Source: Candidatus Fraserbacteria bacterium (GTDB lineage: Bacteria > Bipolaricaulota > Bipolaricaulia > RBG-16-55-9 > DRXL01). From it: 64,000 bases of DNA. Positions 1 through 64,000 of this stretch are shown here, piece by piece. The notes beneath the pieces were generated by a model. It saw nothing but the letters and a program-made list of their open reading frames with translations. It did no database searches and was not told where the DNA came from. Made by a program: the position numbers and the translations under genes. The stretch is from assembly GCA_947085185.1 (NCBI GenBank), contig CAMTVK010000006.1, positions 34,839 to 98,838 on the forward strand. Reading direction: 5' to 3'. The stretch's first letter is position 1. Every line of letters starts with the position of its first letter.

Positions 1-914
1 TTGAGCGCGCGCTGCTCGTAGTTGAGCCTTCCCAAGGTATCGGCGTCGCGATAGGGCTTTCTGAGCGCGGCGTTGCGTGCCCCAATCGAGCCGTCAGCGA
101 AGAATTTGATCGCGCCCAGTCTTAAAAATTCATCGCCAAAGCCGGTGCCCATCCCCAGGGCAATGAAGTGATTTAAATAGTGCACTTCGATGTTGAGGCG
201 CACACGAAGCTGAAGCCGATGGGCTTGATGCAAAGCGATATACGCTCGGACGTGTTCGGGTTTGGCGATGTCATGGATCGCCGTCACACCCAGCTTATGG
301 GCAAGTCTTATCCCGGCTAAGATCGCTTCGCCAATCTGCTCATGAGACGGCTGCAGTCTCTGCAAGAAATCCCAAGCGGTCTGCTCACGCAGCAGCCCAG
401 CAGCCTCGTCGAATTCGCCGGCACGGGGCGTCACCGAGATCTTTCGAAGAGCTACACTGTTGGCACAGAGCATATGCCCGCAGACGCGCACGAGCACCAC
501 CGGATGGTGGGGCGCGATCATATCCAAGTCCGCTCTCGTGATATAGCGTCGTTCGGGCCAGCAGGACTCGTCCCAGCCGCGCCCCAGCACCCAGTGATCG
601 CGTTCTGTCTGGGCGATCCGCGCACGCACAAGCTCGAGCGCTTCGCCCAGAGAGCGCGGTGCGCTTAAGTCCAGATAATATCCAGACTCCCTCAGCCCTA
701 CACTGACTAAGTGCATGTGCGCGTCGATAAACCCTGGGAGCACCGTCTTGCCGTGAAGGTCTTCGATGCGAGTCTGTGGTCCAGCGAACTTGCGGATCTC
801 TTCGGTGCGTCCGACGGCGACGATCTTGCCGTCGCGCACGGCGAGGGCTTGGGCGCGGCCCGATGAGCCCGTGTCAATATGCGCGTTGACCACGAGGAGA
901 TCTGCCCAAAGCAT
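1..914 (-). CDS. Amidohydrolase-family metal-dependent hydrolase (YtcJ-like), C-terminally truncated by window edge
   Basis: Minus-strand reading frame from ATG at 914 to window start translates to MLWADLLVVNAHIDTGSS...GFIDAHMHL...FFADGSIGARNAALRKPY, typical of amidohydrolase-3 proteins. Not in the ORF track because it runs off the edge. Confidence 0.7.
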   Translation of the reverse strand, partial: MLWADLLVVNAHIDTGSSGRAQALAVRDGKIVAVGRTEEIRKFAGPQTRIEDLHGKTVLPGFIDAHMHLVSVGLRESGYYLDLSAPRSLGEALELVRARIAQTERDHWVLGRGWDESCWPERRYITRADLDMIAPHHPVVLVRVCGHMLCANSVALRKISVTPRAGEFDEAAGLLREQTAWDFLQRLQPSHEQIGEAILAGIRLAHKLGVTAIHDIAKPEHVRAYIALHQAHRLQLRVRLNIEVHYLNHFIALGMGTGFGDEFLRLGAIKFFADGSIGARNAALRKPYRDADTLGRLNYEQRAL

Positions 915-1060
915 AAGAGATTTTATTATAGCTGGCGAGGCTTGGCTCGACAACTGTAGTGGCAATGGCTCAAGAGAGCCGGGCATCCCCTCAGGGGCAT
1001 GACTGTGGCAGAGTGCTCAGATTTGTCAAACGACATCTCTGGGCTTATACTAAAGACACG

Positions 1061-1630
1061 ATGACCCTGGCCAATATCGTTACCGCCGTGCGCTTGCTCT
1101 GTATCCCACTTGTGATAGCGCTCTTCTTTCGTGGGCCTCTGTGGCTCTTTTACACCGTGCTCTTGAGTGTGCTTGTGAGCGATCTTGTTGACGGGGCGCT
1201 GGCGCGCGCCCAGCGCCAGATCACTGAGTTGGGCAGGATCCTCGACCCTGTCGCTGATAAGGCGCTCTTTCTCAGTCTCTTTCTCGCTCTGGTCATCCGC
1301 GGGGATCTCTCTGTGGGGGTGCTTATAGCCTTCGCTATCTCCCAGGGGATTTTGATCTTCGGTGCCCTTTGGCTTCGCTGGAGGATGGCACGCTGGGTGA
1401 TCATCGAGGCGCGTCCGCTGGGCAAGGCCGCGTCTACTTTGCTCTCCCTGGGCTTAGTGATCACAGTGTTGGCCCCTCTGATCAATCCTGAGCACGGGGG
1501 TGTGCTGGGGCGCGCTCTCTTATATAGCGGTGTGGCCCTCTCCTACGGGGCGCTGCTCGACTATATTTTCGTGGTGCGGCTCCGCATACAGCGCGGCGAA
1601 CTCCGGCGGGAGCGGAGCCACCAGCTCTAA
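1061..1630 (+). CDS. CDP-alcohol phosphatidyltransferase (PgsA-like phospholipid synthase)
   Basis: ORF 959..1630; multi-TM protein with the DLVDGALAR...G...D...D CDP-OH phosphotransferase motif. ATG at 1061 preferred because MTLANIVTAVRL matches the usual N-terminus. The track's first M is a GTG at 959. Confidence 0.7.
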   Translation: MTLANIVTAVRLLCIPLVIALFFRGPLWLFYTVLLSVLVSDLVDGALARAQRQITELGRILDPVADKALFLSLFLALVIRGDLSVGVLIAFAISQGILIFGALWLRWRMARWVIIEARPLGKAASTLLSLGLVITVLAPLINPEHGGVLGRALLYSGVALSYGALLDYIFVVRLRIQRGELRRERSHQL

Positions 1631-2491
1631 GGGCTCCTGGGTCACCGGGTGCGCGAGCCTCATCTGCCACGCATGGAGCATCAGGCGCTCCCAGCGCGTC
1701 TTCGATGTCCCGTACAGCTCATCGCCCATGACGGCATGGCCGATGGCCTTGAAGTGTGCCCGAATCTGATGGGTCCTCCCGGTGAGCGGGCGCACCAAGA
1801 GGAGCGTCGTCTGAGAGAATCTCTTTAGAACGCGAAACTCTGTGATAGCCGGCTTGCCTGTGGGGAGGATTTTCATGCGGCGACGCTGGGCGGGATCGCG
1901 CCCGATGGGGCCTTCGATCCGCCCCTCATCTTCTTGGATCTGACCCCACACGAGCGCCAGATAGAGCTTTTCGATCTCTCGGTTCTTGAACTGTTCGATC
2001 AACTTCAGATACGCCGCGTCGCTTTTGGCTACGATGAGAACCCCGCTCGTCCCCTCGTCCAACCGGTGGACGATCCCCGGTCGCCGCGGGGCTCCAAAGC
2101 TCGCGAGGGTGCAGTGACTGAGCAATTGATTGACGACGGTGCCGCGCGGGTGTCCCGCCGCGGGGTAGACGACCATCCCCGAGGGCTTATCAACAGCAAT
2201 AAGGTGCTCGTCCTCGTAGAGCACCTTAAGCGTGAACGGCTCAGGTTCTTCTGAGATATCTGAGGCTCTGTCGGGGAGTTCTATCTCGATGACGTCGCCT
2301 TGGCGCACGCGCAGGCCGGCCCGCGCCATGTGCTCGTTGAGCAAGACCGCGCCCGCCCGGATGAGCGCTTGCAGGCGCGAGCGCGTCAGGGTGGGATCGT
2401 TCAGCTTCTGCAGTAGCCAGAGATCGAGCCGAGTGCCGTCCTCATCGGCGGACACGCGAAAGATCAGTCGCACGGGTCTCTCCTGCTCCAT
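1520..2491 (-). CDS. rluD: RluA-family 23S rRNA pseudouridine synthase (RluD-like) with N-terminal S4 domain
   Basis: ORF 1520..2524. HRLDEGTSGVLIVAKS catalytic motif, PLTGRTHQIRAH motif, S4-like N-terminus. Start may be 2524 or 2491. Convergent ~110 nt overlap with the 3' end of the upstream CDS. Confidence 0.8.
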   Translation of the reverse strand: MEQERPVRLIFRVSADEDGTRLDLWLLQKLNDPTLTRSRLQALIRAGAVLLNEHMARAGLRVRQGDVIEIELPDRASDISEEPEPFTLKVLYEDEHLIAVDKPSGMVVYPAAGHPRGTVVNQLLSHCTLASFGAPRRPGIVHRLDEGTSGVLIVAKSDAAYLKLIEQFKNREIEKLYLALVWGQIQEDEGRIEGPIGRDPAQRRRMKILPTGKPAITEFRVLKRFSQTTLLLVRPLTGRTHQIRAHFKAIGHAVMGDELYGTSKTRWERLMLHAWQMRLAHPVTQEPLELVAPLPPEFAALYAEPHHENIVEQRPVGEGHTAI

Positions 2492-2534
2492 TGCGCTGCG
2501 CAAGCCTTGCGAGTATAATAACATTGATATTGTA

Positions 2535-2996
2535 ATGATTTCTCCGTTAGAAGTCGAGATCCAGAATGAGGCGGAACGTATTGCCCGGGCCCACGGGGTG
2601 GAACTCTATTGGCTTGAAGTGCGAGCCTCGGGGCCGCGCTGGCAGGTTGTGATCTATATTGACCGAGCCGGAGGAGTGACGATCGACGATTGTGAGCGGG
2701 TGAGCCGCGCCCTGGAGGAGCCGTTGGATGCCTTGATTGACCATAGCTACGAGCTAGAAGTCTCTTCCCCGGGGATAGATCGGCCGCTGCACACCCGCGC
2801 TCACTATTACAAAGCCCTGGGCAAGCCCGTAGAGCTGCGCCTGCGACAGCCGTGCCATGGCCAAAAAGTCCTGCAAGGGAAGCTGCATGGCCTCATAGGA
2901 AACACGATCTTTCTCTCAGATGTCCACGGCCAGACGGTGCAGCTCTCTCTCGATGAGGTGCAATCGGCCCAGGTGATCGAGAGCCGGTTTCTCTGA
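2535..2996 (+). CDS. rimP: Ribosome maturation factor RimP
   Basis: Internal ATG of ORF 2232..2996 gives MISPLEVEIQNEAERIARAHGVELYWLEV..., a typical RimP of ~150 aa immediately upstream of nusA. The upstream part of the track ORF is Ser/Arg-rich read-through and is not credible. Confidence 0.8.
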   Translation: MISPLEVEIQNEAERIARAHGVELYWLEVRASGPRWQVVIYIDRAGGVTIDDCERVSRALEEPLDALIDHSYELEVSSPGIDRPLHTRAHYYKALGKPVELRLRQPCHGQKVLQGKLHGLIGNTIFLSDVHGQTVQLSLDEVQSAQVIESRFL

Positions 2997-3019
2997 GTGC
3001 AGGAGCGTGACGATCTCCT

Positions 3020-3994
3020 ATGAATATCGAGTTTCTTGAGGCGTTAGAAGAGATGGCCAAGGAAGAGGGCATCGAGCGCGAAGACCTCTACGAGGCCGTC
3101 AAGAAGGGCCTCAGAGTCGCCTATATCGAAGAATTTGGCCCGGCCACCAATCTCCGGATCGAGATTGACCGCACCTCAGGGGATATTCACTTAGTTGTGG
3201 ACGGCGAGGCAAAAGATATTAAGCTCACGGATTTTGGGCGCATCGCCACGCGCAAGGCCGAGGAGACCATCAAGAACGAGATCATCGCCAAGCGCCGCCA
3301 GAAGATATTAGAGCGCTATCAGAGCCGGGTGGGACAGATCATCAGTGGGCATGTCCATCGCTTTGTCGGGGCTGATGTGTGGATCAATCTTGGGCAAGCC
3401 GAGGCGCTCCTGCCCGAATCTGAGAGAATCCCCGGAGAGCGCTATCGTGTGGGCATGGTGCTCAAAGCGTATCTGATGCGTGTCGAGCGCACTCATGGTG
3501 ATCCCAAGATCATTGTGTCGCGTGCTGCCAAGGAGTTCGTGCACAAGCTGTTAGAGCTGCAGGTGCCGGAGATCGAGCAGGGGCTGCTGCGCATCGAGGC
3601 GATCGCGCGTGAGCCGGGGGTGCGCACCAAAGTCGCCGTGCGCTCGCTCACGGCGGAGCTGGACCCCGTCGGCACGTGCGTTGGTGCTGGGGGCAGCCGC
3701 ATCAAAGAGATCGTGCGAGAGCTGGGTGGGGAAAAGATTGATATTATTCGGTGGAGTTCGGATGTGCGCGAACTCATCAAAAACGGGCTGGAGCCCGCAA
3801 CCGTGCTCCAGATCGAGCTGGACGAAGCGCACAAAGAGGCTCGTGTGCTCGTCCCCGCTTCGGAGTTGTCGCTGGCCATCGGCAAGGGTGGCCAGAACGT
3901 GCGCCTCACTGCGAAGCTCACCGGCTATAAGATTGACGTCACCAGCCCAGAAGAACCGAAAAAGAGTGGTGCAGAGCCAGCTTCCCCATCGTGA
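3020..3994 (+). CDS. nusA: Transcription termination/antitermination factor NusA (short form without C-terminal AR domains)
   Basis: N-terminal RNAP-binding domain, S1 domain and two KH domains (GxxG: IGKGGQNVRL). Conserved rimP-nusA order. Confidence 0.9.
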   Translation: MNIEFLEALEEMAKEEGIEREDLYEAVKKGLRVAYIEEFGPATNLRIEIDRTSGDIHLVVDGEAKDIKLTDFGRIATRKAEETIKNEIIAKRRQKILERYQSRVGQIISGHVHRFVGADVWINLGQAEALLPESERIPGERYRVGMVLKAYLMRVERTHGDPKIIVSRAAKEFVHKLLELQVPEIEQGLLRIEAIAREPGVRTKVAVRSLTAELDPVGTCVGAGGSRIKEIVRELGGEKIDIIRWSSDVRELIKNGLEPATVLQIELDEAHKEARVLVPASELSLAIGKGGQNVRLTAKLTGYKIDVTSPEEPKKSGAEPASPS

Positions 3995-4000
3995 CCGATC

Positions 4001-6832
4001 ATGCGTGCTGCGCTGTTACACGGGATCTATCGGCTGGTACGCCGACGGGCCTGGCTGGTGCTGCTGAGCGCGGCCCTCCTCAGCAGCGCTGCGCTCTTCT
4101 ATATTCGCGACCTGCCCATGCGCAGCTCATTCTTAGATATCGTGCCCCCAGGCGATGCGATCCTCACCAAGTTTCAAGAGCGCGAAGAGATCATCACAAA
4201 AAACGACGCTATTGATATTATCTTGTCGCTCCAAGACCCAGAACACTCCCCTCGAGATGCCGAACGCCTTCGGGTGGCTGCAGAGTATATCGCGCAGCAG
4301 CTCGCTCAGATTCCGGAGATCGTCTCGGTCAGCTTCACCAAAGATATTCAGACTCGGCGCGGCGACGAGCTGCTCTCGCTGCGCGACGAGATCTTTGTGA
4401 AGCTGCGGGAGTACCAAGAGCGCCTGCGCGGCGTTCTGCCTGCGTCAGGGGCCACATCCCCAGCGACGGCCGTGCCGGGGGTGCAAGATCTCATCCGTCT
4501 CTATGCCCAGATCAACACGGAGCTGGAGCGCATCTTCGGCGCGGAGCTGGACTGGCGACGCCTCGCCCTCAACCCCCTGGAGCTGGTCAAACGCTTCGAA
4601 GAACTCAAAAGACTCAACCAAAGCGTCAAAGAAGAGTTCGATCGCGTCCCAGGGGTCATCCAGAATGCCGATCACTTGGTGGCCGACTTGCTCCAAACCG
4701 TGAACGAAATCCATGAGACGATCACGAAGCTCTTGACCTGGCCGCAAGAGCTCTATCTCTCTCAAGACGGGACGCGCTTGCTCCTCAAGGCGCGCCCGCG
4801 CTCCAGCTCCCAGCGCAGCTTAGAGTACAACCGCGCCGTCACTCGCGCCGTGCAGGAGACCCTGCAATCGCTGAAGCTCGACGCCCAGGGGATCAGCTGG
4901 GGCCTCACCGGCCCCTACGTGATCGCCGCGGAGACCAACCATCAGTTGAACGTGGACATGCGCAACACTACTCTTATTTCGGCGATCGGCGTCATGGTCG
5001 TCATCATCGTCACGCTGCGGCAGTTTTTCTATTCCATCTTAGCGTTGATTGTGCTCTTCCTTGCGCTCATCGCCACGCTCGCTTGGGCGAAGTTCGTCAC
5101 CAATGGGCTGAACTTGGTGACGTCATTTCTCCCCCCGCTGATCTTGGGGCTGGGGATAGACTACGGGATCAATTTTATCGCGCATTTTCTTCATGAGCGT
5201 CGCTGCGGGCGTCGGTTCGAAGCGGCTATCCAATCTGCGATCGTGCACAAGGGCAGCGCGCTGATCACAGCGTCGTTGGCGACGGCGTGCGTGCTCTTCG
5301 GGCTGATGATCTCCAGCTCTCCGGGGCTGTACGAGATGGGGATCATCGCTGGGGTTGGGGTTCTGTTAGCTCTGTCTGCCACGTTGCTCATCCTGCCCGC
5401 GTTGATGATCGTCTCGCACATTATGCTGCGGCGGCGTGTGCGGGCGCGCGCTCAAGGGGCGCCGTCGCCTCCCCAGCGCCCTTCAGAATCTGAACATTTC
5501 TGGCGCTTGGCCCGTTGGCCCATCGTGTTCGTGACTCTTGGGGGCAGTCTCTTTATGTTCACCCAAGCTGTGCACGTGGGGTTTCGCTTCGCCGATGAGG
5601 AGCTGACCCCGAAAGACTTGCCGTCAAGACTCGTGCAGCAGATCGCGCGGCGCGACTTCGATATGGGGACTTCGGGCTTGGCTGAGTATTTCTTGTTCTT
5701 CGTGCCAAACTTGGAAGAGCTGCGCCGGGTCAACGACGGTCTCGCGAAGCTGAAGGCGCAAGGGTACATTAATGCTGTGGCTTCTCTTGTGATGTTTCTG
5801 CCCTCTGATCCTCAAGAAGCTGAGCAGTTCTTTCAGGGGGTTTCGCTCAGCTTAGAGCAAGACCTGCAGCGCGCGCGTTCTGAGATTGAGCGCCAAGGCC
5901 AAGAACTGCAGCGCCTCCAAGACCTGACGGCCCAGATCGCTCGGCTCAAGAGCAACTTCACGCGCATCCTTGACTTAGTAGCCCTCACGGGCACAGGGGA
6001 GAACATCGCTCCGGACATCCAAGCGCAGATCGCCCAGCTTGAGGGGATCGAAGCGAGCATCCAAGGGTTGGAAGCGACCAGCCAACGCTTGGGAGAGTTG
6101 CGCGATCGTCTCACCAAGCTGAACGAACGAGTGAGCGCGCTGCTCCAGAAGATCGCAGAGCTCCAGCAAGTCCAAGGGGTGCTCCAAGCTTTACCCAAAG
6201 ATCTTCAAGAGCGCTTCGTCACAGCAGAGCGCGAGTTCGTGCTCTACGCCCACCTGAAGCGCACCACGATCAATGATCCCAAAATATACAGTGAGTTTAT
6301 CAATGCTGTACGGACGTTCAACGCCGATTTTCTCGGCTACTCCATGATCCAAGATCGCTTGGAGCGCTCGATGAAGCGTGACTTTCAAATCTCGACAGTG
6401 CTCGCTACTGCGATCATCCTTGGTATTCTCGGTGTGGGGTTGGGATGGCGTTGGGCGCTCGTGGGGGTTGTCCCGGTGGGATTGGGGTTCTTATGGATGC
6501 TGGGGATGATGCGGCTGTCCGGGCTCAACTTTAATTTCGCGAATATCATCATCTCGTCGTTGCTCATCGGCAACGGCGTTGATTACGCAGTCTATCTCTT
6601 GCACAGTTTCTTAGCGGACCGGCAGGTGGGGAGTGCTTGGAGAAAGACGGCAGCGCCCATTGTAGGCTCGGCGCTGACGACCATGGTCAGCTTCGGCAGT
6701 CTGCTCTTTGCGGCGACGCCAGGGCTGAGAGTTTTCGGACTGTCGGCGCTGTACGGCATCGGCTTTACTACATTGTTCACGCTCTTCTTTCTCCCCGCTG
6801 TGCTCTCTTTTTCTTGGCAAAGAGCGGATTGA
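4001..6832 (+). CDS. MMPL/RND-superfamily membrane transporter with large coiled-coil extramembrane insert
   Basis: 943 aa. One N-terminal TM, a large loop, a five-TM bundle (aa ~325-470), a second large loop with an extended coiled coil (aa ~560-760), and a second five-TM bundle (aa ~795-940). This is the 1+5/1+5 topology of RND/MMPL exporters. It sits where infB normally follows nusA. Confidence 0.65.
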   Translation: MRAALLHGIYRLVRRRAWLVLLSAALLSSAALFYIRDLPMRSSFLDIVPPGDAILTKFQEREEIITKNDAIDIILSLQDPEHSPRDAERLRVAAEYIAQQLAQIPEIVSVSFTKDIQTRRGDELLSLRDEIFVKLREYQERLRGVLPASGATSPATAVPGVQDLIRLYAQINTELERIFGAELDWRRLALNPLELVKRFEELKRLNQSVKEEFDRVPGVIQNADHLVADLLQTVNEIHETITKLLTWPQELYLSQDGTRLLLKARPRSSSQRSLEYNRAVTRAVQETLQSLKLDAQGISWGLTGPYVIAAETNHQLNVDMRNTTLISAIGVMVVIIVTLRQFFYSILALIVLFLALIATLAWAKFVTNGLNLVTSFLPPLILGLGIDYGINFIAHFLHERRCGRRFEAAIQSAIVHKGSALITASLATACVLFGLMISSSPGLYEMGIIAGVGVLLALSATLLILPALMIVSHIMLRRRVRARAQGAPSPPQRPSESEHFWRLARWPIVFVTLGGSLFMFTQAVHVGFRFADEELTPKDLPSRLVQQIARRDFDMGTSGLAEYFLFFVPNLEELRRVNDGLAKLKAQGYINAVASLVMFLPSDPQEAEQFFQGVSLSLEQDLQRARSEIERQGQELQRLQDLTAQIARLKSNFTRILDLVALTGTGENIAPDIQAQIAQLEGIEASIQGLEATSQRLGELRDRLTKLNERVSALLQKIAELQQVQGVLQALPKDLQERFVTAEREFVLYAHLKRTTINDPKIYSEFINAVRTFNADFLGYSMIQDRLERSMKRDFQISTVLATAIILGILGVGLGWRWALVGVVPVGLGFLWMLGMMRLSGLNFNFANIIISSLLIGNGVDYAVYLLHSFLADRQVGSAWRKTAAPIVGSALTTMVSFGSLLFAATPGLRVFGLSALYGIGFTTLFTLFFLPAVLSFSWQRAD

Positions 6833-7053
6833 TTGCCCTGGCGTTCCCAGCTATAATAATATGTGCTCTCGCGCGTGTCTGTGCTCTTCTCTTACGTATG
6901 GCAGGAGAGCAAGGCTGCGAGCGGGCGGAAGTGCCATGTGCATAGTGCGCATCTGGAGCTGCAAGCGTGTGGGAGGTCGGACGGGAGAGCTCTGGCTCGT
7001 CGTGCTCCTCGCGCTGTCTTTCTATTTCTACGGTGTGAAGAGGTGGCTCGCGT

Positions 7054-8601
7054 ATGACGATGGTGTTCGTGCTCGTGATAGGATTGACGCTGGGGTTGGG
7101 GATAATTGTGGGATGGCTGGTAGGGCGCTGGCAGGTGCAGCGCGAGTGGGCGCGCACGCACCAGCGCGCGGAAGAGCTTGTCGAAGCGGCGCAACGCGAG
7201 GCCGAAGCCCTCAAGGCGGCCAAGCTTGCCGAGGCCGAGAAGGCGCTCAAGGCCCGTGAGGAGGAGCTGGAACGGCGCATCAAGCGCCAAGAGGAGAAGC
7301 TCGAACGGCTGGAAGCGCGCCTGCTCAAAAAAGAAGAGCGCTTGGAACAGAAGGGCGTGGAGCTGGTGCGCGCGGAGAAATCGCTCAAGGACGACTTGCA
7401 ACGATTGGCAGAACTGATCACGCAAGGGGAGGCCCTGCTGGCCGGCGAGCGCAAGCGCTTAGAAGAGCTCTCCGGGATGAGTGCCGAGCACGTGAAAGAG
7501 CTGCTCGTGCAGCAGGTCGAGGAGGAAGCAGAGCAGTTCTTCGCCAAGCGCATCCGTCAAGTGAAGGAGCGTATGGAAGCGGAGGCCGAACGCGAGGCGC
7601 GCAAGATCATCGCGACGGTCATCCAACGCTATGCTGCCGATGAGGTCGAGTCCACGACGATGAGCCATGTCCCCTTGCCCAACGAGGAGTACAAAGGGCG
7701 TGTGATCGGCAAGGAAGGGAGGAATATCCGGGCGTTCGAGGCTCTCACGGGGGTCGAGGTCTTGGTGGATGATACCCCAGATGCGATCTCGCTCAGTTGC
7801 TTCCATCCGGTGCGTCGCGAGACGGCACGTCTGGCTATGGAAAAGCTCTTAGAAGACGGGCGGATTCACCCGGCTCAGATCAAAAAGCAGGTGGATAAAG
7901 CCAAGGAGCGCATCGCTCAGCGCATCAAAGAAGAGGGGCAGAAGGCGCTCTTTGAGATCGGTTTGGACGGGATGCACCCAGCGTTGGTCGAGCTGGTAGG
8001 GCGGTTGAGCTTCCGTACCAGCTATGGGCAGAACCAGCTGCGGCATAGTCTAGAGGTCGCGTATCTTGCGGGGGCTTTGGCTGCTGAATTGGGGTTGGAT
8101 GCGACTATGCAGAAGCTCGCCAAGCGCGCGGGGCTCCTGCACGATATCGGAAAAGTCGTCGATCATAAAGTAGAAGGCGCACACGCGCTGATCAGCGCGG
8201 AGATGGCGCGGCGCTACGGGGAACCCGAGGAGGTCGTCCATGCTATCGCAGCCCACAACGAAGACGTCGAGGCACGCACGATCTTAGCTGTGATCTTGCA
8301 AACGGCCGATGCGCTGTCGGCGGCCCGCCCCGGCGCTCGCCAAGAGACGTTTGAAGCGTACGTGCAGCGGCTCCAAGCGCTCGAAGAGATCTGTCATAGC
8401 TTCCCCGGTGTTGAGGAGGCCTATGCGATCCAAGCGGGCCGCGAAGTGCGCGTCATGGTCCGGCCTGAGGAGATCGATGACGACATGGCGGCCAAGCTCG
8501 CGTACGATATCGCCCGCTGTATCGAAGAGAAGATGCAATACCCCGGTGAGATCAAGGTCCACGTGATTCGGGAGACGAAGTTTGTCGAGACTGCAAAGTA
8601 G
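7054..8601 (+). CDS. rny: Ribonuclease Y
   Basis: N-terminal TM helix, long coiled coil, KH domain (GKEGRNIRAFE) and HD domain (HSLEVAYLAGALA...LLHDIGK), ~515 aa. Confidence 0.9.
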   Translation: MTMVFVLVIGLTLGLGIIVGWLVGRWQVQREWARTHQRAEELVEAAQREAEALKAAKLAEAEKALKAREEELERRIKRQEEKLERLEARLLKKEERLEQKGVELVRAEKSLKDDLQRLAELITQGEALLAGERKRLEELSGMSAEHVKELLVQQVEEEAEQFFAKRIRQVKERMEAEAEREARKIIATVIQRYAADEVESTTMSHVPLPNEEYKGRVIGKEGRNIRAFEALTGVEVLVDDTPDAISLSCFHPVRRETARLAMEKLLEDGRIHPAQIKKQVDKAKERIAQRIKEEGQKALFEIGLDGMHPALVELVGRLSFRTSYGQNQLRHSLEVAYLAGALAAELGLDATMQKLAKRAGLLHDIGKVVDHKVEGAHALISAEMARRYGEPEEVVHAIAAHNEDVEARTILAVILQTADALSAARPGARQETFEAYVQRLQALEEICHSFPGVEEAYAIQAGREVRVMVRPEEIDDDMAAKLAYDIARCIEEKMQYPGEIKVHVIRETKFVETAK

Positions 8602-8603
8602 AT

Positions 8604-8879
8604 ATGGCCAAGGCACGAGCGATCGTTCGCATCACAGGGGACGTGCAGGGTGTAGGGTTTCGGAATTTTACGGTGCGCAAGGCGCGGCCGCTGGGGCTCT
8701 CCGGGTATGTGCAGAATCTCCGGGACGGCAGTGTGCGCGCGGAGATCGAAGGCGAGCGCGACGCTATCGAAAAGCTCTTAGAGATTCTCAAGGCCGAAGG
8801 CCCAGGGCAGATCGAGCACATCGAGGTGATCTGGTCGGACTATCTCGATGAGTTCACCGGGTTTGGGATTCAGCTTTAG
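8604..8879 (+). CDS. acyP: Acylphosphatase
   Basis: 91 aa with the VxGxVQGVGFR signature. Confidence 0.85.
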   Translation: MAKARAIVRITGDVQGVGFRNFTVRKARPLGLSGYVQNLRDGSVRAEIEGERDAIEKLLEILKAEGPGQIEHIEVIWSDYLDEFTGFGIQL

Positions 8880-11428
8880 GTCCCTGTCTTCATGCAGCAG
8901 TGTTTATATTTCTTCCCTGAGCCGCAGGGGCACGGGTCATTGCGTCCGACTTTGTGCGGGGCGCGGCGCGGCTGGGCCTTGGGCTTCTCTGGCTGGGAGT
9001 TTCCCGCGATCGCTGTGATCTCATCGTGGCGATAGCTCACGGACTCGATCCGTGCCGGCTGTCCCGGCTGCGCCGCGACGATCTTCAGCTGGGGCTTGAT
9101 GAGATAGCTCACGATCTGTTCTTCGATCCGCCCGAGCAATTCTTGGAAGAGCTGGAACGACTCGCGCTTGAATTCTAGCAACGGGTCGCGCCCCGCATAC
9201 GCGCGCCAGCCGATCACATCTTGGAGTTCATCAAGGGCGAACAGATGCTGCCGCCAGTTCTCGTCAATGAGATGTAAGATCATATAGCGGGCCAGGTGGG
9301 GGAAGGCCCCGCCGAGTCGTGCCGCCTGTGCGTGATAGTTTTTCAGCAAAAAGTCCAGAATCTTCGTGCGGGCCTCATCGGGCGAGAGCCCCGCGACTGT
9401 GAAGTCTAACGGGGCGTTCTGGAAGCCCGCAAGCTCTTTGTGGAGGCTCTCATCGTCGCGCTCCGCCCCAGAGAGATAGCGCGCGATCAGGGTCTCTGCG
9501 TAGCTTTCGATCAGGCCGGTGAGATAGTCGTCTAAGGCGCTCTCTTGTGGTGCGCTTCCCAGCAGAAACCGTTCGCGCAGACTATAGATGGCTTCGCGCT
9601 GGCGCGCCATCACCTGATCGTATTCGATGAGTCTTTTTCTGATGCCAAAGTAGTGAATCTCCACGCGCTTTTGCGCGTTACGGATCGCTTTGGTCAGCAT
9701 GGGGTGTTCGAGGGCTTCGCCCTCGATCATGCTCTTCTTCACAAACGAGAGCAATTTGCTGTCGCCGAAGAGTCTAATTAAGTCATCTTCGAGGGAGACG
9801 TAGAACTGGGAGCTGCCGGGGTCGCCTTGGCGGCCGGCGCGCCCGCGCAGTTGATCGTCAATTCTGCGGCTCTCGTGGCGCTGCGCCCCGATGATATGCA
9901 GTCCGCCCAGCTCCACTACCCCTGCGCCGAGCTTAATATCTACCCCGCGTCCGGCCATGTTGGTCGCTACGGTGATCGCGCCCTTCTGGCCTGCGTCTTT
10001 GATAATCTCTGCTTCGCGCTCATGGTGTTTGGCATTGAGCACGTTGTGGGGCAGCCCACGGCGAAAAAGCAGTGTGCTCAAATACTCAGATTTTTCTATG
10101 GAAGTGGTGCCGATGAGCACCGGGCGCCCCAGCTCGTGCAAGCGATAGGTCTCTTCGACAATAGCATTGAACTTCGCTTTCTCAGTCGTAAAGAGCTTAT
10201 CGGGCAGGTCCTGACGGATCATGGGCTTATGGGTGGGGATAACGACCACAGAGAGCCCGTAGATCTGCTGAAATTCTTCTTCTTCGGTCTTCGCTGTGCC
10301 GGTCATGCCCGCTAATTTCTTATAGAGCTTAAAATAGTGTTGCAGGGTGATGGTCGCGAGAGTCTGCTGCTCTTTGCGGATCTCCAACCCTTCTTTGGCT
10401 TCGATCGCTTGGTGGAGCCCGTCGCTCCAGCGGCGGTCGGGCATCAAGCGCCCCGTAAATTCATCAACGATGATGACGCGCCCGTCCTTGACGATATAGT
10501 CGCGCTCTCTCTTATAGAGATGGAGTGCGCGCAGGGCTGTCTCCAAGTGTTTTAACAGATCGACGTGCTCTGGGGCGTAGAGATTGTCGACTTTTAAGAT
10601 CTCTTCGGCCTTCTTGACGCCGACCTCGGGGGTGAGGTGCACCCGTCGGGCTTTCTCGTCTATTTCGAAGTCGACGCCCTTCTGAAAGCGTGGGGCGATC
10701 GCCGCGAACTTCTTATAGAGCTTAATAGTCTCTGACGTGCTGCCAGAGATAATCAAGGGCGTGCGGGCTTCGTCAATTAAGATGTTGTCTATCTCGTCTA
10801 TGATGGCGAAATCGAGCCCCGTCTGGACTCGTTGCTCCCGCGAGATCACTAAATTATCTCGAAGATAGTCAAAGCCAAATTGGGTATTTGTCCCGTAGAT
10901 AATATCGCACTGATAGGCGTGCTTCCGCTCTTCGGGGGAGCTTGTCTCTTGGAGGAGTCCGACTTTCAGCCCGAGGGCTTCATAGATTGGGCCCATCCAA
11001 TGGCGATCGCGCTTGGCCAAGTAATCGTTGACCGTGACGATGTGCACTTTCCCAGCGAGCGCATTGAGATAGGCGGGCATGGTGGCGACGAGCGTCTTGC
11101 CCTCGCCGGTCTTCATCTCGGCGATCTTGCTCTTATGAATGACGATGCCACCGATGAGCTGGACATCGAAGGGGCGCAGCCCGATCGTACGTCGGGCGGT
11201 CTCGCGCACCACCGCGAACGCCTCGGGCAAGAGATCGTCGAGGGTCTCGCCCTGGGCGAGTCTATCTTTAAACTCGTCGGTCTTGGCCCGCAATTGATCG
11301 TCGGAGAGCTTTTGTATTTCTGGCTCGAGTCTGTTAATCTCATCGACGATGGGCTGGAGCCTTCTGAGTCGCTGTTCGTTGGTCTCGCCGAAGATCCAGT
11401 CTACGGCGCGCTTGAGAAAGTCTGCCAT
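8876..11428 (-). CDS. secA: Preprotein translocase ATPase SecA
   Basis: DEAD-like motor domains, preprotein cross-linking domain, C-terminal zinc-binding CPCGSGKKYKHCC. ATG at 11428 (MADFLKRAV...) preferred; GTG at 11437 is the alternative. The stop overlaps acyP's stop convergently. Confidence 0.95.
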   Translation of the reverse strand: MADFLKRAVDWIFGETNEQRLRRLQPIVDEINRLEPEIQKLSDDQLRAKTDEFKDRLAQGETLDDLLPEAFAVVRETARRTIGLRPFDVQLIGGIVIHKSKIAEMKTGEGKTLVATMPAYLNALAGKVHIVTVNDYLAKRDRHWMGPIYEALGLKVGLLQETSSPEERKHAYQCDIIYGTNTQFGFDYLRDNLVISREQRVQTGLDFAIIDEIDNILIDEARTPLIISGSTSETIKLYKKFAAIAPRFQKGVDFEIDEKARRVHLTPEVGVKKAEEILKVDNLYAPEHVDLLKHLETALRALHLYKRERDYIVKDGRVIIVDEFTGRLMPDRRWSDGLHQAIEAKEGLEIRKEQQTLATITLQHYFKLYKKLAGMTGTAKTEEEEFQQIYGLSVVVIPTHKPMIRQDLPDKLFTTEKAKFNAIVEETYRLHELGRPVLIGTTSIEKSEYLSTLLFRRGLPHNVLNAKHHEREAEIIKDAGQKGAITVATNMAGRGVDIKLGAGVVELGGLHIIGAQRHESRRIDDQLRGRAGRQGDPGSSQFYVSLEDDLIRLFGDSKLLSFVKKSMIEGEALEHPMLTKAIRNAQKRVEIHYFGIRKRLIEYDQVMARQREAIYSLRERFLLGSAPQESALDDYLTGLIESYAETLIARYLSGAERDDESLHKELAGFQNAPLDFTVAGLSPDEARTKILDFLLKNYHAQAARLGGAFPHLARYMILHLIDENWRQHLFALDELQDVIGWRAYAGRDPLLEFKRESFQLFQELLGRIEEQIVSYLIKPQLKIVAAQPGQPARIESVSYRHDEITAIAGNSQPEKPKAQPRRAPHKVGRNDPCPCGSGKKYKHCCMKTGT

Positions 11429-11464
11429 CGGTGACACCTCTCCGTGATGGACACTCTATTGTAC

Positions 11465-13702
11465 TCAGCGCGGTTGGGCAAGCAAGTCCTTGAGCTGTGC
11501 TTCCATCTGGGCGAGCGCGGCGGCTTGGGCTTTGAGCCGAGTGAGCTCATCGGGATCGGTGAGCCGGCGGCTGCGCTCGATCTCTCCGATGCGTCTGAGA
11601 ATCTTCTCTTTGAGCTGGGCGATGACGGCCAGACCGCGCTCGAACTGGGCGCGGGCGGCCTCAAGTGCGCCGCGCTCGCGATGCAGCATCCCCTGCACTA
11701 AATACGCTCGGGGATAGTCGGGATGCTCTTGCAAAAATTTTGCTAACTCACCCCACACCAGCGTGCGGTCCCCTTGAGAGACGAGCACGAGCACCCGCTG
11801 CATAAATTCGGCTTCCAAACGCATAGCGGGTTCTGGGTCCAGGCGCAAGAGCTTCTGCAAGTGCTCGCGAGCGCGCTGGGTCTCCCCCAGGCGTAAGTCC
11901 AGTTCGGCTAACTGAATATACGTGTTCTCTACGGGATAAGACTTAAGAGAGCGCTCAAAGAGCTCGCGAGCGCGTTGGAGCTCCCCTTGCTCTCCGTAGA
12001 TGACCCCTAGATAATAGAGAGCTTTCCCGGGCGCGATCGCCAAAGCGACGCTGCGCTCTAGCGCGATGCGCGCCAACTCATACCGAAGATTATTGATTTC
12101 AGCTTCCCCTTCATCGAGAGCGATGTCCGCTTGCCAATCGCGATACGCAAAGACCGAGACAGTCACAGCCAACACAAGAGCCGTGACACCCACAGCGATC
12201 TTGGCAGACGATCCGAGCGTCACCGTGGGTGCCGGGCCGAGCAGCGGGCGCGTATAGAGCAGACTGATCAAGAGCACGAGGTTGAGCTCCGATGCCGGCA
12301 GGTGCAACGGAAAGCTCACGAGCGCATCCGTGAGGAACGCGACGAGACCTGCGCCGAGCGCCACCACCCAAAGCCGGCGCTCAGGGGACTCTGACGAGCG
12401 CACGAAGCGATGCGCTCTCGCTATCAGGGTGCCCGCAAATATCCCGAGAGCTACCAGGCCGATCAGCCCCAGCTCGGCGATCAATTGCACGTAGTCGTTA
12501 TGGGCTTGGATCGCCCGGGGCAGATAGAAATTATACTGCTGTCCCAGCGGGGTCTCCTTGAAGCGCGCTTTATATTCTAAGAATTCGACTTTATAGTCCC
12601 CCAAGCCCACCCCGACAAACGGGTGCGCCTTGAGCATTTCATAAGCGATCCACCAGTTCCAGGTGCGCGCGATCCCGGAGTTCTCCTCCCAGAGGCGCTG
12701 AAAGAATTTGGCGATCTGTTCGATAGGTGACGCCTCAAGGGGGGCCGCGCGGCCCAGAAGGGAGTTCAGCGGTCCCGGCGGCGACTGCAGCCAGACCACA
12801 AGCGCCAAGAGAATCACGACAGCGAGCACCCAACGGCGTTGGCTCGCTATCGCTGATCTGAGCTGAAAGATCAGCATCCCCCCAAAGAAGAAGATCACAG
12901 AGGCCAAAGCAGCGAGATACGCCCCGACGGAGTTTGCTGCCACAAGGGCCGCGACCATCACAATTAAGAGGGCTACAAGCCCAAGCCGCACCACGCGACT
13001 CTGTGTCATCACCGAGAGAAAGACCCCGGGCACGAGCAGATGCGCCAAGAACCCCGCCAGATAATTGGGATTCCCAAACGTCGAGATCATCGCCGGGCTG
13101 CTCCCTAAAAACCCCGGCGGCCCCGGCAATCGCCCATAATACTGCAGGAGCCCATAAACTGAAGCAATGGCCGCCGACAGCAAGAGCGCGCCCAGAAGAA
13201 TCTTTATGTCGCGCTCACTCTCGACGGTGTTGACGATGAGCACACCCAACAGCCCAAAATAGATCAGCCCGACGAAGCTTATCAGACTTAAAGCGAGATT
13301 CTCAGCATTGATCAGCGAGAGTGCACACGCCCCCAAGACTCCCAGAGCCGGCCAAGCAAGCTGTGTCACGCTGAGCTCGGTCTGAGCACGCAAGAAAATC
13401 TCTAAAGCCCATAAGACTACTAACGTTGAGATGCCCCCATAGAGCACGGCGCTTTTAGTGTAGCCGTACTCGGTGTTGGGCAGATAGATCACAATGGGCA
13501 CGGCGAAGACGAGCGCGACTAAGAGCCAGAAGCGCAGCCGGGGAAGCGACACTAATCGCAAGCGCGCTGCAGCGCGCTCCAGGAGCGCCCGTGCGACCTC
13601 TCCCCCGGCCCCTCCCCTAAAGAGGGAGGGGAGCTTCTTCTCTCTAGGAGAGATTCTGGAGTACTTAGGTTGCTTATAGGCTTTCCGTGTTCTCCGGGCC
13701 AT
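11465..13702 (-). CDS. O-antigen ligase (Wzy_C/WaaL-like) polytopic membrane protein with C-terminal TPR repeats
   Basis: About 12 TM helices followed by a ~250-aa TPR-like region (AYRDWQADIALDEGEAE...). ATG at 13702 (MARRTRKAYKQ) chosen. The track ORF begins at an upstream TTG (13723) inside the repeat element. Confidence 0.65.
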   Translation of the reverse strand: MARRTRKAYKQPKYSRISPREKKLPSLFRGGAGGEVARALLERAAARLRLVSLPRLRFWLLVALVFAVPIVIYLPNTEYGYTKSAVLYGGISTLVVLWALEIFLRAQTELSVTQLAWPALGVLGACALSLINAENLALSLISFVGLIYFGLLGVLIVNTVESERDIKILLGALLLSAAIASVYGLLQYYGRLPGPPGFLGSSPAMISTFGNPNYLAGFLAHLLVPGVFLSVMTQSRVVRLGLVALLIVMVAALVAANSVGAYLAALASVIFFFGGMLIFQLRSAIASQRRWVLAVVILLALVVWLQSPPGPLNSLLGRAAPLEASPIEQIAKFFQRLWEENSGIARTWNWWIAYEMLKAHPFVGVGLGDYKVEFLEYKARFKETPLGQQYNFYLPRAIQAHNDYVQLIAELGLIGLVALGIFAGTLIARAHRFVRSSESPERRLWVVALGAGLVAFLTDALVSFPLHLPASELNLVLLISLLYTRPLLGPAPTVTLGSSAKIAVGVTALVLAVTVSVFAYRDWQADIALDEGEAEINNLRYELARIALERSVALAIAPGKALYYLGVIYGEQGELQRARELFERSLKSYPVENTYIQLAELDLRLGETQRAREHLQKLLRLDPEPAMRLEAEFMQRVLVLVSQGDRTLVWGELAKFLQEHPDYPRAYLVQGMLHRERGALEAARAQFERGLAVIAQLKEKILRRIGEIERSRRLTDPDELTRLKAQAAALAQMEAQLKDLLAQPR

Positions 13703-13728
13703 TCCGTGTTCTCCGTGATTCAAAAATA
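13685..13728 (-). repeat. Copy 1 of ~45-nt CACGGA-hexamer array element (minus-strand sense TGAATCACGGAGAACACGGAATGGCCCGGAGAACACGGAAAG)
   Basis: Four CACGGA/CCCGGA hexamers spaced 9-10-9 bp, spanning the stop of the upstream CDS and the ATG of the downstream CDS. About 85% identical to the copy at 50827..50872. Confidence 0.5.
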
Positions 13729-14409
13729 CCCTAACGCTCTGAGGCGCTCCATCAGCCCCTCTTTGTCGGTGCCACGCCCGGCCCGCTCCGCCACATCTCT
13801 ATCGGGGACGGGCTTGGTGCACGGCACACACCCCAAACTGCGATAGCCCTTATCGTAGAGAGAGCAGTACGGCAATTGATATTTTTTAATATACTCCCAG
13901 ATGTCGCGCTCGCGGAAGTGCAGGATGGGATGAACCCGAACGTGATCGGCCCTTGGAGAGAGATAGAGCTCTTGGGAGCGCGCTTGGTGCTCGTCCCAGC
14001 GCACGCCCGTAATAAGCGCGCGCCATCTATATTTGTGAATCGCTTGAGTGAGCGCCTCCGTCTTGAGGCGCTTGGTGCAAAAGAGACAAAACTGGGGATC
14101 GTCGGTGGGCGGGGCTTGCTCGAGGGCTTGGCGGTTTTGATAGACGACGAGCTGGAAGCCCCACTCGCGAGCAAGACGATCCCGATAGTCATAGACTTCA
14201 GGGAAGTCTACGGTCGTATCGATGTGCAAGACGGGGATGGGGATGCGCCCCTTGCCGGCCCGCCGCACCAGATCGAGCGTCACGAGAGAATCCTTCCCGC
14301 CCGTAAACGCCACGGCCATCTCGCTCCCAAACTCTGCCAGCGCTTGCTTGAGAATTTCTAAGCTCTTCTGCTCGCGCTCAAGAAGCGTCCACGAAGAGAT
14401 ATCGTTCAT
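13720..14409 (-). CDS. PAPS-reductase/ATP-sulfurylase-family protein (CysH-like phosphoadenosine phosphosulfate reductase)
   Basis: AFTGGKDS PP-loop motif and C-terminal LGCVPC cysteine pair. ATG at 14409 (MNDISSW...) has a reasonable upstream spacing; the track ORF extends to 14553. Confidence 0.7.
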   Translation of the reverse strand: MNDISSWTLLEREQKSLEILKQALAEFGSEMAVAFTGGKDSLVTLDLVRRAGKGRIPIPVLHIDTTVDFPEVYDYRDRLAREWGFQLVVYQNRQALEQAPPTDDPQFCLFCTKRLKTEALTQAIHKYRWRALITGVRWDEHQARSQELYLSPRADHVRVHPILHFRERDIWEYIKKYQLPYCSLYDKGYRSLGCVPCTKPVPDRDVAERAGRGTDKEGLMERLRALGYF

Positions 14410-14437
14410 AGAGTGTCCCCTTTCTCGCGTGAGTATA

Positions 14438-15685
14438 TCAGATTTTTGTGATCGTTGCCCGATAGACGCTTTGTGCGTACTGAACCAGTCCCGCGGGGAC
14501 GACGGGCCAGATCGCGCTCCACAGGCGCGGACGCCGAAGAAGCTCTCGCGCAATCCTGCTGGGATAGTCTATATCCCCAAATCGCTCGATCAGTCTGCGC
14601 ACGTGAGGGCTCTTGAGTACTGTGAGGGCTTGCGCGATCTGGGCATCGTTGAGCTGCGTGAGCATCTGATGGGCAGAGAAGCCGAGGGTGAGCTCTCTTG
14701 CGAGCTGAGCGCGCCAGAGCTTCTCGTATTCTCTGAGTGTGCCTGCGTCAGTATGGCCGGAGAGCGCGCATCGGGCCGCGACTTCTCCAGCGATCCGCGC
14801 GCAGAGCATGCCCGTATAGATTCCCCCACCGCTGGTGGGCTTCGCTTGGCCTGCAGCGTCCCCGACGATGAGAACCCCGTCAGCGACGGTGCGCTCCGCC
14901 GGGCCGATGGGGATCATCCCTGACTGATACGAGAGGATCTTCCCGGAGTTATGATATTCCGTGCGCAGGCGCTCGAAGCACTCTTGGGCTTTGTGGAAGA
15001 GATCGGTGGCCAGCCCCACGCGGGCGGTGCCGTCGGCAGCGGGAACGGACCAAGCGAAGCAGTTTGCTGCCCAGCGCTTGCCAAAGAAGACCTCGACGAA
15101 GTCCCCTCTCACTCTGCCGTTCCCATCTTCTTCAGAGAGCAGAGGGGTTGCAATGAGCGCTTGGAGCCCTAAGAGAATCTTGTGTGGGCGGGGCAGGCCG
15201 GCTTGTTGGGCTAAGATACTGTGAGGGCCATCAGCGCCGATGATGACCGAAGCACTGAGAGACTGTCGGGCGCCGCTGGGGGTCTGGGTGACGAGCGTGC
15301 GCGCTCTCTTCTTGTAGGGGCCAAGCGCGACGGCGCGCGTCCCAGTCTGGACAATGACCCCGACTTTCGCGGCGCGCTCGACCAAGAACTGATCGAATCT
15401 ATCCCGATTGATGACGTAGGCGCGGACGCGGTCGCCGCCCAGTTCATACACGGAGCCGTCGGGGGAGTGCACGCGCACGCCGGTGATCGTCCGGACGATA
15501 AGAGTGTCTGGGGCGCGGGCGAGCCGCCAGCCCCGAAGACTCAACAGCCCTGTGCACTGAATCGGGCGCCCGATCTGAGTATGCTCTTCGAGCAAGAGCA
15601 CGTGGGCCCCGTGGCGAGCAGCGATATATGCTGCGGTGGCGCCCGCGGGGCCGGCGCCTACCACGATCACGTCATAGTGTTGCAT
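14438..15685 (-). CDS. FAD-dependent geranylgeranyl reductase-family oxidoreductase
   Basis: N-terminal Rossmann VIVVGAGPAGATAA. Overall ~415-aa architecture fits the geranylgeranyl reductase / digeranylgeranylglycerophospholipid reductase family. Confidence 0.7.
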   Translation of the reverse strand: MQHYDVIVVGAGPAGATAAYIAARHGAHVLLLEEHTQIGRPIQCTGLLSLRGWRLARAPDTLIVRTITGVRVHSPDGSVYELGGDRVRAYVINRDRFDQFLVERAAKVGVIVQTGTRAVALGPYKKRARTLVTQTPSGARQSLSASVIIGADGPHSILAQQAGLPRPHKILLGLQALIATPLLSEEDGNGRVRGDFVEVFFGKRWAANCFAWSVPAADGTARVGLATDLFHKAQECFERLRTEYHNSGKILSYQSGMIPIGPAERTVADGVLIVGDAAGQAKPTSGGGIYTGMLCARIAGEVAARCALSGHTDAGTLREYEKLWRAQLARELTLGFSAHQMLTQLNDAQIAQALTVLKSPHVRRLIERFGDIDYPSRIARELLRRPRLWSAIWPVVPAGLVQYAQSVYRATITKI

Positions 15686-15712
15686 AGTCAGAAACCAAAG
15701 GGCTTATGATCC

Positions 15713-16120
15713 TCACTTGCTCTTCTTAAACTCAGGAAGTCCCAAGCACCGCCGCAACAGCTGGCGCACTTCTTTCGCAATCTTGACAGCTTCCTTAGCT
15801 TCTTCTGCAGTCGGTTCCTCCCCAGGGTAGCGAGGCATGACGCTATATGCGTTGAGCATCTCCAACAAAGGATGGAGTGATTGCAACAAAACATCTTGTT
15901 TCTGACACAGCTGGAGCAGCCGCAAGAGATCGTGTGTCTTGGGGAAGGCTACTCGCCTCTGCACCAGAAATGCTTTCAAATATTTCTCTGCACTTTGCTG
16001 GGCATGAAAACAAATACTGTTAGTCAATTTCTTTTTTTGTCGGCTCAAGATCAAAGCGACCTGGAAATCTTCTTCAGCCTTCTGAACCCAGGCGCGCACG
16101 TCCTCGCGAGGAGCGCTCAT
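15713..16120 (-). CDS. HEPN-domain protein (HepT-like toxin partner of the adjacent MNT)
   Basis: ~135 aa all-helical protein, adjacent to and overlapping an MNT nucleotidyltransferase gene. ATG at 16120 chosen. Overlaps the MNT gene by ~47 nt. Confidence 0.65.
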   Translation of the reverse strand: MSAPREDVRAWVQKAEEDFQVALILSRQKKKLTNSICFHAQQSAEKYLKAFLVQRRVAFPKTHDLLRLLQLCQKQDVLLQSLHPLLEMLNAYSVMPRYPGEEPTAEEAKEAVKIAKEVRQLLRRCLGLPEFKKSK

Positions 16121-16466
16121 AGAGCACCCAGCCTTGGCGTACCACCTCCTGCAGGAACGGATCAAACCAGGTATTCAATCGCTTTGCGAATTCCGACGGC
16201 GTCAGAACGATCAAATCGAGAGGGTAGCGGCGCGGCTCAAAGTATCGCGAGACGAGCTGCTGCCGCCTGGCCAAGCTCTTTTCCGAGGTCGCAAGGACAA
16301 TGAGAAGATCTAAGTCACTCTCAGTGCTCGGCTTCCCATAGACGTGCGACCCAAAGACAATTACTCTCTCAGCGTTGAGCTCATGCACGAGCCGGCGCAC
16401 ACACGCTCGTAGCCAAGCTTCAACCGATGACGCTAGCTTAATAAACCTCTTCTTCTCTTCCCACAT
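16074..16466 (-). CDS. Minimal nucleotidyltransferase (MNT/MntA-like antitoxin)
   Basis: VIVFGSHVYGKPSTESDLDLLIV, the canonical GS...D.D NTase motif. 130 aa. Located 20 nt downstream of the S8 protease gene on the same strand. Confidence 0.75.
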   Translation of the reverse strand: MWEEKKRFIKLASSVEAWLRACVRRLVHELNAERVIVFGSHVYGKPSTESDLDLLIVLATSEKSLARRQQLVSRYFEPRRYPLDLIVLTPSEFAKRLNTWFDPFLQEVVRQGWVLYERSSRGRARLGSEG

Positions 16467-16485
16467 CGCATCGTATTATATCGTA

Positions 16486-19194
16486 CTAGCGCATCACGAG
16501 CATCACGATGATCCCCTCGCCCTCGGTGAGGGGCTCGAGGGCTTTGCCGATGATCGCTCCCTCGCACTTTTGAATGCTATCGCAGCGCATGGCGTAGCCC
16601 GGCTGAGAAGCGCTTGTCAGAAGATCTCCCGGACGTATAGGGCCGTTCTCGGCAGTCACTTTCACCGGGACGCGCCCCAAGAGCGCTAGGAGAGCTTGCT
16701 GTGGCGAGCGATCCTGTGCCCCCAGCACAACTCCCGGGGCCGTCGAGATCACCCCGGCAACTAAGGGGCTGTAGGGTGTGCGCGCTTTGCGATAGTGTTT
16801 GGGATTTTGGGGATCGAGCTCGACGACGTCCCCAGGCGCGACGGCTTCAGAGACGGCGATAAACTCAGCGACGTCGGCGCCACCGGGATTGAGGGAGCCG
16901 TCAGTGCAGACGTTGCCCGTCGCGCGCTCGACGCGGAAGATCGCCCCTGTATTGGTGCAAGCTGGCGACACCGTGCTCCAGTGGACGGCCATATTATTGT
17001 TGAGTATCTGCGAATTGAAGCCGATCTGGGTCGCATCGCTTGGGCTCACTTGCACGCCGATGGTCGCACTGCCGCCCTTATCGGCAAAAGCGCAGCCGCC
17101 ACCAAAGTCTACGTCTTGATAGTTGAAGAGCACGTTGTTATTGCTCTCGAAGAGGACGATTTGGAAGCGCACGGTCACGCCAGAGTTGGTGCTACAGGTA
17201 TAGTGTCCTACATTGCGCCACTCGATGACCAATTCTCGATTGGGGGCTGAGCCCAACACTTGCCAGAAGACGTTCTGGGTCGTGCCGGTGCCGCCGGGTC
17301 CCGGGAAGAGATCGTCCCAGAAGGGCGCGATGAGCGTCGTGAAGGAAGTATAGGGAAGCTGCTGATTGCTATACTGCAAACCGGTGTTATTGGTGAAGCT
17401 CAATAGGCCGTTTGCGTTGACATGGACGGTGCTGTAGCTGCTTGTGCCAAACTGCACAGCGAATCCTGGGGTGATGGACGCCCAGGTATCATCCCCCAAG
17501 TTGAGATTCGTCCCAGTGATCGTGCGATAGTTTGGAGAGGGCGTCGTACAGCTGTAAGAACCTTGCACGCCGCCGACCTGCACGGTCGTAGATTCTCCGT
17601 TGGAGAAATTGAGCGTGAAGGTGCCGATCTGGCAAGCGTCGCCGGGCGTCCAAGTCCCTGAATAGATGCCGTCGTTGGCAGCCAAGTCGGGCGCGACGCC
17701 GTTGTCTACGAGGTTGACGACTGTTCCGCCGGGGTTGATCGTCACTGTGAGAGCGCCTGCGGGAGCTGCGCAGTTAATGTTGAGCACCGCGATCGTCACC
17801 GGTGCTCCGCCGCCCACAGTGGCGAATGGTCGCAGGACCCCGAAGAACGGCGCGTTGGTGCAGGAGAGCGCCTGGAAGGCGTTGATGCGGCGCGCTGTGA
17901 CTGACTTGCCTTGCAAGCTCAATTTGACGTCCCCAGTGGAGAAGATCAAGTTGCGAATAGCGATCCAGTCGCGGCTGGGGCTGTGAGCTTTCAGTAGCGC
18001 GGCCAAGCCCGTGACGTGCGGCGTGGCCATCGAGGTGCCGCTGAAGGTGCTGTAGGTGTTGTTCGGAGTGGTGCTGAGAATGTTCTTCCCTGGAGCCCCG
18101 ACGTGAACGGTGCGCAGACCGTAATTGGAAGCCCCGAAGGTAAAAGTCGCTAAGTTGTCTCTGTCGTCCGTAGCCGCCACGGCGATGATGTTGGGCAAGT
18201 AGTAATTGCTTGGGTAGTGAGGGATCGCATCGTTATCTGTCCCGTCGTTGCCTGCAGCGGCGATGAACAAAATTCCGGCGTTCATGTGAGCTCTGATGGC
18301 ATCCAAGAGCGCTTGCGAGAAGCCGCCGCCGCCCCAGGAGTTGTTGGTGGCGACGATGTTCTCGCCTTGGTTTTTCTCCGTCAAGACGTACTGCAAACAC
18401 GAGATCGCGCCGGCTGTCGAACCGCTGCCGCCAGCTCCTAAGAACTTACAATGGCCGACTTTCACATCCCAGTTGACGCCTACGACCCCGACGCCGTTGT
18501 TGCCGCGCGCGCCGATTGTCCCAGCGACGTGCGTGCCGTGACCGTTGTCGTCCCTGGGATCGCTATCGTTGTTGAAGGTATCTATTCCGTAGATGTCGTC
18601 CACCCAGCCGTTGCTGTCGTCATCTATGCCATTGCCGGGAATTTCATTGGGGTTGACCCAGCGATTGGCTGAAAGGTCTTCGTGATTGTAGTCGCCTCCG
18701 GTGTCAATCACAAAGACCACGACGCTGCTGCTGCCCGTGGAGAGATCCCAAGCTTCGGGCGCGTCAATGTCAGCGTCGGGCGTGCCGCCGGTCTGGCCGG
18801 TGTTGTGCAGGCCGTAGAGCTGACTGAAGGACGGGTCATTGGGCGTGAGCTGTATCTGTTGGGCTTTGCGCACAATGTAATTGGGCTCGGCGTACAGCAC
18901 GTCGGGGTTTTTTCTATAGAGCCGTATGGCTTCCGGCACGCTGAGGCTCGCTGGGAGACGCACGAGCTGCAGATTGGGCACGATCTCGAAGGTCTTGAGC
19001 ACTCTTGCGCCAAGCATGTTATGAACCTGGCTTGCGTCGACCCCGAGTTTGACCCGCACCAAAAGTTCATTAGGGACAAATTCGCCGGTTGGCTCTCTAT
19101 CTTTCTGTCCTTGTACCGTTGCGGTCATGCTCACGAGCGCGAGGAGTGCGGTAAGCACTGTGATCTTCAGCGCAGATCGTGTTATGGATCCCAT
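16486..19194 (-). CDS. Secreted subtilisin-family (S8) serine peptidase with I9 propeptide, large middle region and an unassigned ~150-aa C-terminal domain
   Basis: Signal peptide. Catalytic triad contexts VIDTGGD, DDNGHGTHVAGT, GTSMATPHVTG. Long Gly/Thr/Ser-rich beta-rich middle. The C-terminal ~150 aa (AIFRVERATGNV...GYAMRC...KCEGAIIGKALEPLTEGEGIIVMLVMR) is shared with the next gene. Confidence 0.85.
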   Translation of the reverse strand: MGSITRSALKITVLTALLALVSMTATVQGQKDREPTGEFVPNELLVRVKLGVDASQVHNMLGARVLKTFEIVPNLQLVRLPASLSVPEAIRLYRKNPDVLYAEPNYIVRKAQQIQLTPNDPSFSQLYGLHNTGQTGGTPDADIDAPEAWDLSTGSSSVVVFVIDTGGDYNHEDLSANRWVNPNEIPGNGIDDDSNGWVDDIYGIDTFNNDSDPRDDNGHGTHVAGTIGARGNNGVGVVGVNWDVKVGHCKFLGAGGSGSTAGAISCLQYVLTEKNQGENIVATNNSWGGGGFSQALLDAIRAHMNAGILFIAAAGNDGTDNDAIPHYPSNYYLPNIIAVAATDDRDNLATFTFGASNYGLRTVHVGAPGKNILSTTPNNTYSTFSGTSMATPHVTGLAALLKAHSPSRDWIAIRNLIFSTGDVKLSLQGKSVTARRINAFQALSCTNAPFFGVLRPFATVGGGAPVTIAVLNINCAAPAGALTVTINPGGTVVNLVDNGVAPDLAANDGIYSGTWTPGDACQIGTFTLNFSNGESTTVQVGGVQGSYSCTTPSPNYRTITGTNLNLGDDTWASITPGFAVQFGTSSYSTVHVNANGLLSFTNNTGLQYSNQQLPYTSFTTLIAPFWDDLFPGPGGTGTTQNVFWQVLGSAPNRELVIEWRNVGHYTCSTNSGVTVRFQIVLFESNNNVLFNYQDVDFGGGCAFADKGGSATIGVQVSPSDATQIGFNSQILNNNMAVHWSTVSPACTNTGAIFRVERATGNVCTDGSLNPGGADVAEFIAVSEAVAPGDVVELDPQNPKHYRKARTPYSPLVAGVISTAPGVVLGAQDRSPQQALLALLGRVPVKVTAENGPIRPGDLLTSASQPGYAMRCDSIQKCEGAIIGKALEPLTEGEGIIVMLVMR

Positions 19195-19204
19195 GCTTTA
19201 CCTC

Positions 19205-20566
19205 CTAGCGTAACATGACTTGCACTTCGATCACACCTGTGCCCTCGGTGAGGGGCTCGAGAGCCTTCCCGATCACGGCGCCGACGCACTGGCTCTTCTC
19301 CGGGCACCTCATCGCATACCCGGGGATCGGCGAGCTCACCAACAGATCGCCGACTTGGATGGCTCCATACTTGGCTGTCACCTTGACGGGCACGCGCCCG
19401 GCCAACGCCAAGATCGGGCGAGTATCGCTGCTCTTGGCGCTCTGGTTGCCCAATATAACTCCCGGAGCTGTCGAAATGACCCCGGCGACGCGATGGCTTA
19501 TGGCCTCGCGGGCCTTGCGGAACTTGCCCGGATTGTCTGGGTCAATCTCGACGACATCGCCCGCTTCGAGCGGTTCGGTAGTATCGATGCGCTCGGCGAC
19601 GTCGGCCCCGCCGCCGGTGATCGAGCCAGCGGCGTAGACGTTGCCCGTCGTGCGCTCGACGCGGAAGATCAAGCCTGTAGCTGAGCCAGAGCCCGTGTTA
19701 TAAATTTCCAGAGCATTGGTACCGCTGGAGCTGTCGATGCGCAGGCCCGGCTGATTGGCAGTGTTATTGATATGGGTCTTGGCGCTGGGGCTGGAGGTGC
19801 CAATCCCGAGGTTGCCATCGGCGGTCAACCTCATCCATTCAGGGGGCGCTGTGCTACCGCTATGCGCCGCCCACGCAAACCCTCCCCCACTCACGTGGCG
19901 GAAGTCGGATCGACTAGCCCCAGCCACATCCCGGTAGACGATCCCCACGACACTCGTAGGTGTTGAGAATTCTATCCGTCCTACTTCGCTGGTACCACTA
20001 TTGAGAAACCAGCGCTGGAGACCCGTAGGTCGAATGTGGGAGCGCTCGATGCTTCCGCTGTCAGTGTAGAACTCTACAATGTTCACGCCCGCTGGGGCGT
20101 TCACCCGCAGGTTATCGTTGATCGTCTGCACCAACGGCTGCAGGCGCGGATTTTGAGCTACTTCCCCCACCGTAGGGCCACTCAACAGGGTCAAGGGCGG
20201 TGCCACTTGTCCGGCCTTCCCCCGCACCAGCGCTAATTTCCCCAGCTTCTTGGTCACGTTGCCAAACTCATCTTTCATAGTGACGGTATAGAGATAGACG
20301 CCACTGGCGACCGGCTGCCCTTGCATATTCAACATCTTCCAATCCAACGCCACGCCATTCACAGCCCCCGAATCGAAGATCTTCTGACCCGCTAACGAGA
20401 TGATCTCGACTCGCAGCTCCTTGACCGAGCCTTGGGCGGAGAACCGCACCGCATCGCTGTAGGTTGTCACGGTCAGGGAGACTGACTGGGCCAAGACTCC
20501 CAAGCCCAGCACGAACACGACTGCCACCCCGACAAGAAGACCCCGCAGAACCTGCCGCTGCATCAT
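19205..20566 (-). CDS. Secreted beta-sandwich protein (FlgD-Ig-like N-terminal domain) with the same unassigned C-terminal domain
   Basis: Signal peptide (MMQRQVLRGLLVGVAVVFVLGLGVLA). N-terminal domain has a GVYLYTV-type Ig-like motif. The C-terminal ~155 aa is ~65% identical to the C-terminus of the S8 peptidase. Confidence 0.6.
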   Translation of the reverse strand: MMQRQVLRGLLVGVAVVFVLGLGVLAQSVSLTVTTYSDAVRFSAQGSVKELRVEIISLAGQKIFDSGAVNGVALDWKMLNMQGQPVASGVYLYTVTMKDEFGNVTKKLGKLALVRGKAGQVAPPLTLLSGPTVGEVAQNPRLQPLVQTINDNLRVNAPAGVNIVEFYTDSGSIERSHIRPTGLQRWFLNSGTSEVGRIEFSTPTSVVGIVYRDVAGASRSDFRHVSGGGFAWAAHSGSTAPPEWMRLTADGNLGIGTSSPSAKTHINNTANQPGLRIDSSSGTNALEIYNTGSGSATGLIFRVERTTGNVYAAGSITGGGADVAERIDTTEPLEAGDVVEIDPDNPGKFRKAREAISHRVAGVISTAPGVILGNQSAKSSDTRPILALAGRVPVKVTAKYGAIQVGDLLVSSPIPGYAMRCPEKSQCVGAVIGKALEPLTEGTGVIEVQVMLR

Positions 20567-20651
20567 CGTGATGCGCCTCCTTCTTCATGACGAGTGTGTA
20601 ACACAAATTATAGACCTTACTCCCCCCTTCTGTCTAGTCCATCCTGCTCTA

Positions 20652-22073
20652 TCAATCAAGAAGGCTCTCCAACAAGCTCTCATAAGTCTGAACAGCTACG
20701 GATAAGTCAAACTGTGCTATGCGCTCGCGACCCCTGTGAGCCAGCTCCTGCCGCAGCTGCCTGTCTAAGAGCAGCTGCTCTATCCCATGAGCTAAAGCCT
20801 TGGGATCACCTGAGGGCACAAGCAAACCCGCTCGCCCTTCGTCTAAATACTCTCGTACACTTGGTGAGCAATCGGTTGCGAGCACAGGAAGCCCCAATGC
20901 CATCGCCTCGCCGATGACATTGGGCAGTCCTTCTGTCAAGGACGAGAGTACAAAGAGATCTGCGCGTGCCATGTACTTCCAAGGATTTTCCTGGAAGCCC
21001 AACAGCGCAACTCGATCAGTTAAGCCCAATTCTACAATCAAGTTCTCTAAAGCACTTCGTTCCTCACCCTCACCGATGATCACGAGGTTCACTTTCATTG
21101 AGAGCTGTGCCACCGCCCGAATCAGTATATCAAACCCTTTGAGCTTGACGAGTCGGCCCACAGCTATGAGGAGCGGTTCCCTTCGCTCATCGAACCAGGG
21201 GTGGAGGACTGGCTCAGCTGCTTGTACACATACGTTTTGCACGTCAATAGGGTTGTAGATTACAACAATCTTCTCTGCAGGCAGACCGAAGTTCTCGATG
21301 AGATCTCGTTTGATGCCCTGCGCCACCGCTACTATCACATCGGCTCGTGGGTAAAGGAGCCGAACAAGCCAGCGCAATAGGAAACGCTCATAGCGCTCAA
21401 GTTTGCTGTGTTGAAGAATCCGGCTAGTCACATCATGGACATTGACCACAACTTTCAGGTGACGATCAAAGAAAAGCTTCGCCAGAATTGCGATGATATT
21501 TGACAATGTGATTGAGCTGACTACGACTCCACAGCCGCTCTCCCGCGCTACCGCCGCGAGTCGGCGCGCCTGCCACAGCAGAGAATAGCAGTAGTAAGCA
21601 GGTTTAATCTTGCGTAACCAACGTAAGAGCGTGCCGATCAATCTTAAAGGCACACTTGCAACAAAGTAAGTTGTTGTGAGTATCACTTGCGAAAAACGCT
21701 GCTTTGCACGAGACAGGAGAGCTTTGATCTGCCAGAGGAAAGACCTGAATGCCCTTTGGGGAGGTTCTGTAACTGATATAAAGAAGGCTCTAACTGCTTG
21801 TATGCCCTTCCCCAATACTCTCAAGGAGCGGACTAATCGAGACGCTTTATTCTCAACAATAGAAAGCGCGAAGATCTCCAATAGAGGCACACTGGTGCTG
21901 ACTATTCTCAGGAGCGGACCGCGCTTCAGTTGCAGAAGCAGGATAGGTCGATGGGACCTCAAATTGTTGACGTAATTGATGCAGACGCGCTCGGCCCCTC
22001 CGGCCTCTAACGTTGGGATGAAGAAAAGAACTCTTTTTTTAATCTGCTCCAAATCCGCTTGTGGCATAGTCAC
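20652..22073 (-). CDS. Glycosyltransferase family 4 (GT4) with extended N-terminal region
   Basis: C-terminal GT-B domain with the E-x7-E region (SLTEGLPNVIGEAMALGLPVLATD). Confidence 0.75.
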   Translation of the reverse strand: MTMPQADLEQIKKRVLFFIPTLEAGGAERVCINYVNNLRSHRPILLLQLKRGPLLRIVSTSVPLLEIFALSIVENKASRLVRSLRVLGKGIQAVRAFFISVTEPPQRAFRSFLWQIKALLSRAKQRFSQVILTTTYFVASVPLRLIGTLLRWLRKIKPAYYCYSLLWQARRLAAVARESGCGVVVSSITLSNIIAILAKLFFDRHLKVVVNVHDVTSRILQHSKLERYERFLLRWLVRLLYPRADVIVAVAQGIKRDLIENFGLPAEKIVVIYNPIDVQNVCVQAAEPVLHPWFDERREPLLIAVGRLVKLKGFDILIRAVAQLSMKVNLVIIGEGEERSALENLIVELGLTDRVALLGFQENPWKYMARADLFVLSSLTEGLPNVIGEAMALGLPVLATDCSPSVREYLDEGRAGLLVPSGDPKALAHGIEQLLLDRQLRQELAHRGRERIAQFDLSVAVQTYESLLESLLD

Positions 22074-23245
22074 ACAACCTCCATGATAAGTTGCTCGTAT
22101 TGTTTGACTATCTTAGGAGCATCAAAGTCTTTAGCCCGTTGAGGACCTAGCTCAGCGAGCTTAGTGCGCAGTTCATGATCCTGTAACAACTTGAGCATTG
22201 CGGCGGCCAAAGCTTCTTCATCTGCTGGTGGCACTAAAACCCCGTACTGCCCGCCTTGTAAGATTTCAGCAGGCCCCGAAAGACAATCGGTCGAGATGAC
22301 AGGGCAACCGCAAGTCAGAGCCTCCAAAATGACGTTGGCAAGGCCCTCCACTAGTGACGGAAGGACCAGTGCAGTTACCTTGCTCATGTAGCTAAAAGGA
22401 TTGGGTGTAGCTCCAATAAAGTCAACTTTGTCTTCCACATGCAAGGCTTTCGCCAGCTCTTGCAGTGCCCCTTTCTCTTCTCCTTCACCAACGACTAGTA
22501 ACCGTGCTGGCTTCTCTGAATTTGCGATTTTTAAAGCATTGAGCAAGATATCTACACCCTTGAACTTGACGAGTCTACCGACAAAGAGGAAGATCGGAAC
22601 CTGAGCTGCAAACCAAGGGTGAGTGACAGGTTCTTGACTTAAATCCTGGATTTTTCGGACATCTAAAGGGTTATAGATCACATGCAAATGGTTGTGGGGA
22701 ATCCCCCATTTGGTGGTAAGGTCATCAGCAATTCCTTGACTAATACAAACGATTGGATTGAGCTCTCGCAGGCGAGGTGCCCAAAACATCCGAAACTCCC
22801 TGTGGGCGGGATTCTGCATGAGGGTATTTGAAAGGTGGCTGGCTAAGCGGGCGATTACTTTTACTTTGTGGCGCAGGCTAGCCTTATAAGCCACGAGGGA
22901 GGTTAAGAAATTCGTTGTTAAAACGCAATCTATTTGCCGTTGGACAAGATGATGTGTTAATCTGCTTGACAACAATTCTAGCCACACGAAGGATTCGCAC
23001 TCTCCCAGCAAGCTCAGAGGGATGTCGACGACCAACTTTTCCGAAGGTGGTAAGGGTTGCGAATTCAACACAAACACGGGGATACCGGATGGAAGGGAGT
23101 AAAATGACTGACCTTCATGGAAAACTGTCAACTCAACCGCTATGTGCGAGCTGACATGCTGCAAGAAGGTCGAGACGAACCGCTCCACCCCGCCGGGAAC
23201 ATGCAGGGTCTCGGTCAGCAGAGTCATCTTAACTTTACGTGCCAT
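22070..23245 (-). CDS. Glycosyltransferase family 4
   Basis: VGRLVKFKGVDILL...SLVEGLANVILEALTCGCPVISTD GT4 signature. Translationally coupled to its neighbours (4-nt overlaps). Confidence 0.8.
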   Translation of the reverse strand: MARKVKMTLLTETLHVPGGVERFVSTFLQHVSSHIAVELTVFHEGQSFYSLPSGIPVFVLNSQPLPPSEKLVVDIPLSLLGECESFVWLELLSSRLTHHLVQRQIDCVLTTNFLTSLVAYKASLRHKVKVIARLASHLSNTLMQNPAHREFRMFWAPRLRELNPIVCISQGIADDLTTKWGIPHNHLHVIYNPLDVRKIQDLSQEPVTHPWFAAQVPIFLFVGRLVKFKGVDILLNALKIANSEKPARLLVVGEGEEKGALQELAKALHVEDKVDFIGATPNPFSYMSKVTALVLPSLVEGLANVILEALTCGCPVISTDCLSGPAEILQGGQYGVLVPPADEEALAAAMLKLLQDHELRTKLAELGPQRAKDFDAPKIVKQYEQLIMEVV

Positions 23246-24422
23246 AAGTGTCTCGTATGACCTGCACGTACTGATTTACGATCTTCCGAGCTTCGAAATC
23301 CTGAGCCCGTTGTCGGCCTTGTTCGGCAAGCTGCTGTCGCAACGCAGGATCACTTAGCACTTTGGTGATAGCCTCTGCAAGGGCTCGAGCATCAGCCACC
23401 GGCACCAAGAGTCCATAACGCCCGCCACCCAGGATCTCAGCGGGACCGGAGGGACAATCTGTTGCAATCACGGGACAGCCGCAAGCAAGAGCCTCTGCAA
23501 TTACATAGCCAAATCCCTCATACAAAGAAGACAAGACGAACACCGTCGAACGGGCAAAATACTTGAACGGGTTCTTTTGCTTGCCTGCAAACCAAATGCA
23601 GTGTTGAATACCTAATTCCGCAGCTAAATCCTCTAATCTTTGGTGCTCGTCCCCTTCACCTAGAAGGATCAAACGTGCAAGGTTACCCTGCTTGTGGACA
23701 AGGCTTAGTGCACGGAGCAGATAGTCAAAACCTTTCTGCGGAGCTAAGCGACCTGCTGCCGTGATGATCGGCGTGCATTCAGCCATCCAAGGATGGTCAA
23801 CAGGCTCTGACACCAGTTTCTCGATCTGTTGAAGATCCAGAGGATAGGGGATCACTGTGATCTGCTGTTGGGTAACTTTGAAGTTATGCATAAGATCGGA
23901 AGCTACGCCTTCGCTTGGACAAACAATTTTGTCGGCCTTCTGAAGATGCTCACGCCCCAAGAACATGTAAAGCGGGCCTTTGGGAGCATGGGAAAGCATT
24001 GTGGAAGCGTGATTATCCACGGAGCCTACGAAGCAGATCTCCTTCGGCCAATACTTGCGTGATAGCAAACACAACGTGGACGCGAAGAGTTCGCGTGCGA
24101 ACACGACATCCGGCCTCCTTTGGTGTACCAGTTCGGCCAGCTTAAGGGCAGTTAGCTCAAGCCAAATAAAGTCTTCACGGGCTCCCAAGAGTTGAATCGG
24201 GATATCCACGCGAATCGAGTCGACATGCGGCAGCGGATTGCGCTCCAAGATGTGCGTTTGAATTTCCAGAGGGATAGGGTAAAAAACCTCTCGATTAAAG
24301 ATCATGACTAATTCGACGTCAAATAAACTGCGATCCAAATATCTCAAAAGAATGGTTATATTACGTCCTACTCCGCCCAGAGGCAAGCCGTGGGTGACGA
24401 TCATCAGCTTAATTTTCCTCAT
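23235..24422 (-). CDS. Glycosyltransferase family 4
   Basis: AGRLAPQKGFDYLL...SLYEGFGYVIAEALACGCPVIATD. Confidence 0.8.
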   Translation of the reverse strand: MRKIKLMIVTHGLPLGGVGRNITILLRYLDRSLFDVELVMIFNREVFYPIPLEIQTHILERNPLPHVDSIRVDIPIQLLGAREDFIWLELTALKLAELVHQRRPDVVFARELFASTLCLLSRKYWPKEICFVGSVDNHASTMLSHAPKGPLYMFLGREHLQKADKIVCPSEGVASDLMHNFKVTQQQITVIPYPLDLQQIEKLVSEPVDHPWMAECTPIITAAGRLAPQKGFDYLLRALSLVHKQGNLARLILLGEGDEHQRLEDLAAELGIQHCIWFAGKQKNPFKYFARSTVFVLSSLYEGFGYVIAEALACGCPVIATDCPSGPAEILGGGRYGLLVPVADARALAEAITKVLSDPALRQQLAEQGRQRAQDFEARKIVNQYVQVIRDTYGT

Positions 24423-25623
24423 TATTGCTCTCCTCCCCAGACAGCAGCCTCAAGATTCTTTTTGTATACCGGCTAGTTATTTGGGGGGCATCAAAGGCTA
24501 AGGCGCGCGTTGGAGCCAGCCGGGCAAACTGTTCTCTGAGCTGCGGGTCTCTCAGTAGCTTCAGAATTCCTTCGGCCAGCGCTGGGGGACTTTCCATCGA
24601 CACTAAGAGGCCGTACTGTGTTGTCCCCTCAGCTAAGATTTCCGATGGCCCATACGGGCAGTTGGAAGCCACGATGGGGCAGCCGCAAGCCAGCGCTTCC
24701 ACCAAGGCGTAACCGAAACCTTCCCACCGAGAAGGAAAGGCGAATACCGTACACTTCTGCATGTACTTAAAAGGGTTCTGTTGGAAGCCTAAAAAAGCGA
24801 CATGAGGTGCTATGCCTAACTCCAGAGCGAGTTTGCGAAGGACGTCCTCCTGCGGACCTTCCCCGATGATGACACATCGCGCCGGAAGCTCCGCCCTGAC
24901 GCGAGCGAGCGCTTGAAGCAGGAGATCAAACCCTTTTTGCGGGGCAAGCCGACCCACCGCCAAGATAACAGACTCCAGCCCAGAGAAGAAGGGATGGTCC
25001 ACACTTTCTTTTGCTAGTTGCTGCACAGCTTTGACATCAATAGGGTACTGGATCAAAGTGATCTTTTCGGCTGGTATGCTGTAGCTTTGTTGTAACACTT
25101 CAGCGACACTGGCACTGGCGGTGATGAGACCATCTGCTTCACATAGTCTTGTTCGCGCCAGCTGCTTGTACAGCTCCCCATGCGACGCGGCACGAAAGTC
25201 GCTGGCAATCTCGGCACCAGCGACGACTATCACTTTGATAGAAGGAGCATGCTTTTTGGCGTATAAGCTAAGCATTCCGCAAAACAAGTTGAATGCCAAA
25301 ACCACTTGCGTCTTCTGCACCGTTATCACATCGGCCAATTTATGAGCCATGACTTCAAGCCAAGCAAGATCAGCGCTATAGCTCAGTGATTGTAAGGGTA
25401 TTTCAACATGTATTGATGGTATATTAGGCATTGGAGTCTTTTCTAGAACATGCCAGGGCACGTCACTGGGGATAGGGAAGAAGGGCTCTTGGTCAAAGAT
25501 GGTAACGAGTTCGATATCTAGCATCTTTCTGTCGAGATGGTGCAACAAGATGGAAACACACCGCTCCATACCCCCAACGCTTAAGGTTGGTGAGATGAGT
25601 ACAACCTTTGTTTTATGAGCCAT
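24409..25623 (-). CDS. Glycosyltransferase family 4
   Basis: VGRLAPQKGFDLLL...SRWEGFGYALVEALACGCPIVASN. MAHKTKVVLI start preferred over the track's upstream start at 25686. Confidence 0.8.
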   Translation of the reverse strand: MAHKTKVVLISPTLSVGGMERCVSILLHHLDRKMLDIELVTIFDQEPFFPIPSDVPWHVLEKTPMPNIPSIHVEIPLQSLSYSADLAWLEVMAHKLADVITVQKTQVVLAFNLFCGMLSLYAKKHAPSIKVIVVAGAEIASDFRAASHGELYKQLARTRLCEADGLITASASVAEVLQQSYSIPAEKITLIQYPIDVKAVQQLAKESVDHPFFSGLESVILAVGRLAPQKGFDLLLQALARVRAELPARCVIIGEGPQEDVLRKLALELGIAPHVAFLGFQQNPFKYMQKCTVFAFPSRWEGFGYALVEALACGCPIVASNCPYGPSEILAEGTTQYGLLVSMESPPALAEGILKLLRDPQLREQFARLAPTRALAFDAPQITSRYTKRILRLLSGEESNNEEN

Positions 25624-27635
25624 CAAGCCTCCAGTCTTCTTCTTACAGTATAGAATATTGTCACTCCTTGCACGAGCACAAACCAAGCTGCGTAAACATA
25701 GATGAAAACTAAAAAAGGCGCGGTATGCACTACCAGCCGCGGATCAATACCCAAGGGCACTAAAAAAGCTATCAGGTTAATTGTTAGGATTGGGAAAATC
25801 AGAATTTCGCGAAATCTGGAGAATATCACAAGCAGCAATCCCATTAGATACAGATAATATAAAGGGGTGATTTCAAGCCCCGCTTGCTTCCAGAACAGAT
25901 GAGTGGGTCTGAGGAATAGATCGAGATAGCCACTTATAGTTCTCGAAATGATTTCACCAAGGCTATGCATGCCAAAGATATATTGAAATGTCGTCACGGG
26001 TGCTCCACTGTGACCCTTTGCCCGAAACTGCTCTAACGTGGGGCAGCCCTCACAGCTGATGCCTTTGAGAACCACAAATTCATAGTTTCTATACCACTTG
26101 GCATGGACGTTCGCGCTCCAGAACGGATCGCCGAACTTCTGATAACTATAAGCTAAATACGGTGCGAGCAACAGCATCAAAACAGCTATAGGAATGAAAA
26201 GCTTCTTCCAAACAATCTTCTGCCGCCAGAAGGCGTAGCCCCACAGGGGAAGAACAAAGACTAAACTATTGATCTGTTGCAAGACGGCTGCTGCACCCCA
26301 CCCACTAAGACCGGCCAATCGCTGCTTTTCTCCCAGCCGCTCTTGCCTTATAAGCACGTGATAAGCCAGCATGAGAATGGCGATAGTATAGAGCTCTAAG
26401 CGCAGACCACGCACACTCATAAAGATCAAGTATGGGTTAATCGCCAGTAGCGCAACCACGAGTAAAGCCAGCACTGGTTGTTTTGTGTAGTCCTTGAAAA
26501 ACTTGTAGGCAGCTACCAATGTGAGCAAGGAGAGCACGAGAGTGAGCATGCGCAGGTTGAGATCCGAGGAGCCAACGACTAAGAACCAGAGCTTGGTAGC
26601 CCAAATCCATAAGGGCTCCCTAAAGCTTGTGTCATAAAGATGTCGCATATTATCAGCAATTTGTCGGTAGCCAACTGCATCGGGGTCAAGGGGGCGGTAC
26701 TGAAACTCCGTTAGCGCCTCCCAGCGCAGCACGAAGCCCAGTGCGATGATCGCTACCAGCAATGAGCTTACAACAAACTTCTGTACCCCCTCTCCTGGCT
26801 TTATCAGCGGAGCCATACTAAGTGCAATTACAGTTCCAGCTGCATACAGGAACCAGATCCAAGGAATAGCGAGGTCTTCCACATAAGGCCCCAGCTGGGG
26901 CGTGACAAACCGCGCAAGAGAAGGCAAGTTCGCCAGGGGAAGCCCCGTGAAGATCCAGTTGGGCCAGAGTGCGCTGGCCAAAGCCTCGGCACCTAAAGCA
27001 GCAGCAAAGATGGCGAGAGCAAATTTCAGCTGCACAGCTCGCGCCCAAGCATAGAGGCTCAAAGGGATAGCGATGAACAGAAAGAGGCCCGGTAAGTAAG
27101 GCAAGGCGATCGGGTTTTTAATTTTGACTATCTGAATCCAATCTAAAGCAACATAGGTCTCAGCAGAACCCGTCTCTGCAGCGCTTGCAATGATCCGTAA
27201 AAAAATTTCGGAAGAGCCTAGGGCATATGGAGTCAAAAGCACATAACGGTTGGCTACTTGCAGGTTAGACCCAACCGTTTGATAATGAACCCCATCCGTA
27301 GAGATTTCGAGACGAATCTCCTCTAGCCCGGTCCAGTGAACTCCGAGGTTTAGATTGAGATCTTCGTCGGGCTCTTTAGTGATTTTATAGATGACTTCGC
27401 CACGCTGGCCTGATCTAAGATAGAGGCCATCGACCTCTACTTCCCAATCGCCCAGTACTTGAGCATCTTGCTGGATTTTCTGTGCCCTATCGTTAATGTG
27501 ATCTAAGTAGGTGCTTAGCACAGTTGGAGTACCAACGAGTCTGAGCAGCTCCTCACGATAGATAAGCACTGCGATAAAAGCAGTGAGTAAGATAAGCATT
27601 GGCCATTGCAGCTGTTTGATATGCTTCATAACCAC
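25623..27635 (-). CDS. GT-C fold polytopic membrane glycosyltransferase (ArnT/PMT-like, family 39/83-like) with N-terminal ~170-aa extracytoplasmic domain
   Basis: 670 aa, more than 10 TM helices. First extracytoplasmic loop has an Asp-containing motif (RPLDPDAVGYRQIADNM). Sits next to a GT2 polyprenol-phosphate glycosyltransferase and an ArnE-like gene. Confidence 0.5.
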   Translation of the reverse strand: MVMKHIKQLQWPMLILLTAFIAVLIYREELLRLVGTPTVLSTYLDHINDRAQKIQQDAQVLGDWEVEVDGLYLRSGQRGEVIYKITKEPDEDLNLNLGVHWTGLEEIRLEISTDGVHYQTVGSNLQVANRYVLLTPYALGSSEIFLRIIASAAETGSAETYVALDWIQIVKIKNPIALPYLPGLFLFIAIPLSLYAWARAVQLKFALAIFAAALGAEALASALWPNWIFTGLPLANLPSLARFVTPQLGPYVEDLAIPWIWFLYAAGTVIALSMAPLIKPGEGVQKFVVSSLLVAIIALGFVLRWEALTEFQYRPLDPDAVGYRQIADNMRHLYDTSFREPLWIWATKLWFLVVGSSDLNLRMLTLVLSLLTLVAAYKFFKDYTKQPVLALLVVALLAINPYLIFMSVRGLRLELYTIAILMLAYHVLIRQERLGEKQRLAGLSGWGAAAVLQQINSLVFVLPLWGYAFWRQKIVWKKLFIPIAVLMLLLAPYLAYSYQKFGDPFWSANVHAKWYRNYEFVVLKGISCEGCPTLEQFRAKGHSGAPVTTFQYIFGMHSLGEIISRTISGYLDLFLRPTHLFWKQAGLEITPLYYLYLMGLLLVIFSRFREILIFPILTINLIAFLVPLGIDPRLVVHTAPFLVFIYVYAAWFVLVQGVTIFYTVRRRLEA

Positions 27636-27651
27636 TCCTGTGGGAAAGCCG

Positions 27652-28401
27652 CTAACGTCTCAGCAACAGGTTGTACTTTAGGATGTACCAGATGGCCTTT
27701 AGCCCATCCCTCAAGGTGATCTTCTTGCCCTCTTCATATGTGCGTCCGTAGTAAGAGATAGGGACTTCATAGATGCGACAGCCAAGGCGAGCGACCTTGG
27801 CCGTGATCTCGGGCTCAAATCCGAACCGATCTTCTTTGAGATTGATCTTTTGTAGCACCTCGCGCCGGAACATCTTATAGCACGTCTCCATATCGGTCAG
27901 ATTCATGTTGGTGAACATGTTGGAAAGAGTAGTGAGAAAGAGGTTGCCCACGTAATGCCAGAAGTACAAGACGCGGTGCGGGCCGCCCAAGAAGCGTGAA
28001 CCATAGACGACATCGGCCACGCCACGCCGGATGGGCTCCAATAGCTTATGGTATTCTTGCGGATCGTACTCCAGGTCAGCATCTTGAATTACGATGACGT
28101 CTCCAGTTGCCTCCTGAAAGCCGCGTCGTAACGCTGCTCCCTTGCCGCGATTGCGCTCCTGAAAGATGACTTTAATGTTGTCCACGTAAATCCTCTGATT
28201 GAGTTGCGGCAATTCAAATCCCTCCGGGTTAGAGTTGTGCTGTGCCTCTAAGAGCTGTTGCAAAAACTCGCGCGTCCCGTCGGTCGAGCCGTCATCAACA
28301 ATGATGATCTCCTTGTCAATATCTACTTCCTGGACACGCTTGAGCACTTCTTCAATATAAGCCCGCTCATTGTAAACGGGCATCACCACGGACAGTTTCA
28401 T
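27652..28401 (-). CDS. GT2 polyprenol-phosphate glycosyltransferase (ArnC/DPM1/GtrB-like)
   Basis: [12 protein letters not shown]...[11 protein letters not shown]...[11 protein letters not shown]...YGSRF, the classic GT2 DxD/Q(R)xxRW family. Confidence 0.8.
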
Positions 28402-28405
28402 CGCT

Positions 28406-28762
28406 TCAACCCCTCACGATCAGGGCTACGCCCCCCAAGATGAGTGCGATACCTACCCACTGTGTGAATGACAGCGGCTCGCCCAAGAGCTTAGCCGAAA
28501 TCAGAGCAACCCACACATAGCTTGTCGCAATCACCGGATACAGCACCGACAAATTGCCGTGTTTGAGCGCCACGATGAACAAGATGGCGGAAAGGCCGTA
28601 AAGGGCCATCCCGCCGAGAATCTTGAAATTCGTCAGCCAACTCCATACGCTCAGCGATATTGAGGGCGAGCCCAGCTTGAACAACAGCTGGCCCAGTGAG
28701 CCCATCAGCGCACAAAATGCCGCCAGTGCAATCGCCCAAGCTTTGGTCTCCATCCGACTCAC
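28406..28762 (-). CDS. Small 4-TM DMT/SMR-like protein (ArnE/ArnF-like undecaprenyl-phosphate-sugar flippase subunit)
   Basis: 118 aa, four TM helices, EamA-like C-terminal motif [24 protein letters not shown]. Confidence 0.6.
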
Positions 28763-29709
28763 GCTCCCTTGTTCAATAAGCTTCGGAAATAGTCAAGTGT
28801 GCGGCGCAGGCCTTCTCGTCGTGTGACCTTGGGCTCCCAACCCAGCCGCTCCTTGGCCAAGCTAATGTCGGGGCAACGCACTTTAGGGTCGTCAGCAGGC
28901 AGCGGCTCAAAGACGATTTCACTGCGGCTATTGGCCAACTCAATGATCTCTTTAGCCAGCGCTAATATTGTGACCTCGTCAGGATTACCCAGATTGACCA
29001 GACCGCTCTCATAAGACTGGAGCAGCCGGTAAAGCCCCTCAATCATATCGTCTATATAGCAGAAGCTTCGGGTCTGTGTGCCGTCTCCGTAGATGGTCAA
29101 TGGCTTATTATGAAGAGCTTGCCAGCAGAAGTTCGAGACAACTCGTCCGTCATGGGGGCGCATGAGTGGACCATACGTATTGAAAATGCGAGCGATTTTC
29201 ACATCTAGTCCATAGCACCGGTGATAGGCCATCGTCAGCGCTTCAGCATAGCGTTTGGCTTCGTCATAACAACTGCGCGGTCCAACGGGATTGACCCGCC
29301 CCCAGTAACTCTCTGGCTGTGGGTTCACCTCCGGATCGCCGTAGACTTCGGATGTTGAAGCGAGCATAAAGATAGCCTCTTTCTGCCTTGCTAGCTCGAG
29401 CATATAATATGTGCCGAATGCCCCAGCTTGTAATGTCTCGATTGGGTATTTCCCATAATCAGAAGGGCTGGCAGGACTGGCTAGATGGAGCACATAGTCT
29501 AGCGAATCTGCAAATGAGAGGGGCTGAGTCACGTCGTGCTGCAAGAAGTGAAAGTTGGGGTTGCTCAAAAAGGGTGTTATATTCTCCCGACGGCCGGTCA
29601 ATAAGTTATCCACGCACCACACCTCATAGCCCTCTTGCACCAGACGAGCACATAAATGCGCTCCAATGAAGCCAGCTCCTCCTGTAATCAGCACTTTCTT
29701 TGCGCTCAT
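28759..29709 (-). CDS. uxs: UDP-glucuronate decarboxylase / UDP-xylose synthase
   Basis: Short-chain dehydrogenase/epimerase fold. Near-colinear similarity to eukaryotic and bacterial UXS: [56 protein letters not shown]. Confidence 0.85.
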
Positions 29710-31007
29710 GGCCGGCCTACCCCATAGTATATGAAGCCAAGCTTACGCAGCCTCTCAGGATTATAAATATTGCGGCCGTCAAATATAACTGGTGTTTTCA
29801 TTGCTCGCTTAATTCTCTCAAAGTCTGGAGTACGGAATTCACCCCACTCTGTAAGCAGTACCAGGGCTTCCGCAGCTTGCACGCTTCCATAGTGATCATC
29901 GACATACTCGATCCGGTCACCAAAGATGGTCCGAGCCTTGTCGGTAGCCCTTGGATCATGAGCTACCACGTCCGCTCCATGTTCCAAGAGCTTTTCAATA
30001 ATGGCCAGTGAAGGGGCTTCACGTATATCGTCGGTACCTGGCTTAAATGCCAACCCCCAGATTGTGATGCGGCGGCCCTTCAGATGCCCTTGGAAGTGAT
30101 CGTAGATCTTCTTGAAAAAACGAAGGCGCTGCTCTTCGTTCACCATGTCGACAGCAGCAGCGATACGCAATGGGCAGCTGTGATCTTGTCCCATCCGGAC
30201 AAGGGCTTTGACATCTTTGGGCAGGCAAGAACCTCCATAGCCTACACCGGGGAAGAGAAAAGCATAACCGATACGACTGTCCGCTCCGACCCCCTTGCGT
30301 ACCTGCTCAATGTCCGCTCCTAGCTGCTCGCATAAGGCGGCTAGTTCGTTCATCAGGGAGATCTTGGCAGCCAGTATCAAGTTGGAGGCGTATTTAGTCA
30401 TCTCAGCGCTCCGGTGGTCCATAATAATAATGGGTTTTTCAGTGCGCACAAAGGATGCATAGAGTTCTCTCATCACTTCGGCGGCTTTCAGACTGCTGGT
30501 GCCAATAATGACTCGATCGGGCTTGAGGAAATCATTCAGGGCCGTGCCTTCTTTAAGAAACTCAGGGTTGGAGACAACTTCAAGCTCATAACGAGTATAT
30601 CGAGCGATGAGTTCTCGAACCTGTTCGGCTGTCCCGACGGGTACAGTGCTCTTAAGCACGATGATCTTTGGACCATTCATGGAACGTGCAATCTTCTCCG
30701 CGACGGTAAAGACCTGGCTGAGATCAACGCTGCCATCGGGGTTGGAGGGCGTACCCACGGCGATGAAGATGATCTCAGAGTTGCGAACAGCTTCAGCAAG
30801 ATCCGTAGTGAACTGGAGCCGCCCCTCTCTTATATTGCGTTCGAGCAGCTCTTCCAAGCCCAGCTCATAGATGGGTGAATGGCCTTGCTGAAGCTGAGCA
30901 ATTTTCTGAGCATCGCTATCAACGCCGATAACATGGTTGCCGCTATCGGCAAAGCAGGCTGCTGCTGTCAAGCCAACATACCCTGTCCCTATGACCGCAA
31001 GATACAT
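29706..31007 (-). CDS. ugd: UDP-glucose 6-dehydrogenase
   Basis: [13 protein letters not shown], catalytic GGSCLPKD, ~433 aa. Confidence 0.9.
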
Positions 31008-31017
31008 AGGCTATCGA

Positions 31018-31250
31018 GTTACGAGGAACACGCCACCACCGATTAATAATATACCCAAGAGCCGAGCCAGCGTAAGCGACTCCCCTAAGAATGCCCAGGA
31101 GATCAGCGGCAGAATAAGATACACTCCTCCCCCAAATAAAGGTAAAGCATAACTAATTCATGCCCTTCTTCATCAAGACCTGCCCGCTGAGAGCGAGAAC
31201 CAGGACAAAGAATATCAAGAAGATGACACGGTTCATTTCGTATCCTCCTG
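31018..31250 (-). pseudogene. Decayed second ArnE/ArnF-like small membrane protein gene (in-frame stop plus frameshift, internal deletion)
   Basis: Strong RBS (AGGAGG) then MNRVIFLIFFVLVLALSGQVLMKKGMN and a stop. The +1 frame continues as ...LGESLTLARLLGILLIGGGVFLVTR, which matches the C-terminal EamA motif of the intact paralog at 28406..28762. Combined length ~75 aa against 118 aa. Lower GC than the surroundings. Confidence 0.4.
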
Positions 31251-31574
31251 TGTTGAAACATTATAATGGCTTCGATTTCGATGGTCAAGCGCTTATAGCT
31301 AGGCCATTGTGATTGCGTGGATAAGCCCAGATCATCTTGGTATATCTCCCTCTCGACAGTATACAGATACGTGAGTGGCGGTACCAGCCAAACCAGCGCG
31401 CCTGCGCAGAGCTGATGCTGGAGAATTGCCAAGGGATTTCTGAAAATTAGAGAAAGCCATACACGCCTGAAAGCCGCTACATACTCGCTATCAAAATCGA
31501 TGAGCTGACGATTAAAATCATGCGCATAGACTATAGAATGCATAGACGTACACACATAGGCTTTGCTCCATTTA

Positions 31575-32318
31575 TCAAACTGCTAGGAGGGCCTCATAAT
31601 CATCTAAGACGGAGGCAACTTCTCCCAAAGCCTTTAGCTTCCCTTGGGAGAGCAAACACGCACGGTTGCACAGGTGTTTGACAGCTGTTATATTGTGTGA
31701 AACAAAGACGAGTGTCTTCCCCTGACGGCGAAGCTCCATCATCCGTTCCAGACACTTCTTCTGAAAGTGCTCATCTCCTACAGCAAGCACCTCGTCAATC
31801 AATAAGATATCCGGGTCAAGATGCGCTGCGATCGAAAATCCCAAGCGTGCATACATCCCTGTTGAGTAGTTCTTAACGGGAACATCAATGAACTCCTCAA
31901 GCTCAGAAAATTCTACAATATCCTTATAGATTCTATCAATCTCGCGGCGCGTCAGCCCATACAGCGACGCATTGAGATAGATGTTCTCTTGCCCAGTCAG
32001 CTCGTGATGGAACCCCACCCCCAGTTCGATCATCGGCGCCACCCGCCCGCGCACGATAATTTCACCCTTGGTGGGATAGAGCGTGCGCGCGATTAATCTC
32101 AGTAATGTGCTTTTGCCCGACCCGTTTGGGCCGATCAACCCCAGCGCCTCCCCGTGCTCCACCGTTAGGTTAATGTCTTGCAAAGCCCAGAAAGGTTCAC
32201 AGTGCTCTCGATAGCGCCTGTTGAAAAGTCCAACGAAGCGCTCTTTCAGTGAGTCGGCGCGGTTGTGTCGGATGAGAAATTGCTTCCAGACGTTGCGAAT
32301 CTCAATAGCTGGGAGCAT
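31575..32318 (-). CDS. ABC transporter ATP-binding protein, polysaccharide/teichoic-acid export type (Wzt/TagH-like, no C-terminal carbohydrate-binding domain)
   Basis: Walker A GPNGSGKST, LSGGQ-like signature, Walker B. MLPAIEIRNVWKQF start whose ATG overlaps the stop of the upstream permease gene. Confidence 0.85.
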   Translation of the reverse strand: MLPAIEIRNVWKQFLIRHNRADSLKERFVGLFNRRYREHCEPFWALQDINLTVEHGEALGLIGPNGSGKSTLLRLIARTLYPTKGEIIVRGRVAPMIELGVGFHHELTGQENIYLNASLYGLTRREIDRIYKDIVEFSELEEFIDVPVKNYSTGMYARLGFSIAAHLDPDILLIDEVLAVGDEHFQKKCLERMMELRRQGKTLVFVSHNITAVKHLCNRACLLSQGKLKALGEVASVLDDYEALLAV

Positions 32319-33106
32319 CAGAGATCCTCCGCAAAGAACCGCTGCCGCCGCCGAAAGACCCAACTTCCCACCCCAAGCGCAGCTAGCGCCCACAAACTCC
32401 CCAACAGCAGCATCTGAGCATCAGGCCAGCGGCCCCAGTAGAGCATATCGTGATACGCTGTGATGTACGCTGTCATGGGGTTAAGCTCAAAGAGCCAGCG
32501 TACCCGCCCCGGAACCATCGAGAGATGATAGATAATAGGCGTCATCCAGAACAGAATCATCAGAGCGACTTCAGTCAGATACTTGACATCGCGATAGGAG
32601 ACGGTAACAGCCGAGAGAAAGAGCGCTACGCCTAGAGTGAAGACCACTTGTAAGAGCAGGACAAGAGGGTAAGCTGCTATTGCTGGGGTCCACGGCGCAC
32701 CGAGAAAGACGAGCGCCGGGAAGAAGACGAGCAGCGCCAAGAGAAACTGCACAAAGTGAAAGAACACCGTAGCGATGGGCAAGATCTCACGGGGAAACGC
32801 GATCTTTTTGATGAGATTCGCATTGCCGATGATGGCTTCCGTAGAAGCTATCGCTGTCCCGCTGAAGAGATTCCACGGCAAGATCCCCACAATCAAAAAG
32901 AGCGGAAAGTTCTCCACCTGGACGCGCAGGATGTACTTGAGCGCTACCGAGTAGACGACGATCATCATCAAGGGGTTTAGCAAAGACCACAAAAATCCCA
33001 AGAACGAGTTGCGGTACTTCACTTTAAGGTCCTTGATAACCAAGTTTTTCAAAAGCTCTTGGTAGTGGAAGACAGAAGGTCGCGTCTCAATTGCTTGGAT
33101 ACTCAT
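32318..33106 (-). CDS. ABC-2 type transporter permease (Wzm/TagG-like)
   Basis: 262 aa, six TM helices. N-terminal KVKYRNSFLGFLWSLLNPLMMI ABC-2 motif. Confidence 0.8.
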   Translation of the reverse strand: MSIQAIETRPSVFHYQELLKNLVIKDLKVKYRNSFLGFLWSLLNPLMMIVVYSVALKYILRVQVENFPLFLIVGILPWNLFSGTAIASTEAIIGNANLIKKIAFPREILPIATVFFHFVQFLLALLVFFPALVFLGAPWTPAIAAYPLVLLLQVVFTLGVALFLSAVTVSYRDVKYLTEVALMILFWMTPIIYHLSMVPGRVRWLFELNPMTAYITAYHDMLYWGRWPDAQMLLLGSLWALAALGVGSWVFRRRQRFFAEDL

Positions 33107-33117
33107 ACGGGCTGATT

Positions 33118-34272
33118 CTACCCAAAGCCTCGCTGGGGCTCAAGGTTGCGATACAAAGCCCGCACCCGGCTTATCATCTGCTCCACCGTGAAATGCTCGA
33201 GTGCCCGACGTCGCCCTGCTTCTCCCATGCGCTGCCGCGTCTCTGCTGAGCTGAGAAGGTGCTTCAGGGCACTTCGGAGAGCAAGGGCATCCTCAGGGGA
33301 CACAAGCAGCCCTGTGACGCCCTCTTCGACAAGCTCAGGCACCCCGCCCACCCGCGTCGCGATCACCGGCAGTCCCGCAAGCATTGCCTCGATGATCGTC
33401 AGTGGCATCCCCTCCCAGAGCGACGCAAGCACGAAGATATCTGACGCCTTCAAGATCTCCGGCACGTCATGGCGCTCGCCTAAAAACGCGATCTGCTCAC
33501 CCAAGTCCTGAGCGTGCACGATTTTTTCTAAGCGCGAGCGCCGAGGGCCTTCTCCAACAATCCAGAGCTGCCATCCCGGCGCTTTCAGCCCTTCCCACGC
33601 GACAATGAGAGTTTCAAAATCCTTTGGCGGCGCCAGGCGCCCGACCATCGTGACGATCCCTGCCACGTTGCTTGCTCCAAGCCTACCCCATAGCACTCTC
33701 TTATCAGTTGGAGTGCAGAACGGCTCTGGCTCAAGTCCATTGGGGATCACGACGAGCTTCTCATGAGAAACCACACCAAAGCGCAACGCCAGCTGACGAT
33801 CATATTCTGAGACACAGATGATCTTCGTCGAGAGCAGTGCAGGCAGGCGCTCAGCTTGAGCCAGCAACCATCGCCAGAGCCACGGCCGACCTTCAGAGAA
33901 TGCCCAGCCGTGAGCCGTAAACAGAATCACGGGCACCTTCGCAAAAGAAGCTGCTAAACGGCCTAGCAGCCCTGCCTTTGTGCTGTGCGTGTGCACGATA
34001 TCGAAGCGCTTGGCTTTTATAAGCCGATAAAGCTTCCAGAGAGCACCAAGATCTTTCACGGGGTGCAGCAGGCGACATAGCTCAGGGATCTCTACGACGC
34101 AGATACCGAGCGCCCGCAAACGCTCTACCAAAATCCCCCCTGGCGCACATGCTACAGTGATCTCATACTCCGATCGCAGATATTTTGCTAATAGATAAAC
34201 AATATGCTGAGCACCACCCCATTCCGACAATGTTACTACTTGCAGTACTTTTTTCATCGTGTAGATGGTCAA
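33118..34272 (-). CDS. Glycosyltransferase family 4
   Basis: VGRLAPPKDFETLI...SLWEGMPLTIIEAMLAGLPVIATRVGG. Confidence 0.8.
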   Translation of the reverse strand: MTIYTMKKVLQVVTLSEWGGAQHIVYLLAKYLRSEYEITVACAPGGILVERLRALGICVVEIPELCRLLHPVKDLGALWKLYRLIKAKRFDIVHTHSTKAGLLGRLAASFAKVPVILFTAHGWAFSEGRPWLWRWLLAQAERLPALLSTKIICVSEYDRQLALRFGVVSHEKLVVIPNGLEPEPFCTPTDKRVLWGRLGASNVAGIVTMVGRLAPPKDFETLIVAWEGLKAPGWQLWIVGEGPRRSRLEKIVHAQDLGEQIAFLGERHDVPEILKASDIFVLASLWEGMPLTIIEAMLAGLPVIATRVGGVPELVEEGVTGLLVSPEDALALRSALKHLLSSAETRQRMGEAGRRRALEHFTVEQMISRVRALYRNLEPQRGFG

Positions 34273-34445
34273 GAGATCGCTACCCAGTCCGCATTGTAAA
34301 TAATACAGCCCTGCGTCGCTCTCTTCAACAACTCCCGCTAGGGTCTAACAGTTGACCAGCTGCCCTGCCGCGGAAAGAGTACGCCGCGAGATATCACGCC
34401 ATCCCCCTGCTGGCGGAGATAGAGTTGGATTTGCCCTTCGCAATA

Positions 34446-34497
34446 GTTTACAATAAAACTCTATGGAGCGCAGCCGTGACTGGATGGACCAAGGGAA
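34446..34497 (+). repeat. Copy A of ~50-nt duplicated upstream element (GTTTACAAT..CTATGGAGCGCAGCCGTGACTGGATGGACCAAGGGA)
   Basis: ~85% identical to 35038..35088. Lies 35-85 nt upstream of the hicB ATG. Confidence 0.5.
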
Positions 34498-34530
34498 TCA
34501 CTGCGAAGTTGCAGCAGGAGGAAAAAGAAC

Positions 34531-34743
34531 ATGATGGGAAGGGAGATCATCTTTATGGTAGAAGAATCCCCAGAGGGAGGATATGAAGCGCACGCTTTGG
34601 GCCATGCTATCTTTACGGAAGCTGACACCTTTGAAGAGCTGAAGGGAAAAGTACGGGACGCTGTGCACTGCCACTTTGATGAGGCTGAGCGTCCGGCCGT
34701 TATTCGATTGTACTTGGTAAGAGAAGAAGTCTTCGCAGCATGA
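34531..34743 (+). CDS. hicB: HicB-family antitoxin (UPF0150-like)
   Basis: 70 aa with the EGGYEAHALGHAIFTEADTFEELKGKVRDAV pattern typical of HicB/UPF0150. Directly upstream of, and overlapping by 4 nt, a HicA-like gene. Confidence 0.6.
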   Translation: MMGREIIFMVEESPEGGYEAHALGHAIFTEADTFEELKGKVRDAVHCHFDEAERPAVIRLYLVREEVFAA

Positions 34744-34991
34744 AACTCCCCCGTGATCTTGGTGGAGAAGAGCTGGCACAGCTTTTGGCCCGCTATGGAT
34801 ATCGAATCGTGCGGCAGACAGGAAGTCATATGCGACTCCTCTCTTCCACCAAAGATGTTGAGCACCGAGTTACTATACCAAGACATAAACCCCTTCGAGT
34901 AGGCACCTTAAGCAAAATTCTCAAAGAAATAGCATCCTATCTGGAGATCGATTACCAAGAATTTTTGAGAGAATTGTTCCAAAAGGACTAA
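34740..34991 (+). CDS. hicA: HicA-family mRNA interferase toxin
   Basis: 83 aa with the GYRIVRQTGSHMRL...IPRHKPLRVGTLSKILKE pattern characteristic of the HicA/YcfA double-stranded-RNA-binding-like fold. Confidence 0.65.
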   Translation: MKLPRDLGGEELAQLLARYGYRIVRQTGSHMRLLSSTKDVEHRVTIPRHKPLRVGTLSKILKEIASYLEIDYQEFLRELFQKD

Positions 34992-35037
34992 ATTCGTGAA
35001 GTCACGGTACAATGAGTTGCTTTAAGCTATAAGGATG

Positions 35038-35088
35038 TTTACAATGAATGCTATGGAGCGCAGCTGCGACTGGATGGACCAAGCGAGA
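35038..35088 (+). repeat. Copy B of ~50-nt duplicated upstream element
   Basis: GTTTACAATGAATGCTATGGAGCGCAGCTGCGACTGGATGGACCAAGCGA. Overlaps the 5' region and possible alternative start of the orphan MNT gene. Confidence 0.5.
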
Positions 35089-35098
35089 ACGATCCGTT

Positions 35099-35449
35099 AT
35101 GCCGAGCAGATCATCAACTTTTGTGCAGGTCTTCTATCCCAAGCTGAGCCAAGCTGAAGTCATCACACGTCTCAGAGAGGGGCTGAAGGAGCTGCGAAAG
35201 CAGTTCCCCATCGCCCGGGCAGTGCTGTTTGGCTCCTACGCCAAGGGGAATTATACCGTGGGCAGCGACATTGATTTGATGATCGTCTACGAGGGGGAGG
35301 CACGACCCGACGCCTATGCTCTCGTGAAGAAGATCCTTGATCTGCCACGCCTGGAGCCCCATCTGTATACTAAGACAGAATATGAGAGACTCGGTGAGAC
35401 GCTCCGCAAGATGACTGAGGGCGGGATCGTGCTGGTGGGGCGCTCATGA
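35099..35449 (+). CDS. Orphan minimal nucleotidyltransferase (MNT-like)
   Basis: AVLFGSYAKGNYTVGSDIDLMIV NTase motif. Its stop overlaps the ATG of the downstream WecA-like gene (ATGA). Start could be the track's upstream ATG at 35048 inside the repeat. Confidence 0.7.
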   Translation: MPSRSSTFVQVFYPKLSQAEVITRLREGLKELRKQFPIARAVLFGSYAKGNYTVGSDIDLMIVYEGEARPDAYALVKKILDLPRLEPHLYTKTEYERLGETLRKMTEGGIVLVGRS

Positions 35450-36432
35450 GCATCTTCTGGGTTGTGCTGCTTGTGTCGGGCGGAAGCGCCTTTTTCTTAC
35501 TACGCATTCTCATCCCCAAGCTCGCGCAAGCGGGAATCGTCGGAAAAGATATGAACAAGCCCGGCCAGCCTCCCGTGGCCGAGATGGGCGGGCTCGGGAT
35601 TGTACTCGGCTTTGGAGCAGGCGTGCTCACGGTGATCGCCCTCAAGACTTTTCTCAAAATAGAGGTACTGACGACGGTGAGCGTTGCCGAGCTCCTTGCC
35701 GTCTTATCTACCGTCTTGGTGATCGCGCTCGTTGGGATGTTGGACGATCTCATTGGGGTGCGCCAAGGCTGGAAGGCGATCATACCCGCTCTAGCCGCCG
35801 TCCCCCTCATCGCTCTTGCGGTAGGCCAGACCACTATGAGATTGCCCCTTATCGGCACCGTGAATTTCGGGATCTTCTATCCTTTGGTGCTTGTGCCGGT
35901 GGGCGTGACCGGTGCGGCGAATGCGTTGAACATGCTCGCGGGATTTAATGGGCTAGAAGCGGGCATGGGCGCTATAGCTGTGGCCGCCCTCGCAACAATC
36001 GCTGTTCGTTTAGGGGAGATGACGGCGTTGGCGCTCCTGCTTGCGGCGTTGGGGGCATTGGTGGCAACGCTCTACTTCAATTGGTATCCTGCTCGAGTCT
36101 TCATTGGCGACGTGGGGACGCTCACCATCGGCACGATGATTGCCACAGCCGTGATCGCGGGGAACTTCGAGTGGGCCGGCGTGATTGTGATCATCCCTCA
36201 CGCTCTAGATTTCGTGCTCAAAGCGCGCAAGGGGTTTCCCAGCACCGGCTGGCATGGAGAGTATCGTGAGGGCAAGCTCTATTGTCCTGAGCACGGCCCG
36301 GTAGGGCTGGCCCAATTGATCTTGAAGCTCGCCGGAGGGATGCACGAGCGCACGCTCGTCTTAGTCTTGATGGGTTTTGAAGCCCTCTGTGGCCTGCTGG
36401 CGATCTGGGTCTATTGGCGGGCTGTGATCTAG
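35446..36432 (+). CDS. Polyprenol-phosphate sugar-1-phosphate transferase of the MraY/WecA family (GT4-class initiating enzyme)
   Basis: About 10 TM helices. Conserved DDLIG, NALNMLAGFNGLEAG and VFIGDVGT motifs of the MraY/WecA/WbpL family. Confidence 0.8.
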   Translation: MSIFWVVLLVSGGSAFFLLRILIPKLAQAGIVGKDMNKPGQPPVAEMGGLGIVLGFGAGVLTVIALKTFLKIEVLTTVSVAELLAVLSTVLVIALVGMLDDLIGVRQGWKAIIPALAAVPLIALAVGQTTMRLPLIGTVNFGIFYPLVLVPVGVTGAANALNMLAGFNGLEAGMGAIAVAALATIAVRLGEMTALALLLAALGALVATLYFNWYPARVFIGDVGTLTIGTMIATAVIAGNFEWAGVIVIIPHALDFVLKARKGFPSTGWHGEYREGKLYCPEHGPVGLAQLILKLAGGMHERTLVLVLMGFEALCGLLAIWVYWRAVI

Positions 36433-36448
36433 CGTGTATACTAAGAAT

Positions 36449-36832
36449 ATGCCCAATCGCGCTCAAGACTGGCTCCGCCAAGCCCAGCGAGACCTCGAAC
36501 AAGCCGAAGACTCTCGCCAGGCCGGACGACACGAATGGGCGTGCTTTGCCGCGCAGCAAGCTGCCGAAAAGGCTGTGAAAGCCCTCCATCTGCACCTTGG
36601 ACAAGAGGCCTGGGGGCACGTCATCGCCAAGCTCCTTAGCGAGCTCCCCACACCACCTCCAGAGGACCTGATCGAAAAGGCCCGAACACTCGACAGCTTC
36701 TATATCCCCCCACGATACCCTAACAGCCATCCCGAAGGAGCACCGTTTGAACATTACGGTCCGTTGCAGAGCAAGGAGGCCGTCAGTTATGCCCGTGAGA
36801 TCCTTGAGTTCGTCCGTGCTCAGATGGCCTGA
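36449..36832 (+). CDS. HEPN-domain protein (HepT-like)
   Basis: All-helical ~127 aa, N-terminal RAQDWLRQAQRDLEQAE, directly followed by an overlapping MNT gene. The track start is a GTG at 36434, 2 nt after the upstream stop. Confidence 0.65.
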   Translation: MPNRAQDWLRQAQRDLEQAEDSRQAGRHEWACFAAQQAAEKAVKALHLHLGQEAWGHVIAKLLSELPTPPPEDLIEKARTLDSFYIPPRYPNSHPEGAPFEHYGPLQSKEAVSYAREILEFVRAQMA

Positions 36833-37196
36833 CGCCCACACCGTAGATGCAGCCGTGCGCCGCTGGGCTTCTCATATCGCACGCCAGCACCCGGAAGTCG
36901 TCCGCGTGGGCTACTTTGGCTCCTATGCCCGCGGCGACTGGGGCGTCGGCAGCGATCTCGATATCATTATCATGGTAGACCAAGCGGCACGGCCCTTCCC
37001 AGAGCGTCCTCAAGCATGGGACACTACAGAACTTCCCGTCCCTGCAGATCTGTTCGTCTATACCGTCGCCGAATGGCAGAGGCTGCAGGGGCGATTCCGC
37101 CAGACAATCTCCAGGGAGGTCGTCTGGGCCTATAACAAGTGCCAAGGCTATGAAAACCAAGAGAAAGAATCGCGCAGTCACTCTCAGTATAGCTGA
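36789..37196 (+). CDS. Minimal nucleotidyltransferase (MNT/MntA-like)
   Basis: VGYFGSYARGDWGVGSDLDIIIMV NTase motif. Overlaps the upstream HEPN gene by ~44 nt. Confidence 0.7.
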   Translation: MPVRSLSSSVLRWPDAHTVDAAVRRWASHIARQHPEVVRVGYFGSYARGDWGVGSDLDIIIMVDQAARPFPERPQAWDTTELPVPADLFVYTVAEWQRLQGRFRQTISREVVWAYNKCQGYENQEKESRSHSQYS

Positions 37197-37392
37197 GCTC
37201 TTCCCGCCCCAGGGGCAGTGGACGGAGCGAGATTATTTCGCCCTTCCCGATACGAATCGCTATCTGGAGCTCTCCGAGGGGAGGTTGATCATACCGCCGC
37301 ATCCAACCTATAGCCATCAAGACGCCTTGAAGCGCTTGTTCTTGCGGAGGATGCCCGCTTTCTTGAGCCATTTCCACACCTCCCCCTGGTAA
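37150..37392 (+). pseudogene. Uma2-family (DUF820) endonuclease, N-terminal fragment only
   Basis: 80 aa. TLSIAELFPPQGQWTERDYFALPDTNRYLELSEGRLIIPPHP matches the conserved N-terminus of Uma2 proteins, but the ORF stops before the PD-(D/E)xK core. Full-length members are ~190 aa. Confidence 0.4.
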
Positions 37393-37512
37393 CGATCTCT
37401 TGGCGCAGGGACCGGGAGAAGTTGACGCCGGGGCAGTCCATCGCGTACAATCGCCTATACCCTCCTCGAGAGCCGAAGCTCGGCGAGGATGAAGAGTAGG
37501 GGGATATGACCG

Positions 37513-38349
37513 ATGAATCCAATCTTCATGGAGATTCCCTTGCCATGGGGGAACACTATTCAGATTCGCTACTACGGCTTGATGTACGTCATTGCTATTG
37601 TCATTGGGATCTTTCTCACGCGCCGCGAGGCCGCCCGCAAGGGGCTCCCGCTCACCCTCGACGATATTTTGGATTTCGTGCTTATTACTGTGCCTGTGGC
37701 GATCATCGGCGCGCGGCTCTATTACGTCGCCTTCCAATGGTCGAACTTCTTCGTCCCCACTGATCTTCTCAAGACGGTAACGAATATCATCGCGATTTGG
37801 GAGGGCGGCTTAGCTATTCACGGGGGCATCTTGGCAGGGCTGCTGATGCTGTGGGTCTATTGTCGCTGGAAGAACGTCCCTTTGTGGCAGTTTGCTGATG
37901 CTGTCGCGCCCAGTCTGATCTTAGGGCAAGCTCTAGGGCGCTTTGGGAACTTCATGAACGGCGACGCCTACGGGACGCCCATCGGGCCGGACTGGCCCTC
38001 GTGGCTCGATTGGGTCGGGGTCGTCTATAAAGAGGGCACCCCAGGATTCCAGCAGTTTGGACATATCCCCACCCACCCGACCATGCTCTACGAGATGTTC
38101 GGCGATCTCATGATATTTGGGGTGCTGATGTGGCTGCGCACCAAGAACTTTCAAGATGGATTCATCGCGTCGCTCTATCTGGTGCTCTACTCGTTCTTGC
38201 GTTTTTGGATGGAGTTTTTGCGGGCAGACGCCCTGTGGCTCATCCCCGACGTGCTGCGGGCGGCTCAGGTCATCAGCGTCATCTTGCTCATCATCTTCGG
38301 CGGGCTGATCGTGAGAAGGAAGCTCTATCTGCGGAGAATTTATAACTGA
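37513..38349 (+). CDS. lgt: Prolipoprotein diacylglyceryl transferase
   Basis: Polytopic, with the Lgt signature LGRFGNFMNGDAYGTP and a conserved N-terminal YYGLMYVIAI. Confidence 0.9.
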   Translation: MNPIFMEIPLPWGNTIQIRYYGLMYVIAIVIGIFLTRREAARKGLPLTLDDILDFVLITVPVAIIGARLYYVAFQWSNFFVPTDLLKTVTNIIAIWEGGLAIHGGILAGLLMLWVYCRWKNVPLWQFADAVAPSLILGQALGRFGNFMNGDAYGTPIGPDWPSWLDWVGVVYKEGTPGFQQFGHIPTHPTMLYEMFGDLMIFGVLMWLRTKNFQDGFIASLYLVLYSFLRFWMEFLRADALWLIPDVLRAAQVISVILLIIFGGLIVRRKLYLRRIYN

Positions 38350-39059
38350 AAATGCTCCCCAAGATAGTAGCGTCGCGCCAGCGGGTGAGCAGCGATCTCA
38401 TCAGGGCGACCGGCGAGCAGAATCTGCCCTTCGTTCAAGAGATACGCATAATCTGTGACGCGCAGCGTCTCGCGCACATTGTGATCGGTCACAATGATGC
38501 CGATCCCATCCGACGCTAAGGCCCGAATGATCCCTTGGATCTCCGCCACAGAGATCGGATCTATCCCAGAGAACGGTTCATCTAATAAGAGAAATTTTGG
38601 GGAGGTTGCGAGCGCTCGCGCGATCTCGACGCGGCGGCGCTCCCCCGCCGAGAGCGTGTCCACCCGCTGATGCACAAATGGATCTAACCCAAGCTTATGG
38701 AGAAGCTGCAAGGCCCTCTGGCGGGCGAGCTCCAGCGACGGCTCCCAGCGCTCCAGCACGAGCAAGAGATTTTCCAGCGCGCTCAACTTGCGAAAGACCG
38801 AAGGCTCTTGAGGGAGATAGTGAATCCCCTTGCGCGCTCGAGCATAAAACGGCTCTCGGCCAATGGGTTCGCCGTCTAGGAAGATCTCCCCGGCCTCGTG
38901 AGCAATCAGCCCGGTGATCATATAGAATGTGGTCGTCTTGCCTGCGCCGTTGGCCCCCAGCAATCCTACGACTTTGCCGCTCTCGATGCGCACGGAGACG
39001 CCGTTGACGACGCGACGTCCCCCGTAGCTTTTGACCAGCCCTTCTGTGCTCAGGATCAT
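38340..39059 (-). CDS. lptB: LPS export ABC transporter ATP-binding protein
   Basis: ~239 aa ABC ATPase (GLLGANGAGKTT, LSAGERRRVEIARAL, LLLDEPFSGID) with LptB-like length and C-terminal tail. Followed on the same strand by an LptC-like gene. Confidence 0.8.
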   Translation of the reverse strand: MILSTEGLVKSYGGRRVVNGVSVRIESGKVVGLLGANGAGKTTTFYMITGLIAHEAGEIFLDGEPIGREPFYARARKGIHYLPQEPSVFRKLSALENLLLVLERWEPSLELARQRALQLLHKLGLDPFVHQRVDTLSAGERRRVEIARALATSPKFLLLDEPFSGIDPISVAEIQGIIRALASDGIGIIVTDHNVRETLRVTDYAYLLNEGQILLAGRPDEIAAHPLARRYYLGEHFQL

Positions 39060-39652
39060 TCTTGCAACCTACCCCCACCTCCTTCCCTCAAGAGCAGGGG
39101 CTTCTCTCCCACTTTTTGAGGAAAGAGCATGAGCTGTGCTGCGCTTGTGATCGTCGCCAGCCCCGTCTCGGACGAATACTCCAGCCCTCGGCCCGTCAGC
39201 GTGAACCCATCGCGCTCGATACGCACGACCGACGGCGTTGCCAAGATCTTTCTTTGGTTATCCCAGAAGAGATTTTCGGCGGTGAACGAAAACTCGTTGC
39301 CGGTAGCACTTATAGCTCCGAGCAGTTCAAGATCTTGGGTGTGATTGTTCAGCCGAGCCTGGGGAGCGATCACCCTGAGCACTTCATGGCCCTCGTTGTC
39401 GAAGAAGCGCACGGAGACTCCTTCGGCGATGCTCTCGTCTTCAGCCGTCTGCACTGTGCGGGCCTCCAGCTCCCAGAGTCTCTTCCCTGAGGCATCGTAC
39501 TTGACGATATGGGCTTGCTCTGCAGAGATCGCCGGCGCAGAGCTCTCTGCAGGCCACGGCCACAGCCGTGGCGTCGTCACTGACCAGAACCACCAATAGA
39601 AGAGACCAGCCCCGATCACGAAGAGACCAAGAGCTTGCGCCGCGCGAGACAT
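39056..39652 (-). CDS. LptC/LptA-like (OstA-family) periplasmic LPS-transport protein with N-terminal membrane anchor
   Basis: N-terminal TM then beta-jellyroll-like region. Operon partner of lptB. Confidence 0.5.
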
Positions 39653-41247
39653 GCTTGCACCAACCCCACAAAGAGCGGGCGCGGCCGCGTCGGCCGCGAC
39701 TTGAACTCCGGGTGAAACTGCGAGGCGATAAAATACGGGTGCTCCGCAAGCTCGAGAATCTCCATGCGCCGACCGTCAGGCGATTTCCCGGAAAACTTGA
39801 GCCCCGCGGCTTCCAAGGCCCTAATATATTTGGGGTTGACTTCGTAGCGATGCCGGTGACGCTCCGAGATCTCCAGCGCGCCATAGAGCTTATGCGCGAG
39901 CGTCCCACGCTCGATGACGACCGGTTGAGCCCCCAGGCGCATCGTTGCGCCCTTCTCCGTAAGAGATCGCTGCTCCGGCATAAGATCAATCACGGGGTGC
40001 TCCGTAGGACCGAACTCGGCGCTATTGGCCTTCTCCAAACCCAGCACATATCGAGCGAATTCGATCACCGCGAGCTGGAAGCCGTAACAGATCCCCACAA
40101 ACGGCACGTTCTGCGTGCGGGCGTAGTGAATCGCTCTGATCTTCCCCTCAGCCCCGCGATGCCCAAACCCCACCGGGACAACCATCCCGTCTACGCCCTC
40201 CATCTGGGATTCAGAGAACCCTTCTGCTTCGATCCACACGACCTCGATCCCTGCGCCCAGCGCCGCGCCGGCATGGGTGAGCGCCTCCACGTAGCTCACG
40301 TAGCTATCGCGTAAATCTGTGTACTTGCCCACGAGCGCGATGCGCACCCGCACCTTGGGGTGGAGCACTGCTTCCGTAAAATCCCTCCAGGCGCTCAAAT
40401 CGGTGCTCGACGAGGGAAGCTTCAAGCGCCGCAACAGCAGATCTGTCAATCCCTGCTCTTCAAACAAGAGCGGGACTTGATAGATTGAGGGGGCATCGGG
40501 CGCACTGATGACCGCTTCAAAGGGCACATCGCAAAAGAGCGCGATCTTCTTGCGAATCCCCTCTGTGAGCGGGATGGTGCTGCGCCCGATAATGACATCG
40601 GGCTGAATCCCAATAGCCCGCAGCTCCTTCACCGAGTGCTGGGTCGGCTTGGTCTTCTGCTCGCCGACCACAGATACGGTGGGCACGAGCGTCGTGTGCA
40701 CAAAGACGCACTGATCGTCGCCCAGCTCCTGGTGCATCTGGCGCAGGGCTTCTAAGAAGGGCATGGACTCGATGTCGCCCACCGTGCCCCCGACCTCCAC
40801 CAATACTACGTCGGCCCTGTCTTTTTCAGCCACACGCTTGATGCTCGACTTGATCTCGTCGGTAATATGAGGGATGATCTGCACAGTCGCGCCTAGATAA
40901 TCTCCGCGACGCTCTTTCTCGATTACGCTCTTGTAGATCTTCCCCGTGGTGATGTTGTGATCTTTGGTCAAGTCTCTATCTAAAAAGCGCTCGTAGCTGC
41001 CCAAATCCATGTCGGCCTCACCGCCGTCTTCGAGCACGAAGACCTCCCCGTGTTGATAGGGGTTCATCGTGCCAGCGTCACAGTTGAGATAGGGGTCTAT
41101 CTTGATAGCCGTGACGTTGAGGCCGCGCGATTTGAGCAACAACCCGATGGAAGATGACGTGATGCCCTTGCCCAACCCGGAGAGCACCCCTCCAGTCACA
41201 AAAACATATCTGCTCACAGGACACCCCTTGTGATGGGAGACGTTCAT
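39616..41247 (-). CDS. pyrG: CTP synthase
   Basis: [16 protein letters not shown]-terminus plus C-terminal glutamine amidotransferase domain ([12 protein letters not shown]). True start is probably the internal GTG near 41217, 2-3 codons before YVFVTGG. Confidence 0.95.
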
Positions 41248-41345
41248 GTACGTTCGGGCTCATGTGATTATACCCCGCCCCTGCAGAGCAAGCAACTGGT
41301 GATCTTGCTTTCTTGTGAGAGATGTGTCATAATCTGAGCTACTCT

Positions 41346-42314
41346 ATGAAGGACCGATTTGGCCGAGAGCACAACTACCTGCGGATTTCGGTCATCGATC
41401 GTTGTAACTTGCGTTGTCATTACTGTATGCCCCTCCATGCGCAGTTTTTCAACCCCAAGGACGTACTGTCGTTCGATGAGATCATCACCGTTGTTCAAGT
41501 CGCTTCTCAGCTGGGGATACGCAGCGTGCGGATCACTGGTGGGGAGCCGTTAGTCCGCCCTAACCTTCCAGAGCTGATCTCTAGATTAAAGGCCGAGTGC
41601 ACCGTAGAAGAGATCTCGTGCACGACCAACGGGATGTTGTTAGAACAGTTTGCCAAAGCTTTAAAAGACGCAGGCCTCGACAGAATCAACGTGAGCATGG
41701 ACACGCTGCGCCCTGACAGGTTCAGAAAGATCACGCGCTTTGGGAGCTTGGAGAGAGTGTTGAATGGGGTGCGCCGTGCCCTCGAAGTCGGGCTGACCCC
41801 GCTCAAGATCAACGCGGTCATCCTCAAGGGGTTTAACGACGATGAGATCGAAGATCTGTTCAAGCTGACGCTCGCAGAGAATGTGACCGTGAGATTTTTA
41901 GAGCTCATGCCCATCGGCGAGGCGCTCAGCCTCGACGGGCTGGGGGGCTATCTCAATCTCAGCATGGTGCGGCGTGCGCTCACGGAAAAGTATAAGTTAG
42001 TGCCCACCGACGAGAGAGGGCGTGGACCGGCGCGCTATTGGAAAGCCCCCGGCGCGCCGGGAAAAGTCGGCTTTATCACCCCCATCTCAGACAAATATTG
42101 CTCGACGTGCAGCCGCATCCGTCTGACGGCCACCGGCGAGATTCGCCCCTGCTTAGCTTACGACGTGCATGTCAACTTAAGGGACGCCATCCGTCGCAAC
42201 GACCGAGAGGCCATCGCGGCAGGGATTCAGAGAGCACTCGAGATCAAGCCCGCGGGACACCACTGGGACGAAGGCCAGATCACCCATACCATGATGTCGA
42301 GTTTGGGAGGGTAG
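41346..42314 (+). CDS. moaA: GTP 3',8-cyclase (molybdenum cofactor biosynthesis protein A)
   Basis: Radical-SAM CNLRCHYC, then GGEPL and the C-terminal second Fe-S cluster CSTCSRIRLTATG. MKDRFGREHNYLRISV start preferred over the track's 41322. Confidence 0.9.
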   Translation: MKDRFGREHNYLRISVIDRCNLRCHYCMPLHAQFFNPKDVLSFDEIITVVQVASQLGIRSVRITGGEPLVRPNLPELISRLKAECTVEEISCTTNGMLLEQFAKALKDAGLDRINVSMDTLRPDRFRKITRFGSLERVLNGVRRALEVGLTPLKINAVILKGFNDDEIEDLFKLTLAENVTVRFLELMPIGEALSLDGLGGYLNLSMVRRALTEKYKLVPTDERGRGPARYWKAPGAPGKVGFITPISDKYCSTCSRIRLTATGEIRPCLAYDVHVNLRDAIRRNDREAIAAGIQRALEIKPAGHHWDEGQITHTMMSSLGG

Positions 42315-42776
42315 ATGATCCCTTGCCTCGCCATCGTAGGCGTCAGCGGCTCCGGCAAGACGACTCTTATGACGGGGCTTATCAGGGCTCTCAGGACTCG
42401 CGGCTATCGTGTGGGCGCGATCAAACACACCCATCATGACTTTGAGATAGACCATCCCGGCACAGATTCGTGCTCTCTCAAAGCCGCCGGAGCAAGCACG
42501 GTGATGCTCCTAGCGCCGCATAAGCTCGCGCTCGTCCGCGATCTTGCCGGTGAGCTCCCAGAAGAAGAGCTCCTCTCGCGCTCTTTTTTTGGGGATGTGC
42601 AGCTTGTGCTCATAGAGGGCTTGAAGCATTCAGAGCTCCCCAAGATTCTCTTAGTAGAGGACGCTGCGTCGCCCCTAAAAGTTTCTCACGTCGTAGCGAC
42701 GGTGCCGGCGCGACGCTTCGGCCCAGATGAGCTCGAGCGTCTTGCCGACTTGATCGAGGAGAAGTTCTTACGATGA
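42315..42776 (+). CDS. mobB: Molybdopterin-guanine dinucleotide biosynthesis adapter protein
   Basis: P-loop VGVSGSGKTTL plus KHTHHDF, ~150 aa. Confidence 0.8.
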   Translation: MIPCLAIVGVSGSGKTTLMTGLIRALRTRGYRVGAIKHTHHDFEIDHPGTDSCSLKAAGASTVMLLAPHKLALVRDLAGELPEEELLSRSFFGDVQLVLIEGLKHSELPKILLVEDAASPLKVSHVVATVPARRFGPDELERLADLIEEKFLR

Positions 42777-44011
42777 GGGCTTTTCACGAAAAGACGCTCG
42801 ACGAAGCGCTGGCGCTTGCCCTCGCTCACGTCGAGCCCATCACTGAGACAGAGACCATCGCGACGACGGATTCTTTAGGTCGAGTGCTCGCTGAAGATAT
42901 TCTCTGCCCCCAGGACGTTCCAGGGTTTGCCCGCTCAGGGATGGACGGCTACGCCATACGCGCCCAGGACACTCAAGGGGCAAGCCCTGAGCATCCCGTC
43001 GCGTTGAAGCTCATCGGCTCGGTCGAGATGGGCCAGGACCCACGCGCGCTGCCCTGTGTCCACGAAGGGGAAGCGTGCGAGATCCCCACAGGTGGCCCTC
43101 TGCCCCCAGGCGCTGATGCCGTGGCCATGCTCGAAGAAGCAGAGCGTCTCGATCACGCACTTATACGGCTCGTTGCGGAAGTATCTCCGGGGGCGCATGT
43201 CATGGCGGCGGATTCTGATTTCCGGCATGGCGAGCTCATCTTCAAGAAGGGGCACAAGGTGCGCGCGGTAGACGTGGGGGCTTTGTTAGCAATGGGCATA
43301 CTCTCAGTGAGAGTCTATCGGCGCGTGCAAGTCGGGATTCTCAGCACCGGCGACGAGCTTGTTGAGCCTGATCGGCCGCTTCGCCCAGGACAGATCCGCG
43401 AGATTAATTCGCATATTTTAAGGAGCTTGCTTGAATCCCAGGGGGCTCAGAGCAGGGTTTTGGGGATTGTGCCCGATGAGCGCGAACGCCTTCGCACGAC
43501 GGTGCAACGCGCCGTGAACGACTCAGACATGGTGTTGATATCCGGGGGCTCGTCGGTGGGGAGACAGGACTGGACTTTTACGATTCTCGACGAGCTAGGA
43601 GAGGTCCTCGTGCACGGGTTGCAGATCAAGCCCGGCAAGCCCACGATCTTCGCCGTGATCGAGAAGAGCCCCATAATTGGGCTGCCAGGGAATCCCGTCT
43701 CGTGTGTGATAGTCTTTGAGAAATTTGTGCGCCCTCTGCTGGCGCGGCGCAGCGGGCTCACAGTCTTGTTGCCGGCGCACAAGTTAGCCTCAGCGCACCT
43801 GACGCACACGGTGCGTTCGGTCGTGGGCAGAGAAGACTTTGTCGCAATACGCTTGAGGCTGGACCAAGCGCGTGGGATGCTCTATGCGGAGCCCCTGTGG
43901 GGGCATTCGAGCGCGATTGCGACGCTGGCGCGGGCCGACGGGATTCTCCGCGTTCCCCCGGAGCTCGAAGAGATCCCCCAGGGCGCGCACGTCTGGGTGG
44001 AGCTGCTATGA
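42773..44011 (+). CDS. moeA: Molybdopterin molybdenumtransferase
   Basis: MoeA N-terminal, MoCF-binding (GGSSVG) and C-terminal domains. ATGA overlap with mobB. Confidence 0.85.
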   Translation: MRAFHEKTLDEALALALAHVEPITETETIATTDSLGRVLAEDILCPQDVPGFARSGMDGYAIRAQDTQGASPEHPVALKLIGSVEMGQDPRALPCVHEGEACEIPTGGPLPPGADAVAMLEEAERLDHALIRLVAEVSPGAHVMAADSDFRHGELIFKKGHKVRAVDVGALLAMGILSVRVYRRVQVGILSTGDELVEPDRPLRPGQIREINSHILRSLLESQGAQSRVLGIVPDERERLRTTVQRAVNDSDMVLISGGSSVGRQDWTFTILDELGEVLVHGLQIKPGKPTIFAVIEKSPIIGLPGNPVSCVIVFEKFVRPLLARRSGLTVLLPAHKLASAHLTHTVRSVVGREDFVAIRLRLDQARGMLYAEPLWGHSSAIATLARADGILRVPPELEEIPQGAHVWVELL

Positions 44012-45204
44012 AGCCAACGAGAGCGCAGTTCCAAGCTGTCGCTTTGGAAGAGGCCCGACGCATCTTCTTTGCCAAGCTCACAGGGTTTTTTCAAGCTCTC
44101 GAAGAAGAGATCAAGACGACAGAAGCCCTGGGGCGTATCACGAGCCGTGCTGTCTTCGCTCAGCGCGATCTGCCACACTATGCGAGTGCGGCCATGGATG
44201 GGATCGCCGTCAAAGCCGAGCAGACGCACCGCGCGAGCCCCCAACACCCCGTGCGACTCACGCGCACAACCGACTTTGAATACGTGGACACAGGCGACCC
44301 TATCCCTGAGAGATTCGATGCTGTTATCAAGATCGAAGACGTCCGCGAGCTCGATGCCACCACAGTAGAGATCTCTAAGCCCATCCCCCAAGGGAAGCAT
44401 ATACGCTCCGTCGGCGAAGATTTTAGGCGCGGGGCTCAGATCGTGCCCAAAGACTGTGAGCTTACCCCTGAAGCTCTCGCAGCGCTGCTGGGCACGGGAA
44501 ATCTCACCGTATGGGTGAAGCGTCGCCCCAAGATTGCGTTCATTCCGACGGGATCGGAGCTGATCCCACCAGAAGTACAGCCCTCAGTGGGGCAGATCGT
44601 CGAGACGAACTCTCAGATAGTGAAGGGGTATACCGAGCGCTGGGGTGCAATAGCTCAGATTTACTCTCTTGTGCCCAGTGACCCGGAGTGCATCCGCAGC
44701 GCCGTAAGAGAATCTCTAGCCCAGCACGACCTCATCTTGATAGGAGCGGGGACGAGCAAGGGGCGCGGAGACTTTGTGAGCGACGTTGTGGAGGGCCTTG
44801 GAGAGGTGCTCGTGCATGGGATCGCGTACCATCCGGGGCATCCGGTCTTGTTGGGGGTTATCGAGGGCAGGCCCGTCATCGGGTTGCCAGGGTATCCGGT
44901 GGCGACGTGGCTGGCGCTCCATCTCCTTGTCAAGCCTCTGCTAGAGCGCTATTATTTTGGCCGTGAGCGCGAACTTTCGAAAGTCCAAGCCAAGCTCACC
45001 AAGCCCATTCAGTCTCTGAGGGGCTATCGGGAGTTCGTGCGCGCGAAACTCGAGCGTGCTCCAGACGGCTCGTATTGTGTGTATCCCCTCCAAGGGGGCG
45101 CAAGCAAGCTCTCGACGATCATAGGAGCCGACGGATGGATCGAAGTTCCAGAGGAGCTAGAAAGTCTTCCCAAGGACGAGATGGTCACCGTCACGGTGCT
45201 ATGA
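44008..45204 (+). CDS. moeA: Second MoeA-family molybdopterin molybdenumtransferase paralog
   Basis: Colinear with the upstream moeA (SAAMDGIAV, GAGTSKGRGDF). MKPTRAQ start overlaps the upstream stop. The track ORF begins upstream at 43897 in overlap. Confidence 0.8.
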   Translation: MKPTRAQFQAVALEEARRIFFAKLTGFFQALEEEIKTTEALGRITSRAVFAQRDLPHYASAAMDGIAVKAEQTHRASPQHPVRLTRTTDFEYVDTGDPIPERFDAVIKIEDVRELDATTVEISKPIPQGKHIRSVGEDFRRGAQIVPKDCELTPEALAALLGTGNLTVWVKRRPKIAFIPTGSELIPPEVQPSVGQIVETNSQIVKGYTERWGAIAQIYSLVPSDPECIRSAVRESLAQHDLILIGAGTSKGRGDFVSDVVEGLGEVLVHGIAYHPGHPVLLGVIEGRPVIGLPGYPVATWLALHLLVKPLLERYYFGRERELSKVQAKLTKPIQSLRGYREFVRAKLERAPDGSYCVYPLQGGASKLSTIIGADGWIEVPEELESLPKDEMVTVTVL

Positions 45205-45695
45205 AGAAGCTTGCGCATCTGGACGCGCAAGGTCGTGCGCGCATGGTGGACGTCAGCGCTAAACCCGCCACCAAGCGCGTCGCCATTGCTTACGGCGCGA
45301 TCTCTATGTCTCCCAAGACGCTGCAGCTCATTGTCTCTGAAAGAGTGGCCAAGGGCGACGTTCTCACAGTGGCCAAGATTGCAGGGATTACTGGGGCGAA
45401 GAGGACAGCAGAGTTGATCCCCCTCTGTCATCCCATCCCGCTCGATTCCATAGATGTAGAATTTCAGGCCGACCTTCAAGAGGGCCGGCTCACCGTGACC
45501 GCGACAGCCACCAGCACGAGCAAGACCGGTGTGGAGATGGAGGCGCTGACGGCCTGCGCTGTGGCTTTGCTTACGATCTACGATATGTGTAAGTCTGCCG
45601 AACGCGGCATGACCATCGAAAAGATTTTTTTGGTGGAGAAGCGTGGCGGGCGCTCCGGCGTGTGGAAACGCCCGGGCTTTCGCAATAAGACTTGA
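45201..45695 (+). CDS. moaC: Cyclic pyranopterin monophosphate synthase
   Basis: MVDVSAKP...TGVEMEALTA...IEKIFLVEKRGG MoaC signature. MKKLAHLD start overlaps the upstream stop. Confidence 0.9.
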   Translation: MKKLAHLDAQGRARMVDVSAKPATKRVAIAYGAISMSPKTLQLIVSERVAKGDVLTVAKIAGITGAKRTAELIPLCHPIPLDSIDVEFQADLQEGRLTVTATATSTSKTGVEMEALTACAVALLTIYDMCKSAERGMTIEKIFLVEKRGGRSGVWKRPGFRNKT

Positions 45696-45725
45696 AAGCT
45701 GAGAGGGAGGCACTGAAAAATTGGG

Positions 45726-46301
45726 TTATGGCTGGGGCTCGGCCGCTGGCAACACCGCCTCCAGCCAGCCGATCCCGCGGAGCTCTTCTGTGATCGTCAG
45801 CACGCGCTCGCGGCTCTCAAGAATGCGCTCGAGAAACCTCCGCAGGAGCGGCCGCACTTCTTCTGGATCGCCAGAAGTCGAAAATTGCAGGGCAAGCGAG
45901 GCATTCATCTTGACGCCGCCCACCTCTTTGAAGAGTCTTTCTAAAAGACTGCAAAGCCGCTCGTGCTCGGCGCGATTCGAAGCGTTAGGCCGCAGCCGCC
46001 CTGACTGACAGATCCGCCCTCGATAATCTGCGAAAAGGTGCTCGTACTGCTCGGCGAGCTCGAATGCGAACGCGAAGTTCTCTTTGCGCAGGCAGATGGC
46101 TTCATCGCGGCAGTTGAGGTCCTCTTTTAGGCCCCGCAAAAGAAAGGCCAAGCCGGGGTCGAGAGTCCCTGGTTGTCCTCGCAGAACTTGTAAAACGCCC
46201 TCGCGATACGCCGCGGTAGAAAAAAAGGCCCCGCGTGTTAGCCACAGCCCTAAACCCATTAATATGACTAAAATCAGCAGCCACCACCAACTCCTTCGCA
46301 T
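45726..46301 (-). CDS. Hypothetical membrane-anchored protein
   Basis: N-terminal TM (WWWLLILVILMGLGLWL) then ~165 aa soluble domain. No recognised motif. Confidence 0.4.
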   Translation of the reverse strand: MRRSWWWLLILVILMGLGLWLTRGAFFSTAAYREGVLQVLRGQPGTLDPGLAFLLRGLKEDLNCRDEAICLRKENFAFAFELAEQYEHLFADYRGRICQSGRLRPNASNRAEHERLCSLLERLFKEVGGVKMNASLALQFSTSGDPEEVRPLLRRFLERILESRERVLTITEELRGIGWLEAVLPAAEPQP

Positions 46302-46484
46302 AAGGCCCTCCCCTTGACAAACTTCCTCATTCGCTGTATAGTAATCTTAACCAAAAAGAGGTCCTAACTCAACGCAGCCATCGCGAAAGGGAGGTGATGT
46401 TATCCGCAAGATCAGCTGAGTGCAAGTGCGGCGGAGCCGGTTGCAGGTGTAAAGCGTAATTCTCTACAAAAGGAGGTAGGGGGA

Positions 46485-48539
46485 ATGAAAACAATATGGC
46501 GATGGGGAGCTTTGGCTCTAAGTTTGCTTTTAGTTTTTGGCGCGTCGGCGCAACCACCGGTCAAGAATCCGGACACATATATTGAGGCCACCATCGGTGA
46601 CGTCGTGTCGCTCGACCCGGCGTGGCACTACGACACGGCCTCAGCCACGGCGATCTTCAACATCTACGAGACGTTGCTCTTCTACGACGGCGACAAGATC
46701 GACAAATTCGTGCCCGTGCTGGCCGAAAGTTGGACAGTCTCTCCAGACGGCAGTGCCTACACTTTTAAGATCCGTAAGGGGATCAAGTTCCACGAGGGCG
46801 GGGACTTAACAGCAGAGGACGTGGCTTACAGCTTCCAGCGGGCGCTTCTGCAGGACAGAAGCGGCGGCCCCATCCACATGCTCCTTGAGCCGGTGCTGGA
46901 CGTGTACTCCATTGACGAATTGGCCAAGAAGGTCGGCGATCTGAAGGCCTGCCAGATGGTGCTGGAGGCGGCTACAGTGAAGGGAGACGAGGTCACCTTC
47001 AAGCTGGCCTTCCCCTTCCCGCCCTTCCTGCAAATTTTGGCCGGGAGCTGGATGTCAATTCTAGACAAGGAATGGGTGATCGCCAAGGGCGGCTGGGACG
47101 GCAAGTGCGACAACTGGCGCAAGTGGTGGGACCCCAAGCAAGAGGCCTCGGAGCTCTTCAAGATTGCCAACGGCACCGGACCCTATAAGCTGTCGCGCTG
47201 GGATCCGGGCAAAGAGATCATCTTCGAGCGCAACGACGCCTACTGGCGAGGTCCGGCCAAGCTGAAGAACCTCATAATCAAGGTCGTGCCGGAGTGGGGC
47301 ACGCGGCTGGCGATGTTCGAGGCCGGAGATGCCGACTCGATCACTGTGCCTCGACCATTCGTCGCAGCGATGAAGCCGCTGGTGGACAGAGGCGCGGCTC
47401 GCCTCTACGGCCCGCTGCCGGGAGCGACCGCGCAGTCCGGCTTCATCAACTTCAAGGTCAAGGAGGGCAGCCCTTACATGCCCAAGCTTGGGGGCAAGGA
47501 CACGCCCGATCTGCTAAACGACCTCAGCCTGAGAAGGGCCCTCAACTACTGCTTCGACGTCGGAACGTATATTAAGGAATCCTGGCTTGGAGAGGCGGAG
47601 CAGCTACGTGGGCCGATCATCAAGGGCCGTCTGGGCTACAACCCCGCACAGCCGGTCTATGAGTTCAGCCTGGCCAAGTGTGAGGAGGAGCTGAAGAAGG
47701 CTTGGGACGGCAAGGTCTGGGCCGATGGCATGCGCCTCGTCTTCACCTTTAACGTGGGGAACATCCCGCGCCGGTTCGCCGCGGAGATGTTGGAGCGCCA
47801 TATCGAAGACATGAACAAGAAGCGGCCTGGTAGGCCGATCTTCTCAATAGATGTGCTCGACCTGCCCTGGCCGACCTATCTCAAAGCGATGGAGGCCGGT
47901 GAGTTGGCGGTCTTCTGGGTCGGCTGGCTGGAGGACTACGCACACCCCCATAACTGGGTCCACCCCTACATGTTCCGGACCGGGGCCTTCGCGGTGGGCC
48001 AGAACTTCCACACCACCAAGGACGTGGAGTTCAAGCCGGTCTACGCCACCTTCCTAGAGGCCAAGAAGTACCCGACCCTTCAGGACCTCTTCGACGATCT
48101 GGTAGTGAAGGCCAAGAAGGAGCCGGACCAGAGAGTAGGCGGCAGAGCCGAGAAGATCTACTTCGAGCTCAATCGCCTGGCCATCGAGTATGCCATCAAT
48201 ATCCAGTCGATCCAGCTCTGGACCCGCCGCTACGAGCAGCCGTGGGTGCTGGGCTGGTTCTACAACGTGGCTTACCCGGGCACCTACGTCTACTGGCTGT
48301 GGAAGGAGATGCCGAAGGTTAAGGAGTTCAAGGAGCCCGGAAGCTTCGACATCGATGTGCCCGGTGGCCAGACGCTGTGGGTGTACAACCTCGGCCCCGG
48401 CAAGGCCACCCTTACTATAGGCGCTGAGAGCTTCCCGCTCGATCCGCAGGGGAACTCTGTCAACAGATTCTTCCCGGCCGCAGGCAAGGCAATCGTCAAG
48501 GCCGAGGCAGCCACAACGATCCAGTACGGAACGAAGTGA
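46485..48539 (+). CDS. ABC transporter substrate-binding protein, family 5 (peptide/nickel/opine type)
   Basis: Signal peptide. SBP_bac_5 architecture (TLLFYDGDKIDKFVPVLAESW...). 684 aa with C-terminal extension. Strong RBS AAAGGAGGT. Confidence 0.85.
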   Translation: MKTIWRWGALALSLLLVFGASAQPPVKNPDTYIEATIGDVVSLDPAWHYDTASATAIFNIYETLLFYDGDKIDKFVPVLAESWTVSPDGSAYTFKIRKGIKFHEGGDLTAEDVAYSFQRALLQDRSGGPIHMLLEPVLDVYSIDELAKKVGDLKACQMVLEAATVKGDEVTFKLAFPFPPFLQILAGSWMSILDKEWVIAKGGWDGKCDNWRKWWDPKQEASELFKIANGTGPYKLSRWDPGKEIIFERNDAYWRGPAKLKNLIIKVVPEWGTRLAMFEAGDADSITVPRPFVAAMKPLVDRGAARLYGPLPGATAQSGFINFKVKEGSPYMPKLGGKDTPDLLNDLSLRRALNYCFDVGTYIKESWLGEAEQLRGPIIKGRLGYNPAQPVYEFSLAKCEEELKKAWDGKVWADGMRLVFTFNVGNIPRRFAAEMLERHIEDMNKKRPGRPIFSIDVLDLPWPTYLKAMEAGELAVFWVGWLEDYAHPHNWVHPYMFRTGAFAVGQNFHTTKDVEFKPVYATFLEAKKYPTLQDLFDDLVVKAKKEPDQRVGGRAEKIYFELNRLAIEYAINIQSIQLWTRRYEQPWVLGWFYNVAYPGTYVYWLWKEMPKVKEFKEPGSFDIDVPGGQTLWVYNLGPGKATLTIGAESFPLDPQGNSVNRFFPAAGKAIVKAEAATTIQYGTK

Positions 48540-48549
48540 GCCGTCTTGG

Positions 48550-48602
48550 GACAAGGCAGGGGGCGGGGCACTCTCCCCCCGTCCCCTATCCTTGTCTTTT
48601 TC
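48550..48602 (+). terminator. Rho-independent terminator after the SBP gene
   Basis: GACAAGG-CAGGGGGCGGGG-loop-CCCCCCGTCCCC-CCTTGTC hairpin followed by a TTTTT tract. Confidence 0.55.
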
Positions 48603-48634
48603 ACCCGCCTGCACTATAGTTCAAGGGATAGCAG

Positions 48635-49663
48635 ATGCTCGCGTATATCATGCGCCGGTTGCTGATGCTCCCCGTGCTACTGCTCGGCGTGACGATCTTC
48701 GTCTTTGCGATCTTCTCGCTGCTGAGCCCCGAGATGCGGGCCAGCCTCTACTTACAAGATGTGCCGAAGACCCCAGAAGCGATGGAGCGGATCATCAAAA
48801 AGTATGGGCTCGATCAGCCGATTCACATCCAATATTGGATGTGGCTCAATCAAATCGTGCGAGGTGACTTCGGCTGGTCACAGACGGCCCAGCGGCCTGT
48901 CACTGAAGCCTTACTCTATTATCTTCCCGCTACTCTAGAGCTCTCGCTCTGGGCGATGCTGCCCGTCATTTTAGTGGGCATCTGGCTGGGGATCCTCTCG
49001 GCCGTCCACCAGAACAGACTTATCGATCAGGCGTTGCGCGTCTTTGCACTTATCGGTTGGTCATTTCCAACTTTCGTCTTCGGGCTCCTGATGCTGATGT
49101 ATTTCTATGCCAAGCTGCAGTGGTTCCCCGCCGGCCAGATCTCTGATTGGGTCACACGGGAGGTCATTGCTGGCACCTTTGTGCGCTACACCCAGATGTA
49201 CACGCTAGATGCCCTGCTCAACGGGCGGCTGGACGTCTTCTGGGACTCCCTGCGCCATCTTATTCTGCCCGTGATCACGCTTTCTTATGTGCAGTGGGCG
49301 CTGCTTTTGCGCGTGACCCGATCTTCGATGTTAGAGACCCTGCGCCAGGAGTACATTATGACCGCGCGGGCCAAGGGCCTGAAAGAGAGCGTTGTCATTA
49401 ATAAACATGCCGCCCGCAATGCGATGATCCCTGTGGCCACGATGGGCGGGCTGTTACTGATCGGCCTGCTCAACGGCGTTGTGATCACTGAAACGATCTT
49501 TAACTACCCAGGGATCGGCCGCTGGGCGGCCGAGGCCGCGATCCGGCTGGACATCTTGGGCATAGTGGGCTTCACGCTCTTCAACGGCCTCTTGCTCGTC
49601 GTGGGCAACTTAATCGTAGATGTGCTCTACGCTTTTATTGATCCCCGGGTGAGGCTGGAATGA
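48635..49663 (+). CDS. ABC transporter permease (DppB/OppB-like)
   Basis: MRRLLMLPVLLLGVTIFVF N-terminus and EAA-loop region (YIMTARAKGLKESVVINKHAARNA). Confidence 0.85.
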   Translation: MLAYIMRRLLMLPVLLLGVTIFVFAIFSLLSPEMRASLYLQDVPKTPEAMERIIKKYGLDQPIHIQYWMWLNQIVRGDFGWSQTAQRPVTEALLYYLPATLELSLWAMLPVILVGIWLGILSAVHQNRLIDQALRVFALIGWSFPTFVFGLLMLMYFYAKLQWFPAGQISDWVTREVIAGTFVRYTQMYTLDALLNGRLDVFWDSLRHLILPVITLSYVQWALLLRVTRSSMLETLRQEYIMTARAKGLKESVVINKHAARNAMIPVATMGGLLLIGLLNGVVITETIFNYPGIGRWAAEAAIRLDILGIVGFTLFNGLLLVVGNLIVDVLYAFIDPRVRLE

Positions 49664-50589
49664 AAATACTCAAGCGCTTGTTGAAGAATCCGCTCTCTAT
49701 GACCGGCTTGGTTTTGGTCTTCTTCTTCGCGGCTGTGGCCATCGCCGCGCCCTGGCTGGCCCCGCCGGATAACCCTGATGAGCCCTATCGCATCACCCGC
49801 TGCGGCTACACCCATATGCCCCAGCCGCCCAAAGTTGATAATCCTTTGGAGGGGATCTGGAAGATCATCACCAGACAGGCCCATATCTGTGAGGTCAATC
49901 CCTTCGGCCTCATCCAAAGTCGCGACATCTACTACGGGGTTGTGTGGGGGACGCGCACGGCCTTCTTCGTGGGGCTGGTCATTACGGGATTAAATGTCTT
50001 GATCGGCTTACTTATCGGCTCGATCGGGGCTTACTTCGGCCGCTGGGTGGATGAGCTCTTGATGCGTATCACCGATATCTTTCTAGCCTTCCCCTTCCTC
50101 GTGGCGGCCATCACTTTGGCTGCCGTGCTGCAACCCACGATAGGCCGTGGGTTGATCACCGCCATGATCGCATTGATCGCCTTCGGCTGGATGAGCTACG
50201 CGCGACTCATCCGCGGGGATATCCTTTCTTTGAAAGAAAGGGACTACGTCTTGGCGGCCCGTGCCTTGGGGGCCCCTCATCACCGCATCATGCTGCGGCA
50301 CATCATCCCAAACGCGATCTACCCCACCCTGGTCGTCGGCTCGATGGACATCGGTTCTTATGTGTTGAGCTTTGCAGCGTTAAGTTTTTTGGGCCTGGGA
50401 GCTGAAGTGGGTTACGCCGACTGGGGACAGATGATCTCTTTTGCCCGCGACTGGATCCCCAGGCTCAGCGATTACTGGTACATTGTTGTTTACCCCGGCA
50501 TGGCTATATTATTATTTGTGCTCGGCTGGAATTTGATAGGCGATGCCTTCAGAGATATTCTCGACCCGCGCCTGCGGGGGCGTGTCTAA
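49660..50589 (+). CDS. ABC transporter permease (DppC/OppC-like)
   Basis: Six TM helices. EAA motif LAARALGAPHHRIMLRHIIPN. Translationally coupled to the upstream permease. Confidence 0.85.
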   Translation: MKILKRLLKNPLSMTGLVLVFFFAAVAIAAPWLAPPDNPDEPYRITRCGYTHMPQPPKVDNPLEGIWKIITRQAHICEVNPFGLIQSRDIYYGVVWGTRTAFFVGLVITGLNVLIGLLIGSIGAYFGRWVDELLMRITDIFLAFPFLVAAITLAAVLQPTIGRGLITAMIALIAFGWMSYARLIRGDILSLKERDYVLAARALGAPHHRIMLRHIIPNAIYPTLVVGSMDIGSYVLSFAALSFLGLGAEVGYADWGQMISFARDWIPRLSDYWYIVVYPGMAILLFVLGWNLIGDAFRDILDPRLRGRV

Positions 50590-50590
50590 G

Positions 50591-50788
50591 CTATTCTTTC
50601 TTCTCTTCGAGGGCGATGATCTCCATCCCGTTGTAGTACCCGCAGTTGAGACAGACGCGATGGGGGAGCTTGGGCTCATGACAGCGCGGGCATTCGTTGA
50701 TCGTGACCGGAGTAAATTTATAGCTGGCCGCACGATGCATGCGCTTCTGTGAACTCGATCGTCTGTACTTTGGTTGTCCCTGACCCAT
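50591..50788 (-). CDS. rpmF: 50S ribosomal protein L32
   Basis: 65 aa with a basic N-terminus (PKYRRSSSQKRMHRA) and zinc ribbon CPRCHEPKLPHRVCLNCGYY. Confidence 0.85.
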   Translation of the reverse strand: MGQGQPKYRRSSSQKRMHRAASYKFTPVTINECPRCHEPKLPHRVCLNCGYYNGMEIIALEEKKE

Positions 50789-50826
50789 ATAAAAACTCCT
50801 TCTCGATGAGAATCACGGAAAACTGC

Positions 50827-50872
50827 TTTTCCCCGTGCTCTCCGTGGGCTCATTCCGTGCCTTCCGTGATTC
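50827..50872 (-). repeat. Copy 2 of ~45-nt CACGGA-hexamer array element (minus-strand sense TGAATCACGGAAGGCACGGAATGAGCCCACGGAGAGCACGGGGAAAAG)
   Basis: Lies between the dtd stop and the rpmF start, in the same orientation relative to the downstream gene as copy 1. An 11-nt perfect inverted partner (GAATCACGGAA) sits ~45 nt further on. Confidence 0.5.
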
Positions 50873-50880
50873 AGATTCTA

Positions 50881-51345
50881 TCAAATTGGATTCGTCTTTG
50901 CAACCGGCGGGCTCTCGAGGATGAACGTCACTGGGCCGTCGTTGACTAAAGAGACCTTCATGCGTGCCCCAAAGATCCCGGATTCGACCTTCACCCCACC
51001 GCGACGGAGCTCTTGCAAGAAGAGCTCATAGAGCACGCGGGCGTGCTCTGGAGGCGCTGCCGCGTCGAAGCTGGGGCGCCGCCCTTTGAGCGTACTGCCA
51101 TAGAGCGTAAACTGCGAGATGACTAAGATCTCGCCCTGCACGTCTTTGACGGAGCGATTCATCTTGCCCGCGGCGTCCTCGAAGATCCTCAGCCCCACAA
51201 CTCGATCGGCCAAGAAGATCGCATCGTGCTCAGAATCGCCCTTGCCCACCCCAAGAAAGACTAAGAGCCCTGGGCCAATCTGCCCCACAATGCTCCCGTC
51301 AATCTCTACAGACGCTGCCTTGACGCGCTGCAGTACAAGGCGCAT
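50881..51345 (-). CDS. dtd: D-aminoacyl-tRNA deacylase
   Basis: MRLVLQRV...SQFTLYG...NDGPVT, the canonical Dtd motifs. 154 aa. Confidence 0.9.
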
Positions 51346-51350
51346 GAGAT

Positions 51351-51863
51351 CTATTGAGATGCAGCTCCGTTGGAGCTCCCCATCACGAACCCCAAAATGA
51401 AAGCAGCAAGGCCCACCAATAGGATAGCTCCAACATCAGTTTTGTAAGCGTCTTCGCTTTCGAGTTTCTTAGATATATTGTAAAAATCACGAGCTTCTTC
51501 GCTGGTGAGCAGCTCGCCCTGCTGAGTGCGAGCGACATAAGTCTTGAGACGCTCCAACTCGGCTTGGGAAATTGGATTGCCAGGTTTGACTCGGCTCAAA
51601 AGCTGATTGATCGCGTCTTGATGAGAAAACTCTTGATAAGGCCTGTTGATGGCTTGTATCTCGGCAGATGTGAATAGTTTCTTTGTAGAGAGTATGTTAA
51701 GGAGTATGCCATAGGAGTTCATTTGCGCTTGAATACTCTTTAAGCCGTTGGCAAGGTCAGCCTGGAGAGAGCCGAGCTTGCGCCCTATCCCAACCCAGAG
51801 CGTGATAAACCCTAAAAAGAGTAAGCCCAAGTTTACCAAAGTCAGTATTTCATTGAGCTCCAT
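51351..51863 (-). CDS. Hypothetical protein with N- and C-terminal TM helices
   Basis: [23 protein letters not shown]...central soluble coiled region...[19 protein letters not shown]. Internal ATG chosen so as not to overlap the divergent gpmI start. Confidence 0.4.
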
Positions 51864-51948
51864 AGATCCTCCAGCAATCAATAGTTTGCCCAATTTGCCT
51901 GAGAAAGTCAAGCTTGCAGACACTCGCTCTGAGGCTCTATAATAAGCT

Positions 51949-53457
51949 ATGCCCAAGCGCCCGTATGTGCTCGTCATTCTCGATGGCTGGGGGATGCGCA
52001 CAGAGCCCCAAGGGAATGCGATCGCCGCCGCGAAGACCCCAAATTTCACGCGCTACTGGCGGAGCTGCCCCCATACCCTCGTGCGCACCGATGGACGTTT
52101 CGTGGGGCTGCCTGACGGCCAGTTTGGCAACTCCGAAGTCGGCCATCAGAATCTGGGCGCTGGACGCATCGTCTTCCAGACTTCAACGCGCATCTCCAAG
52201 GCGATCGCCGATGGGAGCTTCTTCACCAATAGAGCCCTCTTGGGCGCTCTCGCGCACGCGTCCCGACTCCATCTGATGGGGCTGGTCAGCGACGGCGGTG
52301 TGCATAGCTGCTTAGACCATCTCTTTGCCCTGATAGAATTGGCTCGGCGCGAACACGTCTACGCTCTTTATATTCACGCGTTCCTAGACGGGCGCGACAC
52401 CCCCCCGACCTCCGGAGCTCGCTATGTCCAGCGAGTGCGCGAGGTCTGTGCACAAAGAGGGGTCGGACAGATCGCAACGATCATGGGCCGATATTGGGCC
52501 ATGGATCGTGACAATCGCTGGGAGCGCACCGAGAGAGCATATCGCGCTCTGCGCTTCGCCGAAGGGCACTGTGATCCAGGACCCCCAGAAGATGCCGTCG
52601 CACGAGCCTATCAGCGCGGTGAAACCGATGAGTTCCTCCAGCCCATCATCCTCGATCCTGAAGGGGCCATTCGTGACGGCGATGCCGTCATCTTCTTTAA
52701 CTTTCGTCCCGACAGAGCTCGCCAGATCACCCGCGCCTTCACGGAGAAAGACTTTGCGCACTTCCAGCGCGGGCCGTGCCCCAATATAGAGTTCGTCACG
52801 CTCACCCAGTACGATCAAAGCTTTTCTGTGCCAGCAGCATTCCCCACCGAAGAGCCCCTTAAGAATATCTTCGCTGAGGTGCTCAGCCGCGCCGGGCTGA
52901 CGCAGTTTCGTATTGCCGAAACAGAAAAATACGCGCACGTCACGTATTTTTTTAATAACGGGCGCGAAGCTCCCTTCCCCGGCGAAGACCGAAAACTCAT
53001 CCCCTCGCCCAAAGTCGCTACCTACGATCTCAAGCCGGAGATGTCCGCGTATGCAGTGACCGACGAAGCTATCAAACGGATCACAAGCTGTCGCTATGAT
53101 TTTGTTCTGATCAACTATGCCAATCCCGATATGGTGGGGCACACCGGGGTCTTTGAAGCAGCCGTCAGAGCCGTCGAAGCCGTTGACGAATCTCTTGGGC
53201 GTGTGGTCGAAGCGACCCTCTCTGTCAACGGAGAGATTTTAGTGACGGCCGATCACGGGAATGCGGATATTATGCGAGACGAGCAGGGCCAACCGCACAC
53301 GGCGCACACGCACAGCCCCGGCCCACTTATTTATATTGGGCCACGCGCTGTAAAATTCTCTGACGGTGGAGCGCTCTGCGACATCGCCCCAACTCTCTTA
53401 GAGCTTATGGGACTTGAACACCCACAAGAGATGACCGGGCGGAGTTTGATAGAATAA
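51949..53457 (+). CDS. gpmI: 2,3-bisphosphoglycerate-independent phosphoglycerate mutase
   Basis: VLVILDGWG, catalytic Ser region (NSEVGHQNLGAGR) and ADHGNAD. 502 aa. Confidence 0.95.
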   Translation: MPKRPYVLVILDGWGMRTEPQGNAIAAAKTPNFTRYWRSCPHTLVRTDGRFVGLPDGQFGNSEVGHQNLGAGRIVFQTSTRISKAIADGSFFTNRALLGALAHASRLHLMGLVSDGGVHSCLDHLFALIELARREHVYALYIHAFLDGRDTPPTSGARYVQRVREVCAQRGVGQIATIMGRYWAMDRDNRWERTERAYRALRFAEGHCDPGPPEDAVARAYQRGETDEFLQPIILDPEGAIRDGDAVIFFNFRPDRARQITRAFTEKDFAHFQRGPCPNIEFVTLTQYDQSFSVPAAFPTEEPLKNIFAEVLSRAGLTQFRIAETEKYAHVTYFFNNGREAPFPGEDRKLIPSPKVATYDLKPEMSAYAVTDEAIKRITSCRYDFVLINYANPDMVGHTGVFEAAVRAVEAVDESLGRVVEATLSVNGEILVTADHGNADIMRDEQGQPHTAHTHSPGPLIYIGPRAVKFSDGGALCDIAPTLLELMGLEHPQEMTGRSLIE

Positions 53458-53462
53458 CGCAT

Positions 53463-53822
53463 ATGGCAGAGCTCAAACGCATCAGTGGTGAGCTAGGGGA
53501 TATTTATATCTCGGAGCGGGCCATCGCGCAGATCTGCGCGAAGGTCATCAGCGAGCAAGAGGGCTTGCGCACGCCGCGCCAGGTCCGCGAAAGCTCTGGG
53601 CTGTTGAGCACCATTGCTCAAGCCATCAAGGGCGATGGCATCGAGGTGCTCAAAGAAGACGGGCGTATGATCATTAAAATGTCGCTCTTTGCTGTGTATG
53701 GCGCGCGCATCCAAGAAGCTGCTCGCAAAGCGATCAAAGAAGTGAAAGCTCGGGTGCGCGAGCTGGCCGGCCTAGAGATCGACGACGTCGTCATAGAGAT
53801 CACCGGGATCGTCAAAGAGTGA
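53463..53822 (+). CDS. Asp23/Gls24-family envelope stress protein
   Basis: 119 aa matching the Asp23 (DUF322) pattern (ISERAIAQICAKVISE...VVIEITGI). Confidence 0.7.
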   Translation: MAELKRISGELGDIYISERAIAQICAKVISEQEGLRTPRQVRESSGLLSTIAQAIKGDGIEVLKEDGRMIIKMSLFAVYGARIQEAARKAIKEVKARVRELAGLEIDDVVIEITGIVKE

Positions 53823-53825
53823 GCG

Positions 53826-54527
53826 ATGCGTCCCGACGAAGTCGCCCGGATGTTCTCCCGAATTGCTCATCGCTACGACAGAGCCAATCATATTCTGAGC
53901 TTCAATCGCGACCGGGCGTGGCGCAGAGTATTAGTCCAGCAGGCCGCGCCCAAAGCCGGGGAACGGCTCTTAGATCTATGCACCGGCACGGGGGACGTCG
54001 CCATCGAGTTTGCCAGGGCGTGCCAAGACCTTCAGATCGTGGGGCTGGATCTCTCGGAAGAGATGCTCCGCGTCGCTCAAGAGAAGCTCACCCGGCTGAG
54101 CTTAGATCATCGGGTGCAGCTTATGTTGGGGAATGCGCTCGAGCTTCCGTTTGCTGAGAGCTCTTTTGACATCGTGACCATAGCGTTTGGCTTGCGCAAC
54201 CTGCCGGAGCGGGCCCGAGGGCTCCAGGAGATCTATCGAGTGCTCTCTGCTGGTGGGCGGGTGTTCATCGTAGAATTTTCTCTTCCCCAAAGCTCTCTTG
54301 TGCGCTGGGTCTATCTTCCGTATTTGCGATATTGTGTGCCTTGGGTGGGGAAGATGCTGTCGGGGTCGCGCGCTCCTTATGAGTATCTGCGCGATTCTAT
54401 TCTAAACTTTCCCGATCGCGCCACAATTCTCGAAGAGCTTTACGAAGTGGGCTTTCGTCCTGTGGGGTATCGCGATGTGACTTTTGGGATCGCTACGCTC
54501 TACTGGGGCGGGAAGGCCAGTTGCTGA
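53826..54527 (+). CDS. Class I SAM-dependent methyltransferase of the UbiE/MenG (demethylmenaquinone/ubiquinone C-methyltransferase) family
   Basis: MFSRIAHRYDRANHILSF N-terminus typical of UbiE/COQ5; SAM motif LDLCTGTGDV; ~233 aa. Confidence 0.7.
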   Translation: MRPDEVARMFSRIAHRYDRANHILSFNRDRAWRRVLVQQAAPKAGERLLDLCTGTGDVAIEFARACQDLQIVGLDLSEEMLRVAQEKLTRLSLDHRVQLMLGNALELPFAESSFDIVTIAFGLRNLPERARGLQEIYRVLSAGGRVFIVEFSLPQSSLVRWVYLPYLRYCVPWVGKMLSGSRAPYEYLRDSILNFPDRATILEELYEVGFRPVGYRDVTFGIATLYWGGKASC

Positions 54528-56101
54528 GCTAAGCTCTGCAGCGCCCGACGAATCAACCAGACGATCACAATCACAGCGATCAAAAGCGCAAGCACCAGCT
54601 CCCACACCGAGAGCGCTGGCCGCGCATTGGCTGCTTGAAGAGCTGTCTCTACCCCGGAGATCTGGCCCTTCACCGCGCTCATGTCAGCTAAGAGCAGAGC
54701 GATCTGTTGTGAGAGCTCTGCGAGCCGTTGCTCGGTGCGATTCCCCATCTCGAAGCCCTGAGTTTGAACGGCGTCGAGCTTTTGAGAAAAAACCGTGACG
54801 GCGTCGTGCAGCGCTCGAATCTGTTGTTCGAGCTGCCCAAGGGCCTGCTCGGCCGCAGCGAGTTTTTCTTTATAGACTTTCGTCTCGCGGCTAAGCCGCA
54901 CCAGAGAGCTCTGCACCCCTAAGAGCACACTGAGATTGCGCTCCTCGTGAGTGCTTAGATCTCTTGTCCAGATCTCTCCACCCAGCGCTTCACCCTCTCT
55001 TAGACGCACGAACCCAATCGCTCGGTCAGAGAGCCAAAACCCAAACCCCGAGCGCCCGTCATCGGTGAGCGGGCGCGCCGGAGCCATCCCCAAAAGATTC
55101 AACAGATACAGATCAGCTTTGGGAGTCTCTGCAGGAACGATGACCGTAAAGAGCACCTGCTCTCCCTCGGGCGATAGCGCCGGAGCGAGCGCAATGCCCC
55201 CCTTGTCATAGAGCGTCGCTTGCTCGCCGGTCTCTCTAGTGATTTCATAGAGATTGACGCGCTCGGACGCCTCAACGGAGAACGTGCGATCATAGCCGTT
55301 CACGTAGAGTTTTTGGCCATCGGGAGAGGCTATGAGAGAGAGGGGCACAGGCAGGAGCGGGAAAAATCCCCGAAGAACGCGCTGCTCGCACGCGCACTCG
55401 ACGCTCGCCATCGCCAGATACCCTGCGAAGATCCGCACGGTCTGAGGGGTGAGCTGGCTCGGCAGAGTTCTTTCTGGAAATATCTCTTCGATGCCAAAGA
55501 CAAAGAGCCATTGGCCATCGGGAGTCCACAAGGGACCGGGGCCATAGGGCGCATAGTACAGCCCGTGCGCGTCCTGCATGAGCTTAAGCAGGCGCTCCCC
55601 CCCGCCATCACGATCGAAGATATAAAGACCGAGACGATCTTCGCCGTCGCCGCGATAGTACGCGATCTTGCGGCCATCAGGGGAGAACGTCGGAGCCCAG
55701 AGAAATCCGTGATCTGCCGAGACAAGCTCTGTGAGAGTGCCGCTGCGGCGATCCAAGAGCATGAGCTTCCAGGGATGCGAGAGCTTCCCCGTCAGAATTT
55801 GATGCGGGTCAATGGGTGGGCTTTCGACATACAGCAGCTCTTGGCCATTGGGAGAAAACGTCGCCCACGAGAGATTTTCGCCCTCGGCGATCACGGTCTG
55901 CACGCGCCCTGTCACAGTATCGAGAAGCCAGATGTGCCCTCGCTGTGGGAGGGCTTCGTAAGAGCCGTTGGTCTCATCGGGCATGGAGAGAGCCAGCAGC
56001 CCATCAGGCCCCACGGCGATCCGGTTTGGCATGGGCCAGCAGCCCGTCACCACAACGAGCATCGCCAACAGACTCACCACCACGAGGGCACGCTTTGGCA
56101 T
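54500..56101 (-). CDS. TolB-like WD40/beta-propeller lipoprotein with C-terminal coiled coil and C-terminal TM helix
   Basis: Probable lipobox (LAMLVVVTGC). Repeated beta-propeller blades (FSPDG..IAY, SPDGQ..). ~100-aa C-terminal coiled coil, then a hydrophobic helix (WELVLALLIAVIVIVWLI). Confidence 0.6.
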   Translation of the reverse strand: MPKRALVVVSLLAMLVVVTGCWPMPNRIAVGPDGLLALSMPDETNGSYEALPQRGHIWLLDTVTGRVQTVIAEGENLSWATFSPNGQELLYVESPPIDPHQILTGKLSHPWKLMLLDRRSGTLTELVSADHGFLWAPTFSPDGRKIAYYRGDGEDRLGLYIFDRDGGGERLLKLMQDAHGLYYAPYGPGPLWTPDGQWLFVFGIEEIFPERTLPSQLTPQTVRIFAGYLAMASVECACEQRVLRGFFPLLPVPLSLIASPDGQKLYVNGYDRTFSVEASERVNLYEITRETGEQATLYDKGGIALAPALSPEGEQVLFTVIVPAETPKADLYLLNLLGMAPARPLTDDGRSGFGFWLSDRAIGFVRLREGEALGGEIWTRDLSTHEERNLSVLLGVQSSLVRLSRETKVYKEKLAAAEQALGQLEQQIRALHDAVTVFSQKLDAVQTQGFEMGNRTEQRLAELSQQIALLLADMSAVKGQISGVETALQAANARPALSVWELVLALLIAVIVIVWLIRRALQSLAQQLAFPPQ

Positions 56102-56117
56102 AGAAAGTCCCCCAAAA

Positions 56118-56648
56118 TTATTTATCTTTTTGCGACTCCTCGTATAGTCGGTTGACAAACTCCAGCACGCGCCGCTGGTCCAGCTCATCTAAGAGTTCGA
56201 CTTTTCTACGAATGCGCTCGGGAAGCCCCATCTCGGCTTCTTTTGCGACTTTCTCTAAGAGTGCCTTCTGAGCGAGACGATGGGCTTTCCAGTTGGCGTC
56301 GCGCTCGACGTAGTTCACCTGCCAATTGGGGAGTTGGACAAGCAGCTCGTGCACTTGGCGATTGAGCGGCTCCAGATGTGGCCGACGAATGCGATAGAGC
56401 CCGTTCACTTGATTGGCTAAGAGCTGGCTATCTGTGAAGAAGATCACGCGCTTGGGATTATAGGGCAAGACCAGTTTGATCGCTTCGATGAGGGCGCGAT
56501 ATTCCGCGACGTTATTGGTAGTACGCCCGATATGTTCCGAGATCTCTTTGATGACGTTGCCCTCGGCATCGGTGATGACGATGCCAATGGCGGCCTCGCC
56601 GGGGTTGCCCTGCGCCGCGCCGTCTACATTTACGAAGAGCTTTTCCAT
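56118..56648 (-). CDS. rnhA: Ribonuclease H (RNase HI-type) with C-terminal ~40-aa extension
   Basis: MEKLFVNVDGAAQGNPG...NNVAEYRALIEAIKLV...FTDSQLLANQV catalytic DEDD context. The track ORF extends upstream to 56783 across a tRNA gene, which is not credible. Confidence 0.7.
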   Translation of the reverse strand: MEKLFVNVDGAAQGNPGEAAIGIVITDAEGNVIKEISEHIGRTTNNVAEYRALIEAIKLVLPYNPKRVIFFTDSQLLANQVNGLYRIRRPHLEPLNRQVHELLVQLPNWQVNYVERDANWKAHRLAQKALLEKVAKEAEMGLPERIRRKVELLDELDQRRVLEFVNRLYEESQKDK

Positions 56649-56689
56649 AAAATAACTGTGAACTTCGAGCTCATACCTTGGAACTGTCC

Positions 56690-56766
56690 TGGTGGGCCCG
56701 GCAGGATTCGAACCTGCGACCAACCGGTTATGAGCCGGCCGCTCTGACCCCTGAGCTACGGGCCCC
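56690..56766 (-). tRNA. tRNA-Met (anticodon CAT; elongator or Ile2-lysidine type), CCA encoded
   Basis: Minus-strand sequence GGGGCCCGTAGCTCAGGGGTCAGAGCGGCCGGCTCATAACCGGTTGGTCGCAGGTTCGAATCCTGCCGGGCCCACCA. It folds as a cloverleaf with a G1-C72 pair, so it is not the initiator. Anticodon loop CTCATAA. Confidence 0.85.
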
Positions 56767-56821
56767 GCTTTAACTATACTCAAGAGGGGCTGGGATCGTC
56801 AACTTGGGGGAGAAAAGAGAA

Positions 56822-56856
56822 GCGGCCCCGCAAGCCTCCGAGGCCGCTCCCAAACT
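56822..56856 (-). terminator. Rho-independent terminator downstream of the minus-strand beta-propeller gene
   Basis: Minus-sense GAGCGGCC-loop-GGCCGCTTC followed by a T-rich run (TCTTTTCTCCCC). Confidence 0.45.
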
Positions 56857-56869
56857 CTGAGCAGCTTGT

Positions 56870-58111
56870 TTATGGGCAGGTCTTCACCTGGTCAGGAACA
56901 GGATAGACGAGGAGCTCGCCGCGAGCGCTGATGTTCAACACCCAAGCGAACTTGGCATCAGCTGTCGTGAGAACTTGCACCTGCGTAGGAGTGATTGGGT
57001 CCCCCTCAACCATAGCCACAATAGGCACTGTCAAGACTTGATCCAGACTCTCGTGGATGAAGGTGAGACTCGCTCCCACTCCTTCAACGTTATCCACGTT
57101 GGTGTTGGTCACAGCGGTCCAGCACTGGCCATCGGTAGCGATCCCACGTGGCGCGTCACCAACGGGGATTTCAACAGGCTGGCCGTCTTTCAGGACAGGC
57201 CTCAAGGGATCCAGCAGCAGTGGGCTGACACTATCCCCCGAACTGTTCACGACATAGGCTTTATCCCCGAGCACGGTCATGGCGCGCGGGTACGCACCGG
57301 TGTCGACACAATCGCCCAGCTCGATCTTCTCTTCGCCCTTCTTCACTTTCTCACTGTCGGCGTTCACGTTCTTGATCTCGCAGGCCTTCCACGTGTCCGT
57401 GTTGACAATATATGCCTTATCGCCCTTGAGCATGATGTCAGCTGGGCTAGGATATGTGGGGTTCTCTTCGTTGGGGTCGAGCTTGATCGTCGCGATCACT
57501 TCGCCCTTGTCTGGCGCATCGTTCTTGTACAGGATATCTACAACGCTGACGGTGTGCTCCCGCTCGTTCACCGTGAAAGCCCGAGTACCCTCAGCATTGA
57601 CAGCGACGGCTCGTGGGCCTGCCCCCACGGCGACTCTCTTCGCGGCTTTCGCCTCAGTGGGCTTGCCGTCTCTATCAAAAACAACCTGGGAGATATAGAG
57701 CGTGTCGTCGTCATAGCCGGGTACGAAGAGCACTCTCTTCGCTTTGTTGTACTCCAAATCTTGTGGGTTGATATTCCCGCGGATCTGGACTAGACAGATC
57801 TCGCCGGCGATGGGGCAGCCGCGAACCTTCTTGCCATAAAACTTTGTGGTATCCGCCGTGCTGGCAGCTACAAGAAAAACCGAACTTTCACGCCCGACGC
57901 TGACGGAGACAAAGACAAATTTCCCGTCTGGCGTGAAGACGAAACCATTGACCTTTGACCCGCCAAGATCGAGCTTGGCGGAGGGGGCTAGTTTTTCTTG
58001 CTCCTGCGCGCGTATCTCCGTGAGCGCACTAGGAAGGTTGGAGAACGACACGACACCGAGCAATACAGCAAGGCCCACTACTACTGCCAAAACTTTGCAT
58101 CTAGGAAACAT
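56870..58111 (-). CDS. Secreted YVTN/lactonase-type seven-bladed beta-propeller repeat protein
   Basis: Signal peptide (MFPRCKVLAVVVGLAVLLGVV). Repeated VSVVD/AYVVN/AVNAEG blade motifs. Upstream part of the track ORF (to 58165) not needed. Confidence 0.55.
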   Translation of the reverse strand: MFPRCKVLAVVVGLAVLLGVVSFSNLPSALTEIRAQEQEKLAPSAKLDLGGSKVNGFVFTPDGKFVFVSVSVGRESSVFLVAASTADTTKFYGKKVRGCPIAGEICLVQIRGNINPQDLEYNKAKRVLFVPGYDDDTLYISQVVFDRDGKPTEAKAAKRVAVGAGPRAVAVNAEGTRAFTVNEREHTVSVVDILYKNDAPDKGEVIATIKLDPNEENPTYPSPADIMLKGDKAYIVNTDTWKACEIKNVNADSEKVKKGEEKIELGDCVDTGAYPRAMTVLGDKAYVVNSSGDSVSPLLLDPLRPVLKDGQPVEIPVGDAPRGIATDGQCWTAVTNTNVDNVEGVGASLTFIHESLDQVLTVPIVAMVEGDPITPTQVQVLTTADAKFAWVLNISARGELLVYPVPDQVKTCP

Positions 58112-58262
58112 CGTCGCGCAACCTCCTTTTTGTATACAAAAGCTCTCCATGGGCTCTGTTGCCATCCCGCTCTCTGACTGTGCAATTATTGATTCGCTAC
58201 CACCTCCTTACTGTAAGGAAGGGTGCTATCTCTTGTAAGAGATTAGCACGAAAGGGGAACGG

Positions 58263-59579
58263 TTGTCAAGCAGAGCCCCTACGGCACTAGGAGCAAGCGT
58301 TGGCAATCTTTGCCCCAAGATGATACAATTTTTAGTGATGTGCAAGGACAACGGCACCCGACAGATATGGCTAGGGTTTTGGTGTATCTTGCTCCTGGGC
58401 TGGAGTGCTTCAGGTGATCCCACCGTGGCGTTCCAACTGAGCCAGCTCATCCAAACAGGCTCCACCACAACAGCCGTTGCCTTAGAAGATCTCAACCGCG
58501 ATAGTATTCTCGATCTCATAACCTCAACCATCGTGGTCGCCGACGAAGAGAAGGGCCTCAAGAGGCTGCACATAGCCGTCGCCTCAGGAAGCCTCGCAGG
58601 AAGATTTCTTGCGCCTCAGCTCATCGAGTTTAACTTTGTCAAGATAGACGATCCCCTCAAGATAACCCGCGGTAAAGTGCTGGCCCTGGGCGACATCAAC
58701 ACTGATGGTTTTCTGGATGCGGTGCTCGCCTATCCCAGCGGGGGAAGTTTTTGGGTCTTCTGGGGGAACGGATCGCTCTTGCGACCCGCTTCAAGTCGTG
58801 ATTTGCCGCGCAGCTTGCGCGACGTCAGCTCTGTGGCTCTCTCCGATTTCACCGGCGATGGCCGTCTGGATATCGTCTGCACCAATCTCCAAGGAAGCGT
58901 CTACACTTTTATCAATACCGGGACAGACCAGATAGATCGTTGGACTACTCAAGAGACGTTTGTGGGCGGAAACTTGCAGTCTATAGCTGTAGGCGACCTC
59001 AATCGTGATGGCAAGAGCGATCTCGTCGTGAGCAGCATCGGTCGGGCAGCGATTCTTCTAGGAGATGGCACAGGGAATTTTACTGTCGCCCATCGCCTGT
59101 CAGCAGGGCTGTATTCGGGAGATTCGCCTGCGTGGATCGAGCTCGCCGACATCACCAATGACGGTCTCAGTGATTTGGTGACAGCGAACCCTGAAAGCGA
59201 CCGAGTGCTTATCTTCCCAGGGGATGGCACAGGGAAGTTCGATGAGCCGCGGGCTTGGCCTACAGGTGGCCTTGACCCACGAGCTCTCGCTATCGCGGAC
59301 TTCAACCAAGACGGATGGCTCGATCTTGCCGCAGCCAATTCGTCAAGCAACGCCGTTACGGTGCATCTGAACGACGGCTTTGGCGGCTTCGGCTCGATCG
59401 TTTTGGTTGACCCCCCGCGGGGGAAACCTGTGCAGCCAAACAGGGCGATCACCGTTCCTGTAGGCTCGCTCCCCGTTTCACTGGCCGCTGGAGATCTCGA
59501 CGGCAATGGCAATCCCGATTTGGTCGTGGCCAATCAGGGGGATGATTCGGTCTCGGTCTTGCTCAATAGAAGCCAATAA
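58263..59579 (+). CDS. FG-GAP/VCBS-repeat (integrin-alpha-like beta-propeller) secreted protein
   Basis: Seven repeats of the D-x-N/D-x-D-G-x-x-D motif (DINTDGFLDAV, FTGDGRLDIV, DLNRDGKSDLV, DITNDGLSDLV, DFNQDGWLDLA, DLDGNGNPDLV). Signal-peptide-like hydrophobic segment. Start codon uncertain (58263 or ~58320). Confidence 0.65.
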   Translation: MSSRAPTALGASVGNLCPKMIQFLVMCKDNGTRQIWLGFWCILLLGWSASGDPTVAFQLSQLIQTGSTTTAVALEDLNRDSILDLITSTIVVADEEKGLKRLHIAVASGSLAGRFLAPQLIEFNFVKIDDPLKITRGKVLALGDINTDGFLDAVLAYPSGGSFWVFWGNGSLLRPASSRDLPRSLRDVSSVALSDFTGDGRLDIVCTNLQGSVYTFINTGTDQIDRWTTQETFVGGNLQSIAVGDLNRDGKSDLVVSSIGRAAILLGDGTGNFTVAHRLSAGLYSGDSPAWIELADITNDGLSDLVTANPESDRVLIFPGDGTGKFDEPRAWPTGGLDPRALAIADFNQDGWLDLAAANSSSNAVTVHLNDGFGGFGSIVLVDPPRGKPVQPNRAITVPVGSLPVSLAAGDLDGNGNPDLVVANQGDDSVSVLLNRSQ

Positions 59580-59672
59580 AGTCCAGTCAAGAGGGGAAAA
59601 CCCCGATAAGATCAAGGTTTTTTCGTGAAACGCTCAGAGAACTGTCAGAGTTCTGTCGTCAGGGTGTAGAGT

Positions 59673-60134
59673 ATGGAAGTACGGATCGAGTTGGCGCGCT
59701 TAGCATACGCCGAAAATATCTTGCGGTGCACCAATGAGCCCCCAGAGATGGTCGAAGATTTGCTCTCTCTGGACGGCGAATTAGACAAGGCGCGCCGGTG
59801 GTTTGCCTTTGCGGAGGCCAAGCGACGGTTTGACTCCAATGTCGTCCGAGGACTCTTGGTCTATCTGTTCAGTCACTATGCGAGCGCGGAGTTCGACCCG
59901 CGCAAGCGCGAGCAGCTCGTGCGCGAGATCACCGAGGGGCGTGTGCGTATGCGCGATCTGACGATTGAGCGCTTGGCCGGCACTCGACTCAGTTGGGAGC
60001 ACATCTTTCGTTTGGTAGGCCGTCAGTTCAATCCCACCCGCGAGAAAGAGAAGATCAAGGAGCTGTATGCACAGCTCTACGTTTCGGCTTCGGCGCCTGC
60101 CATCCCCCGCACGGAGGTGCACTATGGATACTAA
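59673..60134 (+). CDS. Hypothetical cytoplasmic protein, translationally coupled to the downstream zf-HC2 protein
   Basis: 153 aa with no recognisable sigma-70 regions. Its stop overlaps the downstream start (ATGGATACTAA). Confidence 0.4.
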   Translation: MEVRIELARLAYAENILRCTNEPPEMVEDLLSLDGELDKARRWFAFAEAKRRFDSNVVRGLLVYLFSHYASAEFDPRKREQLVREITEGRVRMRDLTIERLAGTRLSWEHIFRLVGRQFNPTREKEKIKELYAQLYVSASAPAIPRTEVHYGY

Positions 60135-60693
60135 GTATTCCCCCCACCAGCTCCCTGAAGACGAGCTGCACCAAGAGAAGCTTTCCGAGTTCGCTGAGCT
60201 GTTGGCAGACTTAAGACAGCTTGAGTACCACGACCATCCCAGTGAAGATATCTTGCGGGCTTATGTAGCGAACAGATTATTAGACGATCCCCAGGCCGGG
60301 CGTGTTGGGGCGACCTTCCGTGATGAGCAAGCGTTCGAGAAGTTCTTGCGCGGGCGCATCCCCCACTGGACGCGCTCCGACGTGGCGATGCACGTCCTGA
60401 CGTGCTCAGTCTGTCAGCAATACGTTATGCGTCTGCGGGCGAGCCGCTGGCAGCTGCTCAGCTTGGCCCGCCAGCGCCCCAAAGAAGAGCGAAATTGGCT
60501 GCGTCGTTTCGCGCTTGGAGCTTTAGCCAGTGCAGCTACAGCTGCGATCATCGCTGCTCTGTGGCTCTGGCCTGCCAGTCCACCAACCCCAGCGTGTTGG
60601 ATCGAAGAGCAATGCTGGCAGCAGGTGGTTCAAGGCAGCCCTCCGACAGGCGGTATCATGGTGGTGTATCGTACATCACGAGGGAGATTCTAA
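60124..60693 (+). CDS. Putative anti-sigma factor-like membrane protein with zf-HC2 motif
   Basis: HVLTCSVCQ (H-x3-C-x2-C zinc-finger of anti-sigma factors) then a single TM helix (LGALASAATAAIIAALWLW) and a short Cys/Trp-rich periplasmic tail. Confidence 0.5.
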   Translation: MDTKYSPHQLPEDELHQEKLSEFAELLADLRQLEYHDHPSEDILRAYVANRLLDDPQAGRVGATFRDEQAFEKFLRGRIPHWTRSDVAMHVLTCSVCQQYVMRLRASRWQLLSLARQRPKEERNWLRRFALGALASAATAAIIAALWLWPASPPTPACWIEEQCWQQVVQGSPPTGGIMVVYRTSRGRF

Positions 60694-60781
60694 AGGAGGT
60701 GATGTCTCTTCATAAGGGATAGCAAGTCAGTCTCTTAGAAAGCCAAGGCACACTTAACCTAGAAGAAAAGGAGGTTGTAAA

Positions 60782-62779
60782 ATGTTCAAAGGTGTGAAGT
60801 TTCTGGCGGTAGCGATCTTACTTGCGCTCTTTGTCGGAGTGGCCTTCTCCAGCCAGTCCAATTCTGTGGTTCAAGCTCAGGCTCAGAAGATCTACAAGCT
60901 CGCGATCTTCGAGGACTTGACGAGCTTGAACAGCTTAGCCGTGTTGGGACCTAAGGCCACGGTGTGGAATTTTTATGTCCGACTCAACGGGTGGGGGCCG
61001 AGCTTGTTCGGGCTCTCTGATAAGTTCGACGATTATATCCCAGGGATCGCCGACGCCAGCACCGAAGAAGAAGCGAACAAGATGAAGACCATAGGCCCGG
61101 ACAAGACGGCAACGATTAAGATCAAGAAGGGCATCAAGTGGTTCGACCCCAAGACCGGCAAAGAAGTAGGGGAGCTGACTGCCGAAGACGTCGCGTTCAG
61201 CTTCAACGCGATCATGGGGAAGAACGTCAAGGGCGAGCCCGCTTATAAGGGCATTGCCCCAGTGAAACTGGGCGGCAACTGGCCAGGCATTATTAACCCA
61301 GACTTCTTCGATCGCGCTGAGGTCGTGGACAGATATACAGTGAAGTTCTATCTGAAGGCCCAATGCAGCTATGACGGCTGGGACGAGGGCCTGCTCTTTG
61401 CGCCCATCTTCAGCAAAGCGTACTGGGAGCCGAAGTTCGAAGCAGCAGCCAAGGCCGCTGACCCCGTCAAGGCCCTCTACGAGCACAAGGGCGACGACGA
61501 GCCTGTCATGGGCGGTTGGCTCTTCCAGAAGTGGGAGCCGGGGGCCTTCGCTGAATCTACGGCCAACAAGAATCACTACTTTGCTGGAGCCAAGTCCGTC
61601 CGACCATACTCCGGCGGCTACACTGAAGAAAAGCCCGGCGTCTATAAGTACACCCATACGACGAAGACCGCCTTCCCCTATGACGGCGACCAAGGTTCAG
61701 CCATCCTCGATAAAGATAAACCCACGGTGAGATTGGAGCTGACCACTGGCCCGTTCGTAGATGCGACGCAGTGGCGCATCTACGGCGATCAAGCCACAGC
61801 GGTCGCGGCGCTCATCAAGGGCGATGTGCACTTCATGCTCAACCCCTTAGGGGTGCAAGCGGGCTTCCGCAAGCAGCTCAAAGAAACCAAGGGCGTGGGC
61901 ATCGCGGAGAACGCCGGCAACGGCTTGTTCTATATGTCCTTCAACCTGCGCCGCGAGCCCTTCAACGTCAAGGAGTTCCGCCAGGCAGCCTCTATTATGA
62001 TCGACCGCGAGTTCGTCACGCAGCAGCTCCTGGCGGGCTTGGCCATCCCGACGTACTCTATTGTGCCGCTGGCCAACACCGGTTGGTATAACTCCAACAT
62101 CAAGACCTACGGCAAGGGCCTGAAAGAAGCCGAGAAGGCTGATTTAGCCATCAAGCTCCTCAAGCAAGCCGGCTTCAGCTGGGATGTCGAGCCCAAAGTG
62201 GACATCCCCAATAATAGAGTCACGCCGGGACGCGGGCTGAAGTACAAGGGCAAGGCTGTGGCCCCCTTTGAGCTGCTCGCGCCGCACCAGGGCTATGACC
62301 CCCTGCGCGCGACCTTCGCTCTGCACATCGAGGAGCGCCTCAACAAGATCGGCATCCCTATCAAAGTGAACTTGACGGGGTTTAATACGATTGTCACCCG
62401 CGTCTTCGATGAGCAGAAGTTCGACGCGTGGATCTTGGGGTGGGGTCTGGGCGGCAAGTTCCCCAGCTACTTGGTGAGCTTCTTCCACAGCGAGAACTCT
62501 GGGCTGGGCGGCCACAACCCGCAAGGGTACAACAACCCCGAGTTCGACAAGATCGCCGATGAGTTCCGCGCAGCCTGCGAGCAAGCCAAGCTCAGAGAGC
62601 TGGCGTTCAAGATGCAGGAGATGCTCGCGGAAGAGCTGCCCTATGTGCCGCTCTTCAACGCCCCGCTCTTTGAGGCCTTCCGCGCCGATGCCTTCGTAGG
62701 CGATCGCATGCCCTACGAAAAAGTCTTCGATGGCATCCAAGGCACCAACGGCCTCATGAGCTACGTCCAGCTCAAGTAA
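60782..62779 (+). CDS. ABC transporter substrate-binding protein, family 5 (second paralog)
   Basis: Signal peptide and SBP_bac_5 architecture. 665 aa. RBS AAAGGAGGT. Confidence 0.85.
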   Translation: MFKGVKFLAVAILLALFVGVAFSSQSNSVVQAQAQKIYKLAIFEDLTSLNSLAVLGPKATVWNFYVRLNGWGPSLFGLSDKFDDYIPGIADASTEEEANKMKTIGPDKTATIKIKKGIKWFDPKTGKEVGELTAEDVAFSFNAIMGKNVKGEPAYKGIAPVKLGGNWPGIINPDFFDRAEVVDRYTVKFYLKAQCSYDGWDEGLLFAPIFSKAYWEPKFEAAAKAADPVKALYEHKGDDEPVMGGWLFQKWEPGAFAESTANKNHYFAGAKSVRPYSGGYTEEKPGVYKYTHTTKTAFPYDGDQGSAILDKDKPTVRLELTTGPFVDATQWRIYGDQATAVAALIKGDVHFMLNPLGVQAGFRKQLKETKGVGIAENAGNGLFYMSFNLRREPFNVKEFRQAASIMIDREFVTQQLLAGLAIPTYSIVPLANTGWYNSNIKTYGKGLKEAEKADLAIKLLKQAGFSWDVEPKVDIPNNRVTPGRGLKYKGKAVAPFELLAPHQGYDPLRATFALHIEERLNKIGIPIKVNLTGFNTIVTRVFDEQKFDAWILGWGLGGKFPSYLVSFFHSENSGLGGHNPQGYNNPEFDKIADEFRAACEQAKLRELAFKMQEMLAEELPYVPLFNAPLFEAFRADAFVGDRMPYEKVFDGIQGTNGLMSYVQLK

Positions 62780-62789
62780 ATAGAGTCCC

Positions 62790-62826
62790 TCTGGGGGTGA
62801 GGGCCTCATGCCCTCATCCCCGGGGA
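62790..62826 (+). terminator. Hairpin (possible terminator or attenuator) after the second SBP gene
   Basis: GGGGGTGAGGGC-CTCAT-GCCCTCATCCCC perfect 12-bp stem. Weak U-tract, so this may be a partial terminator that lets read-through into the permease gene. Confidence 0.35.
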
Positions 62827-62869
62827 TTTAGCTACGTGCTGCGCTCGTCTTAAGGAGTAGCGACTGCTA

Positions 62870-64000
62870 TGAACCATATCTGGCAGGCCCTGACCAGCGG
62901 CATGAGCAAGTTCATCATCAGGCGCCTCCTGCAGATTCTGTTGGTGCTCTATCTGTACATGACGCTCGTCTTTATCATCTTGGAGGCTCAGCCGGGGGAC
63001 ATCACAGATATCTACGTAGGGAACCCCAGGATCACCCCGGAGGCGCGCGAGGCCATCGTCAAGCAGCTTGGCTTAGATAGACCAATCTACGAACGATACT
63101 TTGCATATCTGAAGAACTTCGTGACGGGGCACCTGGGGTGTTCATTCAAGTGGGGGAACATCAGCGCTACCCCAGACCCAGTCTGTCGCGAGCAGCGCCC
63201 CACATGGGATCTCATCAAGGAGCGCCTGCCTCGGACCATCGTGCTTTTCTTAACGTATACGATCGTCTCGTTTTATATTGGGTTCTTTCTCGGGAAAGTG
63301 ATCGCATGGCGCCGCGGCGCCATTATCGAATATTTCTCGACCGTGGTGGGCGTCGTGCTCTTTACGGTCTTCACACCGTGGTTTGCTCTGCTTTTGGTCT
63401 GGCTCTTCGCGGTGAATCTCGGCGTCGTTCCCATCGGGGGATTCATCAATCCCGATAGCTGGACCAATATTCGTCAGATCGGGTCCACAGACTGCAGCAT
63501 CGGGATCAGTTGCTCGAATATCGTCTTCAATCATATGTTGTTATGGATGGGCGGGTTGACGCTCTTTTGGGGTGTGGTCTTTCTATGGAGCCGACGTTTC
63601 CCCTATGCGTGGCAGAAGAACGCCGTGCGCTGGGGGGCCGTCGCGCTCGGTTTAGTTGTAGCTGGGCTCTTCTTTGGGGGGGGCTGGCTCGGCGAGATAG
63701 ATCGCGTGGTGTTAGCGCGCGACACAAAGTTTCAGTTCTTCATCTGGCACTTTGAATTCCCCGCGGGGACGATCCCGCTCTTCCCTTTGGTGCTCGACTT
63801 CGTGCAACACATGGCCTTGCCCATCTTGACGCTCACGCTCATATCTTTTGCGGGAACGATGCTCTTAATGAGAAATACGATGCTGGAGACGATGCGCGAA
63901 GACTACGTGATGGCCGCCAAAGCCAAGGGCCTGCCCGATAACGTCGTACGGGACAAGCACGCCGCGCGCAATGCGCTGCTCCCTGTCGTGACAAGCTTGA
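62870..64000 (+). CDS. ABC transporter permease (DppB/OppB-like) with ~100-aa insertion, 3' truncated by window edge
   Basis: MSKFIIRRLLQILLV...EAA loop YVMAAKAKGLPDNVVRDKHAARNA. Extra Cys-rich hydrophobic insertion (STDCSIGISCSN...). Not in the track because it runs off the end. Confidence 0.75.

Follow-up and report, generated by a model that had tools for sequence, protein, structure and literature searches.

Two CACGGA hexamer arrays at gene junctions as probable decayed members of a dispersed palindromic repeat family in Candidatus Bipolaricaulota

Two arrays of CACGGA hexamers, each lying at a gene junction on the minus strand of a 64-kb stretch of DNA (the window), are probably decayed members of one small, dispersed, palindromic repeat family that is abundant in the uncultivated phylum Candidatus Bipolaricaulota. 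The family is most suitably classed as new and REP/MITE-like. Because it is scattered by the hundreds through Bipolaricaulota genomes, the two arrays are no locus-specific switch, though each has been put to local use. A preliminary description of this DNA had offered three readings of the arrays: a direct-repeat binding array for a transcription factor, a structured RNA leader, or a mobile miniature repeat. The last of these is supported, since the same element is present in Bipolaricaulota MAGs and metagenome contigs at over 100 intergenic sites that are unrelated to one another.

Results and discussion

Two related arrays in the window

The window has only two places at which at least three C[AC]CGG[AG] hexamers occur within 45 nt on one strand. 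An HMM was built on 66 arms of the element, all from contigs other than the window's. Across the window, this model has exactly two matches, one to each copy: 13724..13683 for copy 1 (E = 5.2e-9) and 50875..50833 for copy 2 (E = 9e-12), with nothing else below an E value of 0.6. In a global alignment, the copies share long identical blocks separated by three short gaps. The likeness of the two copies, the four hexamers in each, their spacing and the identity of the flanking genes were all correctly recognized in the preliminary description. It also judged the similarity too great for chance, and the HMM matches and the many other copies bear this out.

Architecture of the element

An intact element is a hairpin of 85-100 nt formed by two inverted arms. 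Each arm opens with a head, T(T/A)GAATC, behind which come two pairs of CACGGA hexamers, four in all, and the family-wide spacing is 9 / 11-13 / 9 nt (that is, 9 nt within pairs and 11-13 nt between them). The element termini read T(T/A)GAATCAC and GTGATTC(A/T)A. Hexamer positions carry about 1.9 bits of information, and spacers, 0.2-0.9 bits. In the head, G is present at position -2 in 92% and A at -1 in 90%, while at -3 T accounts for 51% and A for 25%; TG opens about half of the heads. Mimicry of a tRNA T-loop by the head was considered and dropped, because support was lacking and GTTCGAATC occurs in one copy only. A parS/NBS-like site was set aside as equally unsupported.

The arm is not itself a palindrome but an array of direct repeats. 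The whole element is essentially an inverted repeat with a loop of ~10 nt, and full palindromes have minimum free energies of about -45 to -55 kcal/mol. Full copies are flanked by T-rich sequence on the 5' side and A-rich sequence on the 3' side (TTT...AAA), which are reverse complements of each other. No target-site duplication is visible, in that no direct repeat was found beyond these flanks, and the inverted repeat seems to continue into the head-adjacent TTT...AAA. Elements decay through deletion between their own direct repeats.

Distribution and copy number

A strict pattern scan of GTDB species genomes located complete palindromes in four MAGs of Bipolaricaulota (L004, L013, L020 and L022/L023). 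A metagenome scan yielded at least 120 family loci, among which there are 139 unique element ends (heads). The matches listed include 158 hexamer clusters, with 58 full palindromes, 74 single arms and 17 asymmetric forms.

Several searches were made for previously known relatives. In a literature search, no description of a CACGGA repeat was found, and only primers and unrelated papers were returned. When the window and 19 loci were compared with Rfam, only tRNA passed the gathering threshold, and nothing plausible appeared around either copy at E values up to 10. A blastn search with the consensus element against 72,556 plasmids gave no match.

Position relative to genes

The heads bear TGA or TAG and lie directly behind genes, often providing the stop codon. 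Eighty of the 139 unique heads face a gene end; 16 of these 80 have the head TGA or TAG as the stop codon, and 36 stops are found no farther than 17 nt from the head. An open frame of at least 80 codons ends at a TGA head in 26 of 98 cases, as compared with 6-7 of 103 for the other two frames. Convergent gene pairs flank 23 of 88 element-bearing spacers versus 65 of 463 background spacers (chi-square p = 0.017), with some error in these positional statistics because the gene calls for metagenome loci come from a rough caller. The neighbors of the 139 unique heads are unrelated to one another, and include toxin-antitoxin pairs, secreted proteins and housekeeping genes.

Copy 1: the PAPS reductase-Wzy_C/TPR junction

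Copy 1 is a single-arm (half) element at 13681..13724 on the minus strand, as judged by its sequence, hexamer cluster and HMM match. The preliminary description had placed it at 13685..13728; the site is real, but the coordinates were about 4-6 nt off, and the copy reads TGAATCACGGAGAACACGGAATGGCCCGGAGAACACGGAAAG in minus-strand sense at 13722..13681. Its head, TTTGAATC, is followed on the minus strand by CACGGA at 13717..13712 and 13708..13703, a degenerate CCCGGA at 13698..13693, and CACGGA at 13689..13684, spaced by 9, 10 and 9 nt. Copy 1 forms no hairpin (fold z-score, +0.59).

The gene upstream is a PAPS-reductase-family coding sequence (13720..14409, minus strand; Pfam PAPS_reduct, E = 2.7e-45), whose closest protein relatives carry the names Bipolaricaulota or Bipolaricaulia. 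According to the ORF list, the TGA of the copy 1 head (13720..13722, minus strand) is the stop codon of this gene. In the window and in the orthologous loci L146, L147 and L148, the head TGA terminates a protein ending in ...LGYF*. Copy 1 retains only the arm that bears the stop codon of the upstream gene.

Downstream lies a Wzy_C/TPR gene (11465..13702, minus strand; Pfam Wzy_C plus TPR). Its likely start codon is the ATG between hexamers 2 and 3 (13700..13702, minus strand), and hexamers 3-4 encode A-R-R-T-R-K. As had been proposed for this ligase-like gene, the start codon and the first seven codons (MARRTRK) likely come from copy 1, because the frame is kept in orthologues: M(R)ARRTRK is preserved in the window and in L146-L148, although L147 and L148 differ by a 1-nt indel just 5' of the ATG. 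Gene calls for the Wzy_C/TPR gene in relatives begin ~20 nt past the PAPS-reductase stop. The first hexamer of copy 1 includes a GGAG located 8 nt upstream of the ATG at 13702, which may serve as the ribosome-binding site of the gene. Local co-option of copy 1 involves the stop codon of one gene, along with the likely start and first seven codons of the next.

Orthologues of copy 1 were collected by a homology search with the PAPS reductase. The element is found in L146-L149, in which the PAPS reductase is 82-88% identical, and is missing in L150 and L151 (75% and 67% identical) despite identical gene order. These element-free relatives terminate the PAPS-reductase gene with TAG (L150) and TAA (L151). 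We rejected SECIS-like recoding of the head UGA, since orthologues stop at the same residue with TAG or TAA.

Copy 2: the dtd-rpmF junction

Copy 2, at 50809..50875 on the minus strand, is an asymmetric element with a full 5' arm and a shortened 3' arm, on the evidence of sequence, HMM, fold and orthologues. It reads TGAATCACGGAAGGCACGGAATGAGCCCACGGAGAGCACGGGGAAAAG in minus-strand sense (50873..50826), and its hexamers lie at 50868..50863, 50859..50854, 50846..50841 and 50837..50832 (the last being CACGGG), spaced by 9, 13 and 9 nt. The 11-nt inverted partner noted earlier, TTCCGTGATTC, is present at 50820..50810 on the minus strand, and is what remains of the 3' arm. The resulting hairpin has a predicted energy of -33.6 kcal/mol (z = -2.0). 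A complete palindrome occupies the dtd-rpmF junction in the orthologous loci L048, L059, L091, L118 and L134, and ~28 nt between two direct TTCCGTG units that other orthologues carry are missing in the window and in L001. Comparison of these sequences indicates that copy 2 is a full element minus ~28 nt of its 3' arm, lost by deletion between direct repeats.

Upstream is dtd, coding for D-aminoacyl-tRNA deacylase (50881..51345, minus strand; Pfam Tyr_Deacylase, E = 5e-59), whose TGA stop is 10 nt ahead of the end of the copy 2 head. Downstream is rpmF, coding for ribosomal protein L32 (50591..50788, minus strand; Pfam Ribosomal_L32p on an identical product), with a GGAG ribosome-binding site at about 50799..50796. 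A promoter scan identified a sigma-70-like site, TTGCAA-17 nt-TAGAAT with a TG extension, at 50875..50903 on the minus strand (one site near copy 2 versus 0.2 expected). This site spans the last codons and stop of dtd and a few bases beyond, and it ends 2 nt before the head. Its hexamers are kept in orthologues (TTGCAA ... TAGAAT or TAAGAT), while four-fold sites differ by 36-55%. Copy 2 has been co-opted locally in a position directly downstream of a conserved promoter-like site. We predict from this arrangement that a transcript begins at about the copy 2 head, in which case copy 2 would form the 5'-terminal hairpin of the rpmF leader.

As previously described, a frame overlapping rpmF begins at the ATG within copy 2 (50853); it is 113 aa long. 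However, this frame is not a gene, because the ATG is absent from orthologous elements.

Divergence of the dtd-rpmF element is 0.13-0.19, as compared with 0.38-0.55 at four-fold sites, and is therefore 2-4 times slower. This rate is unlike that of a purely passive repeat, and points either to selection on the sequence or to homogenization between copies. Copies at orthologous sites are old and stable, and thus no recent movement is demonstrated.

Alternative functional assignments

An RNA-level role is possible as the primary function of the family, but we consider it unlikely. The transcribed hairpin might protect mRNA ends, either on the 3' side, where it would form a barrier past the stop codon, or on the 5' side, where it would act like a cap for rpmF; alternatively, the single-stranded CACGGA/GGAG repeats of half elements might hold ribosomes or a CsrA-like protein between cistrons. 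The placement of elements directly behind stop codons agrees with an RNA-level role. Full hairpins fold equally on both strands (sense versus antisense, 10 versus 10; Wilcoxon p = 0.51), which speaks against it. At rpmF, the promoter-like site so close to the head, the retention of the stem base in the window's deletion form of copy 2, and sequence conservation beyond that of four-fold sites are all consistent with such a role. Compensatory changes are nevertheless absent: spacer identity within an element is 0.60 versus 0.63 for shuffled partners, and 0 of 31 predicted pairs covary among orthologues according to RNAalifold. With neither covariation nor strand asymmetry, a locus-specific RNA leader, one of the readings first suggested, is not upheld as the primary identity. 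CACGGA would agree with CANGGA, the core of CsrA/RsmE sites, yet the GGA motifs of full copies are in stems, not loops, whereas CsrA/RsmA-binding RNAs display several such motifs in hairpin loops or unpaired stretches. Between co-directional genes, the sense orientation predominates among half elements (15 sense versus 4 antisense unique sites; p = 0.019), as would suit an RNA-level role, but a simpler explanation for this bias is that the arm with the stop codon of the upstream gene cannot be lost. An intrinsic terminator was rejected: there is no U-tract, no terminator-like site was found in a search at copy 2, and the T-rich 5' and A-rich 3' flanks are the reverse of those of a bidirectional terminator.

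It is very doubtful that the phased direct repeats are primarily a DNA-binding array that controls adjacent genes through a winged-helix or response-regulator-type transcription factor, or a nucleoid protein. In favor of such an array, conservation is strong in the hexamers and the spacers vary freely, the 9-nt phasing is roughly a helical turn and would put paired sites on nearly the same face, and the hexamers of the half element are retained across orthologues with 82-88% identical PAPS reductases. Regulation of adjacent genes is difficult to reconcile with the unrelated neighbors of the 139 unique heads, or with the preference for gene ends and for convergent over divergent, promoter-rich spacers (23 versus 10). 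Moreover, a promoter-like site is near copy 2 only and not copy 1, and arrays usually come as inverted pairs that fold into a long hairpin. The array seen in the window is one arm of a palindrome. The binding-array reading of the preliminary description finds no support as its primary identity.

Three loci (L039, L063 and L137) contain small toxin-antitoxin operons with an element between each, every 600-1100 bp. By sequence inspection, these operons appear to be PIN, HicA and RelE-like. Integron attC sites are imperfect palindromes that are found at the 3' end of short cassettes, including between toxin-antitoxin cassettes, and that overlap the cassette stop codon. We considered whether the elements are attC analogues that mark gene-cassette boundaries, which we judge most improbable. 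The core sites differ (T(T/A)GAATCAC / GTGATTC(A/T)A, not the R''/R' cores RYYYAAC / GTTRRRY of attC), arm orientations are mixed in these arrays instead of uniform, no integrase gene was seen in them, and copies are scattered chromosome-wide at housekeeping junctions such as dtd-rpmF and PAPS-Wzy.

Finally, chance resemblance or a private local duplication deserves next to no credence: although, taken by itself, the 11-mer common to both copies has no significance in the window (three matches at no more than one mismatch versus 1.19 expected; 15 of 100 shuffles reach three), the HMM of external arms matches both copies (9e-12 and 5e-9), copies exist in many other contigs and MAGs, and both sites are conserved in relatives. 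The preliminary description had itself named a lack of further copies and of conservation in relatives as grounds for refutation, and neither applies.

Relation to known repeats and possible mode of spread

The dispersed palindromic repeat family resembles REP and REPIN sequences in being short, non-coding, high-copy and extragenic, in forming a long hairpin from an inverted doublet with single units as apparent remnants, in preferring gene 3' ends and convergent spacers, and in its lack of target duplication. REPINs are inverted REP doublets mobilized by RAYT/TnpA-REP transposases. A REP unit is itself a palindrome of 20-40 nt with a GTAG or CGTC tag (PMC3733652). An arm of the present family instead has four CACGGA hexamers in tandem behind its T(T/A)GAATC head, and GTAG is present in only 15 of 228 heads. 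The 885 kb of sampled loci yielded no RAYT-like gene.

Bacterial MITEs (the Correia elements of Neisseria, ERIC/IRU and RUP) similarly have terminal inverted repeats around a short core, lack coding capacity, are dispersed between genes, can be fused to coding sequence, and are occasionally co-opted as a promoter or mRNA hairpin. Unlike these, the CACGGA family has no target-site duplication, is nearly all inverted repeat, and carries a stop-bearing head that abuts gene ends. A parent insertion sequence sharing its ends was not seen either: the 960 predicted genes include no transposase family, and the 72,556 plasmids contain no match.

Several phased transposase-binding repeats are present at the ends of Tn7, Mu, Tn5053/Tn402 and IS21, and plant Ac/Ds elements have sub-terminal AAACGG hexamers. 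The arms may be analogous to these ends, which likewise have several short direct repeats per end, with conserved cores and free spacers; the TG that opens about half of the heads is a further likeness. In contrast to transposons, no cargo-bearing version of the family and no transposase were found, and outward-facing arm pairs surround cargo at one small cassette only.

We propose that a trans-acting DNA enzyme, one that would recognize the phased hexamer pairs, either spread the family or maintains its uniformity. Such an enzyme would resemble transposases or REP-associated transposases that read repeated sites in element ends. No transposase-like family was detected on clustering of the 960 predicted proteins or among the element-flanked genes. 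Similarly, a motif scan of all ORFs in the 885 kb of sampled loci gave no Y1/HUH-like candidate; a single-copy gene could readily lie outside these pieces. What these searches did turn up were toxin-antitoxin modules and secreted proteins.

Similar arrays in other lineages

Dispersed, inverted CACGGAA arrays of a similar kind are present in genomes of Rhodopirellula, Noviherbaspirillum, Bacteroidales, Wenzhouxiangella and Actinobacillus, and in many IMG/VR contigs. Look-alikes in other lineages also include CCACGGAA arrays with a 9-nt period. At least 120 arrays of three CACGGAA units occur in viral contigs, a raw count that means little because two control heptamers gave 81 and 114; only the excess of the inverted or multi-site form, which is far commoner than for the controls, survives. 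It is distinctly unlikely, on present evidence, that inverted-arm CACGGA(A) arrays constitute a cross-phylum class of stop-codon-abutting repeat that is made or maintained by a conserved DNA enzyme, as a counterpart of the REP/RAYT system. If look-alikes in other phyla do share machinery, they would represent a widespread, undescribed system.

Conclusions

For genome annotation, these elements account for unusual gene junctions in MAGs of Bipolaricaulota, where a repeat can supply stops, starts and short basic N-termini, and they create spurious ORFs such as the frame over rpmF. Co-option of the repeat appears to have taken three forms: a stop codon; a combined ribosome-binding site, start codon and leader peptide; and an mRNA hairpin at the 5' end, downstream of a promoter-like site that is conserved. 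The combination of phased hexamer pairs with a stop-bearing head is unusual among bacterial small repeats, and points to a putative protein that specifically recognizes them.

A dispersed repeat family in Candidatus Bipolaricaulota

The two look-alike sequences claimed in the preliminary description are both present, with coordinates a few bases off, and the gene junctions assigned to them are correct. Copy 1 (13722..13681, minus strand) separates a PAPS-reductase-family gene from a Wzy_C/TPR gene. Copy 2 (50873..50826, minus strand) lies between dtd and rpmF, and its inverted partner, TTCCGTGATTC, is located at 50820..50810 on the same strand. The window has no other cluster of CACGGA-type hexamers. 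The 11-mer common to both copies is not significant by itself. We trained a profile HMM on 66 arms (a head followed by four hexamers), all from contigs other than the window. This model matched copies 1 and 2 (E values of 9e-12 and 5.2e-9) and nothing else in the window, so the resemblance is real and not private to this stretch. The two copies are best described as decayed elements from a REP/MITE-like repeat family of Bipolaricaulota that had not been described before.

When GTDB, at one genome for each species, was scanned with a strict pattern, 22 matches were obtained, and all of those sharing the head GAATCACGGA are from Candidatus Bipolaricaulota MAGs. These are complete palindromes in which a short loop joins four CACGGA units to two to four copies of TCCGTG. 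The proteins most similar to the window's PAPS reductase (88-90% identity) bear the names Bipolaricaulota or Bipolaricaulia, which places the window's source in this phylum. At least 120 loci were found in a metagenome scan. The 158 hexamer clusters of the listed metagenome and genome loci include 58 full palindromes, 74 single arms (the class of copy 1) and 17 asymmetric forms (that of copy 2). No Rfam family matches any version of the element, and we found no description of it in the searchable literature.

Within the head, G accounts for 92% at position -2 and A for 90% at position -1, position -3 is T (51%) or A (25%), and positions farther upstream are T-rich. Across the family, roughly one head in four has the sequence TAGAATC, itself a good -10 hexamer oriented into the element. 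The four hexamers that follow are spaced by 9, 11-13 and 9 nt, and information is concentrated in them (about 1.9 bits at hexamer positions versus 0.2-0.9 bits in spacers). The arm thus consists of two copies of a double-hexamer unit of roughly 21 nt. Full elements have folding energies of about -45 to -55 kcal/mol, and TTT...AAA flanks lengthen their stems. No direct target duplication was seen at the flanks.

Position relative to genes

All positional statistics use gene positions from our own rough gene caller. With orthologous loci collapsed, 139 unique heads were available, 80 facing the end of a gene and 52 the start of one; almost no genes read into the element. TGA or TAG occurs at the head about equally often in both groups (46/80 and 28/52), and the stop triplet therefore belongs to the element or its target and is not chosen site by site. 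This triplet is the gene's own stop codon at 16 of the 80 gene-end heads, and 36 stops among these 80 lie at most 17 nt from the head. TGA heads end an open frame of at least 80 codons in 26/98 cases, versus 6-7/103 for the other two frames.

Convergent gene pairs are enriched in element-bearing spacers (23/88 versus 65/463, p 0.017). Single arms between co-directional genes are biased to the sense orientation (15 versus 4 unique sites, p 0.019), with the head adjoining the upstream stop. The simplest reading is that the stop-bearing arm cannot be lost, whereas the distal arm can.

In some contigs (L039 1-4544, L063 and L137 1-3300), small operons of toxin-antitoxin type (PIN, RelE-like, HicA/HicB, Uma2/DUF820-like and DUF433-type) form islands in which they are parted by one element every 600-1100 bp, and cassettes have been rearranged from one related contig to another. 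A subfamily of half elements that is specific to one lineage has the conserved tail AGCTAAGCGTCGCACGCGGCGCGTGGGCTT. The window itself carries two HEPN plus nucleotidyltransferase (NTP_transf_2/Polbeta) gene pairs, at 15713-16466 (minus strand) and 36434-37196 (plus strand), an arrangement characteristic of HEPN-MNT toxin-antitoxin modules. Another nucleotidyltransferase gene, the third, stands alone at 35048-35449 (plus strand). Its start is overlapped by one copy (35051-35086) of a 36-nt direct repeat with 92% identity, whose other copy, 590 bp away (34461-34496), lies just 5' of a 70-aa ORF without a Pfam match.

Copy 1 at the PAPS reductase-Wzy_C/TPR junction

Genes for PAPS reductase, Wzy_C/TPR and SecA follow one another in a conserved order. 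A half element occupies the copy 1 site in related loci L146-L149, whose PAPS reductases are 82-88% identical, and is absent from L150 and L151 (75% and 67% identical), where the gene ends in TAG and TAA, respectively. At every filled site, the PAPS reductase stop is the TGA of the head. The Wzy_C frame begins at an ATG that lies between hexamers 2 and 3, and hexamers 3-4 encode A-R-R-T-R-K. That this ATG starts the ligase-like gene, as had been proposed, is supported by a 1-nt indel just 5' of it between L147 and L148, despite which the downstream frame is the same. In element-free L150, a protein beginning MPKPTKRTKPK starts two bases past the stop, so the repeat took the place of a similarly basic N-terminus. 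Co-option of copy 1 as stop, start and N-terminal peptide is well supported. Copy 1 does not fold into a hairpin.

Within the N-terminal coding region of the window's Wzy_C/TPR gene, positions 13609-13631 form a perfect GC-rich hairpin, CCCCTCCCCTAAAGAGGGAGGGG (plus strand). At this point the orthologues in L146 and L147 are shorter than the window's protein by about 10 residues. This hairpin may be a small in-frame palindromic insertion. Farther along, a polysaccharide-synthesis cluster includes four tandem paralogous genes of about 390-470 aa (20652-25626, minus strand), which share the repeated DNA blocks D1, D3 and D17 of our repeat scan and are probably glycosyltransferases.

Copy 2 at the dtd-rpmF junction

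Five related contigs (L048, L059, L091, L118 and L134) carry a complete palindrome at this junction. In the 3' arm, about 28 nt between two direct copies of TTCCGTG are missing from the window and the near-identical L001. Copy 2 has thus been shortened by a slippage-type deletion, with GAATCACGGAA and TTCCGTGATTC as the remaining stem base. Among full orthologues, the spacer diverges less (0.13-0.19 per site) than four-fold sites of dtd and rpmF (0.38-0.55), so the element is either constrained or homogenised against other copies. None of 31 predicted pairs shows compensatory changes, all being invariant or changed on one side only; thus, the orthologue alignment gives nothing for or against structure.

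A promoter-like, sigma-70-like site (TTGCAA-17-TAGAAT with a TG extension), conserved in orthologues, spans the end of dtd and stops 2 nt before the head. We infer that rpmF is transcribed from this predicted promoter, with the hairpin at the extreme 5' end of its leader; co-option of copy 2 as a leader hairpin is plausible. The ATG in copy 2 had been noted as opening a frame over rpmF, but it is absent in orthologues, so this overlapping frame of 113 aa does not represent a gene.

In the stretch from the dtd stop to the head (50874-50883), TTTGA-TAGAATC-TGAATCACGG holds two additional tandem fragments that resemble the head; one of them, TAGAAT, is the -10 box of the promoter-like site. Upstream of dtd, a 208-aa ORF without a Pfam match (51351-51977, minus strand) is present in L002, L003, L048 and L059 and missing from L001, which is otherwise syntenic and has dtd immediately after a divergently oriented phosphoglycerate mutase gene.

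Proposed mechanism and alternatives

The evidence shows a dispersed, decaying, at times co-opted palindromic repeat, and in these respects the family is like REP/REPIN and MITE families. Because the hexamers are conserved and phased and the spacers are free, the arms would be recognised by a putative sequence-specific protein, by analogy with transposases and their multi-site ends. No transposase family was found among 960 predicted genes or among element-flanked genes, which mainly encode toxin-antitoxin modules and secreted proteins. Searches also found no Y1/HUH-like ORF, cargo-bearing version of the element or plasmid match.

A primary function at the RNA level is not supported, given that sense and antisense strands fold equally well, spacers lack covariation between arms, and a U-tract is absent. 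As a secondary function, an RNA role is kept alive by the promoter arrangement at rpmF, the bias towards the sense orientation and the slow divergence. Both a regulon-type binding array and an integron-like attC role are poor fits to the distribution and termini.

CACGGAA arrays in other phyla

The genome scan also revealed CACGGAA/TTCCGTG hairpins in Rhodopirellula, Noviherbaspirillum, a Bacteroidales MAG, Wenzhouxiangella and two Actinobacillus genomes (array loci L006, L009/L010, L014, L016 and L021), and several of these cases have more than one site within 8 kb. Among the viral contigs of IMG/VR, a search for three CACGGAA units in tandem gave at least 120 loci (L152-L271). This raw count is unremarkable, since 81 and 114 loci were obtained with two control heptamers matched in composition. 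However, an inverted partner within 220 nt accompanies 21/172 CACGGAA sites versus 1/81 and 2/119 control sites, and two or more separate sites occur in 26/120 loci versus 0/81 and 3/113. These dispersed CACGGAA arrays show a period of 9 nt and carry the head CCACGGAA, directly preceded by a stop triplet in 15/74 cases. This cross-phylum hint is the part that could lift the finding above moderate interest.

Follow-up and report, generated by a model that had tools for sequence, protein, structure and literature searches.

The pre-neck appendage protein gp12 of phage phi29 is the reference for a family of C-terminal auto-chaperone domains (MEROPS G2; Pfam PF11962, Peptidase_G2; IMC autoproteolytic cleavage domain), with structures in PDB entries 3gqh, 3gqk and 3suc. 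It is a cytoplasmically assembled, pectate-lyase-like tailspike. The closest annotated relatives of the module described here are C-termini of the type found in gp359 of the Pseudomonas jumbo phage PA5oct (tblastn E=4e-10, 39% identity; hhalign 98.6%), which have in common with it an A|DLAERY motif and the GRVPVKV and GVIST blocks. PA5oct gp359 is a virion protein confirmed by mass spectrometry, and its gene adjoins a tail-fibre gene. Whereas gp359 is a phage structural protein in a phage context, the copies in the window (the whole stretch of 64,000 nucleotides analysed) are surrounded by cellular envelope and polysaccharide genes, with no phage genes around them.

The same logic is followed by Peptidase_S74, found in K1F endosialidase, the T5 L-shaped tail fibre, Bdellovibrio MAT fibres and eukaryotic MyRF, in which a C-terminal domain promotes trimer formation by what precedes it and then cuts itself off. 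For an S74-type chaperone this has been shown on cellular surface fibres that carry signal peptides (PMC10769870; PMC8326128). Peptidase_S74 is nevertheless a family unrelated to the module and has a different fold. As the sequence-only reading had held, the modules are not of this type: PF13884 gave no match even at E<=10, and neither module contains the SDxxxK Ser-Lys motif that defines Peptidase_S74 (PMC10769870). The beta-tulip capsid decoration and cement proteins (HFTV1, TW1 gp56, the phi29 gp8.5 base and the lambda gpD class) were also compared. These bind capsids, show no sequence similarity to the module, lack D-x-A-E and do not self-cleave, and the window module does not fall among such capsid-associated phage proteins.

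The module is found at the C-termini of two proteins encoded by adjacent minus-strand genes, an S8 (subtilase) gene of 902 aa (16486..19194) and a neighbouring gene of 453 aa (19205..20566). The two ORFs are separated by 10 nt and are probably co-transcribed, with the neighbour gene upstream. A promoter-like site on the same strand (TAGACA-18-TATAAT, 20607..20636) has 11/12 consensus matches and lies about 40 nt upstream of the neighbour start codon; it is identified from the consensus only, such sites being no more numerous than expected from shuffled sequence. Downstream, a HEPN/MNT pair follows on the same strand after a gap of 19 nt, one less than first counted. Both proteins have a signal-peptide-like start according to a heuristic, and the synteny of the two genes is shared by L002, L005 and L041. 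Similarity and synteny link the locus to MAGs of Bipolaricaulota and 'Fraserbacteria'.

In the S8 protein, the N-terminal signal peptide (heuristic) is followed by a fervidolysin-type N-prodomain (aa 29-105; Pfam PF22148, E=2e-15) and a catalytic domain (aa 156-421; Pfam PF00082, E=1.3e-48) in which the D164, H219 and S388 catalytic motifs are all found. Further downstream are a choice-of-anchor-X match (aa 493-517; NCBIfam choice_anch_X, 31.9 bits vs a cut-off of 25) and a NIDO-like region (about aa 589-629; E=9.7e-10). The shared region opens with a segment of about aa 746-773 (16876..16959, minus strand), ending in ...IFRVERATGNVCTDGSLNPGGA, which aligns with the neighbour (BLASTP) and with the residues that precede the scissile bond in gp12 (675-691), and which is predicted to remain on the mature protein. 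The G2-like beta-tulip auto-chaperone domain itself (D774-R902, 129 aa; 16489..16875, minus strand) begins at the invariant D of A|D-V-A-E, placing the self-cleavage site predicted from the motif at A773|D774. The S8 module matches the family HMM at E=6.4e-74.

The neighbour has a different body. Its signal peptide (aa 1-27) precedes a FlgD-like Ig beta-sandwich (aa 31-113), modelled with pLDDT >=94 in the full-length AF2 model, to which the weak FlgD_ig, CHU_C and Por_Secre_tail matches at aa 38-108 correspond; one orthologue carries the UniRef name 'FlgD Ig-like domain-containing protein'. A disordered linker (aa 119-161; AF2 pLDDT <50) leads into a beta-rich, stalk-like region (aa 163-304; pLDDT 55-82 in the AF2 monomer model), and a GIGT...P..K motif precedes the module. 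The pre-cleavage segment, about aa 293-321 (19604..19690, minus strand), ends in ...LIFRVERTTGNVYAAGSITGGGA, and the G2-like beta-tulip auto-chaperone domain extends from D322 to R453 (132 aa; 19208..19603, minus strand), with a putative self-cleavage site at A321|D322. Both window modules end at the stop codon.

In BLASTP, residues 749-901 of S8 and 297-451 of the neighbour share 62% identity (72% positives, one 2-residue gap, E=8e-53), close to the ~65% estimated by the sequence-only reading, whose coordinates for the module were also correct to a few bases. As it had observed, the two proteins have unrelated N-terminal bodies, with no other segment aligning below E=0.4 (BLASTP), and no further copies of the module were found in the window by tblastn and an HMM scan of six frames. 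The Cys pair that it had described as conserved is present but lineage-specific, C129 occurring in 26/83 and C135 in 38/83 family members.

The two modules had also been thought conserved at the DNA level through recent exchange or gene conversion, on account of near-identical stretches. The longest identical runs are of 21, 19 and 15 nt and lie over the most conserved peptides, and the same codon is used at 53 identical residues vs 38 expected from codon usage, both of which favour exchange. Against this, overall nucleotide identity is 62.4%, no more than protein conservation predicts, third codon positions are 43% identical and dS=1.53. Orthologues in other MAGs are more similar to each module (82-87% and 71-73% identity) than its neighbour is (53-63%), and the gene pair has kept its synteny in the three loci named above. 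Recent exchange is thus extremely improbable, being refuted by the ortholog-versus-paralog identity matrix. Judged from these sequence comparisons, the two modules are paralogues of long standing that have stayed together in a conserved unit of two genes.

The shared module, which had been said to match nothing nameable, is very probably homologous to the Peptidase_G2 domain of phi29 gp12, and can be described as a diverged Peptidase_G2 auto-chaperone domain on ordinary secreted bacterial proteins. In the HMM-HMM comparison that had been proposed, the family of 83 module sequences matched 23 genuine G2 domains over 76 columns (hhalign 97.2%, E=4e-11), and gp12 alone at E=3.4e-4. With Pfam PF11962, both modules fell short of the gathering score of 25 bits: that of the neighbour reached 20.1 bits (E=4.5e-4), that of S8 10.8 bits (E=0.31). 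The shortfall seems to stem from the limited sensitivity of the model and not to speak against homology, because relatives and orthologues do better with PF11962: P0108 scored 27.1 bits, above threshold, and P0003 24.3 bits; 18/83 family members match at E<=0.01, and at least 8 neighbour orthologues have a precomputed PF11962.14 call. Other resources gave less. The best that PHROGs offered was a weak match to phrog_4775, 'pre-neck appendage protein' (E=1.3e-3), with none for the S8 module; NCBIfam had no model for the module, and a single-sequence phmmer search of PDB sequences with the module returned nothing.

The module also matches the fold of the gp12 C-terminal fragment. Similarity in sequence is confined to the N-terminal half of the domain, and in the other half only the fold corresponds. 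The family profile aligned with the PDB sequence 3gqh at E=0.62, a value informative for register and not significant alone. The D of DVAE falls on residue 1 of this released fragment (DFAEYF) and on gp12 D692, so that the scissile-bond motif x|D-x-x-E is in register with gp12 S691|D692...E695. The D, A and E of D-x-A-E are invariant in 83/83 family members and 75/75 orthologues. In gp12, Asp692 and Glu695 are reportedly the catalytic residues. Several differences from gp12 are apparent. The window domain has about 30 residues fewer and no counterpart of the insertion that gp12 has around residues 775-800, its P1 residue is Ala instead of Ser, its cleavage is predicted from sequence, and its carriers are Sec-exported cellular proteins, one of them an S8 protease.

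We consider it likely that, as a whole, the module is a G2-type C-terminal auto-chaperone, trimerising and self-cleaving, in two old paralogues; for the component claim that it actually trimerises and self-cleaves, the balance tilts somewhat less strongly in favour. Beside the homology, fold, motif register, C-terminal position, signal peptides and distribution observed here, we infer trimerisation, self-cleavage and release of the module. The module would consist of two parts, a short beta-hairpin segment kept on the mature protein and a beta-tulip domain of about 130 aa starting at the invariant Asp. After Sec export, three chains would join through their beta-tulip domains, in the manner of all characterised viral beta-tulip proteins, and this would bring the region before the module into register and stabilise it. 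Once correctly assembled, the trimer would cut itself at A|D-x-A-E (A773|D774 in S8, A321|D322 in the neighbour), with the Asp and Glu acting as in gp12, and the cleaved domain may be released or stay non-covalently bound. Some observations fit this scheme poorly. The S8 body, a globular protease, offers no obvious trimeric fibre in its prodomain, catalytic domain or NIDO-like region for a trimerisation chaperone to act on. A simple model of a cap discarded from the C-terminus accords poorly with the two or three tandem or internal module copies in 57/146 distant representatives. Release of the gp12 domain reportedly depends on ATP, which is not available outside the cytoplasm, and the window proteins are exported.

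Other roles for the module may be weighed against the same evidence. The beta-tulip could be retained uncleaved as a permanent trimerisation or docking handle, forming mixed trimers of protease and neighbour or docking secreted proteins on a common envelope lattice, by analogy with the beta-tulip decoration proteins that dock on capsids. This appears unlikely. An invariant D-x-A-E (83/83) precisely where gp12 is cut would be difficult to account for if the motif had no part in cleavage, the genes around carriers include no recurrent partner, and two module types that are 62% identical and form separate lineages do not particularly suggest mixed trimers. Much less probable still is the new C-terminal sorting or anchoring signal, serving a dedicated secretion or sortase-like system, that the sequence-only reading had entertained. 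The module is indeed C-terminal and common to several signal-peptide proteins of one genome, and its tail is a short hydrophobic stretch with an Arg after it. Yet the same domain ends virion proteins assembled in the cytoplasm (phi29 gp12, PA5oct gp359 and 60 viral models), it is a globular beta domain of about 130 aa, and its hydrophobic tail is the last strand (E151-158), which gp12 also has. The stretch, of 6-8 residues, is modelled as a beta-strand, and the combination of a motif, a transmembrane helix and a basic tail was not found at the C-termini. No T9SS CTD, PEP-CTERM or LPXTG model matched them, in agreement with that reading. Nor was any gene conserved beside carriers across 38 loci. 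In that comparison two large clusters of neighbouring genes were judged to be antisense shadow ORFs, since they vanished when ORFs overlapping carrier genes were taken out.

Aqualysin-type subtilases have a C-terminal pro-sequence, and the module, which here terminates an S8 enzyme already provided with an N-terminal prodomain, might be compared with a protease-specific propeptide assisting folding or export. This is very doubtful, with the same module present on non-protease bodies in the window and elsewhere, and with homology to a phage auto-chaperone and not to subtilase propeptides. The interpretation first offered is in part supported: the G2 homology agrees with its chaperone or autoprocessing option and not with a new sorting or anchoring tag.

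The G2-type auto-chaperone module is distributed widely, in phage fibres and bacterial secreted proteins, and its family comprises about 31,000 cluster representatives, mostly signal-peptide-bearing proteins. In every first-round homologue the module is followed by 0-7 residues; among 146 representatives the remainder is <=10 residues in 118 and >100 in 28. The first homologue list, obtained with a 161-aa query, held only proteins of <=282 aa, probably through a length limit of the search, and these are probably mostly fragments and not a separate architecture. It is conceivable, if rather improbable, that Bipolaricaulota and related lineages have repurposed the G2-type beta-tulip as a shared extracellular assembly handle. 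If so, unrelated secreted proteins (the protease, an Ig-like adhesin, a C39-like peptidase and a beta-propeller) would assemble through it into homotrimers or mixed trimers or, after self-cleavage, stay attached by a non-covalent tether like those of SEA and GPS domains. Such modular surface display would account both for the joint transcription of protease and neighbour and for giant surface proteins that have the module in tandem, such as P0139, or at internal positions.

Judged by its Pfam model, the Peptidase_G2 auto-chaperone family would seem much smaller and less cellular than it is, and a family model of higher sensitivity would give an annotation to many unassigned C-termini of uncultured phyla. 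For the locus described here, the module is not a new sorting tag, and it gives a specific annotation to two hypothetical-looking C-termini. A phage-type auto-chaperone on a subtilase makes a mildly unusual architecture, of possible use in enzyme production or stabilisation.

The shared C-terminal module is real. The S8 peptidase gene (16486..19194, minus strand; 902 aa) and its neighbour 10 nt upstream (19205..20566, minus strand; 453 aa) lie adjacent as the sequence-only reading had described, and both encode proteins with signal-peptide-like N-termini. Residues 749-901 of the S8 protein align with residues 297-451 of the neighbour (BLASTP, E=8e-53; 62% identical, a single gap of 2 residues), in line with the end-to-end similarity claimed earlier. 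The same comparison of the two proteins recovers no further similarity outside the module, and the N-terminal bodies are thus unrelated, as proposed. Only these two copies are found in the 64-kb window (tblastn and family HMM scan, all six frames). The S8 protein comprises a fervidolysin-type N-prodomain, a Peptidase_S8 domain in which the catalytic motifs D, H and S are all present, and a NIDO-like region. It also carries an NCBIfam choice-of-anchor X match (window 17644-17718, minus strand; aa 493-517; 31.9 bits, cut-off 25). This domain class is found in proteins ending in alternative C-terminal anchoring signals; the S8 protein ends instead in a G2-like domain. In the full-length AlphaFold model of the neighbour, the sole confident Ig-like beta-sandwich spans residues 31-113 (pLDDT at least 94) and is followed by a disordered linker (119-161) and a beta-rich region of moderate confidence (163-304), after which comes the module.

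The module had been described as unassigned and matching nothing; it is a diverged member of the known and characterised Peptidase_G2 family, which includes the auto-chaperone of phage phi29 gp12. This is the outcome that the sequence-only reading had itself named as refuting novelty. The sole Pfam family matched by either module is PF11962 (Peptidase_G2, IMC autoproteolytic cleavage domain), with scores of 20.1 and 10.8 bits, below the cut-off of 25. An initial search for homologues gave 224 relatives; among those listed, the module always sits at the very C-terminus. Among 83 aligned family members, 18 match PF11962 at E<=0.01 and one clears Pfam's own threshold. Against PDB sequences, the family profile weakly matches the released gp12 C-terminal fragment (3gqh, E=0.62), and the first residue of that chain (DFAEYF) lines up with the invariant DVAERI of the family. 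With hhalign, the family matches full-length gp12 over residues 675-769 (E=3.4e-4) and an alignment of 23 genuine G2 domains at 97.2% probability (E=4e-11). The C-terminus of gp359 from the Pseudomonas jumbo phage PA5oct is a bridging relative (tblastn E=4e-10; hhalign 98.6%); gp359 is a virion protein confirmed by mass spectrometry, and its gene adjoins the tail-fibre gene. AlphaFold models the module with confidence (pLDDT 91.2, pTM 0.83), and uncleaved gp12 (3suc) is the only PDB entry that Foldseek matches to it at E<=0.001. A viral model library gives 60 matches at the same threshold, including "preneck appendage" and "tail fiber" proteins. 3SUC has been assigned to the beta-tulip group, the viral members of which are trimers (PMC7602432).

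Across the 83 aligned sequences, 75 have A29 and all 83 have D30, A32 and E33; G70, P76, G98, G114, L117 and K142 are likewise invariant. Among 146 distant representatives, D-x-A-E occurs at 197 of 204 module starts. This motif falls exactly on the known gp12 scissile bond, since residue 691 is the last of mature gp12* (PMC6542822) and virions lack the intramolecular chaperone (PMC9863714). Module and gp12 also share ETG-x-x-V, IRKA and IGVIS-x-x-G-x-x-LG. Both close with a hydrophobic strand and then a basic residue (GYGVAIVLVK in gp12, GVIEVQVMLR in the module), which explains the hydrophobic tail noted earlier. The reported Cys pair is present but lineage-specific (C129 in 26/83, C135 in 38/83); in exported members the two residues may be disulfide-bonded.

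The duplication behind the two modules is old: the gene pair is syntenic in related MAGs (L002, L005, L041) and each module is nearer to its orthologue in other MAGs than to its adjacent paralogue. Neighbour-type modules are 82-87% identical between MAGs and S8-type modules 71-73%, against 53-63% between the two types. Recent module exchange, suggested earlier from nearly identical DNA, is refuted by these identities, the synteny and a codon-aware alignment, in which the modules share 62.4% nucleotide identity (43% at third positions; dN=0.35, dS=1.53). Unbroken stretches of identical bases reach at most 21, 19 and 15 nt, where LEPLTEG and IFRVER are encoded.

The neighbourhood of the pair is cellular, with genes for a Wzy_C/TPR protein, PAPS reductase, FAD oxidoreductase, HEPN, MNT and three GT4 glycosyltransferases; no phage genes were found there. 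The HEPN (PF05168, E=5.6e-28) and minimal nucleotidyltransferase (Polbeta/NTP_transf_2) genes are overlapping ORFs (window 15713-16466, minus strand) 19 nt downstream of the S8 stop codon, confirming the pair seen earlier on the same strand. L002 also has HEPN together with the PAPS reductase and Wzy_C/TPR genes, both further downstream, and this arrangement is at least partly conserved. GC content is 0.49-0.53 across window 20000-32000 and 0.58-0.60 in its flanks; this region, in which the annotated stretch 20652-24422 holds the three GT4 genes, may be an island for polysaccharide synthesis gained by horizontal transfer. When the genes around carrier loci were clustered, excluding shadow ORFs, no neighbouring gene family recurred across taxonomically distinct loci, so that nothing within ~6 kb points to a dedicated sorting partner. 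The earlier suggestion of a possibly new sorting tag is not supported.

Searched exhaustively, a set of 1.84 billion representatives contains 30,811 proteins that match the module profile at E<=0.001, of which 11,631 reach E<=1e-30; the proteins range from 179 to 4,978 aa. Carrier loci are mostly in Bipolaricaulota MAGs, and others are in Anaerolineae, Acidobacteriota, Xanthomonadales, Delftia, Sumerlaeia and Saccharibacteria. Two close orthologues of the neighbour protein carry archaeal MAG labels (P0005, P0299; Candidatus Caldarchaeum, Methanomethylicaceae), which are likely binning errors given 65-83% identity to Bipolaricaulota proteins. Nearly all carriers have a Sec-type signal peptide. 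Their bodies vary widely: S8, a C39-like peptidase joined to an Ig domain and a PQQ propeller joined to CBM96 are among them, and many match no Pfam family. One MAG has three module-bearing genes in tandem (L005:4936-11492), encoding a 501-aa Ig-like protein, an 898-aa S8 peptidase and a 627-aa protein without Pfam match; the modules of the latter two are 77% identical. At L038:1-16579 (GCA_900089805.1, FLOH01000010.1), a 192-aa carrier sits within a block of paralogous genes (441, 440, 431 aa; 703, 690, 711 aa) without any Pfam match, conserved in two metagenome contigs. Many carriers have a conserved 'xFTYQGxL'/'INYQGKL' domain directly after the signal peptide (L021, L029, L030, L031, P0139, P0169, P0201), which may recall the invariant ~130-aa N-terminal domain of Bdellovibrio MAT fibres (PMC10769870).

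By homology, the module most likely acts as a gp12-type auto-chaperone. From gp12 we infer that the beta-tulip domains of these two proteins would trimerise and help the upstream region to fold and assemble, after which the chain would cut itself within A|D-x-A-E (A773|D774 for the S8 protein, A321|D322 for the neighbour). The unrelated S74 chaperone acts in exported cellular proteins, the Bdellovibrio MAT fibres, a functional precedent for exported cellular carriers (PMC10769870). Giant proteins of 1,282-4,978 aa (P0139, P0177, P0169, P0127, P0121, P0201) hold two or three tandem or internal copies, each with D-x-A-E; in several the last copy precedes ~215-530 further residues, ending in a Pro-rich repeat tail in P0139 and P0177. 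Three caveats on trimerisation and cleavage leave some probability, though a low one, for retention of the domain as an assembly or docking handle: 57 of the 146 top representatives carry two or more copies, in tandem or internal; the S8 body does not look obviously fibrous; and gp12 domain release depends on ATP.

For the auto-chaperone family, the new points are limited to the cellular S8 fusion and a large branch under-recognised by the current Pfam model. A chain with several self-cleavage sites, or one that keeps its copies, would be atypical of this family.

Follow-up and report, generated by a model that had tools for sequence, protein, structure and literature searches.

A ugd-uxs cassette with GT2, EamA-like and GT-C genes in a Bipolaricaulota glycan export operon and its possible role in lipid-linked xylose transfer

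Described lipid-linked sugar systems

In the GtrA/GtrB/GtrC systems of Shigella and Salmonella, GmlABC of Klebsiella and GacI/J/K/L of the streptococcal rhamnose glycan, a polyprenyl-phosphate GT2, a small or dedicated flippase and a GT-C decorate a finished glycan outside the membrane, with donor genes that are conserved and acceptor-side genes that vary. Gml, which serves an ABC-dependent O-antigen, works with an ABC-exported polymer (PMC11127046). Comparable features, the flippase being a candidate, are found in five genes, for Ugd, UXS, an EamA-like small membrane protein, a GT2 and a GT-C, within the genome of an uncultured Bipolaricaulota/Acetothermia bacterium; the window hereafter is the whole stretch of 64,000 nucleotides that was analysed. 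The GT2 of the window is short and soluble and lacks the two C-terminal transmembrane helices found in GtrB; the place of GtrA or Wzx would be taken by an EamA/ArnE-like candidate flippase, and the GT-C comes from an uncharacterised family with an N-terminal domain resembling carbohydrate-binding modules (CBMs). It is a further difference that a dedicated ugd-uxs pair is joined to the module, whereas Gtr, Gml and Gac draw on housekeeping sugars (UDP-Glc, UDP-Gal or UDP-GlcNAc).

Mycobacterial PpgS/Rv3779 reportedly places GalN on arabinogalactan via a polyprenyl-phosphate sugar. Mycobacteria also use polyprenyl-phosphate-methylthioxylose in the capping of LAM. As is predicted for the window, a short soluble DPM1-like GT2 makes the lipid-linked sugar (in mycobacteria on decaprenyl phosphate), which a GT-C then attaches to a glycan of the cell wall on the outer side of the membrane; unlike in the window, the sugars and the GT-C families are others and there is no UXS. 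Against the PpgS model, the GT2 of the window shows a weak likeness, scoring 57.6 bits, the cut-off being 370.

Methylthioxylose is mentioned also by Kelly et al. 2024, who described three-component pentofuranose systems in Citrobacter youngae O1 and O2, with undecaprenyl-phosphate-xylofuranose (undP-Xylf) made from PRPP (PMC11127046). These systems resemble the one proposed here in an extracytoplasmic pentose side branch derived from undecaprenyl-phosphate-pentose, undP-Xylf included, and in a GT-C with a CBM. They differ in that PRPP is the donor, used by a UbiA-like polyprenyl phosphoribose synthase and a HAD phosphatase with subsequent epimerisation, and in having a MATE-family flippase, a GT136 GT-C with a C-terminal CBM and a furanose sugar, whereas the route predicted here would lead from UDP-Xyl and a GT2 to a pyranose. 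No UbiA-like synthase, HAD phosphatase or MATE domain was found in the operon, and its GT-C is probably not of the GT136 kind described there (PMC11127046).

A preliminary description of this locus had likened it to the Arn pathway. Both have a start from Ugd-made UDP-GlcA, an SDR decarboxylase step, a polyprenyl-phosphate GT2, small four-helix DMT-type proteins (flippase subunits in Arn, a candidate flippase in the window) and a GT-C, and the carried sugar, as predicted for the window, would in both be a pentopyranose. However, the operon, one for glycan export in a phylum reported without LPS, is without formyltransferase, aminotransferase and deformylase, and its decarboxylase is a reducing UXS. 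Domains of the ArnA formyltransferase, ArnB and ArnD are all absent from the operon, and the Arn models fall well short of their cut-offs (ArnA 97 bits versus 777, reflecting the shared SDR fold only; ArnC 66 versus 529; ArnE 37 versus 92; ArnF 36 versus 99) or, for ArnT, give no match, so that the Arn-like framing has to be given up. Since a closed Acetothermia genome was reported without LPS genes (PMC6092417), lipid A or core, the acceptors named first in that description, are also unlikely. Its grouping of GT2, small flippase and GT-C did capture the right class-level features, and its remark that no characterised bacterial system has this composition agrees with our literature search, in which we found no paper on such a system or on UDP-Xyl-derived lipid-linked xylose.

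The operon and its five-gene cassette

The five genes were confirmed as open reading frames, all on the minus strand, and profile and PDB matches bear out the identities and coordinates first assigned to them. They sit within a low-GC operon of about 14 genes in the 64-kb window. It opens with a GT4 gene, followed by those of the ABC-2 permease and the ABC ATPase, and beyond the five genes come four more GT4s and the gene of an exported protein; the parts, together with the nearby WecA-like gene, are:

35446..36432, plus strand: WecA/MraY-family polyprenyl-phosphate sugar-1-phosphate transferase (PF00953, 121 bits)
33118..34272, minus strand: GT4 glycosyltransferase, first gene of the operon (PF00534 and PF13439)
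32318..33106, minus strand: ABC-2 permease (Wzm/TagG-like) of the glycan exporter (PF01061; galactan-export permease NF050109, 68 bits)
31575..32393, minus strand: ABC ATPase, Wzt/TagH-like (PF00005; TagH NF010066, 219 bits; galactan Wzt NF050108, 195 bits)
31008..31574, minus strand: spacer with a doubtful 150-aa ORF (31103-31555) and a promoter-like site (31288-31260)
29706..31007, minus strand: UDP-glucose 6-dehydrogenase, Ugd (three UDPG_MGDP_dh domains; TIGR03026, 462 bits; TuaD model, 498 bits)
28759..29709, minus strand: UXS-type UDP-glucuronate decarboxylase, or UDP-xylose synthase (E = 1e-105 to human UXS1)
28406..28762, minus strand: EamA/DMT protein with four transmembrane segments, candidate flippase for a lipid-linked sugar (PF00892, 35.5 bits; four hydrophobic segments)
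27652..28401, minus strand: soluble GT2 of the polyprenyl-phosphate glycosyltransferase class, with DADLEY at residues 107-112 (PF00535, 138 bits)
25623..27635, minus strand: GT-C-fold membrane glycosyltransferase of an uncharacterised family (PMT_2, 32.6 bits; cut-off 26.1)
27102..27524, minus strand: CBM-like beta-sandwich domain of the GT-C, predicted extracytoplasmic, residues 38-178 (about 140 aa, after TM1; AlphaFold and Foldseek)
20652..25623, minus strand: four consecutive overlapping GT4 genes, 24409-25623, 23235-24422, 22070-23245 and 20652-22073 (PF00534 and PF13692 in each)
19205..20566, minus strand: 453-aa exported protein, N-terminally anchored, last in the operon (one N-terminal hydrophobic segment)

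This is an ABC-transporter-dependent glycan (surface-polysaccharide) operon, and its nucleotide-sugar genes are limited to ugd and uxs. Packing is tight: ugd and uxs overlap in ATGA and uxs and eamA in GTGA, gaps of 4 nt and 16 nt separate eamA from GT2 and GT2 from GT-C, and the stop codon of the GT-C gene overlaps the ATG of the next gene. The true start of the ABC ATPase probably lies downstream of the longest-ORF start, and the start of the GT4 at 24409-25623 was set after the called gene in L001. The four consecutive GT4s are most like PglJ/PglH-like enzymes among NCBIfam models, under the cut-offs. The WecA-like enzyme is likely the primer enzyme of the glycan. In the spacer, the 150-aa ORF has neither a family match nor a transmembrane segment, and the promoter-like site matches a sigma-70-like pattern at 11 of 12 positions, such sites being no more numerous across the region than in shuffled sequence. 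The 453-aa exported protein has only weak matches, to Peptidase_G2 and PorZ. The larger operon had not entered the preliminary account. A nucleotidyltransferase/HEPN pair flanks the WecA-like gene, a secreted subtilase gene follows that of the 453-aa protein, and a separate Wzy_C/O-antigen-ligase-like protein is encoded in the window.

The UXS is colinear with human UXS1 (PDB 4gll/2b69) over residues 3-312 (357 bits, E = 1e-105), with 53% identity in the core, and its motifs GGAGFIG (10), STSEVYG (118), YDEAK (148) and QTRSF (212) are each aligned with identical residues of the human enzyme. Other solved SDRs are far more distant (next best family 1e-43; UDP-GlcA 4-epimerase 6zl6, 6e-36; ArnA, 1e-25). 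Judged from its sequence, it is, as had been proposed, a genuine extended-SDR UDP-glucuronate decarboxylase (EC 4.1.1.35) and not an epimerase. Because it is far closer to UXS1 than to ArnA or U4kpxs, we infer that its product would be UDP-xylose rather than released UDP-4-keto-pentose.

The best solved relatives of the GT2 are PfDPMS (profile E = 8e-32), ArnC (9e-25) and GtrB (4e-22), all of which are polyprenyl-phosphate glycosyltransferases, and its DADLEY aligns with the DADLQH, DADLQN and DADLQD of solved relatives, the DxD motif of this class (PMC12690121). By these likenesses the GT2, in which no transmembrane segment was found, belongs to the polyprenyl-phosphate glycosyltransferase class; which sugar it carries can be proposed from gene context, as below. 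The EamA-like protein, encoded between uxs and GT2, has ArnE and ArnF as its best NCBIfam matches, with weak scores (36-37 bits; cut-offs 92-99), and may be the flippase.

The GT-C gave no match to PDB by sequence. Its AlphaFold model (pLDDT 73) has more than 12 transmembrane helices, and the membrane part resembles STT3 and ArnT (Foldseek; weak, E about 1e-3, TM score 0.3), with STT3 subunits as top matches. The motifs PLDPD (residues 315-319), REPLW, RGLRLE and WYRNYE are invariant in the alignment; by topology count on the model, the PLDPD loop would follow a transmembrane helix and lie outside the membrane. The family has 297 representatives at E ≤ 1e-30. The preliminary description rightly noticed an extra N-terminal domain and considered it unusual, which in kind it is not: it is predicted to be all-beta (pLDDT about 70-87), matches CBM61, CBM4, CBM6 and CBM16 in Foldseek, and recurs in P0002-P0004, P0010 and many representatives (it is absent in P0007-P0009 and P0011), and other GT-C enzymes are also known with CBMs (PMC11127046). 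The sequence has neither a WWD/WWE (WWDYG-type) motif nor PMT MIR domains. The GT-C does not fit the STT3/PglB/AglB oligosaccharyltransferases, given the missing WWDYG-type motif and an extra domain that is N-terminal and CBM-like, not C-terminal and periplasmic.

Comparison of related loci

It is evident from three related loci, L002-L004, that the five genes are conserved as a block. Their ugd, uxs, eamA and GT2 share 84-89% identity with those of the window (89% for eamA), the GT-C core is 75% identical, and the DNA aligns continuously over 25656-31000. In contrast, the ABC genes (37-53%) and the GT4s (35-63%, the first-gene GT4 having just 35%) do not align as DNA. The WecA-like protein is 84% identical to its counterpart in L002 and L003, L004 has a partial copy of the 453-aa protein at the equivalent position (71% identity), and L002-L004 carry a 46-bp gap in place of the spacer. 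By analogy, a conserved ugd-uxs-eamA-GT2-GT-C cassette amid diverging neighbours is the pattern of conserved gtrAB and variable acceptor genes. L005 retains homologues of the ABC, GT-C and GT4 genes and is without ugd, uxs, eamA and GT2 together, and every GT4 type common to the window and L002-L004 also occurs in L005. Thus, GT2 is the only glycosyltransferase that tracks UXS.

Two loci of Bacillota type, L006 and L010 (a Bacillota MAG), have the order GT-C-ugd-uxs-GT2, in which the last two genes overlap. The GT2 encoded there belongs to a different subfamily (48-52% identity to all others), their UXS shares 54-57% identity with that of the window, no closer a relationship than that of human UXS1 (53%), and L010 has an MprF-type flippase-like gene (for an LPG_synthase_TM protein) instead of EamA. 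These differences in GT2 subfamily, UXS distance and flippase type indicate, as far as the sequences go, an independent assembly of the same functional set. A true UXS adjoins the GT-C family in 4 of 14 lineages (2 of 12 arrangement types) versus 1 of 80 random GT2-family loci (P = 0.0015, Fisher's exact test; 0.044 by the stricter count). The GT-C relatives in L005, L007, L008, L106 and Nitrospirales loci have no UXS nearby. In L002-L005, L008, L012, L015 and L106, as in the window, the GT-C gene has an ABC glycan exporter on one side and GT4 genes on the other.

The GT2 family is very large, with at least 8000 clusters (E < 1e-60) at 67-75% identity across phyla, and its conserved columns hold no residue that distinguishes the GT2 of the window or other UXS-linked members. 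Relatives with 72-75% identity adjoin other PMT_2 GT-Cs with no UXS within 8 kb, an adjacent UXS is absent at 79 of 80 metagenome loci, and cultured Hymenobacter and Chondrinema have GT2 with GT39, or GtrA-GT2, with no UXS nearby. The pairing of GT2 and GT-C occurs in at least eight different contexts. Since the family is mostly without UXS, either all its members use xylose and the UXS gene mostly stands at another place in the genome, or the GT2 of the window uses a common sugar. Elsewhere, ugd-uxs pairs head ordinary Wzx/Wzy (EPS) clusters with cytoplasmic glycosyltransferases only, as on Deinococcus plasmids, where these are all Leloir enzymes, GT4s included.

Proposed sugar transfer and alternative readings

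Very probably, the five genes act together as a three-component module of Gtr type, which glycosylates extracytoplasmically by lipid-linked sugar transfer. Ugd would convert UDP-Glc to UDP-GlcA and UXS would decarboxylate it to UDP-Xyl; the soluble DPM1/ArnC-like GT2 would then transfer the sugar to polyprenyl phosphate at the cytoplasmic face, its inverting mechanism giving polyprenyl-phosphate-beta-D-xylopyranose. A homodimer of the four-helix EamA/ArnE-like protein would flip the product. The GT-C, with its PLDPD loop outside the membrane and the acceptor held by the CBM-like domain, would add single xylose side branches onto a glycan started by a WecA-type primer, extended by five GT4s and passed out of the cell through the Wzm/Wzt-like pump. 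The TagH/Wzt-like exporter, the five GT4s and the WecA-like primer enzyme in the context suggest that side chains are put on an ABC-exported glycan, as in Gtr, Gml or Gac, and the operon's own glycan is, on balance, the probable acceptor. That the transferred sugar is xylose is more tentative, a little short of an even chance, and as the weakest step it sets the strength of the whole explanation.

The main alternative, possible though doubtful, is that the triad moves a common sugar (glucose derived from UDP-Glc, for example), and that the UDP-GlcA and/or UDP-Xyl from Ugd and UXS goes only to a backbone-building cytoplasmic GT4, one of the five, the adjacency being ordinary operon packing. It would fit a GT2 indistinguishable at conserved positions from a family mostly unlinked to UXS, the close relatives and the 79 of 80 loci without UXS, the Leloir-only Deinococcus clusters, and the use of housekeeping sugars by the known Gtr, Gml and Gac systems (PMC11127046). 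On the other hand, no GT4 co-varies with UXS, the shared GT4 types all being in L005 too; the assembly of GT-C, ugd, uxs and GT2 arose a second time with another GT2 subfamily and flippase type; UXS is enriched beside the GT-C family; and translational coupling ties uxs to the candidate flippase gene in the window, and to GT2 in L006 and L010. With slightly more reserve than for the window itself, we suggest that bacteria may make polyprenyl-phosphate-xylopyranose from UDP-xylose with a DPM1/ArnC-type GT2, and that a CBM-bearing GT-C family may add the xylose to surface glycans extracytoplasmically. This would be a lipid-linked pentose route distinct from Arn (Ara4N) and from the PRPP-derived pentofuranose systems. 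In the strongest form, which we consider improbable, the whole short and nearly invariant GT2 family would be a general xylose-lipid synthase, and the commonness of UXS genes in environmental bacteria would be explained.

Other readings concern the acceptor or the GT-C. Modification of lipid A or core in the manner of Arn, with xylose replacing L-Ara4N, is highly improbable: ArnE, ArnF and ArnC are among the best NCBIfam likenesses of the small membrane protein and GT2, and ugd is the entry enzyme of that pathway too, but the model scores, the Bipolaricaulota host and the export operon all speak against it. It is unlikely, too, that the GT-C is a PMT-like protein glycosyltransferase by which the lipid-linked sugar, xylose or another, would O-glycosylate exported proteins such as the 453-aa protein or the neighbouring subtilase. 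PMT_2 is the sole Pfam match of the GT-C, the exported protein closes the operon and is conserved there in L004, with the secreted subtilase next, and at L101 and L099 the GT2 family occurs with PMT_2 proteins outside obvious polysaccharide clusters. However, the GT-C gene lies between the ABC glycan exporter and GT4s at the loci listed above, its extra domain resembles CBMs and it has no MIR domains. Slightly less probable again is an oligosaccharyltransferase- or ligase-like GT-C that would transfer the lipid-linked polymer, once exported by the ABC pump, en bloc to a final acceptor, with GT2 and EamA serving another step. The STT3 subunits as top fold matches, and the GT-C of L005 beside an ABC exporter with no GT2 or flippase gene, are consistent with this, but the fold matches are weak and ArnT scores similarly, the WWD/WWDYG motif is missing, a polyprenyl-phosphate-type GT2 directly adjoins the GT-C at most loci of the family, and the window has its own separate Wzy_C/O-antigen-ligase-like protein.

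Gene products of the cassette

All five genes named in the preliminary description are present in the window as tightly packed minus-strand ORFs, separated by stop/start overlaps or by gaps of 4–16 nt.

Products of the five genes, in order of transcription
29706–31007, minus strand: Ugd, with three UDP-glucose/GDP-mannose dehydrogenase domains and 462 bits against a nucleotide-sugar dehydrogenase model
28759–29709, minus strand: UXS, a member of the SDR family, matched by human UXS1 structures over residues 3–312 (E 1e-105)
28406–28762, minus strand: EamA/DMT protein of 118 aa with four helices, whose nearest named relatives are ArnE and ArnF
27652–28401, minus strand: GT2 of 249 aa without a TM helix, with a DADLEY motif
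25623–27635, minus strand: GT-C of 670 aa with a weak PMT_2 match

The SDR protein is, judged by its sequence, a genuine UXS. Similarity falls from UXS1 (1e-105) to the next SDR family (1e-43), the UDP-GlcA 4-epimerase (6e-36) and ArnA (1e-25), and the NAD motif as well as STSEVYG, YDEAK and QTRSF are identical to those in UXS1. Because of this similarity and motif identity, the earlier assignment to the UXS type stands against an epimerase or another SDR. The 4-epimerase of an Rgt/GalA-like system was ruled out on the same scores. The closest solved relatives of the GT2 (PfDPMS, ArnC and GtrB) are all polyprenyl-phosphate glycosyltransferases, and DADLEY aligns with their DADLQx motifs. The EamA protein scores far under the curated cut-offs for ArnE and ArnF.

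No PDB relative of the GT-C was found at the sequence level; its deposited form (P0001) begins two codons downstream of the 670-aa form. The AlphaFold model (pLDDT 73) has a multi-helix membrane domain, for which Foldseek matches STT3 and ArnT, and the aligned relatives share an invariant PLDPD loop plus other invariant motifs. A word-indexed search returned 11 matches and an exhaustive search 297 representatives at E ≤ 1e-30, so that the family is small but real. Its members usually adjoin a polyprenyl-phosphate-type GT2 and often an ABC exporter. Residues 38–178, between TM helices 1 and 2, are predicted to form a beta-sandwich, matched by Foldseek to CBM61, CBM4, CBM6 and CBM16; this CBM-like domain is carried by many family members and missing from others. 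In GT136, Emb and AftD enzymes, the acceptor glycan is known to be held by CBMs (PMC11127046). The N-terminal domain, which had been described as unusual, is predicted to be extracytoplasmic as proposed; given these precedents and its recurrence in the family, it is informative rather than anomalous. As modelled, it favours a glycan acceptor.

The operon, its host and the probable acceptor

The module very probably performs lipid-linked, extracytoplasmic sugar transfer. Its polyprenyl-phosphate GT2, small flippase candidate and GT-C, together with an exported glycan that is assembled separately, correspond to the make-up of three-component systems, among them Gtr of Shigella and Salmonella, the ABC-dependent Gml of Klebsiella, streptococcal Gac and, with lipid A as its acceptor, Arn (PMC11127046, PMC11194591). 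This reading is supported by the pairings of GT2, GT-C and ABC exporter genes in related loci. Close relatives of the GT2 are also found, in a wide range of unrelated settings, beside other GT-C genes of the PMT_2/GT39 kind, and Chondrinema has a triad of GtrA, GT2 and a membrane protein.

The five genes are the mid-part of a larger operon, a context absent from the preliminary description. The order is a GT4 gene, an ABC-2 permease, an ABC ATPase (TagH/Wzt-like) and a spacer of ~570 bp, then ugd-uxs-eamA-GT2-GT-C, four overlapping GT4 genes and an N-terminally anchored 453-aa protein; a WecA/MraY-family primer enzyme gene lies just upstream on the opposite strand. This layout is standard for an ABC-transporter-dependent glycan pathway. 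The GC content is 0.49–0.53 at the operon versus 0.58–0.60 in the flanks, with the low-GC island at 20000–32000. Low GC content of this kind typifies surface-polysaccharide loci that vary or are exchanged horizontally.

We consider the operon's own exported glycan the probable acceptor. The window SecA is 90% identical to proteins of Candidatus Bipolaricaulota/Acetothermia MAGs, and the one closed genome described from this phylum was reported to be without LPS genes (PMC6092417). Therefore, lipid A or core, which had been put forward as one possible acceptor, is not borne out and, by analogy with that genome, is unlikely. Every Arn equivalog model scored far under its cut-off and no Arn-specific enzymes were found at the locus; an Arn-like lipid A system is accordingly very improbable. 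The Arn analogy still describes how the module would work, yet the locus itself falls outside the Arn pathway, and a GT2/GT-C pair with adjoining ugd-uxs should not be called an Arn operon. Two other roles for the GT-C, whose fold matches include STT3 and whose CBM-like domain favours a glycan acceptor, are protein O-glycosylation, which we regard as improbable, and en-bloc transfer, which seems slightly less probable still.

Several features of the operon and its surroundings were also recorded. The interval 31008–31574 is probably a non-coding spacer and possibly contains an internal promoter ahead of ugd. It holds a 150-aa ORF (31103–31555) without a family hit or TM segment, and within this ORF an 11/12 sigma-70-like site at 31288–31260 (minus strand); scans for promoters and terminators gave no more matches than expected by chance. 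In a close relative (metagenome contigs L002–4) the corresponding gap is 46 bp. At 35048–36832, the WecA/MraY-family gene has a nucleotidyltransferase gene on one side and a HEPN gene on the other, two partners that normally make up a toxin-antitoxin-like pair; the adjacency of nucleotidyltransferase and WecA recurs in L002 and L003. The 453-aa protein (19205–20566), which closes the operon, has only faint similarity to Peptidase_G2 and PorZ, and L004 has a partial copy, 71% identical, in the corresponding position. The protein might process glycans or itself serve as an acceptor. A 752-aa Wzy_C protein (O-antigen ligase/polymerase-like) with C-terminal TPR repeats adjoins secA at 11465–13723, and is a candidate for attachment or polymerisation of surface glycan in a host reported without LPS.

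Xylose as a possible carried sugar

Xylose is the most likely single sugar to be carried on the lipid, although we place it a little below an even chance. The close relative (WecA 84% identical) retains ugd, uxs, eamA and GT2 at 84–89% identity and the GT-C catalytic core at 75%, and the DNA aligns continuously over 25656–31000. More diverged are the ABC genes (37–53%), the GT4s (35–63%) and the CBM-like domain of the GT-C (55%), and other sugar-nucleotide genes lie downstream of the cassette. The same pattern, with conserved donor genes and variable acceptor-side genes, is found in gtr clusters. Past the GT-C gene of the relative (12027–15319 in L002, also in L003 and L004) lie genes for a GalE-like SDR, a TviB-like UDP-GlcNAc 6-dehydrogenase (458 bits) and an ArnA/U4kpxs-like SDR (144 bits), enzymes that may lead to UDP-GalNAcA or UDP-XylNAc for another backbone.

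In a further GT-C locus, L005, the ABC exporter is retained together with the GT-C (core 64%) and shared GT4-type homologues, and ugd, uxs, eamA and GT2 are jointly absent. Thus, across the window, L002–4 and L005, no glycosyltransferase other than the GT2 is present or absent together with UXS. Two other loci, L006 and L010 (Bacillota MAG), have the order GT-C-ugd-uxs-GT2, in which the last two genes overlap. The GT2 of these loci belongs to an outlier subfamily, ~50% identical to all other members, and their UXS is 54–57% identical to that of the window, versus 53% for human UXS1. In L010, a stand-alone LPG_synthase_TM protein (MprF flippase-domain; 5943–6905) directly follows uxs-GT2, where the window has EamA, and may be a non-homologous substitute for the EamA-type flippase candidate. 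Since GT2 subfamily, UXS and flippase-like gene all differ, the same functional set seems to have arisen on two occasions, from different components. A true UXS adjoins the GT-C family in 4 of 14 lineages (2 of 12 arrangement types), compared with 1 of 80 randomly sampled GT2-family loci (P = 0.0015, Fisher's exact test; 0.044 by a stricter count).

The main alternative, that a common hexose is carried on the lipid and that UDP-Xyl and/or UDP-GlcA is used by a GT4 enzyme, is a serious possibility, though a less probable one. It is supported by Deinococcus plasmids, in which ugd-uxs heads ordinary Wzx/Wzy clusters with GT2 and GT4 genes and no GT-C; an arrangement in which ugd-uxs feeds cytoplasmic glycosyltransferases certainly exists in nature. 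Co-occurrence of GT2-family and UXS genes on plasmids was no guide to either reading, as 250 kb separate the two on the single plasmid that has both. The GT2 family is highly conserved and very large (at least 8000 clusters at E < 1e-60), with identities typically of 67–75% across Terriglobia, Deltaproteobacteria, Methylomirabilis and others. We found no characterised member; members often adjoin PMT_2/GT39 GT-C genes. Against xylose, only 1 of the 80 metagenome loci of the family (L083) has an adjoining true UXS, the other neighbourhoods being heterogeneous, and relatives 72–75% identical to the window GT2 adjoin other GT-Cs and lack a UXS gene within 8 kb; an amino-sugar cluster contains one of these relatives. 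A single donor specificity is expected at such identity. It follows that a xylose lipid would be the product of the family at large, most members then relying on UXS encoded elsewhere, or else that the window GT2 uses a common UDP-sugar and ugd-uxs supply a cytoplasmic glycosyltransferase.

Sequence comparison of the GT2 was also counted against xylose. At columns at least 85% conserved in the family, the window GT2 and its UXS-linked relatives all carry the family residue, and only the L006/L010 subfamily departs from it; no specificity-determining positions common to the UXS-linked GT2s were found. Nor could the donor sugar be read from active-site residues in the alignment with PfDPMS, ArnC and GtrB, and sugar pockets are not detailed in the GtrB and ArnC papers. 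The conserved second Asp in the DDG motif, which lines up with the guanine-contacting Asp39 of PfDPMS, was rejected as a donor marker, as the UDP-using ArnC has it too. At the position of PfDPMS Lys178, which contacts O4/O6, the main family has Gly and L006/L010 have Asp. The case for xylose is drawn wholly from gene neighbourhood. L-arabinose is unlikely to be carried, the window operon being without a second SDR or a UDP-Xyl 4-epimerase. If the sugar is xylose, the established GT2 mechanism would convert UDP-alpha-D-Xyl into polyprenyl-P-beta-D-Xylp, and an inverting GT-C would then add alpha-linked xylopyranose branches.

Relation to known lipid-linked pentoses

No description of lipid-linked xylose derived from UDP-Xyl was found in the literature searched (Und-P-Xyl, polyprenyl-P-xylose, Dol-P-Xyl and ArnC/ArnT contexts). 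The nearest known case is a pentofuranose system described in 2024, in which undP-Ribf or undP-Xylf is made from PRPP with a UbiA-like synthase, a MATE flippase and a GT136 enzyme (PMC11127046), none of which is present at the window locus. The architecture itself is not new, but the GT-C comes from an uncharacterised family, and the way in which the donor is supplied may be novel. If xylose is carried, polyprenyl-P-xylopyranose would be a new donor for post-export glycan decoration in bacteria, supplied by a new route from UDP-GlcA through UDP-Xyl to the lipid, and the locus would provide the first insight into envelope glycan chemistry in the uncultured Bipolaricaulota. To glycobiologists, such a variant would be less a surprise than a reasonable extension that can be tested. 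Should the carried sugar be a common hexose, the locus would be an unremarkable example of a widespread system. A xylose donor would also provide a function for the GT-C family and perhaps for the very large orphan GT2 family. In one locus of the latter (L101, 4089–7282), the GT2-family gene (72% identical) overlaps the end of a gene for an 818-aa spermine-synthase-like membrane protein and has three PMT_2 GT-C genes around it.

Follow-up and report, generated by a model that had tools for sequence, protein, structure and literature searches.

Transcribed REP hairpins, known from the REP/REPIN elements of Enterobacteria and Pseudomonas, have generic effects on mRNA stability and translation. 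The Correia elements of Neisseria (CREE/NEMIS), which are MITEs, can lie at promoters or provide them and are substrates of RNase III; they are bounded by 26-nt terminal inverted repeats and have a TA target duplication and an IHF site. In the ribosomal-protein leaders represented in Rfam (such as L10, L20, L21, L31 and S15), a structured element stands between the promoter and the Shine-Dalgarno sequence. Another kind of arrangement, exemplified by the omega-repressor heptads of pSM19035 (WATCACW) and the stoperators of cluster A mycobacteriophages, consists of asymmetric motifs of 6-13 nt set in direct or inverted arrays or dispersed between genes. An array of hexamers within a hairpin, located between dtd and rpmF in a Candidatus Fraserbacteria bacterium, shares some properties with each of these systems. 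It is most likely one copy, in part deleted, of a family of short palindromic repeats dispersed in Bipolaricaulota, and not a control element for ribosomal protein L32.

The DNA analyzed is a stretch of 64,000 nucleotides, referred to below as the window. On its minus strand lies rpmF (50591-50788), an open reading frame of 65 aa for ribosomal protein L32, assigned through the Pfam family Ribosomal_L32p on the identical protein of three strain-level relatives (L023-L025). The upstream and co-directional gene is dtd (50881-51345), an open reading frame of 154 aa for a D-aminoacyl-tRNA deacylase (Pfam Tyr_Deacylase), and the spacer between the two genes measures 92 nt. Homologs of the dtd and PAPS-reductase genes of the window that share 79-90% identity carry the names Candidatus Bipolaricaulota, Bipolaricaulia or bacterium HR07, which places the host in the Bipolaricaulota.

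The dtd-rpmF spacer contains a perfect inverted repeat of 11 nt, the arms of which (GAATCACGGAA at 50862-50872 and TTCCGTGATTC at 50810-50820) are 100% complementary and separated by 41 nt. Among 5000 dinucleotide-preserving shuffles of the spacer, an inverted repeat of 11 nt or more occurred in two. The original prediction, made from the letters of the window, that a perfect 11-nt inverted repeat brackets a hexamer array is thereby confirmed, with the coordinates shifted by one base (50809-50819 and 50861-50871 had been given). Read on the rpmF-sense (minus) strand, the array comprises CACGGA at 50868-50863 (H1, within the 5' arm of the inverted repeat), 50859-50854 (H2) and 50846-50841 (H3), a degenerate CACGGG at 50837-50832 (H4), so that H2 to H4 occupy 50832-50859, and one inverted TCCGTG at 50819-50814. 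CACGGA is not enriched over the window as a whole (28 matches versus 31 expected), and clusters of at least three hexamers are restricted to the rpmF site and to a second site, copy 1 (13684-13717).

RNA of the rpmF sense folds with -28.5 kcal/mol into a 14-bp stem, in which the 11 Watson-Crick pairs of the inverted repeat are joined by two G-U pairs and a single additional pair, and H2-H4 remain unpaired in the 41-nt loop. Compared with shuffled sequences this fold has a z-score of -2.43, and 4 of 200 shuffles were at least as stable. The inverted repeat is thus able to form the rpmF-sense stem-loop that had been proposed, and this ends 21 nt 5' of the ATG, in keeping with the approximately 20 nt from the L32 start codon that had been estimated. 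The rpmF Shine-Dalgarno sequence, read directly as GAAGGAG (50796-50802, minus strand), is separated by 7 nt from the hairpin on one side and by 7 nt from the ATG on the other, and its GGAG core is kept in the orthologs.

A sigma-70-like promoter candidate for rpmF (50875-50903, minus strand) immediately precedes the hairpin. It consists of a -35 box TTGCAA (50903-50898), a 17-nt spacer and an extended -10 element TGATAGAAT (50883-50875), in which TG stands before the -10 hexamer TAGAAT (50880-50875) and the TGA is the stop codon of dtd. On the minus strand this was the one promoter-like site that the consensus scan found. The scan gave two matches where 1.1 were expected, so that a single match means little by itself; the pattern TTGC(A/G)N-17-TGNTANNAT is kept in 15 of 15 orthologous loci, including the four that lack the element, and the remainder of the spacer varies freely. 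From this conservation we infer that rpmF is served by a promoter of its own, which overlaps the stop codon of dtd and has a predicted transcription start about 7 nt past the -10 hexamer, at about 50871-50867, the left edge of the element. Since the conserved promoter-like site is upstream of the element, the hairpin plausibly belongs to the rpmF 5' leader, where the original prediction had placed it, and it would form the 5' end of the rpmF mRNA or lie close to it. Were transcription to start at A50867, five bases at the beginning of the stem would be absent from transcripts of the candidate promoter. A terminator scan detected no terminator-like site in 50500-52100. The element would be transcribed as the beginning of the rpmF 5' UTR, as well as in any read-through from dtd, and the transcribed element would fold into a stem-loop ending 7 nt before the Shine-Dalgarno sequence. 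Its effect would be one generic to 5'-proximal or intercistronic hairpins, such as protection of the mRNA 5' end or provision of a processing site, or possibly there would be none.

Both copies in the window have TGAATCACGGA-RRR-CACGGAATG in common. When one genome of each GTDB species was scanned for exact matches to this 20-mer, 22 loci were identified, including five in four Candidatus Bipolaricaulota MAGs; at these five loci the 20-mer is one arm of an imperfect palindrome of approximately 90 nt, and the palindromes are full. A metagenome scan with GAATCACGGARRRCACRGAA yielded at least 120 loci. The metagenome loci define the consensus of the family, TTTGAATCACGGAAGGCACGGAA-(2-4)-GCCACGGA-RRR-CACGGAA followed by a variable loop and then the inverted complement, in a non-coding palindromic repeat of approximately 95 nt that starts with TTTGAATCACGGAA. 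Each arm contains four CACGGA hexamers with spacings of 9, 12-13 and 9 nt, equivalent to two 22-nt units. The termini TTTGAATCACGG...CCGTGATTCAAA are conserved and element sizes range from 63 to 100 nt, the commonest length from GAATC to GATTC being 87-96 nt; shorter forms with 4+2 hexamers (63-72 nt) are also present.

A profile HMM of the arm recognized 245 arms, belonging to 196 elements, in 0.93 Mb of retrieved DNA; this DNA was centered on pattern matches, and the 196 elements do not translate into a genomic density. The profile finds exactly two elements in the window, both on the minus strand, and the rpmF site is indeed copy 2 of a repeated hexamer-array element, as had been noted. Here the profile matches 50875-50833 (E = 5.5e-9) and, together with alignment to the 4+4 orthologous copies, delimits a truncated copy of 63 nt with 4+1 hexamers (50810-50872); weakly conserved terminal bases extend the element to about 50807-50875. 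Copy 1 (13681-13723, minus strand) is a solo left arm, H1-H4 with a degenerate H3 (CCCGGA), without a partner arm. The TGA at its end serves as stop codon of a PAPS-reductase-family gene, and the ATG within it (13702-13700) is likely to be the start of the downstream Wzy_C/TPR gene. Here H1-H2 closely precede the start codon, and H3-H4 fall within the coding sequence, where they specify part of the N-terminal MARRTRK of the Wzy_C/TPR protein.

Members of the family are found between unrelated genes (clpP, toxin-antitoxin genes, genes for IPTL-CTERM surface proteins, PAPS reductase and others), often in tight co-directional gene pairs and directly 5' of the ribosome-binding site of the next gene. 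Regions rich in toxin-antitoxin genes contain 6-7 arms in 4.5-5.3 kb (L039, L127), and one contig of 670 kb has several copies (L043, L070, L079, L100). Many metagenome contigs terminate within an element, as expected of a repeat that breaks assemblies. Solo arms at first appeared biased in orientation with respect to flanking genes (34 versus 8), but the numbers shrank to approximately 24 versus 12 after de-replication to one representative per flank cluster, and this bias is not relied on.

No target-site duplication was detected at 171 non-redundant element ends, where the base composition is unbiased beyond position -5, and no direct repeats were seen across full elements. The element ends do not follow a TG...CA terminus rule, and a GTAG 5' motif is absent from the element. 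Among 134 non-redundant neighboring ORFs, no RAYT gene stood out and no transposase was common to two or more, as judged from the 25 commonest of 102 matched families; the commonest family was the IPTL-CTERM sorting motif. The dispersed distribution is thus what suggests mobility. The searchable literature contained nothing relevant on the motif or on repeats of Bipolaricaulota or Acetothermia and, with no match in Rfam either, the family appears to be undescribed.

The history of the copy upstream of rpmF was traced through orthologous spacers. The strain-level relatives L023-L025, whose L32 is identical, have the same 63-nt form as the window, and the 4+1 stem occurs only in the window and in these three. 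Eight further pattern-matched loci are the orthologous dtd-rpmF spacer, all with the full 4+4 palindrome at the same position; L32 is 91-95% identical at these loci, and dtd is 82-90% identical in the six of eight where the gene is complete on the contig. Additional orthologs were fetched through the dtd protein to avoid the ascertainment bias of the element pattern, and thirteen orthologous spacers beyond the strain-level lineage of the window were examined. The 4+4 palindrome is present in L048, L059, L100, L134, L118 and L091 (found through the element pattern) and in L149 and L152 (found through the dtd protein), and a 3+3 form is present in L160 (dtd protein). The element is absent or barely recognizable in L146 (47-nt spacer), L151 (60 nt), L156 (74 nt) and L158 (45 nt), with the remnants TCCAGGATTC in L146 and AAAGCTCAGAAGCC in L156. 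In a neighbor-joining tree of dtd and L32, each of these element-less lineages is sister to an element-bearing one, which implies at least four independent losses. The copy was already present in the dtd-rpmF spacer of the common ancestor of the clade; the simplest reading is one ancestral insertion in this spacer and then at least four losses. No clean empty site proving insertion was found: the element-less dtd-rpmF spacers resemble secondary loss or decay, and L164, at the copy-1 locus, is ambiguous as an empty site.

The form seen in the window can be compared base by base with the orthologs. These read GTTTTCCGTG, CTTTCAGYTCTCTTCCGTGCTYTCCGTG and ATTC in succession, and the window reads GTTTTCCGTGATTC, that is, GTTTTCCGTG joined directly to ATTC. 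Approximately 28 nt of the right arm are missing in the window lineage, and the alignment places the junction between direct TTCCGTG repeats. The deletion fused the inner hexamer H4' to the terminal H1', creating the 11-nt bracketing repeat and stranding the three other left-arm hexamers in the loop. By this alignment, the 5' arm of the inverted repeat (50862-50872) is the terminus of the element, with H1, and the 3' arm (50810-50820) is the fusion of H4' with H1'; the ancestral pairing H1:H1', H2:H2', H3:H3' and H4:H4' is replaced by one in which H1 pairs with the fused hexamer and H2-H4 are unpaired. The "bracketing" repeat of the window is therefore the terminal repeat of the element, moved beside the loop when the approximately 28 nt were lost. 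A repeat from which internal sequence is deleted can in this way mimic a purpose-built regulatory hairpin.

Divergence within the element is strongly uneven. The mean pairwise difference among the eight orthologous 4+4 copies is 5% in hexamer columns, a figure to which the retrieval of six of the eight copies by a pattern needing one intact H1-H2 pair contributes in part, inflating conservation for those 20 nt only and not for the other hexamers. The corresponding values are 16% in the other arm columns, 50% in the loop, 30% in the flanks and 41% at the 4-fold degenerate sites of dtd and rpmF. Conservation also extends to the degenerate H3' (TTCAGT), despite its not pairing with H3. The solo arm of copy 1 has the same H1, H2 and H4 in L161 and L163, with 4-fold sites differing by 41-50%. 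At orthologous loci the element pattern is either well kept or lost. Thus, the hexamers are constrained where the element is retained, and the family either has a function or is actively homogenized. Conservation of sequence, rather than of pairing, argues against both a purely neutral relic and a purely structural RNA, and points to a hexamer-specific partner or to homogenization between copies.

Arrays of the same hexamer also occur outside the Bipolaricaulota. The genome scan returned CACGGAA-repeat palindromes in Rhodopirellula (L003), Noviherbaspirillum (L011) and a Bacteroidales MAG (L013), as well as in the orthologous lemA-TPM spacer of two Actinobacillus species (L006, L007), and Wenzhouxiangella (L018) has four CACGGAA arrays in 8 kb. 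Among IMG/VR contigs, three loci matched an inverted-pair pattern, versus none for a permuted hexamer, and a triple-array pattern matched 88 loci versus 62 and 101 for two permuted hexamers, which indicates that tandem 9-mers as such are common. By raw count, the CACGGAA triple array is thus not special in viral contigs; only the inverted-pair and the multi-copy dispersed patterns differ. Several phage-like contigs (L179, L189, L191, L201) have 4-6 co-oriented and nearly identical copies per approximately 10 kb, and at L181, L168, L172 and L196 inverted triple arrays surround inner segments of 20-230 nt. The array-bearing groups comprise Planctomycetota, Gamma- and Betaproteobacteria, Bacteroidales and phage-like contigs. 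That CACGGA arrays are sites for a widespread sequence-specific factor, either a mobilizing enzyme or a regulator, and that the Bipolaricaulota palindromes are one branch of a cross-phylum class, is a tentative idea that we consider doubtful. If it held, the copy at +1 of the rpmF promoter would couple L32 synthesis to this factor.

The hairpin had originally been likened to an autoregulatory leader of the L32 type. Such a leader would mimic the L32 site of 23S rRNA and, on binding L32, repress rpmF translation; a stable hairpin in a probable 5' UTR, 7 nt from the Shine-Dalgarno sequence and with arms conserved at the rpmF locus in several lineages, is compatible with this. However, the identical type of element occurs at many non-ribosomal loci, and the stem of the window is specific to its lineage and born of a deletion. 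The alignment of rpmF upstream regions in relatives, which had been suggested as a check and was made over 15 orthologous spacers, reveals mostly 4+4 forms, a 3+3 form in L160 and no element in four lineages, so that the structure differs or is absent in orthologous rpmF leaders and the L32-leader proposal is not supported. Nor is there covariation: when 19 non-redundant full copies were analyzed with RNAalifold, the covariation term came to +0.3, a double change was seen in 1 of 28 pairs, and most pairs were invariant. No Rfam leader family matches, since at gathering thresholds the window and ten loci returned tRNAs only, and at E values up to 10 the element returned only chance matches to eukaryotic miRNAs and snoRNAs, far below threshold. 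We therefore regard an L32-responsive leader as very improbable, and a terminator or attenuator ending the dtd transcript seems just as remote. The latter would account for a strong stem-loop 9 nt past the dtd stop codon, but the stem is followed by TCATCGAG rather than by a T-run, the terminator scan around it was empty, the element is downstream of the conserved promoter-like site, and the family often stands just before the ribosome-binding site of the next gene in packed co-directional pairs. A family-wide RNA structure under selection was also considered and rejected: covariation is lacking, and the sense strand is the better-folding one in 7 of 23 co-directional contexts and the worse one in 14.

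A further explanation starts from the hexamers rather than from the stem, and takes the arrays as sites to which a sequence-specific trans-acting factor binds, be it a DNA-binding protein or one that recognizes the hairpin. Under this model the copy, which covers about +1 to +60 with respect to the rpmF promoter, would serve as an operator, a roadblock or a factor-dependent RNA element, tying L32 synthesis to the factor. Conservation of the hexamers exceeds that of the paired spacers between them threefold and that of 4-fold sites eightfold, although six of the eight orthologs carry the ascertainment bias on H1-H2. H1, H2 and H4 are likewise unchanged in the partnerless solo arm, where 4-fold sites differ by 41-50%, but there H1-H2 lie at a ribosome-binding site and H3-H4 are codons, so that conservation may have other causes. 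The lack of covariation (sequence being conserved rather than pairing), the composition of the arm from two 22-nt units, the start of the element right after the -10 hexamer and the recurrence of the same hexamer in arrays of other phyla and of phage contigs all agree with a factor. On the other hand, four lineages lack the element, the copy in the window has lost most of one arm and has a degenerate H4, and no candidate factor emerged from what was examined. Several known recognition sites were considered for the hexamer (CsrA GGA, DnaA boxes, parS/NBS half-sites, the sigma-54 -24 element, Mu/Tn7-type 22-bp end sites, Rho rut), and none of these seems to fit. A role as factor-binding sites is thus rather unlikely, and a truncated copy of a dispersed repeat remains the preferred account of the rpmF hairpin.

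This account removes a candidate L32 leader. It also draws attention to a hexamer that stays near-constant at orthologous sites while synonymous sites approach saturation; such constancy, in an element with no covariation, target duplication or visible transposase, points to a trans-acting partner. Moreover, the family breaks metagenome assemblies and supplies stop codons, start codons and 5' UTRs at gene boundaries, and is for these reasons relevant to the annotation of Bipolaricaulota MAGs.

Compared with ribosomal-protein leaders, the element has a similar position, between promoter and Shine-Dalgarno sequence; unlike them, it is not gene-specific, is not conserved across orthologs, and has neither covariation nor an Rfam match. 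As in the omega-repressor and stoperator arrays, the motif itself is the conserved unit, a resemblance that serves as a lead only; in contrast to those arrays, the sites here are chromosomal and palindromic, have spacings of 9 and 12-13 nt, and have no known cognate protein. The general features of MITEs are largely present, namely terminal inverted repeats, small size, no coding capacity and many dispersed copies, whereas a flanking target-site duplication is missing. Correia elements in particular resemble it as palindromes of approximately 100-150 nt located by genes and co-transcribed with them, which form hairpins in 5' UTRs or intercistronic RNA and in which full-length and internally deleted forms coexist; the element described here differs in its hexamer-array arms, in having no visible duplication and in showing no sequence similarity to them.

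Like REP/REPIN elements, the family is short, non-coding and present in high copy number, strictly intergenic, often between co-directional genes and near stop codons, and it persists vertically at orthologous sites, yet is lost in some lineages. An inverted doublet forms a long hairpin without target-site duplication in both cases, and this intergenic inverted-doublet architecture is the REP/REPIN trait that the element possesses; the 20-40-nt palindromic unit with GTAG is the one that it lacks. Each arm here is a run of four direct CACGGA hexamers, without GTAG and not itself an imperfect palindrome, and the solo arm of copy 1 folds no better than shuffles (z = +0.63). A RAYT (Y1 transposase) partner, another hallmark of REP/REPIN, did not stand out among the neighboring ORFs. 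Thus, although it fails tests that help to define each of them, the kinds of element to which the family is closest are REP/REPIN and Correia-type elements.

The final codons of dtd, its stop codon included, overlap a sigma-70-like promoter whose -10 element is extended (window 50875-50903, minus strand; TTGCAA, 17 nt, TGATAGAAT); this site is kept in all 15 orthologous dtd-rpmF loci compared. The position and conservation of this promoter-like site make it probable that rpmF has a promoter of its own within dtd. One of the dtd proteins retrieved (P0014), 86% identical to that of the window, bears the source label Candidatus Caldarchaeum sp.; because it is placed inside the Bipolaricaulota dtd clade, its source is probably a mis-binned contig. 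Rfam and ARAGORN searches over the window returned no match besides a tRNA-Met (CAT) at 56690-56765 on the minus strand.

Copy 1 of the CACGGA-array element, a solo left arm at 13681-13723 (minus strand), is built into two genes. The stop codon of a PAPS-reductase-family gene is a TGA within the terminal TTTGAATC of this copy. The ATG at 13702-13700, 3' of the second hexamer (H2), is the likely initiation codon of the downstream gene, which encodes a Wzy_C/TPR membrane protein; H3 and H4 would then encode part of the MARRTRK N-terminus of that protein. The arrangement is the same in three orthologous loci (L161-L163), where gene callers place the start at the corresponding ATG; in a fourth relative (L164), the N-terminus differs and no arm is recognisable.

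In the metagenome loci L026-L145, 134 non-redundant open reading frames (ORFs) adjoin elements; of the Pfam families that they match, the IPTL-CTERM sorting motif is the most frequent (11 ORFs), followed by RTX repeats (5) and PIN (3). No transposase family is present among the commonest 25 of the 102 families matched by these ORFs. Dense clusters of the element are located among toxin-antitoxin-type genes (for example, HicA, PIN and Uma2/PD-(D/E)XK). In many metagenome contigs (L027, L028, L035, L036, L044, L072 and others), an element lies no more than a few dozen bases from a contig end. The element probably fragments Bipolaricaulota assemblies, and its copy numbers in metagenome-assembled genomes (MAGs) are therefore likely to be underestimates.

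The IMG/VR contigs that match CACGGAA array patterns include six (L179, L189, L191, L201, L178 and L240) with a GC content of 65-69% and 3-6 near-identical, co-oriented copies per locus (5.8-12 kb) of the unit GTGCC-CACGGAACA-CACGGAAGA-CACGGAAGCCGGAG. These copies are positioned at gene ends and junctions, and in L191 a single constant reading frame (..ASVSSVCSVG..) occurs on the gene strand in all five copies checked. Copies of this type may be coding tails or regulatory sites. Inverted (CACGGAAYA)3 arrays were found in L181 (3704-3813 and 4407-4512), L168 (9007-9301), L172 (3263-3519) and L196 (approximately 9950-10057), where they bracket 20-230-nt inner segments; L181 has the same inner segment in both orientations. 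These structures look like MITEs with hexamer arrays as terminal repeats.

Outside Bipolaricaulota, some seemingly random matches to ATCACGGARRRCACGGAATG, the 20-mer common to both window copies, resemble ordinary gene starts (L004 and L009), in which GGAG would be the Shine-Dalgarno sequence and the terminal ATG the initiation codon. The sequence 3' of the match in L009, read by eye, appears to encode a signal-peptide-like N-terminus. Thus, part of the background of this pattern may be ribosome-binding-site-like sequence.

Tandem CACGGAA 9-mers also form palindrome arms in Rhodopirellula, Actinobacillus, Noviherbaspirillum, a Bacteroidales MAG and Wenzhouxiangella (L003, L006, L007, L011, L013 and L018). 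In Actinobacillus these palindromes occur in two species at one shared site, the lemA-TPM spacer, and Wenzhouxiangella contains four arrays within 8 kb. The palindromes of these other bacteria differ from the Bipolaricaulota family in both their ends and their spacing.
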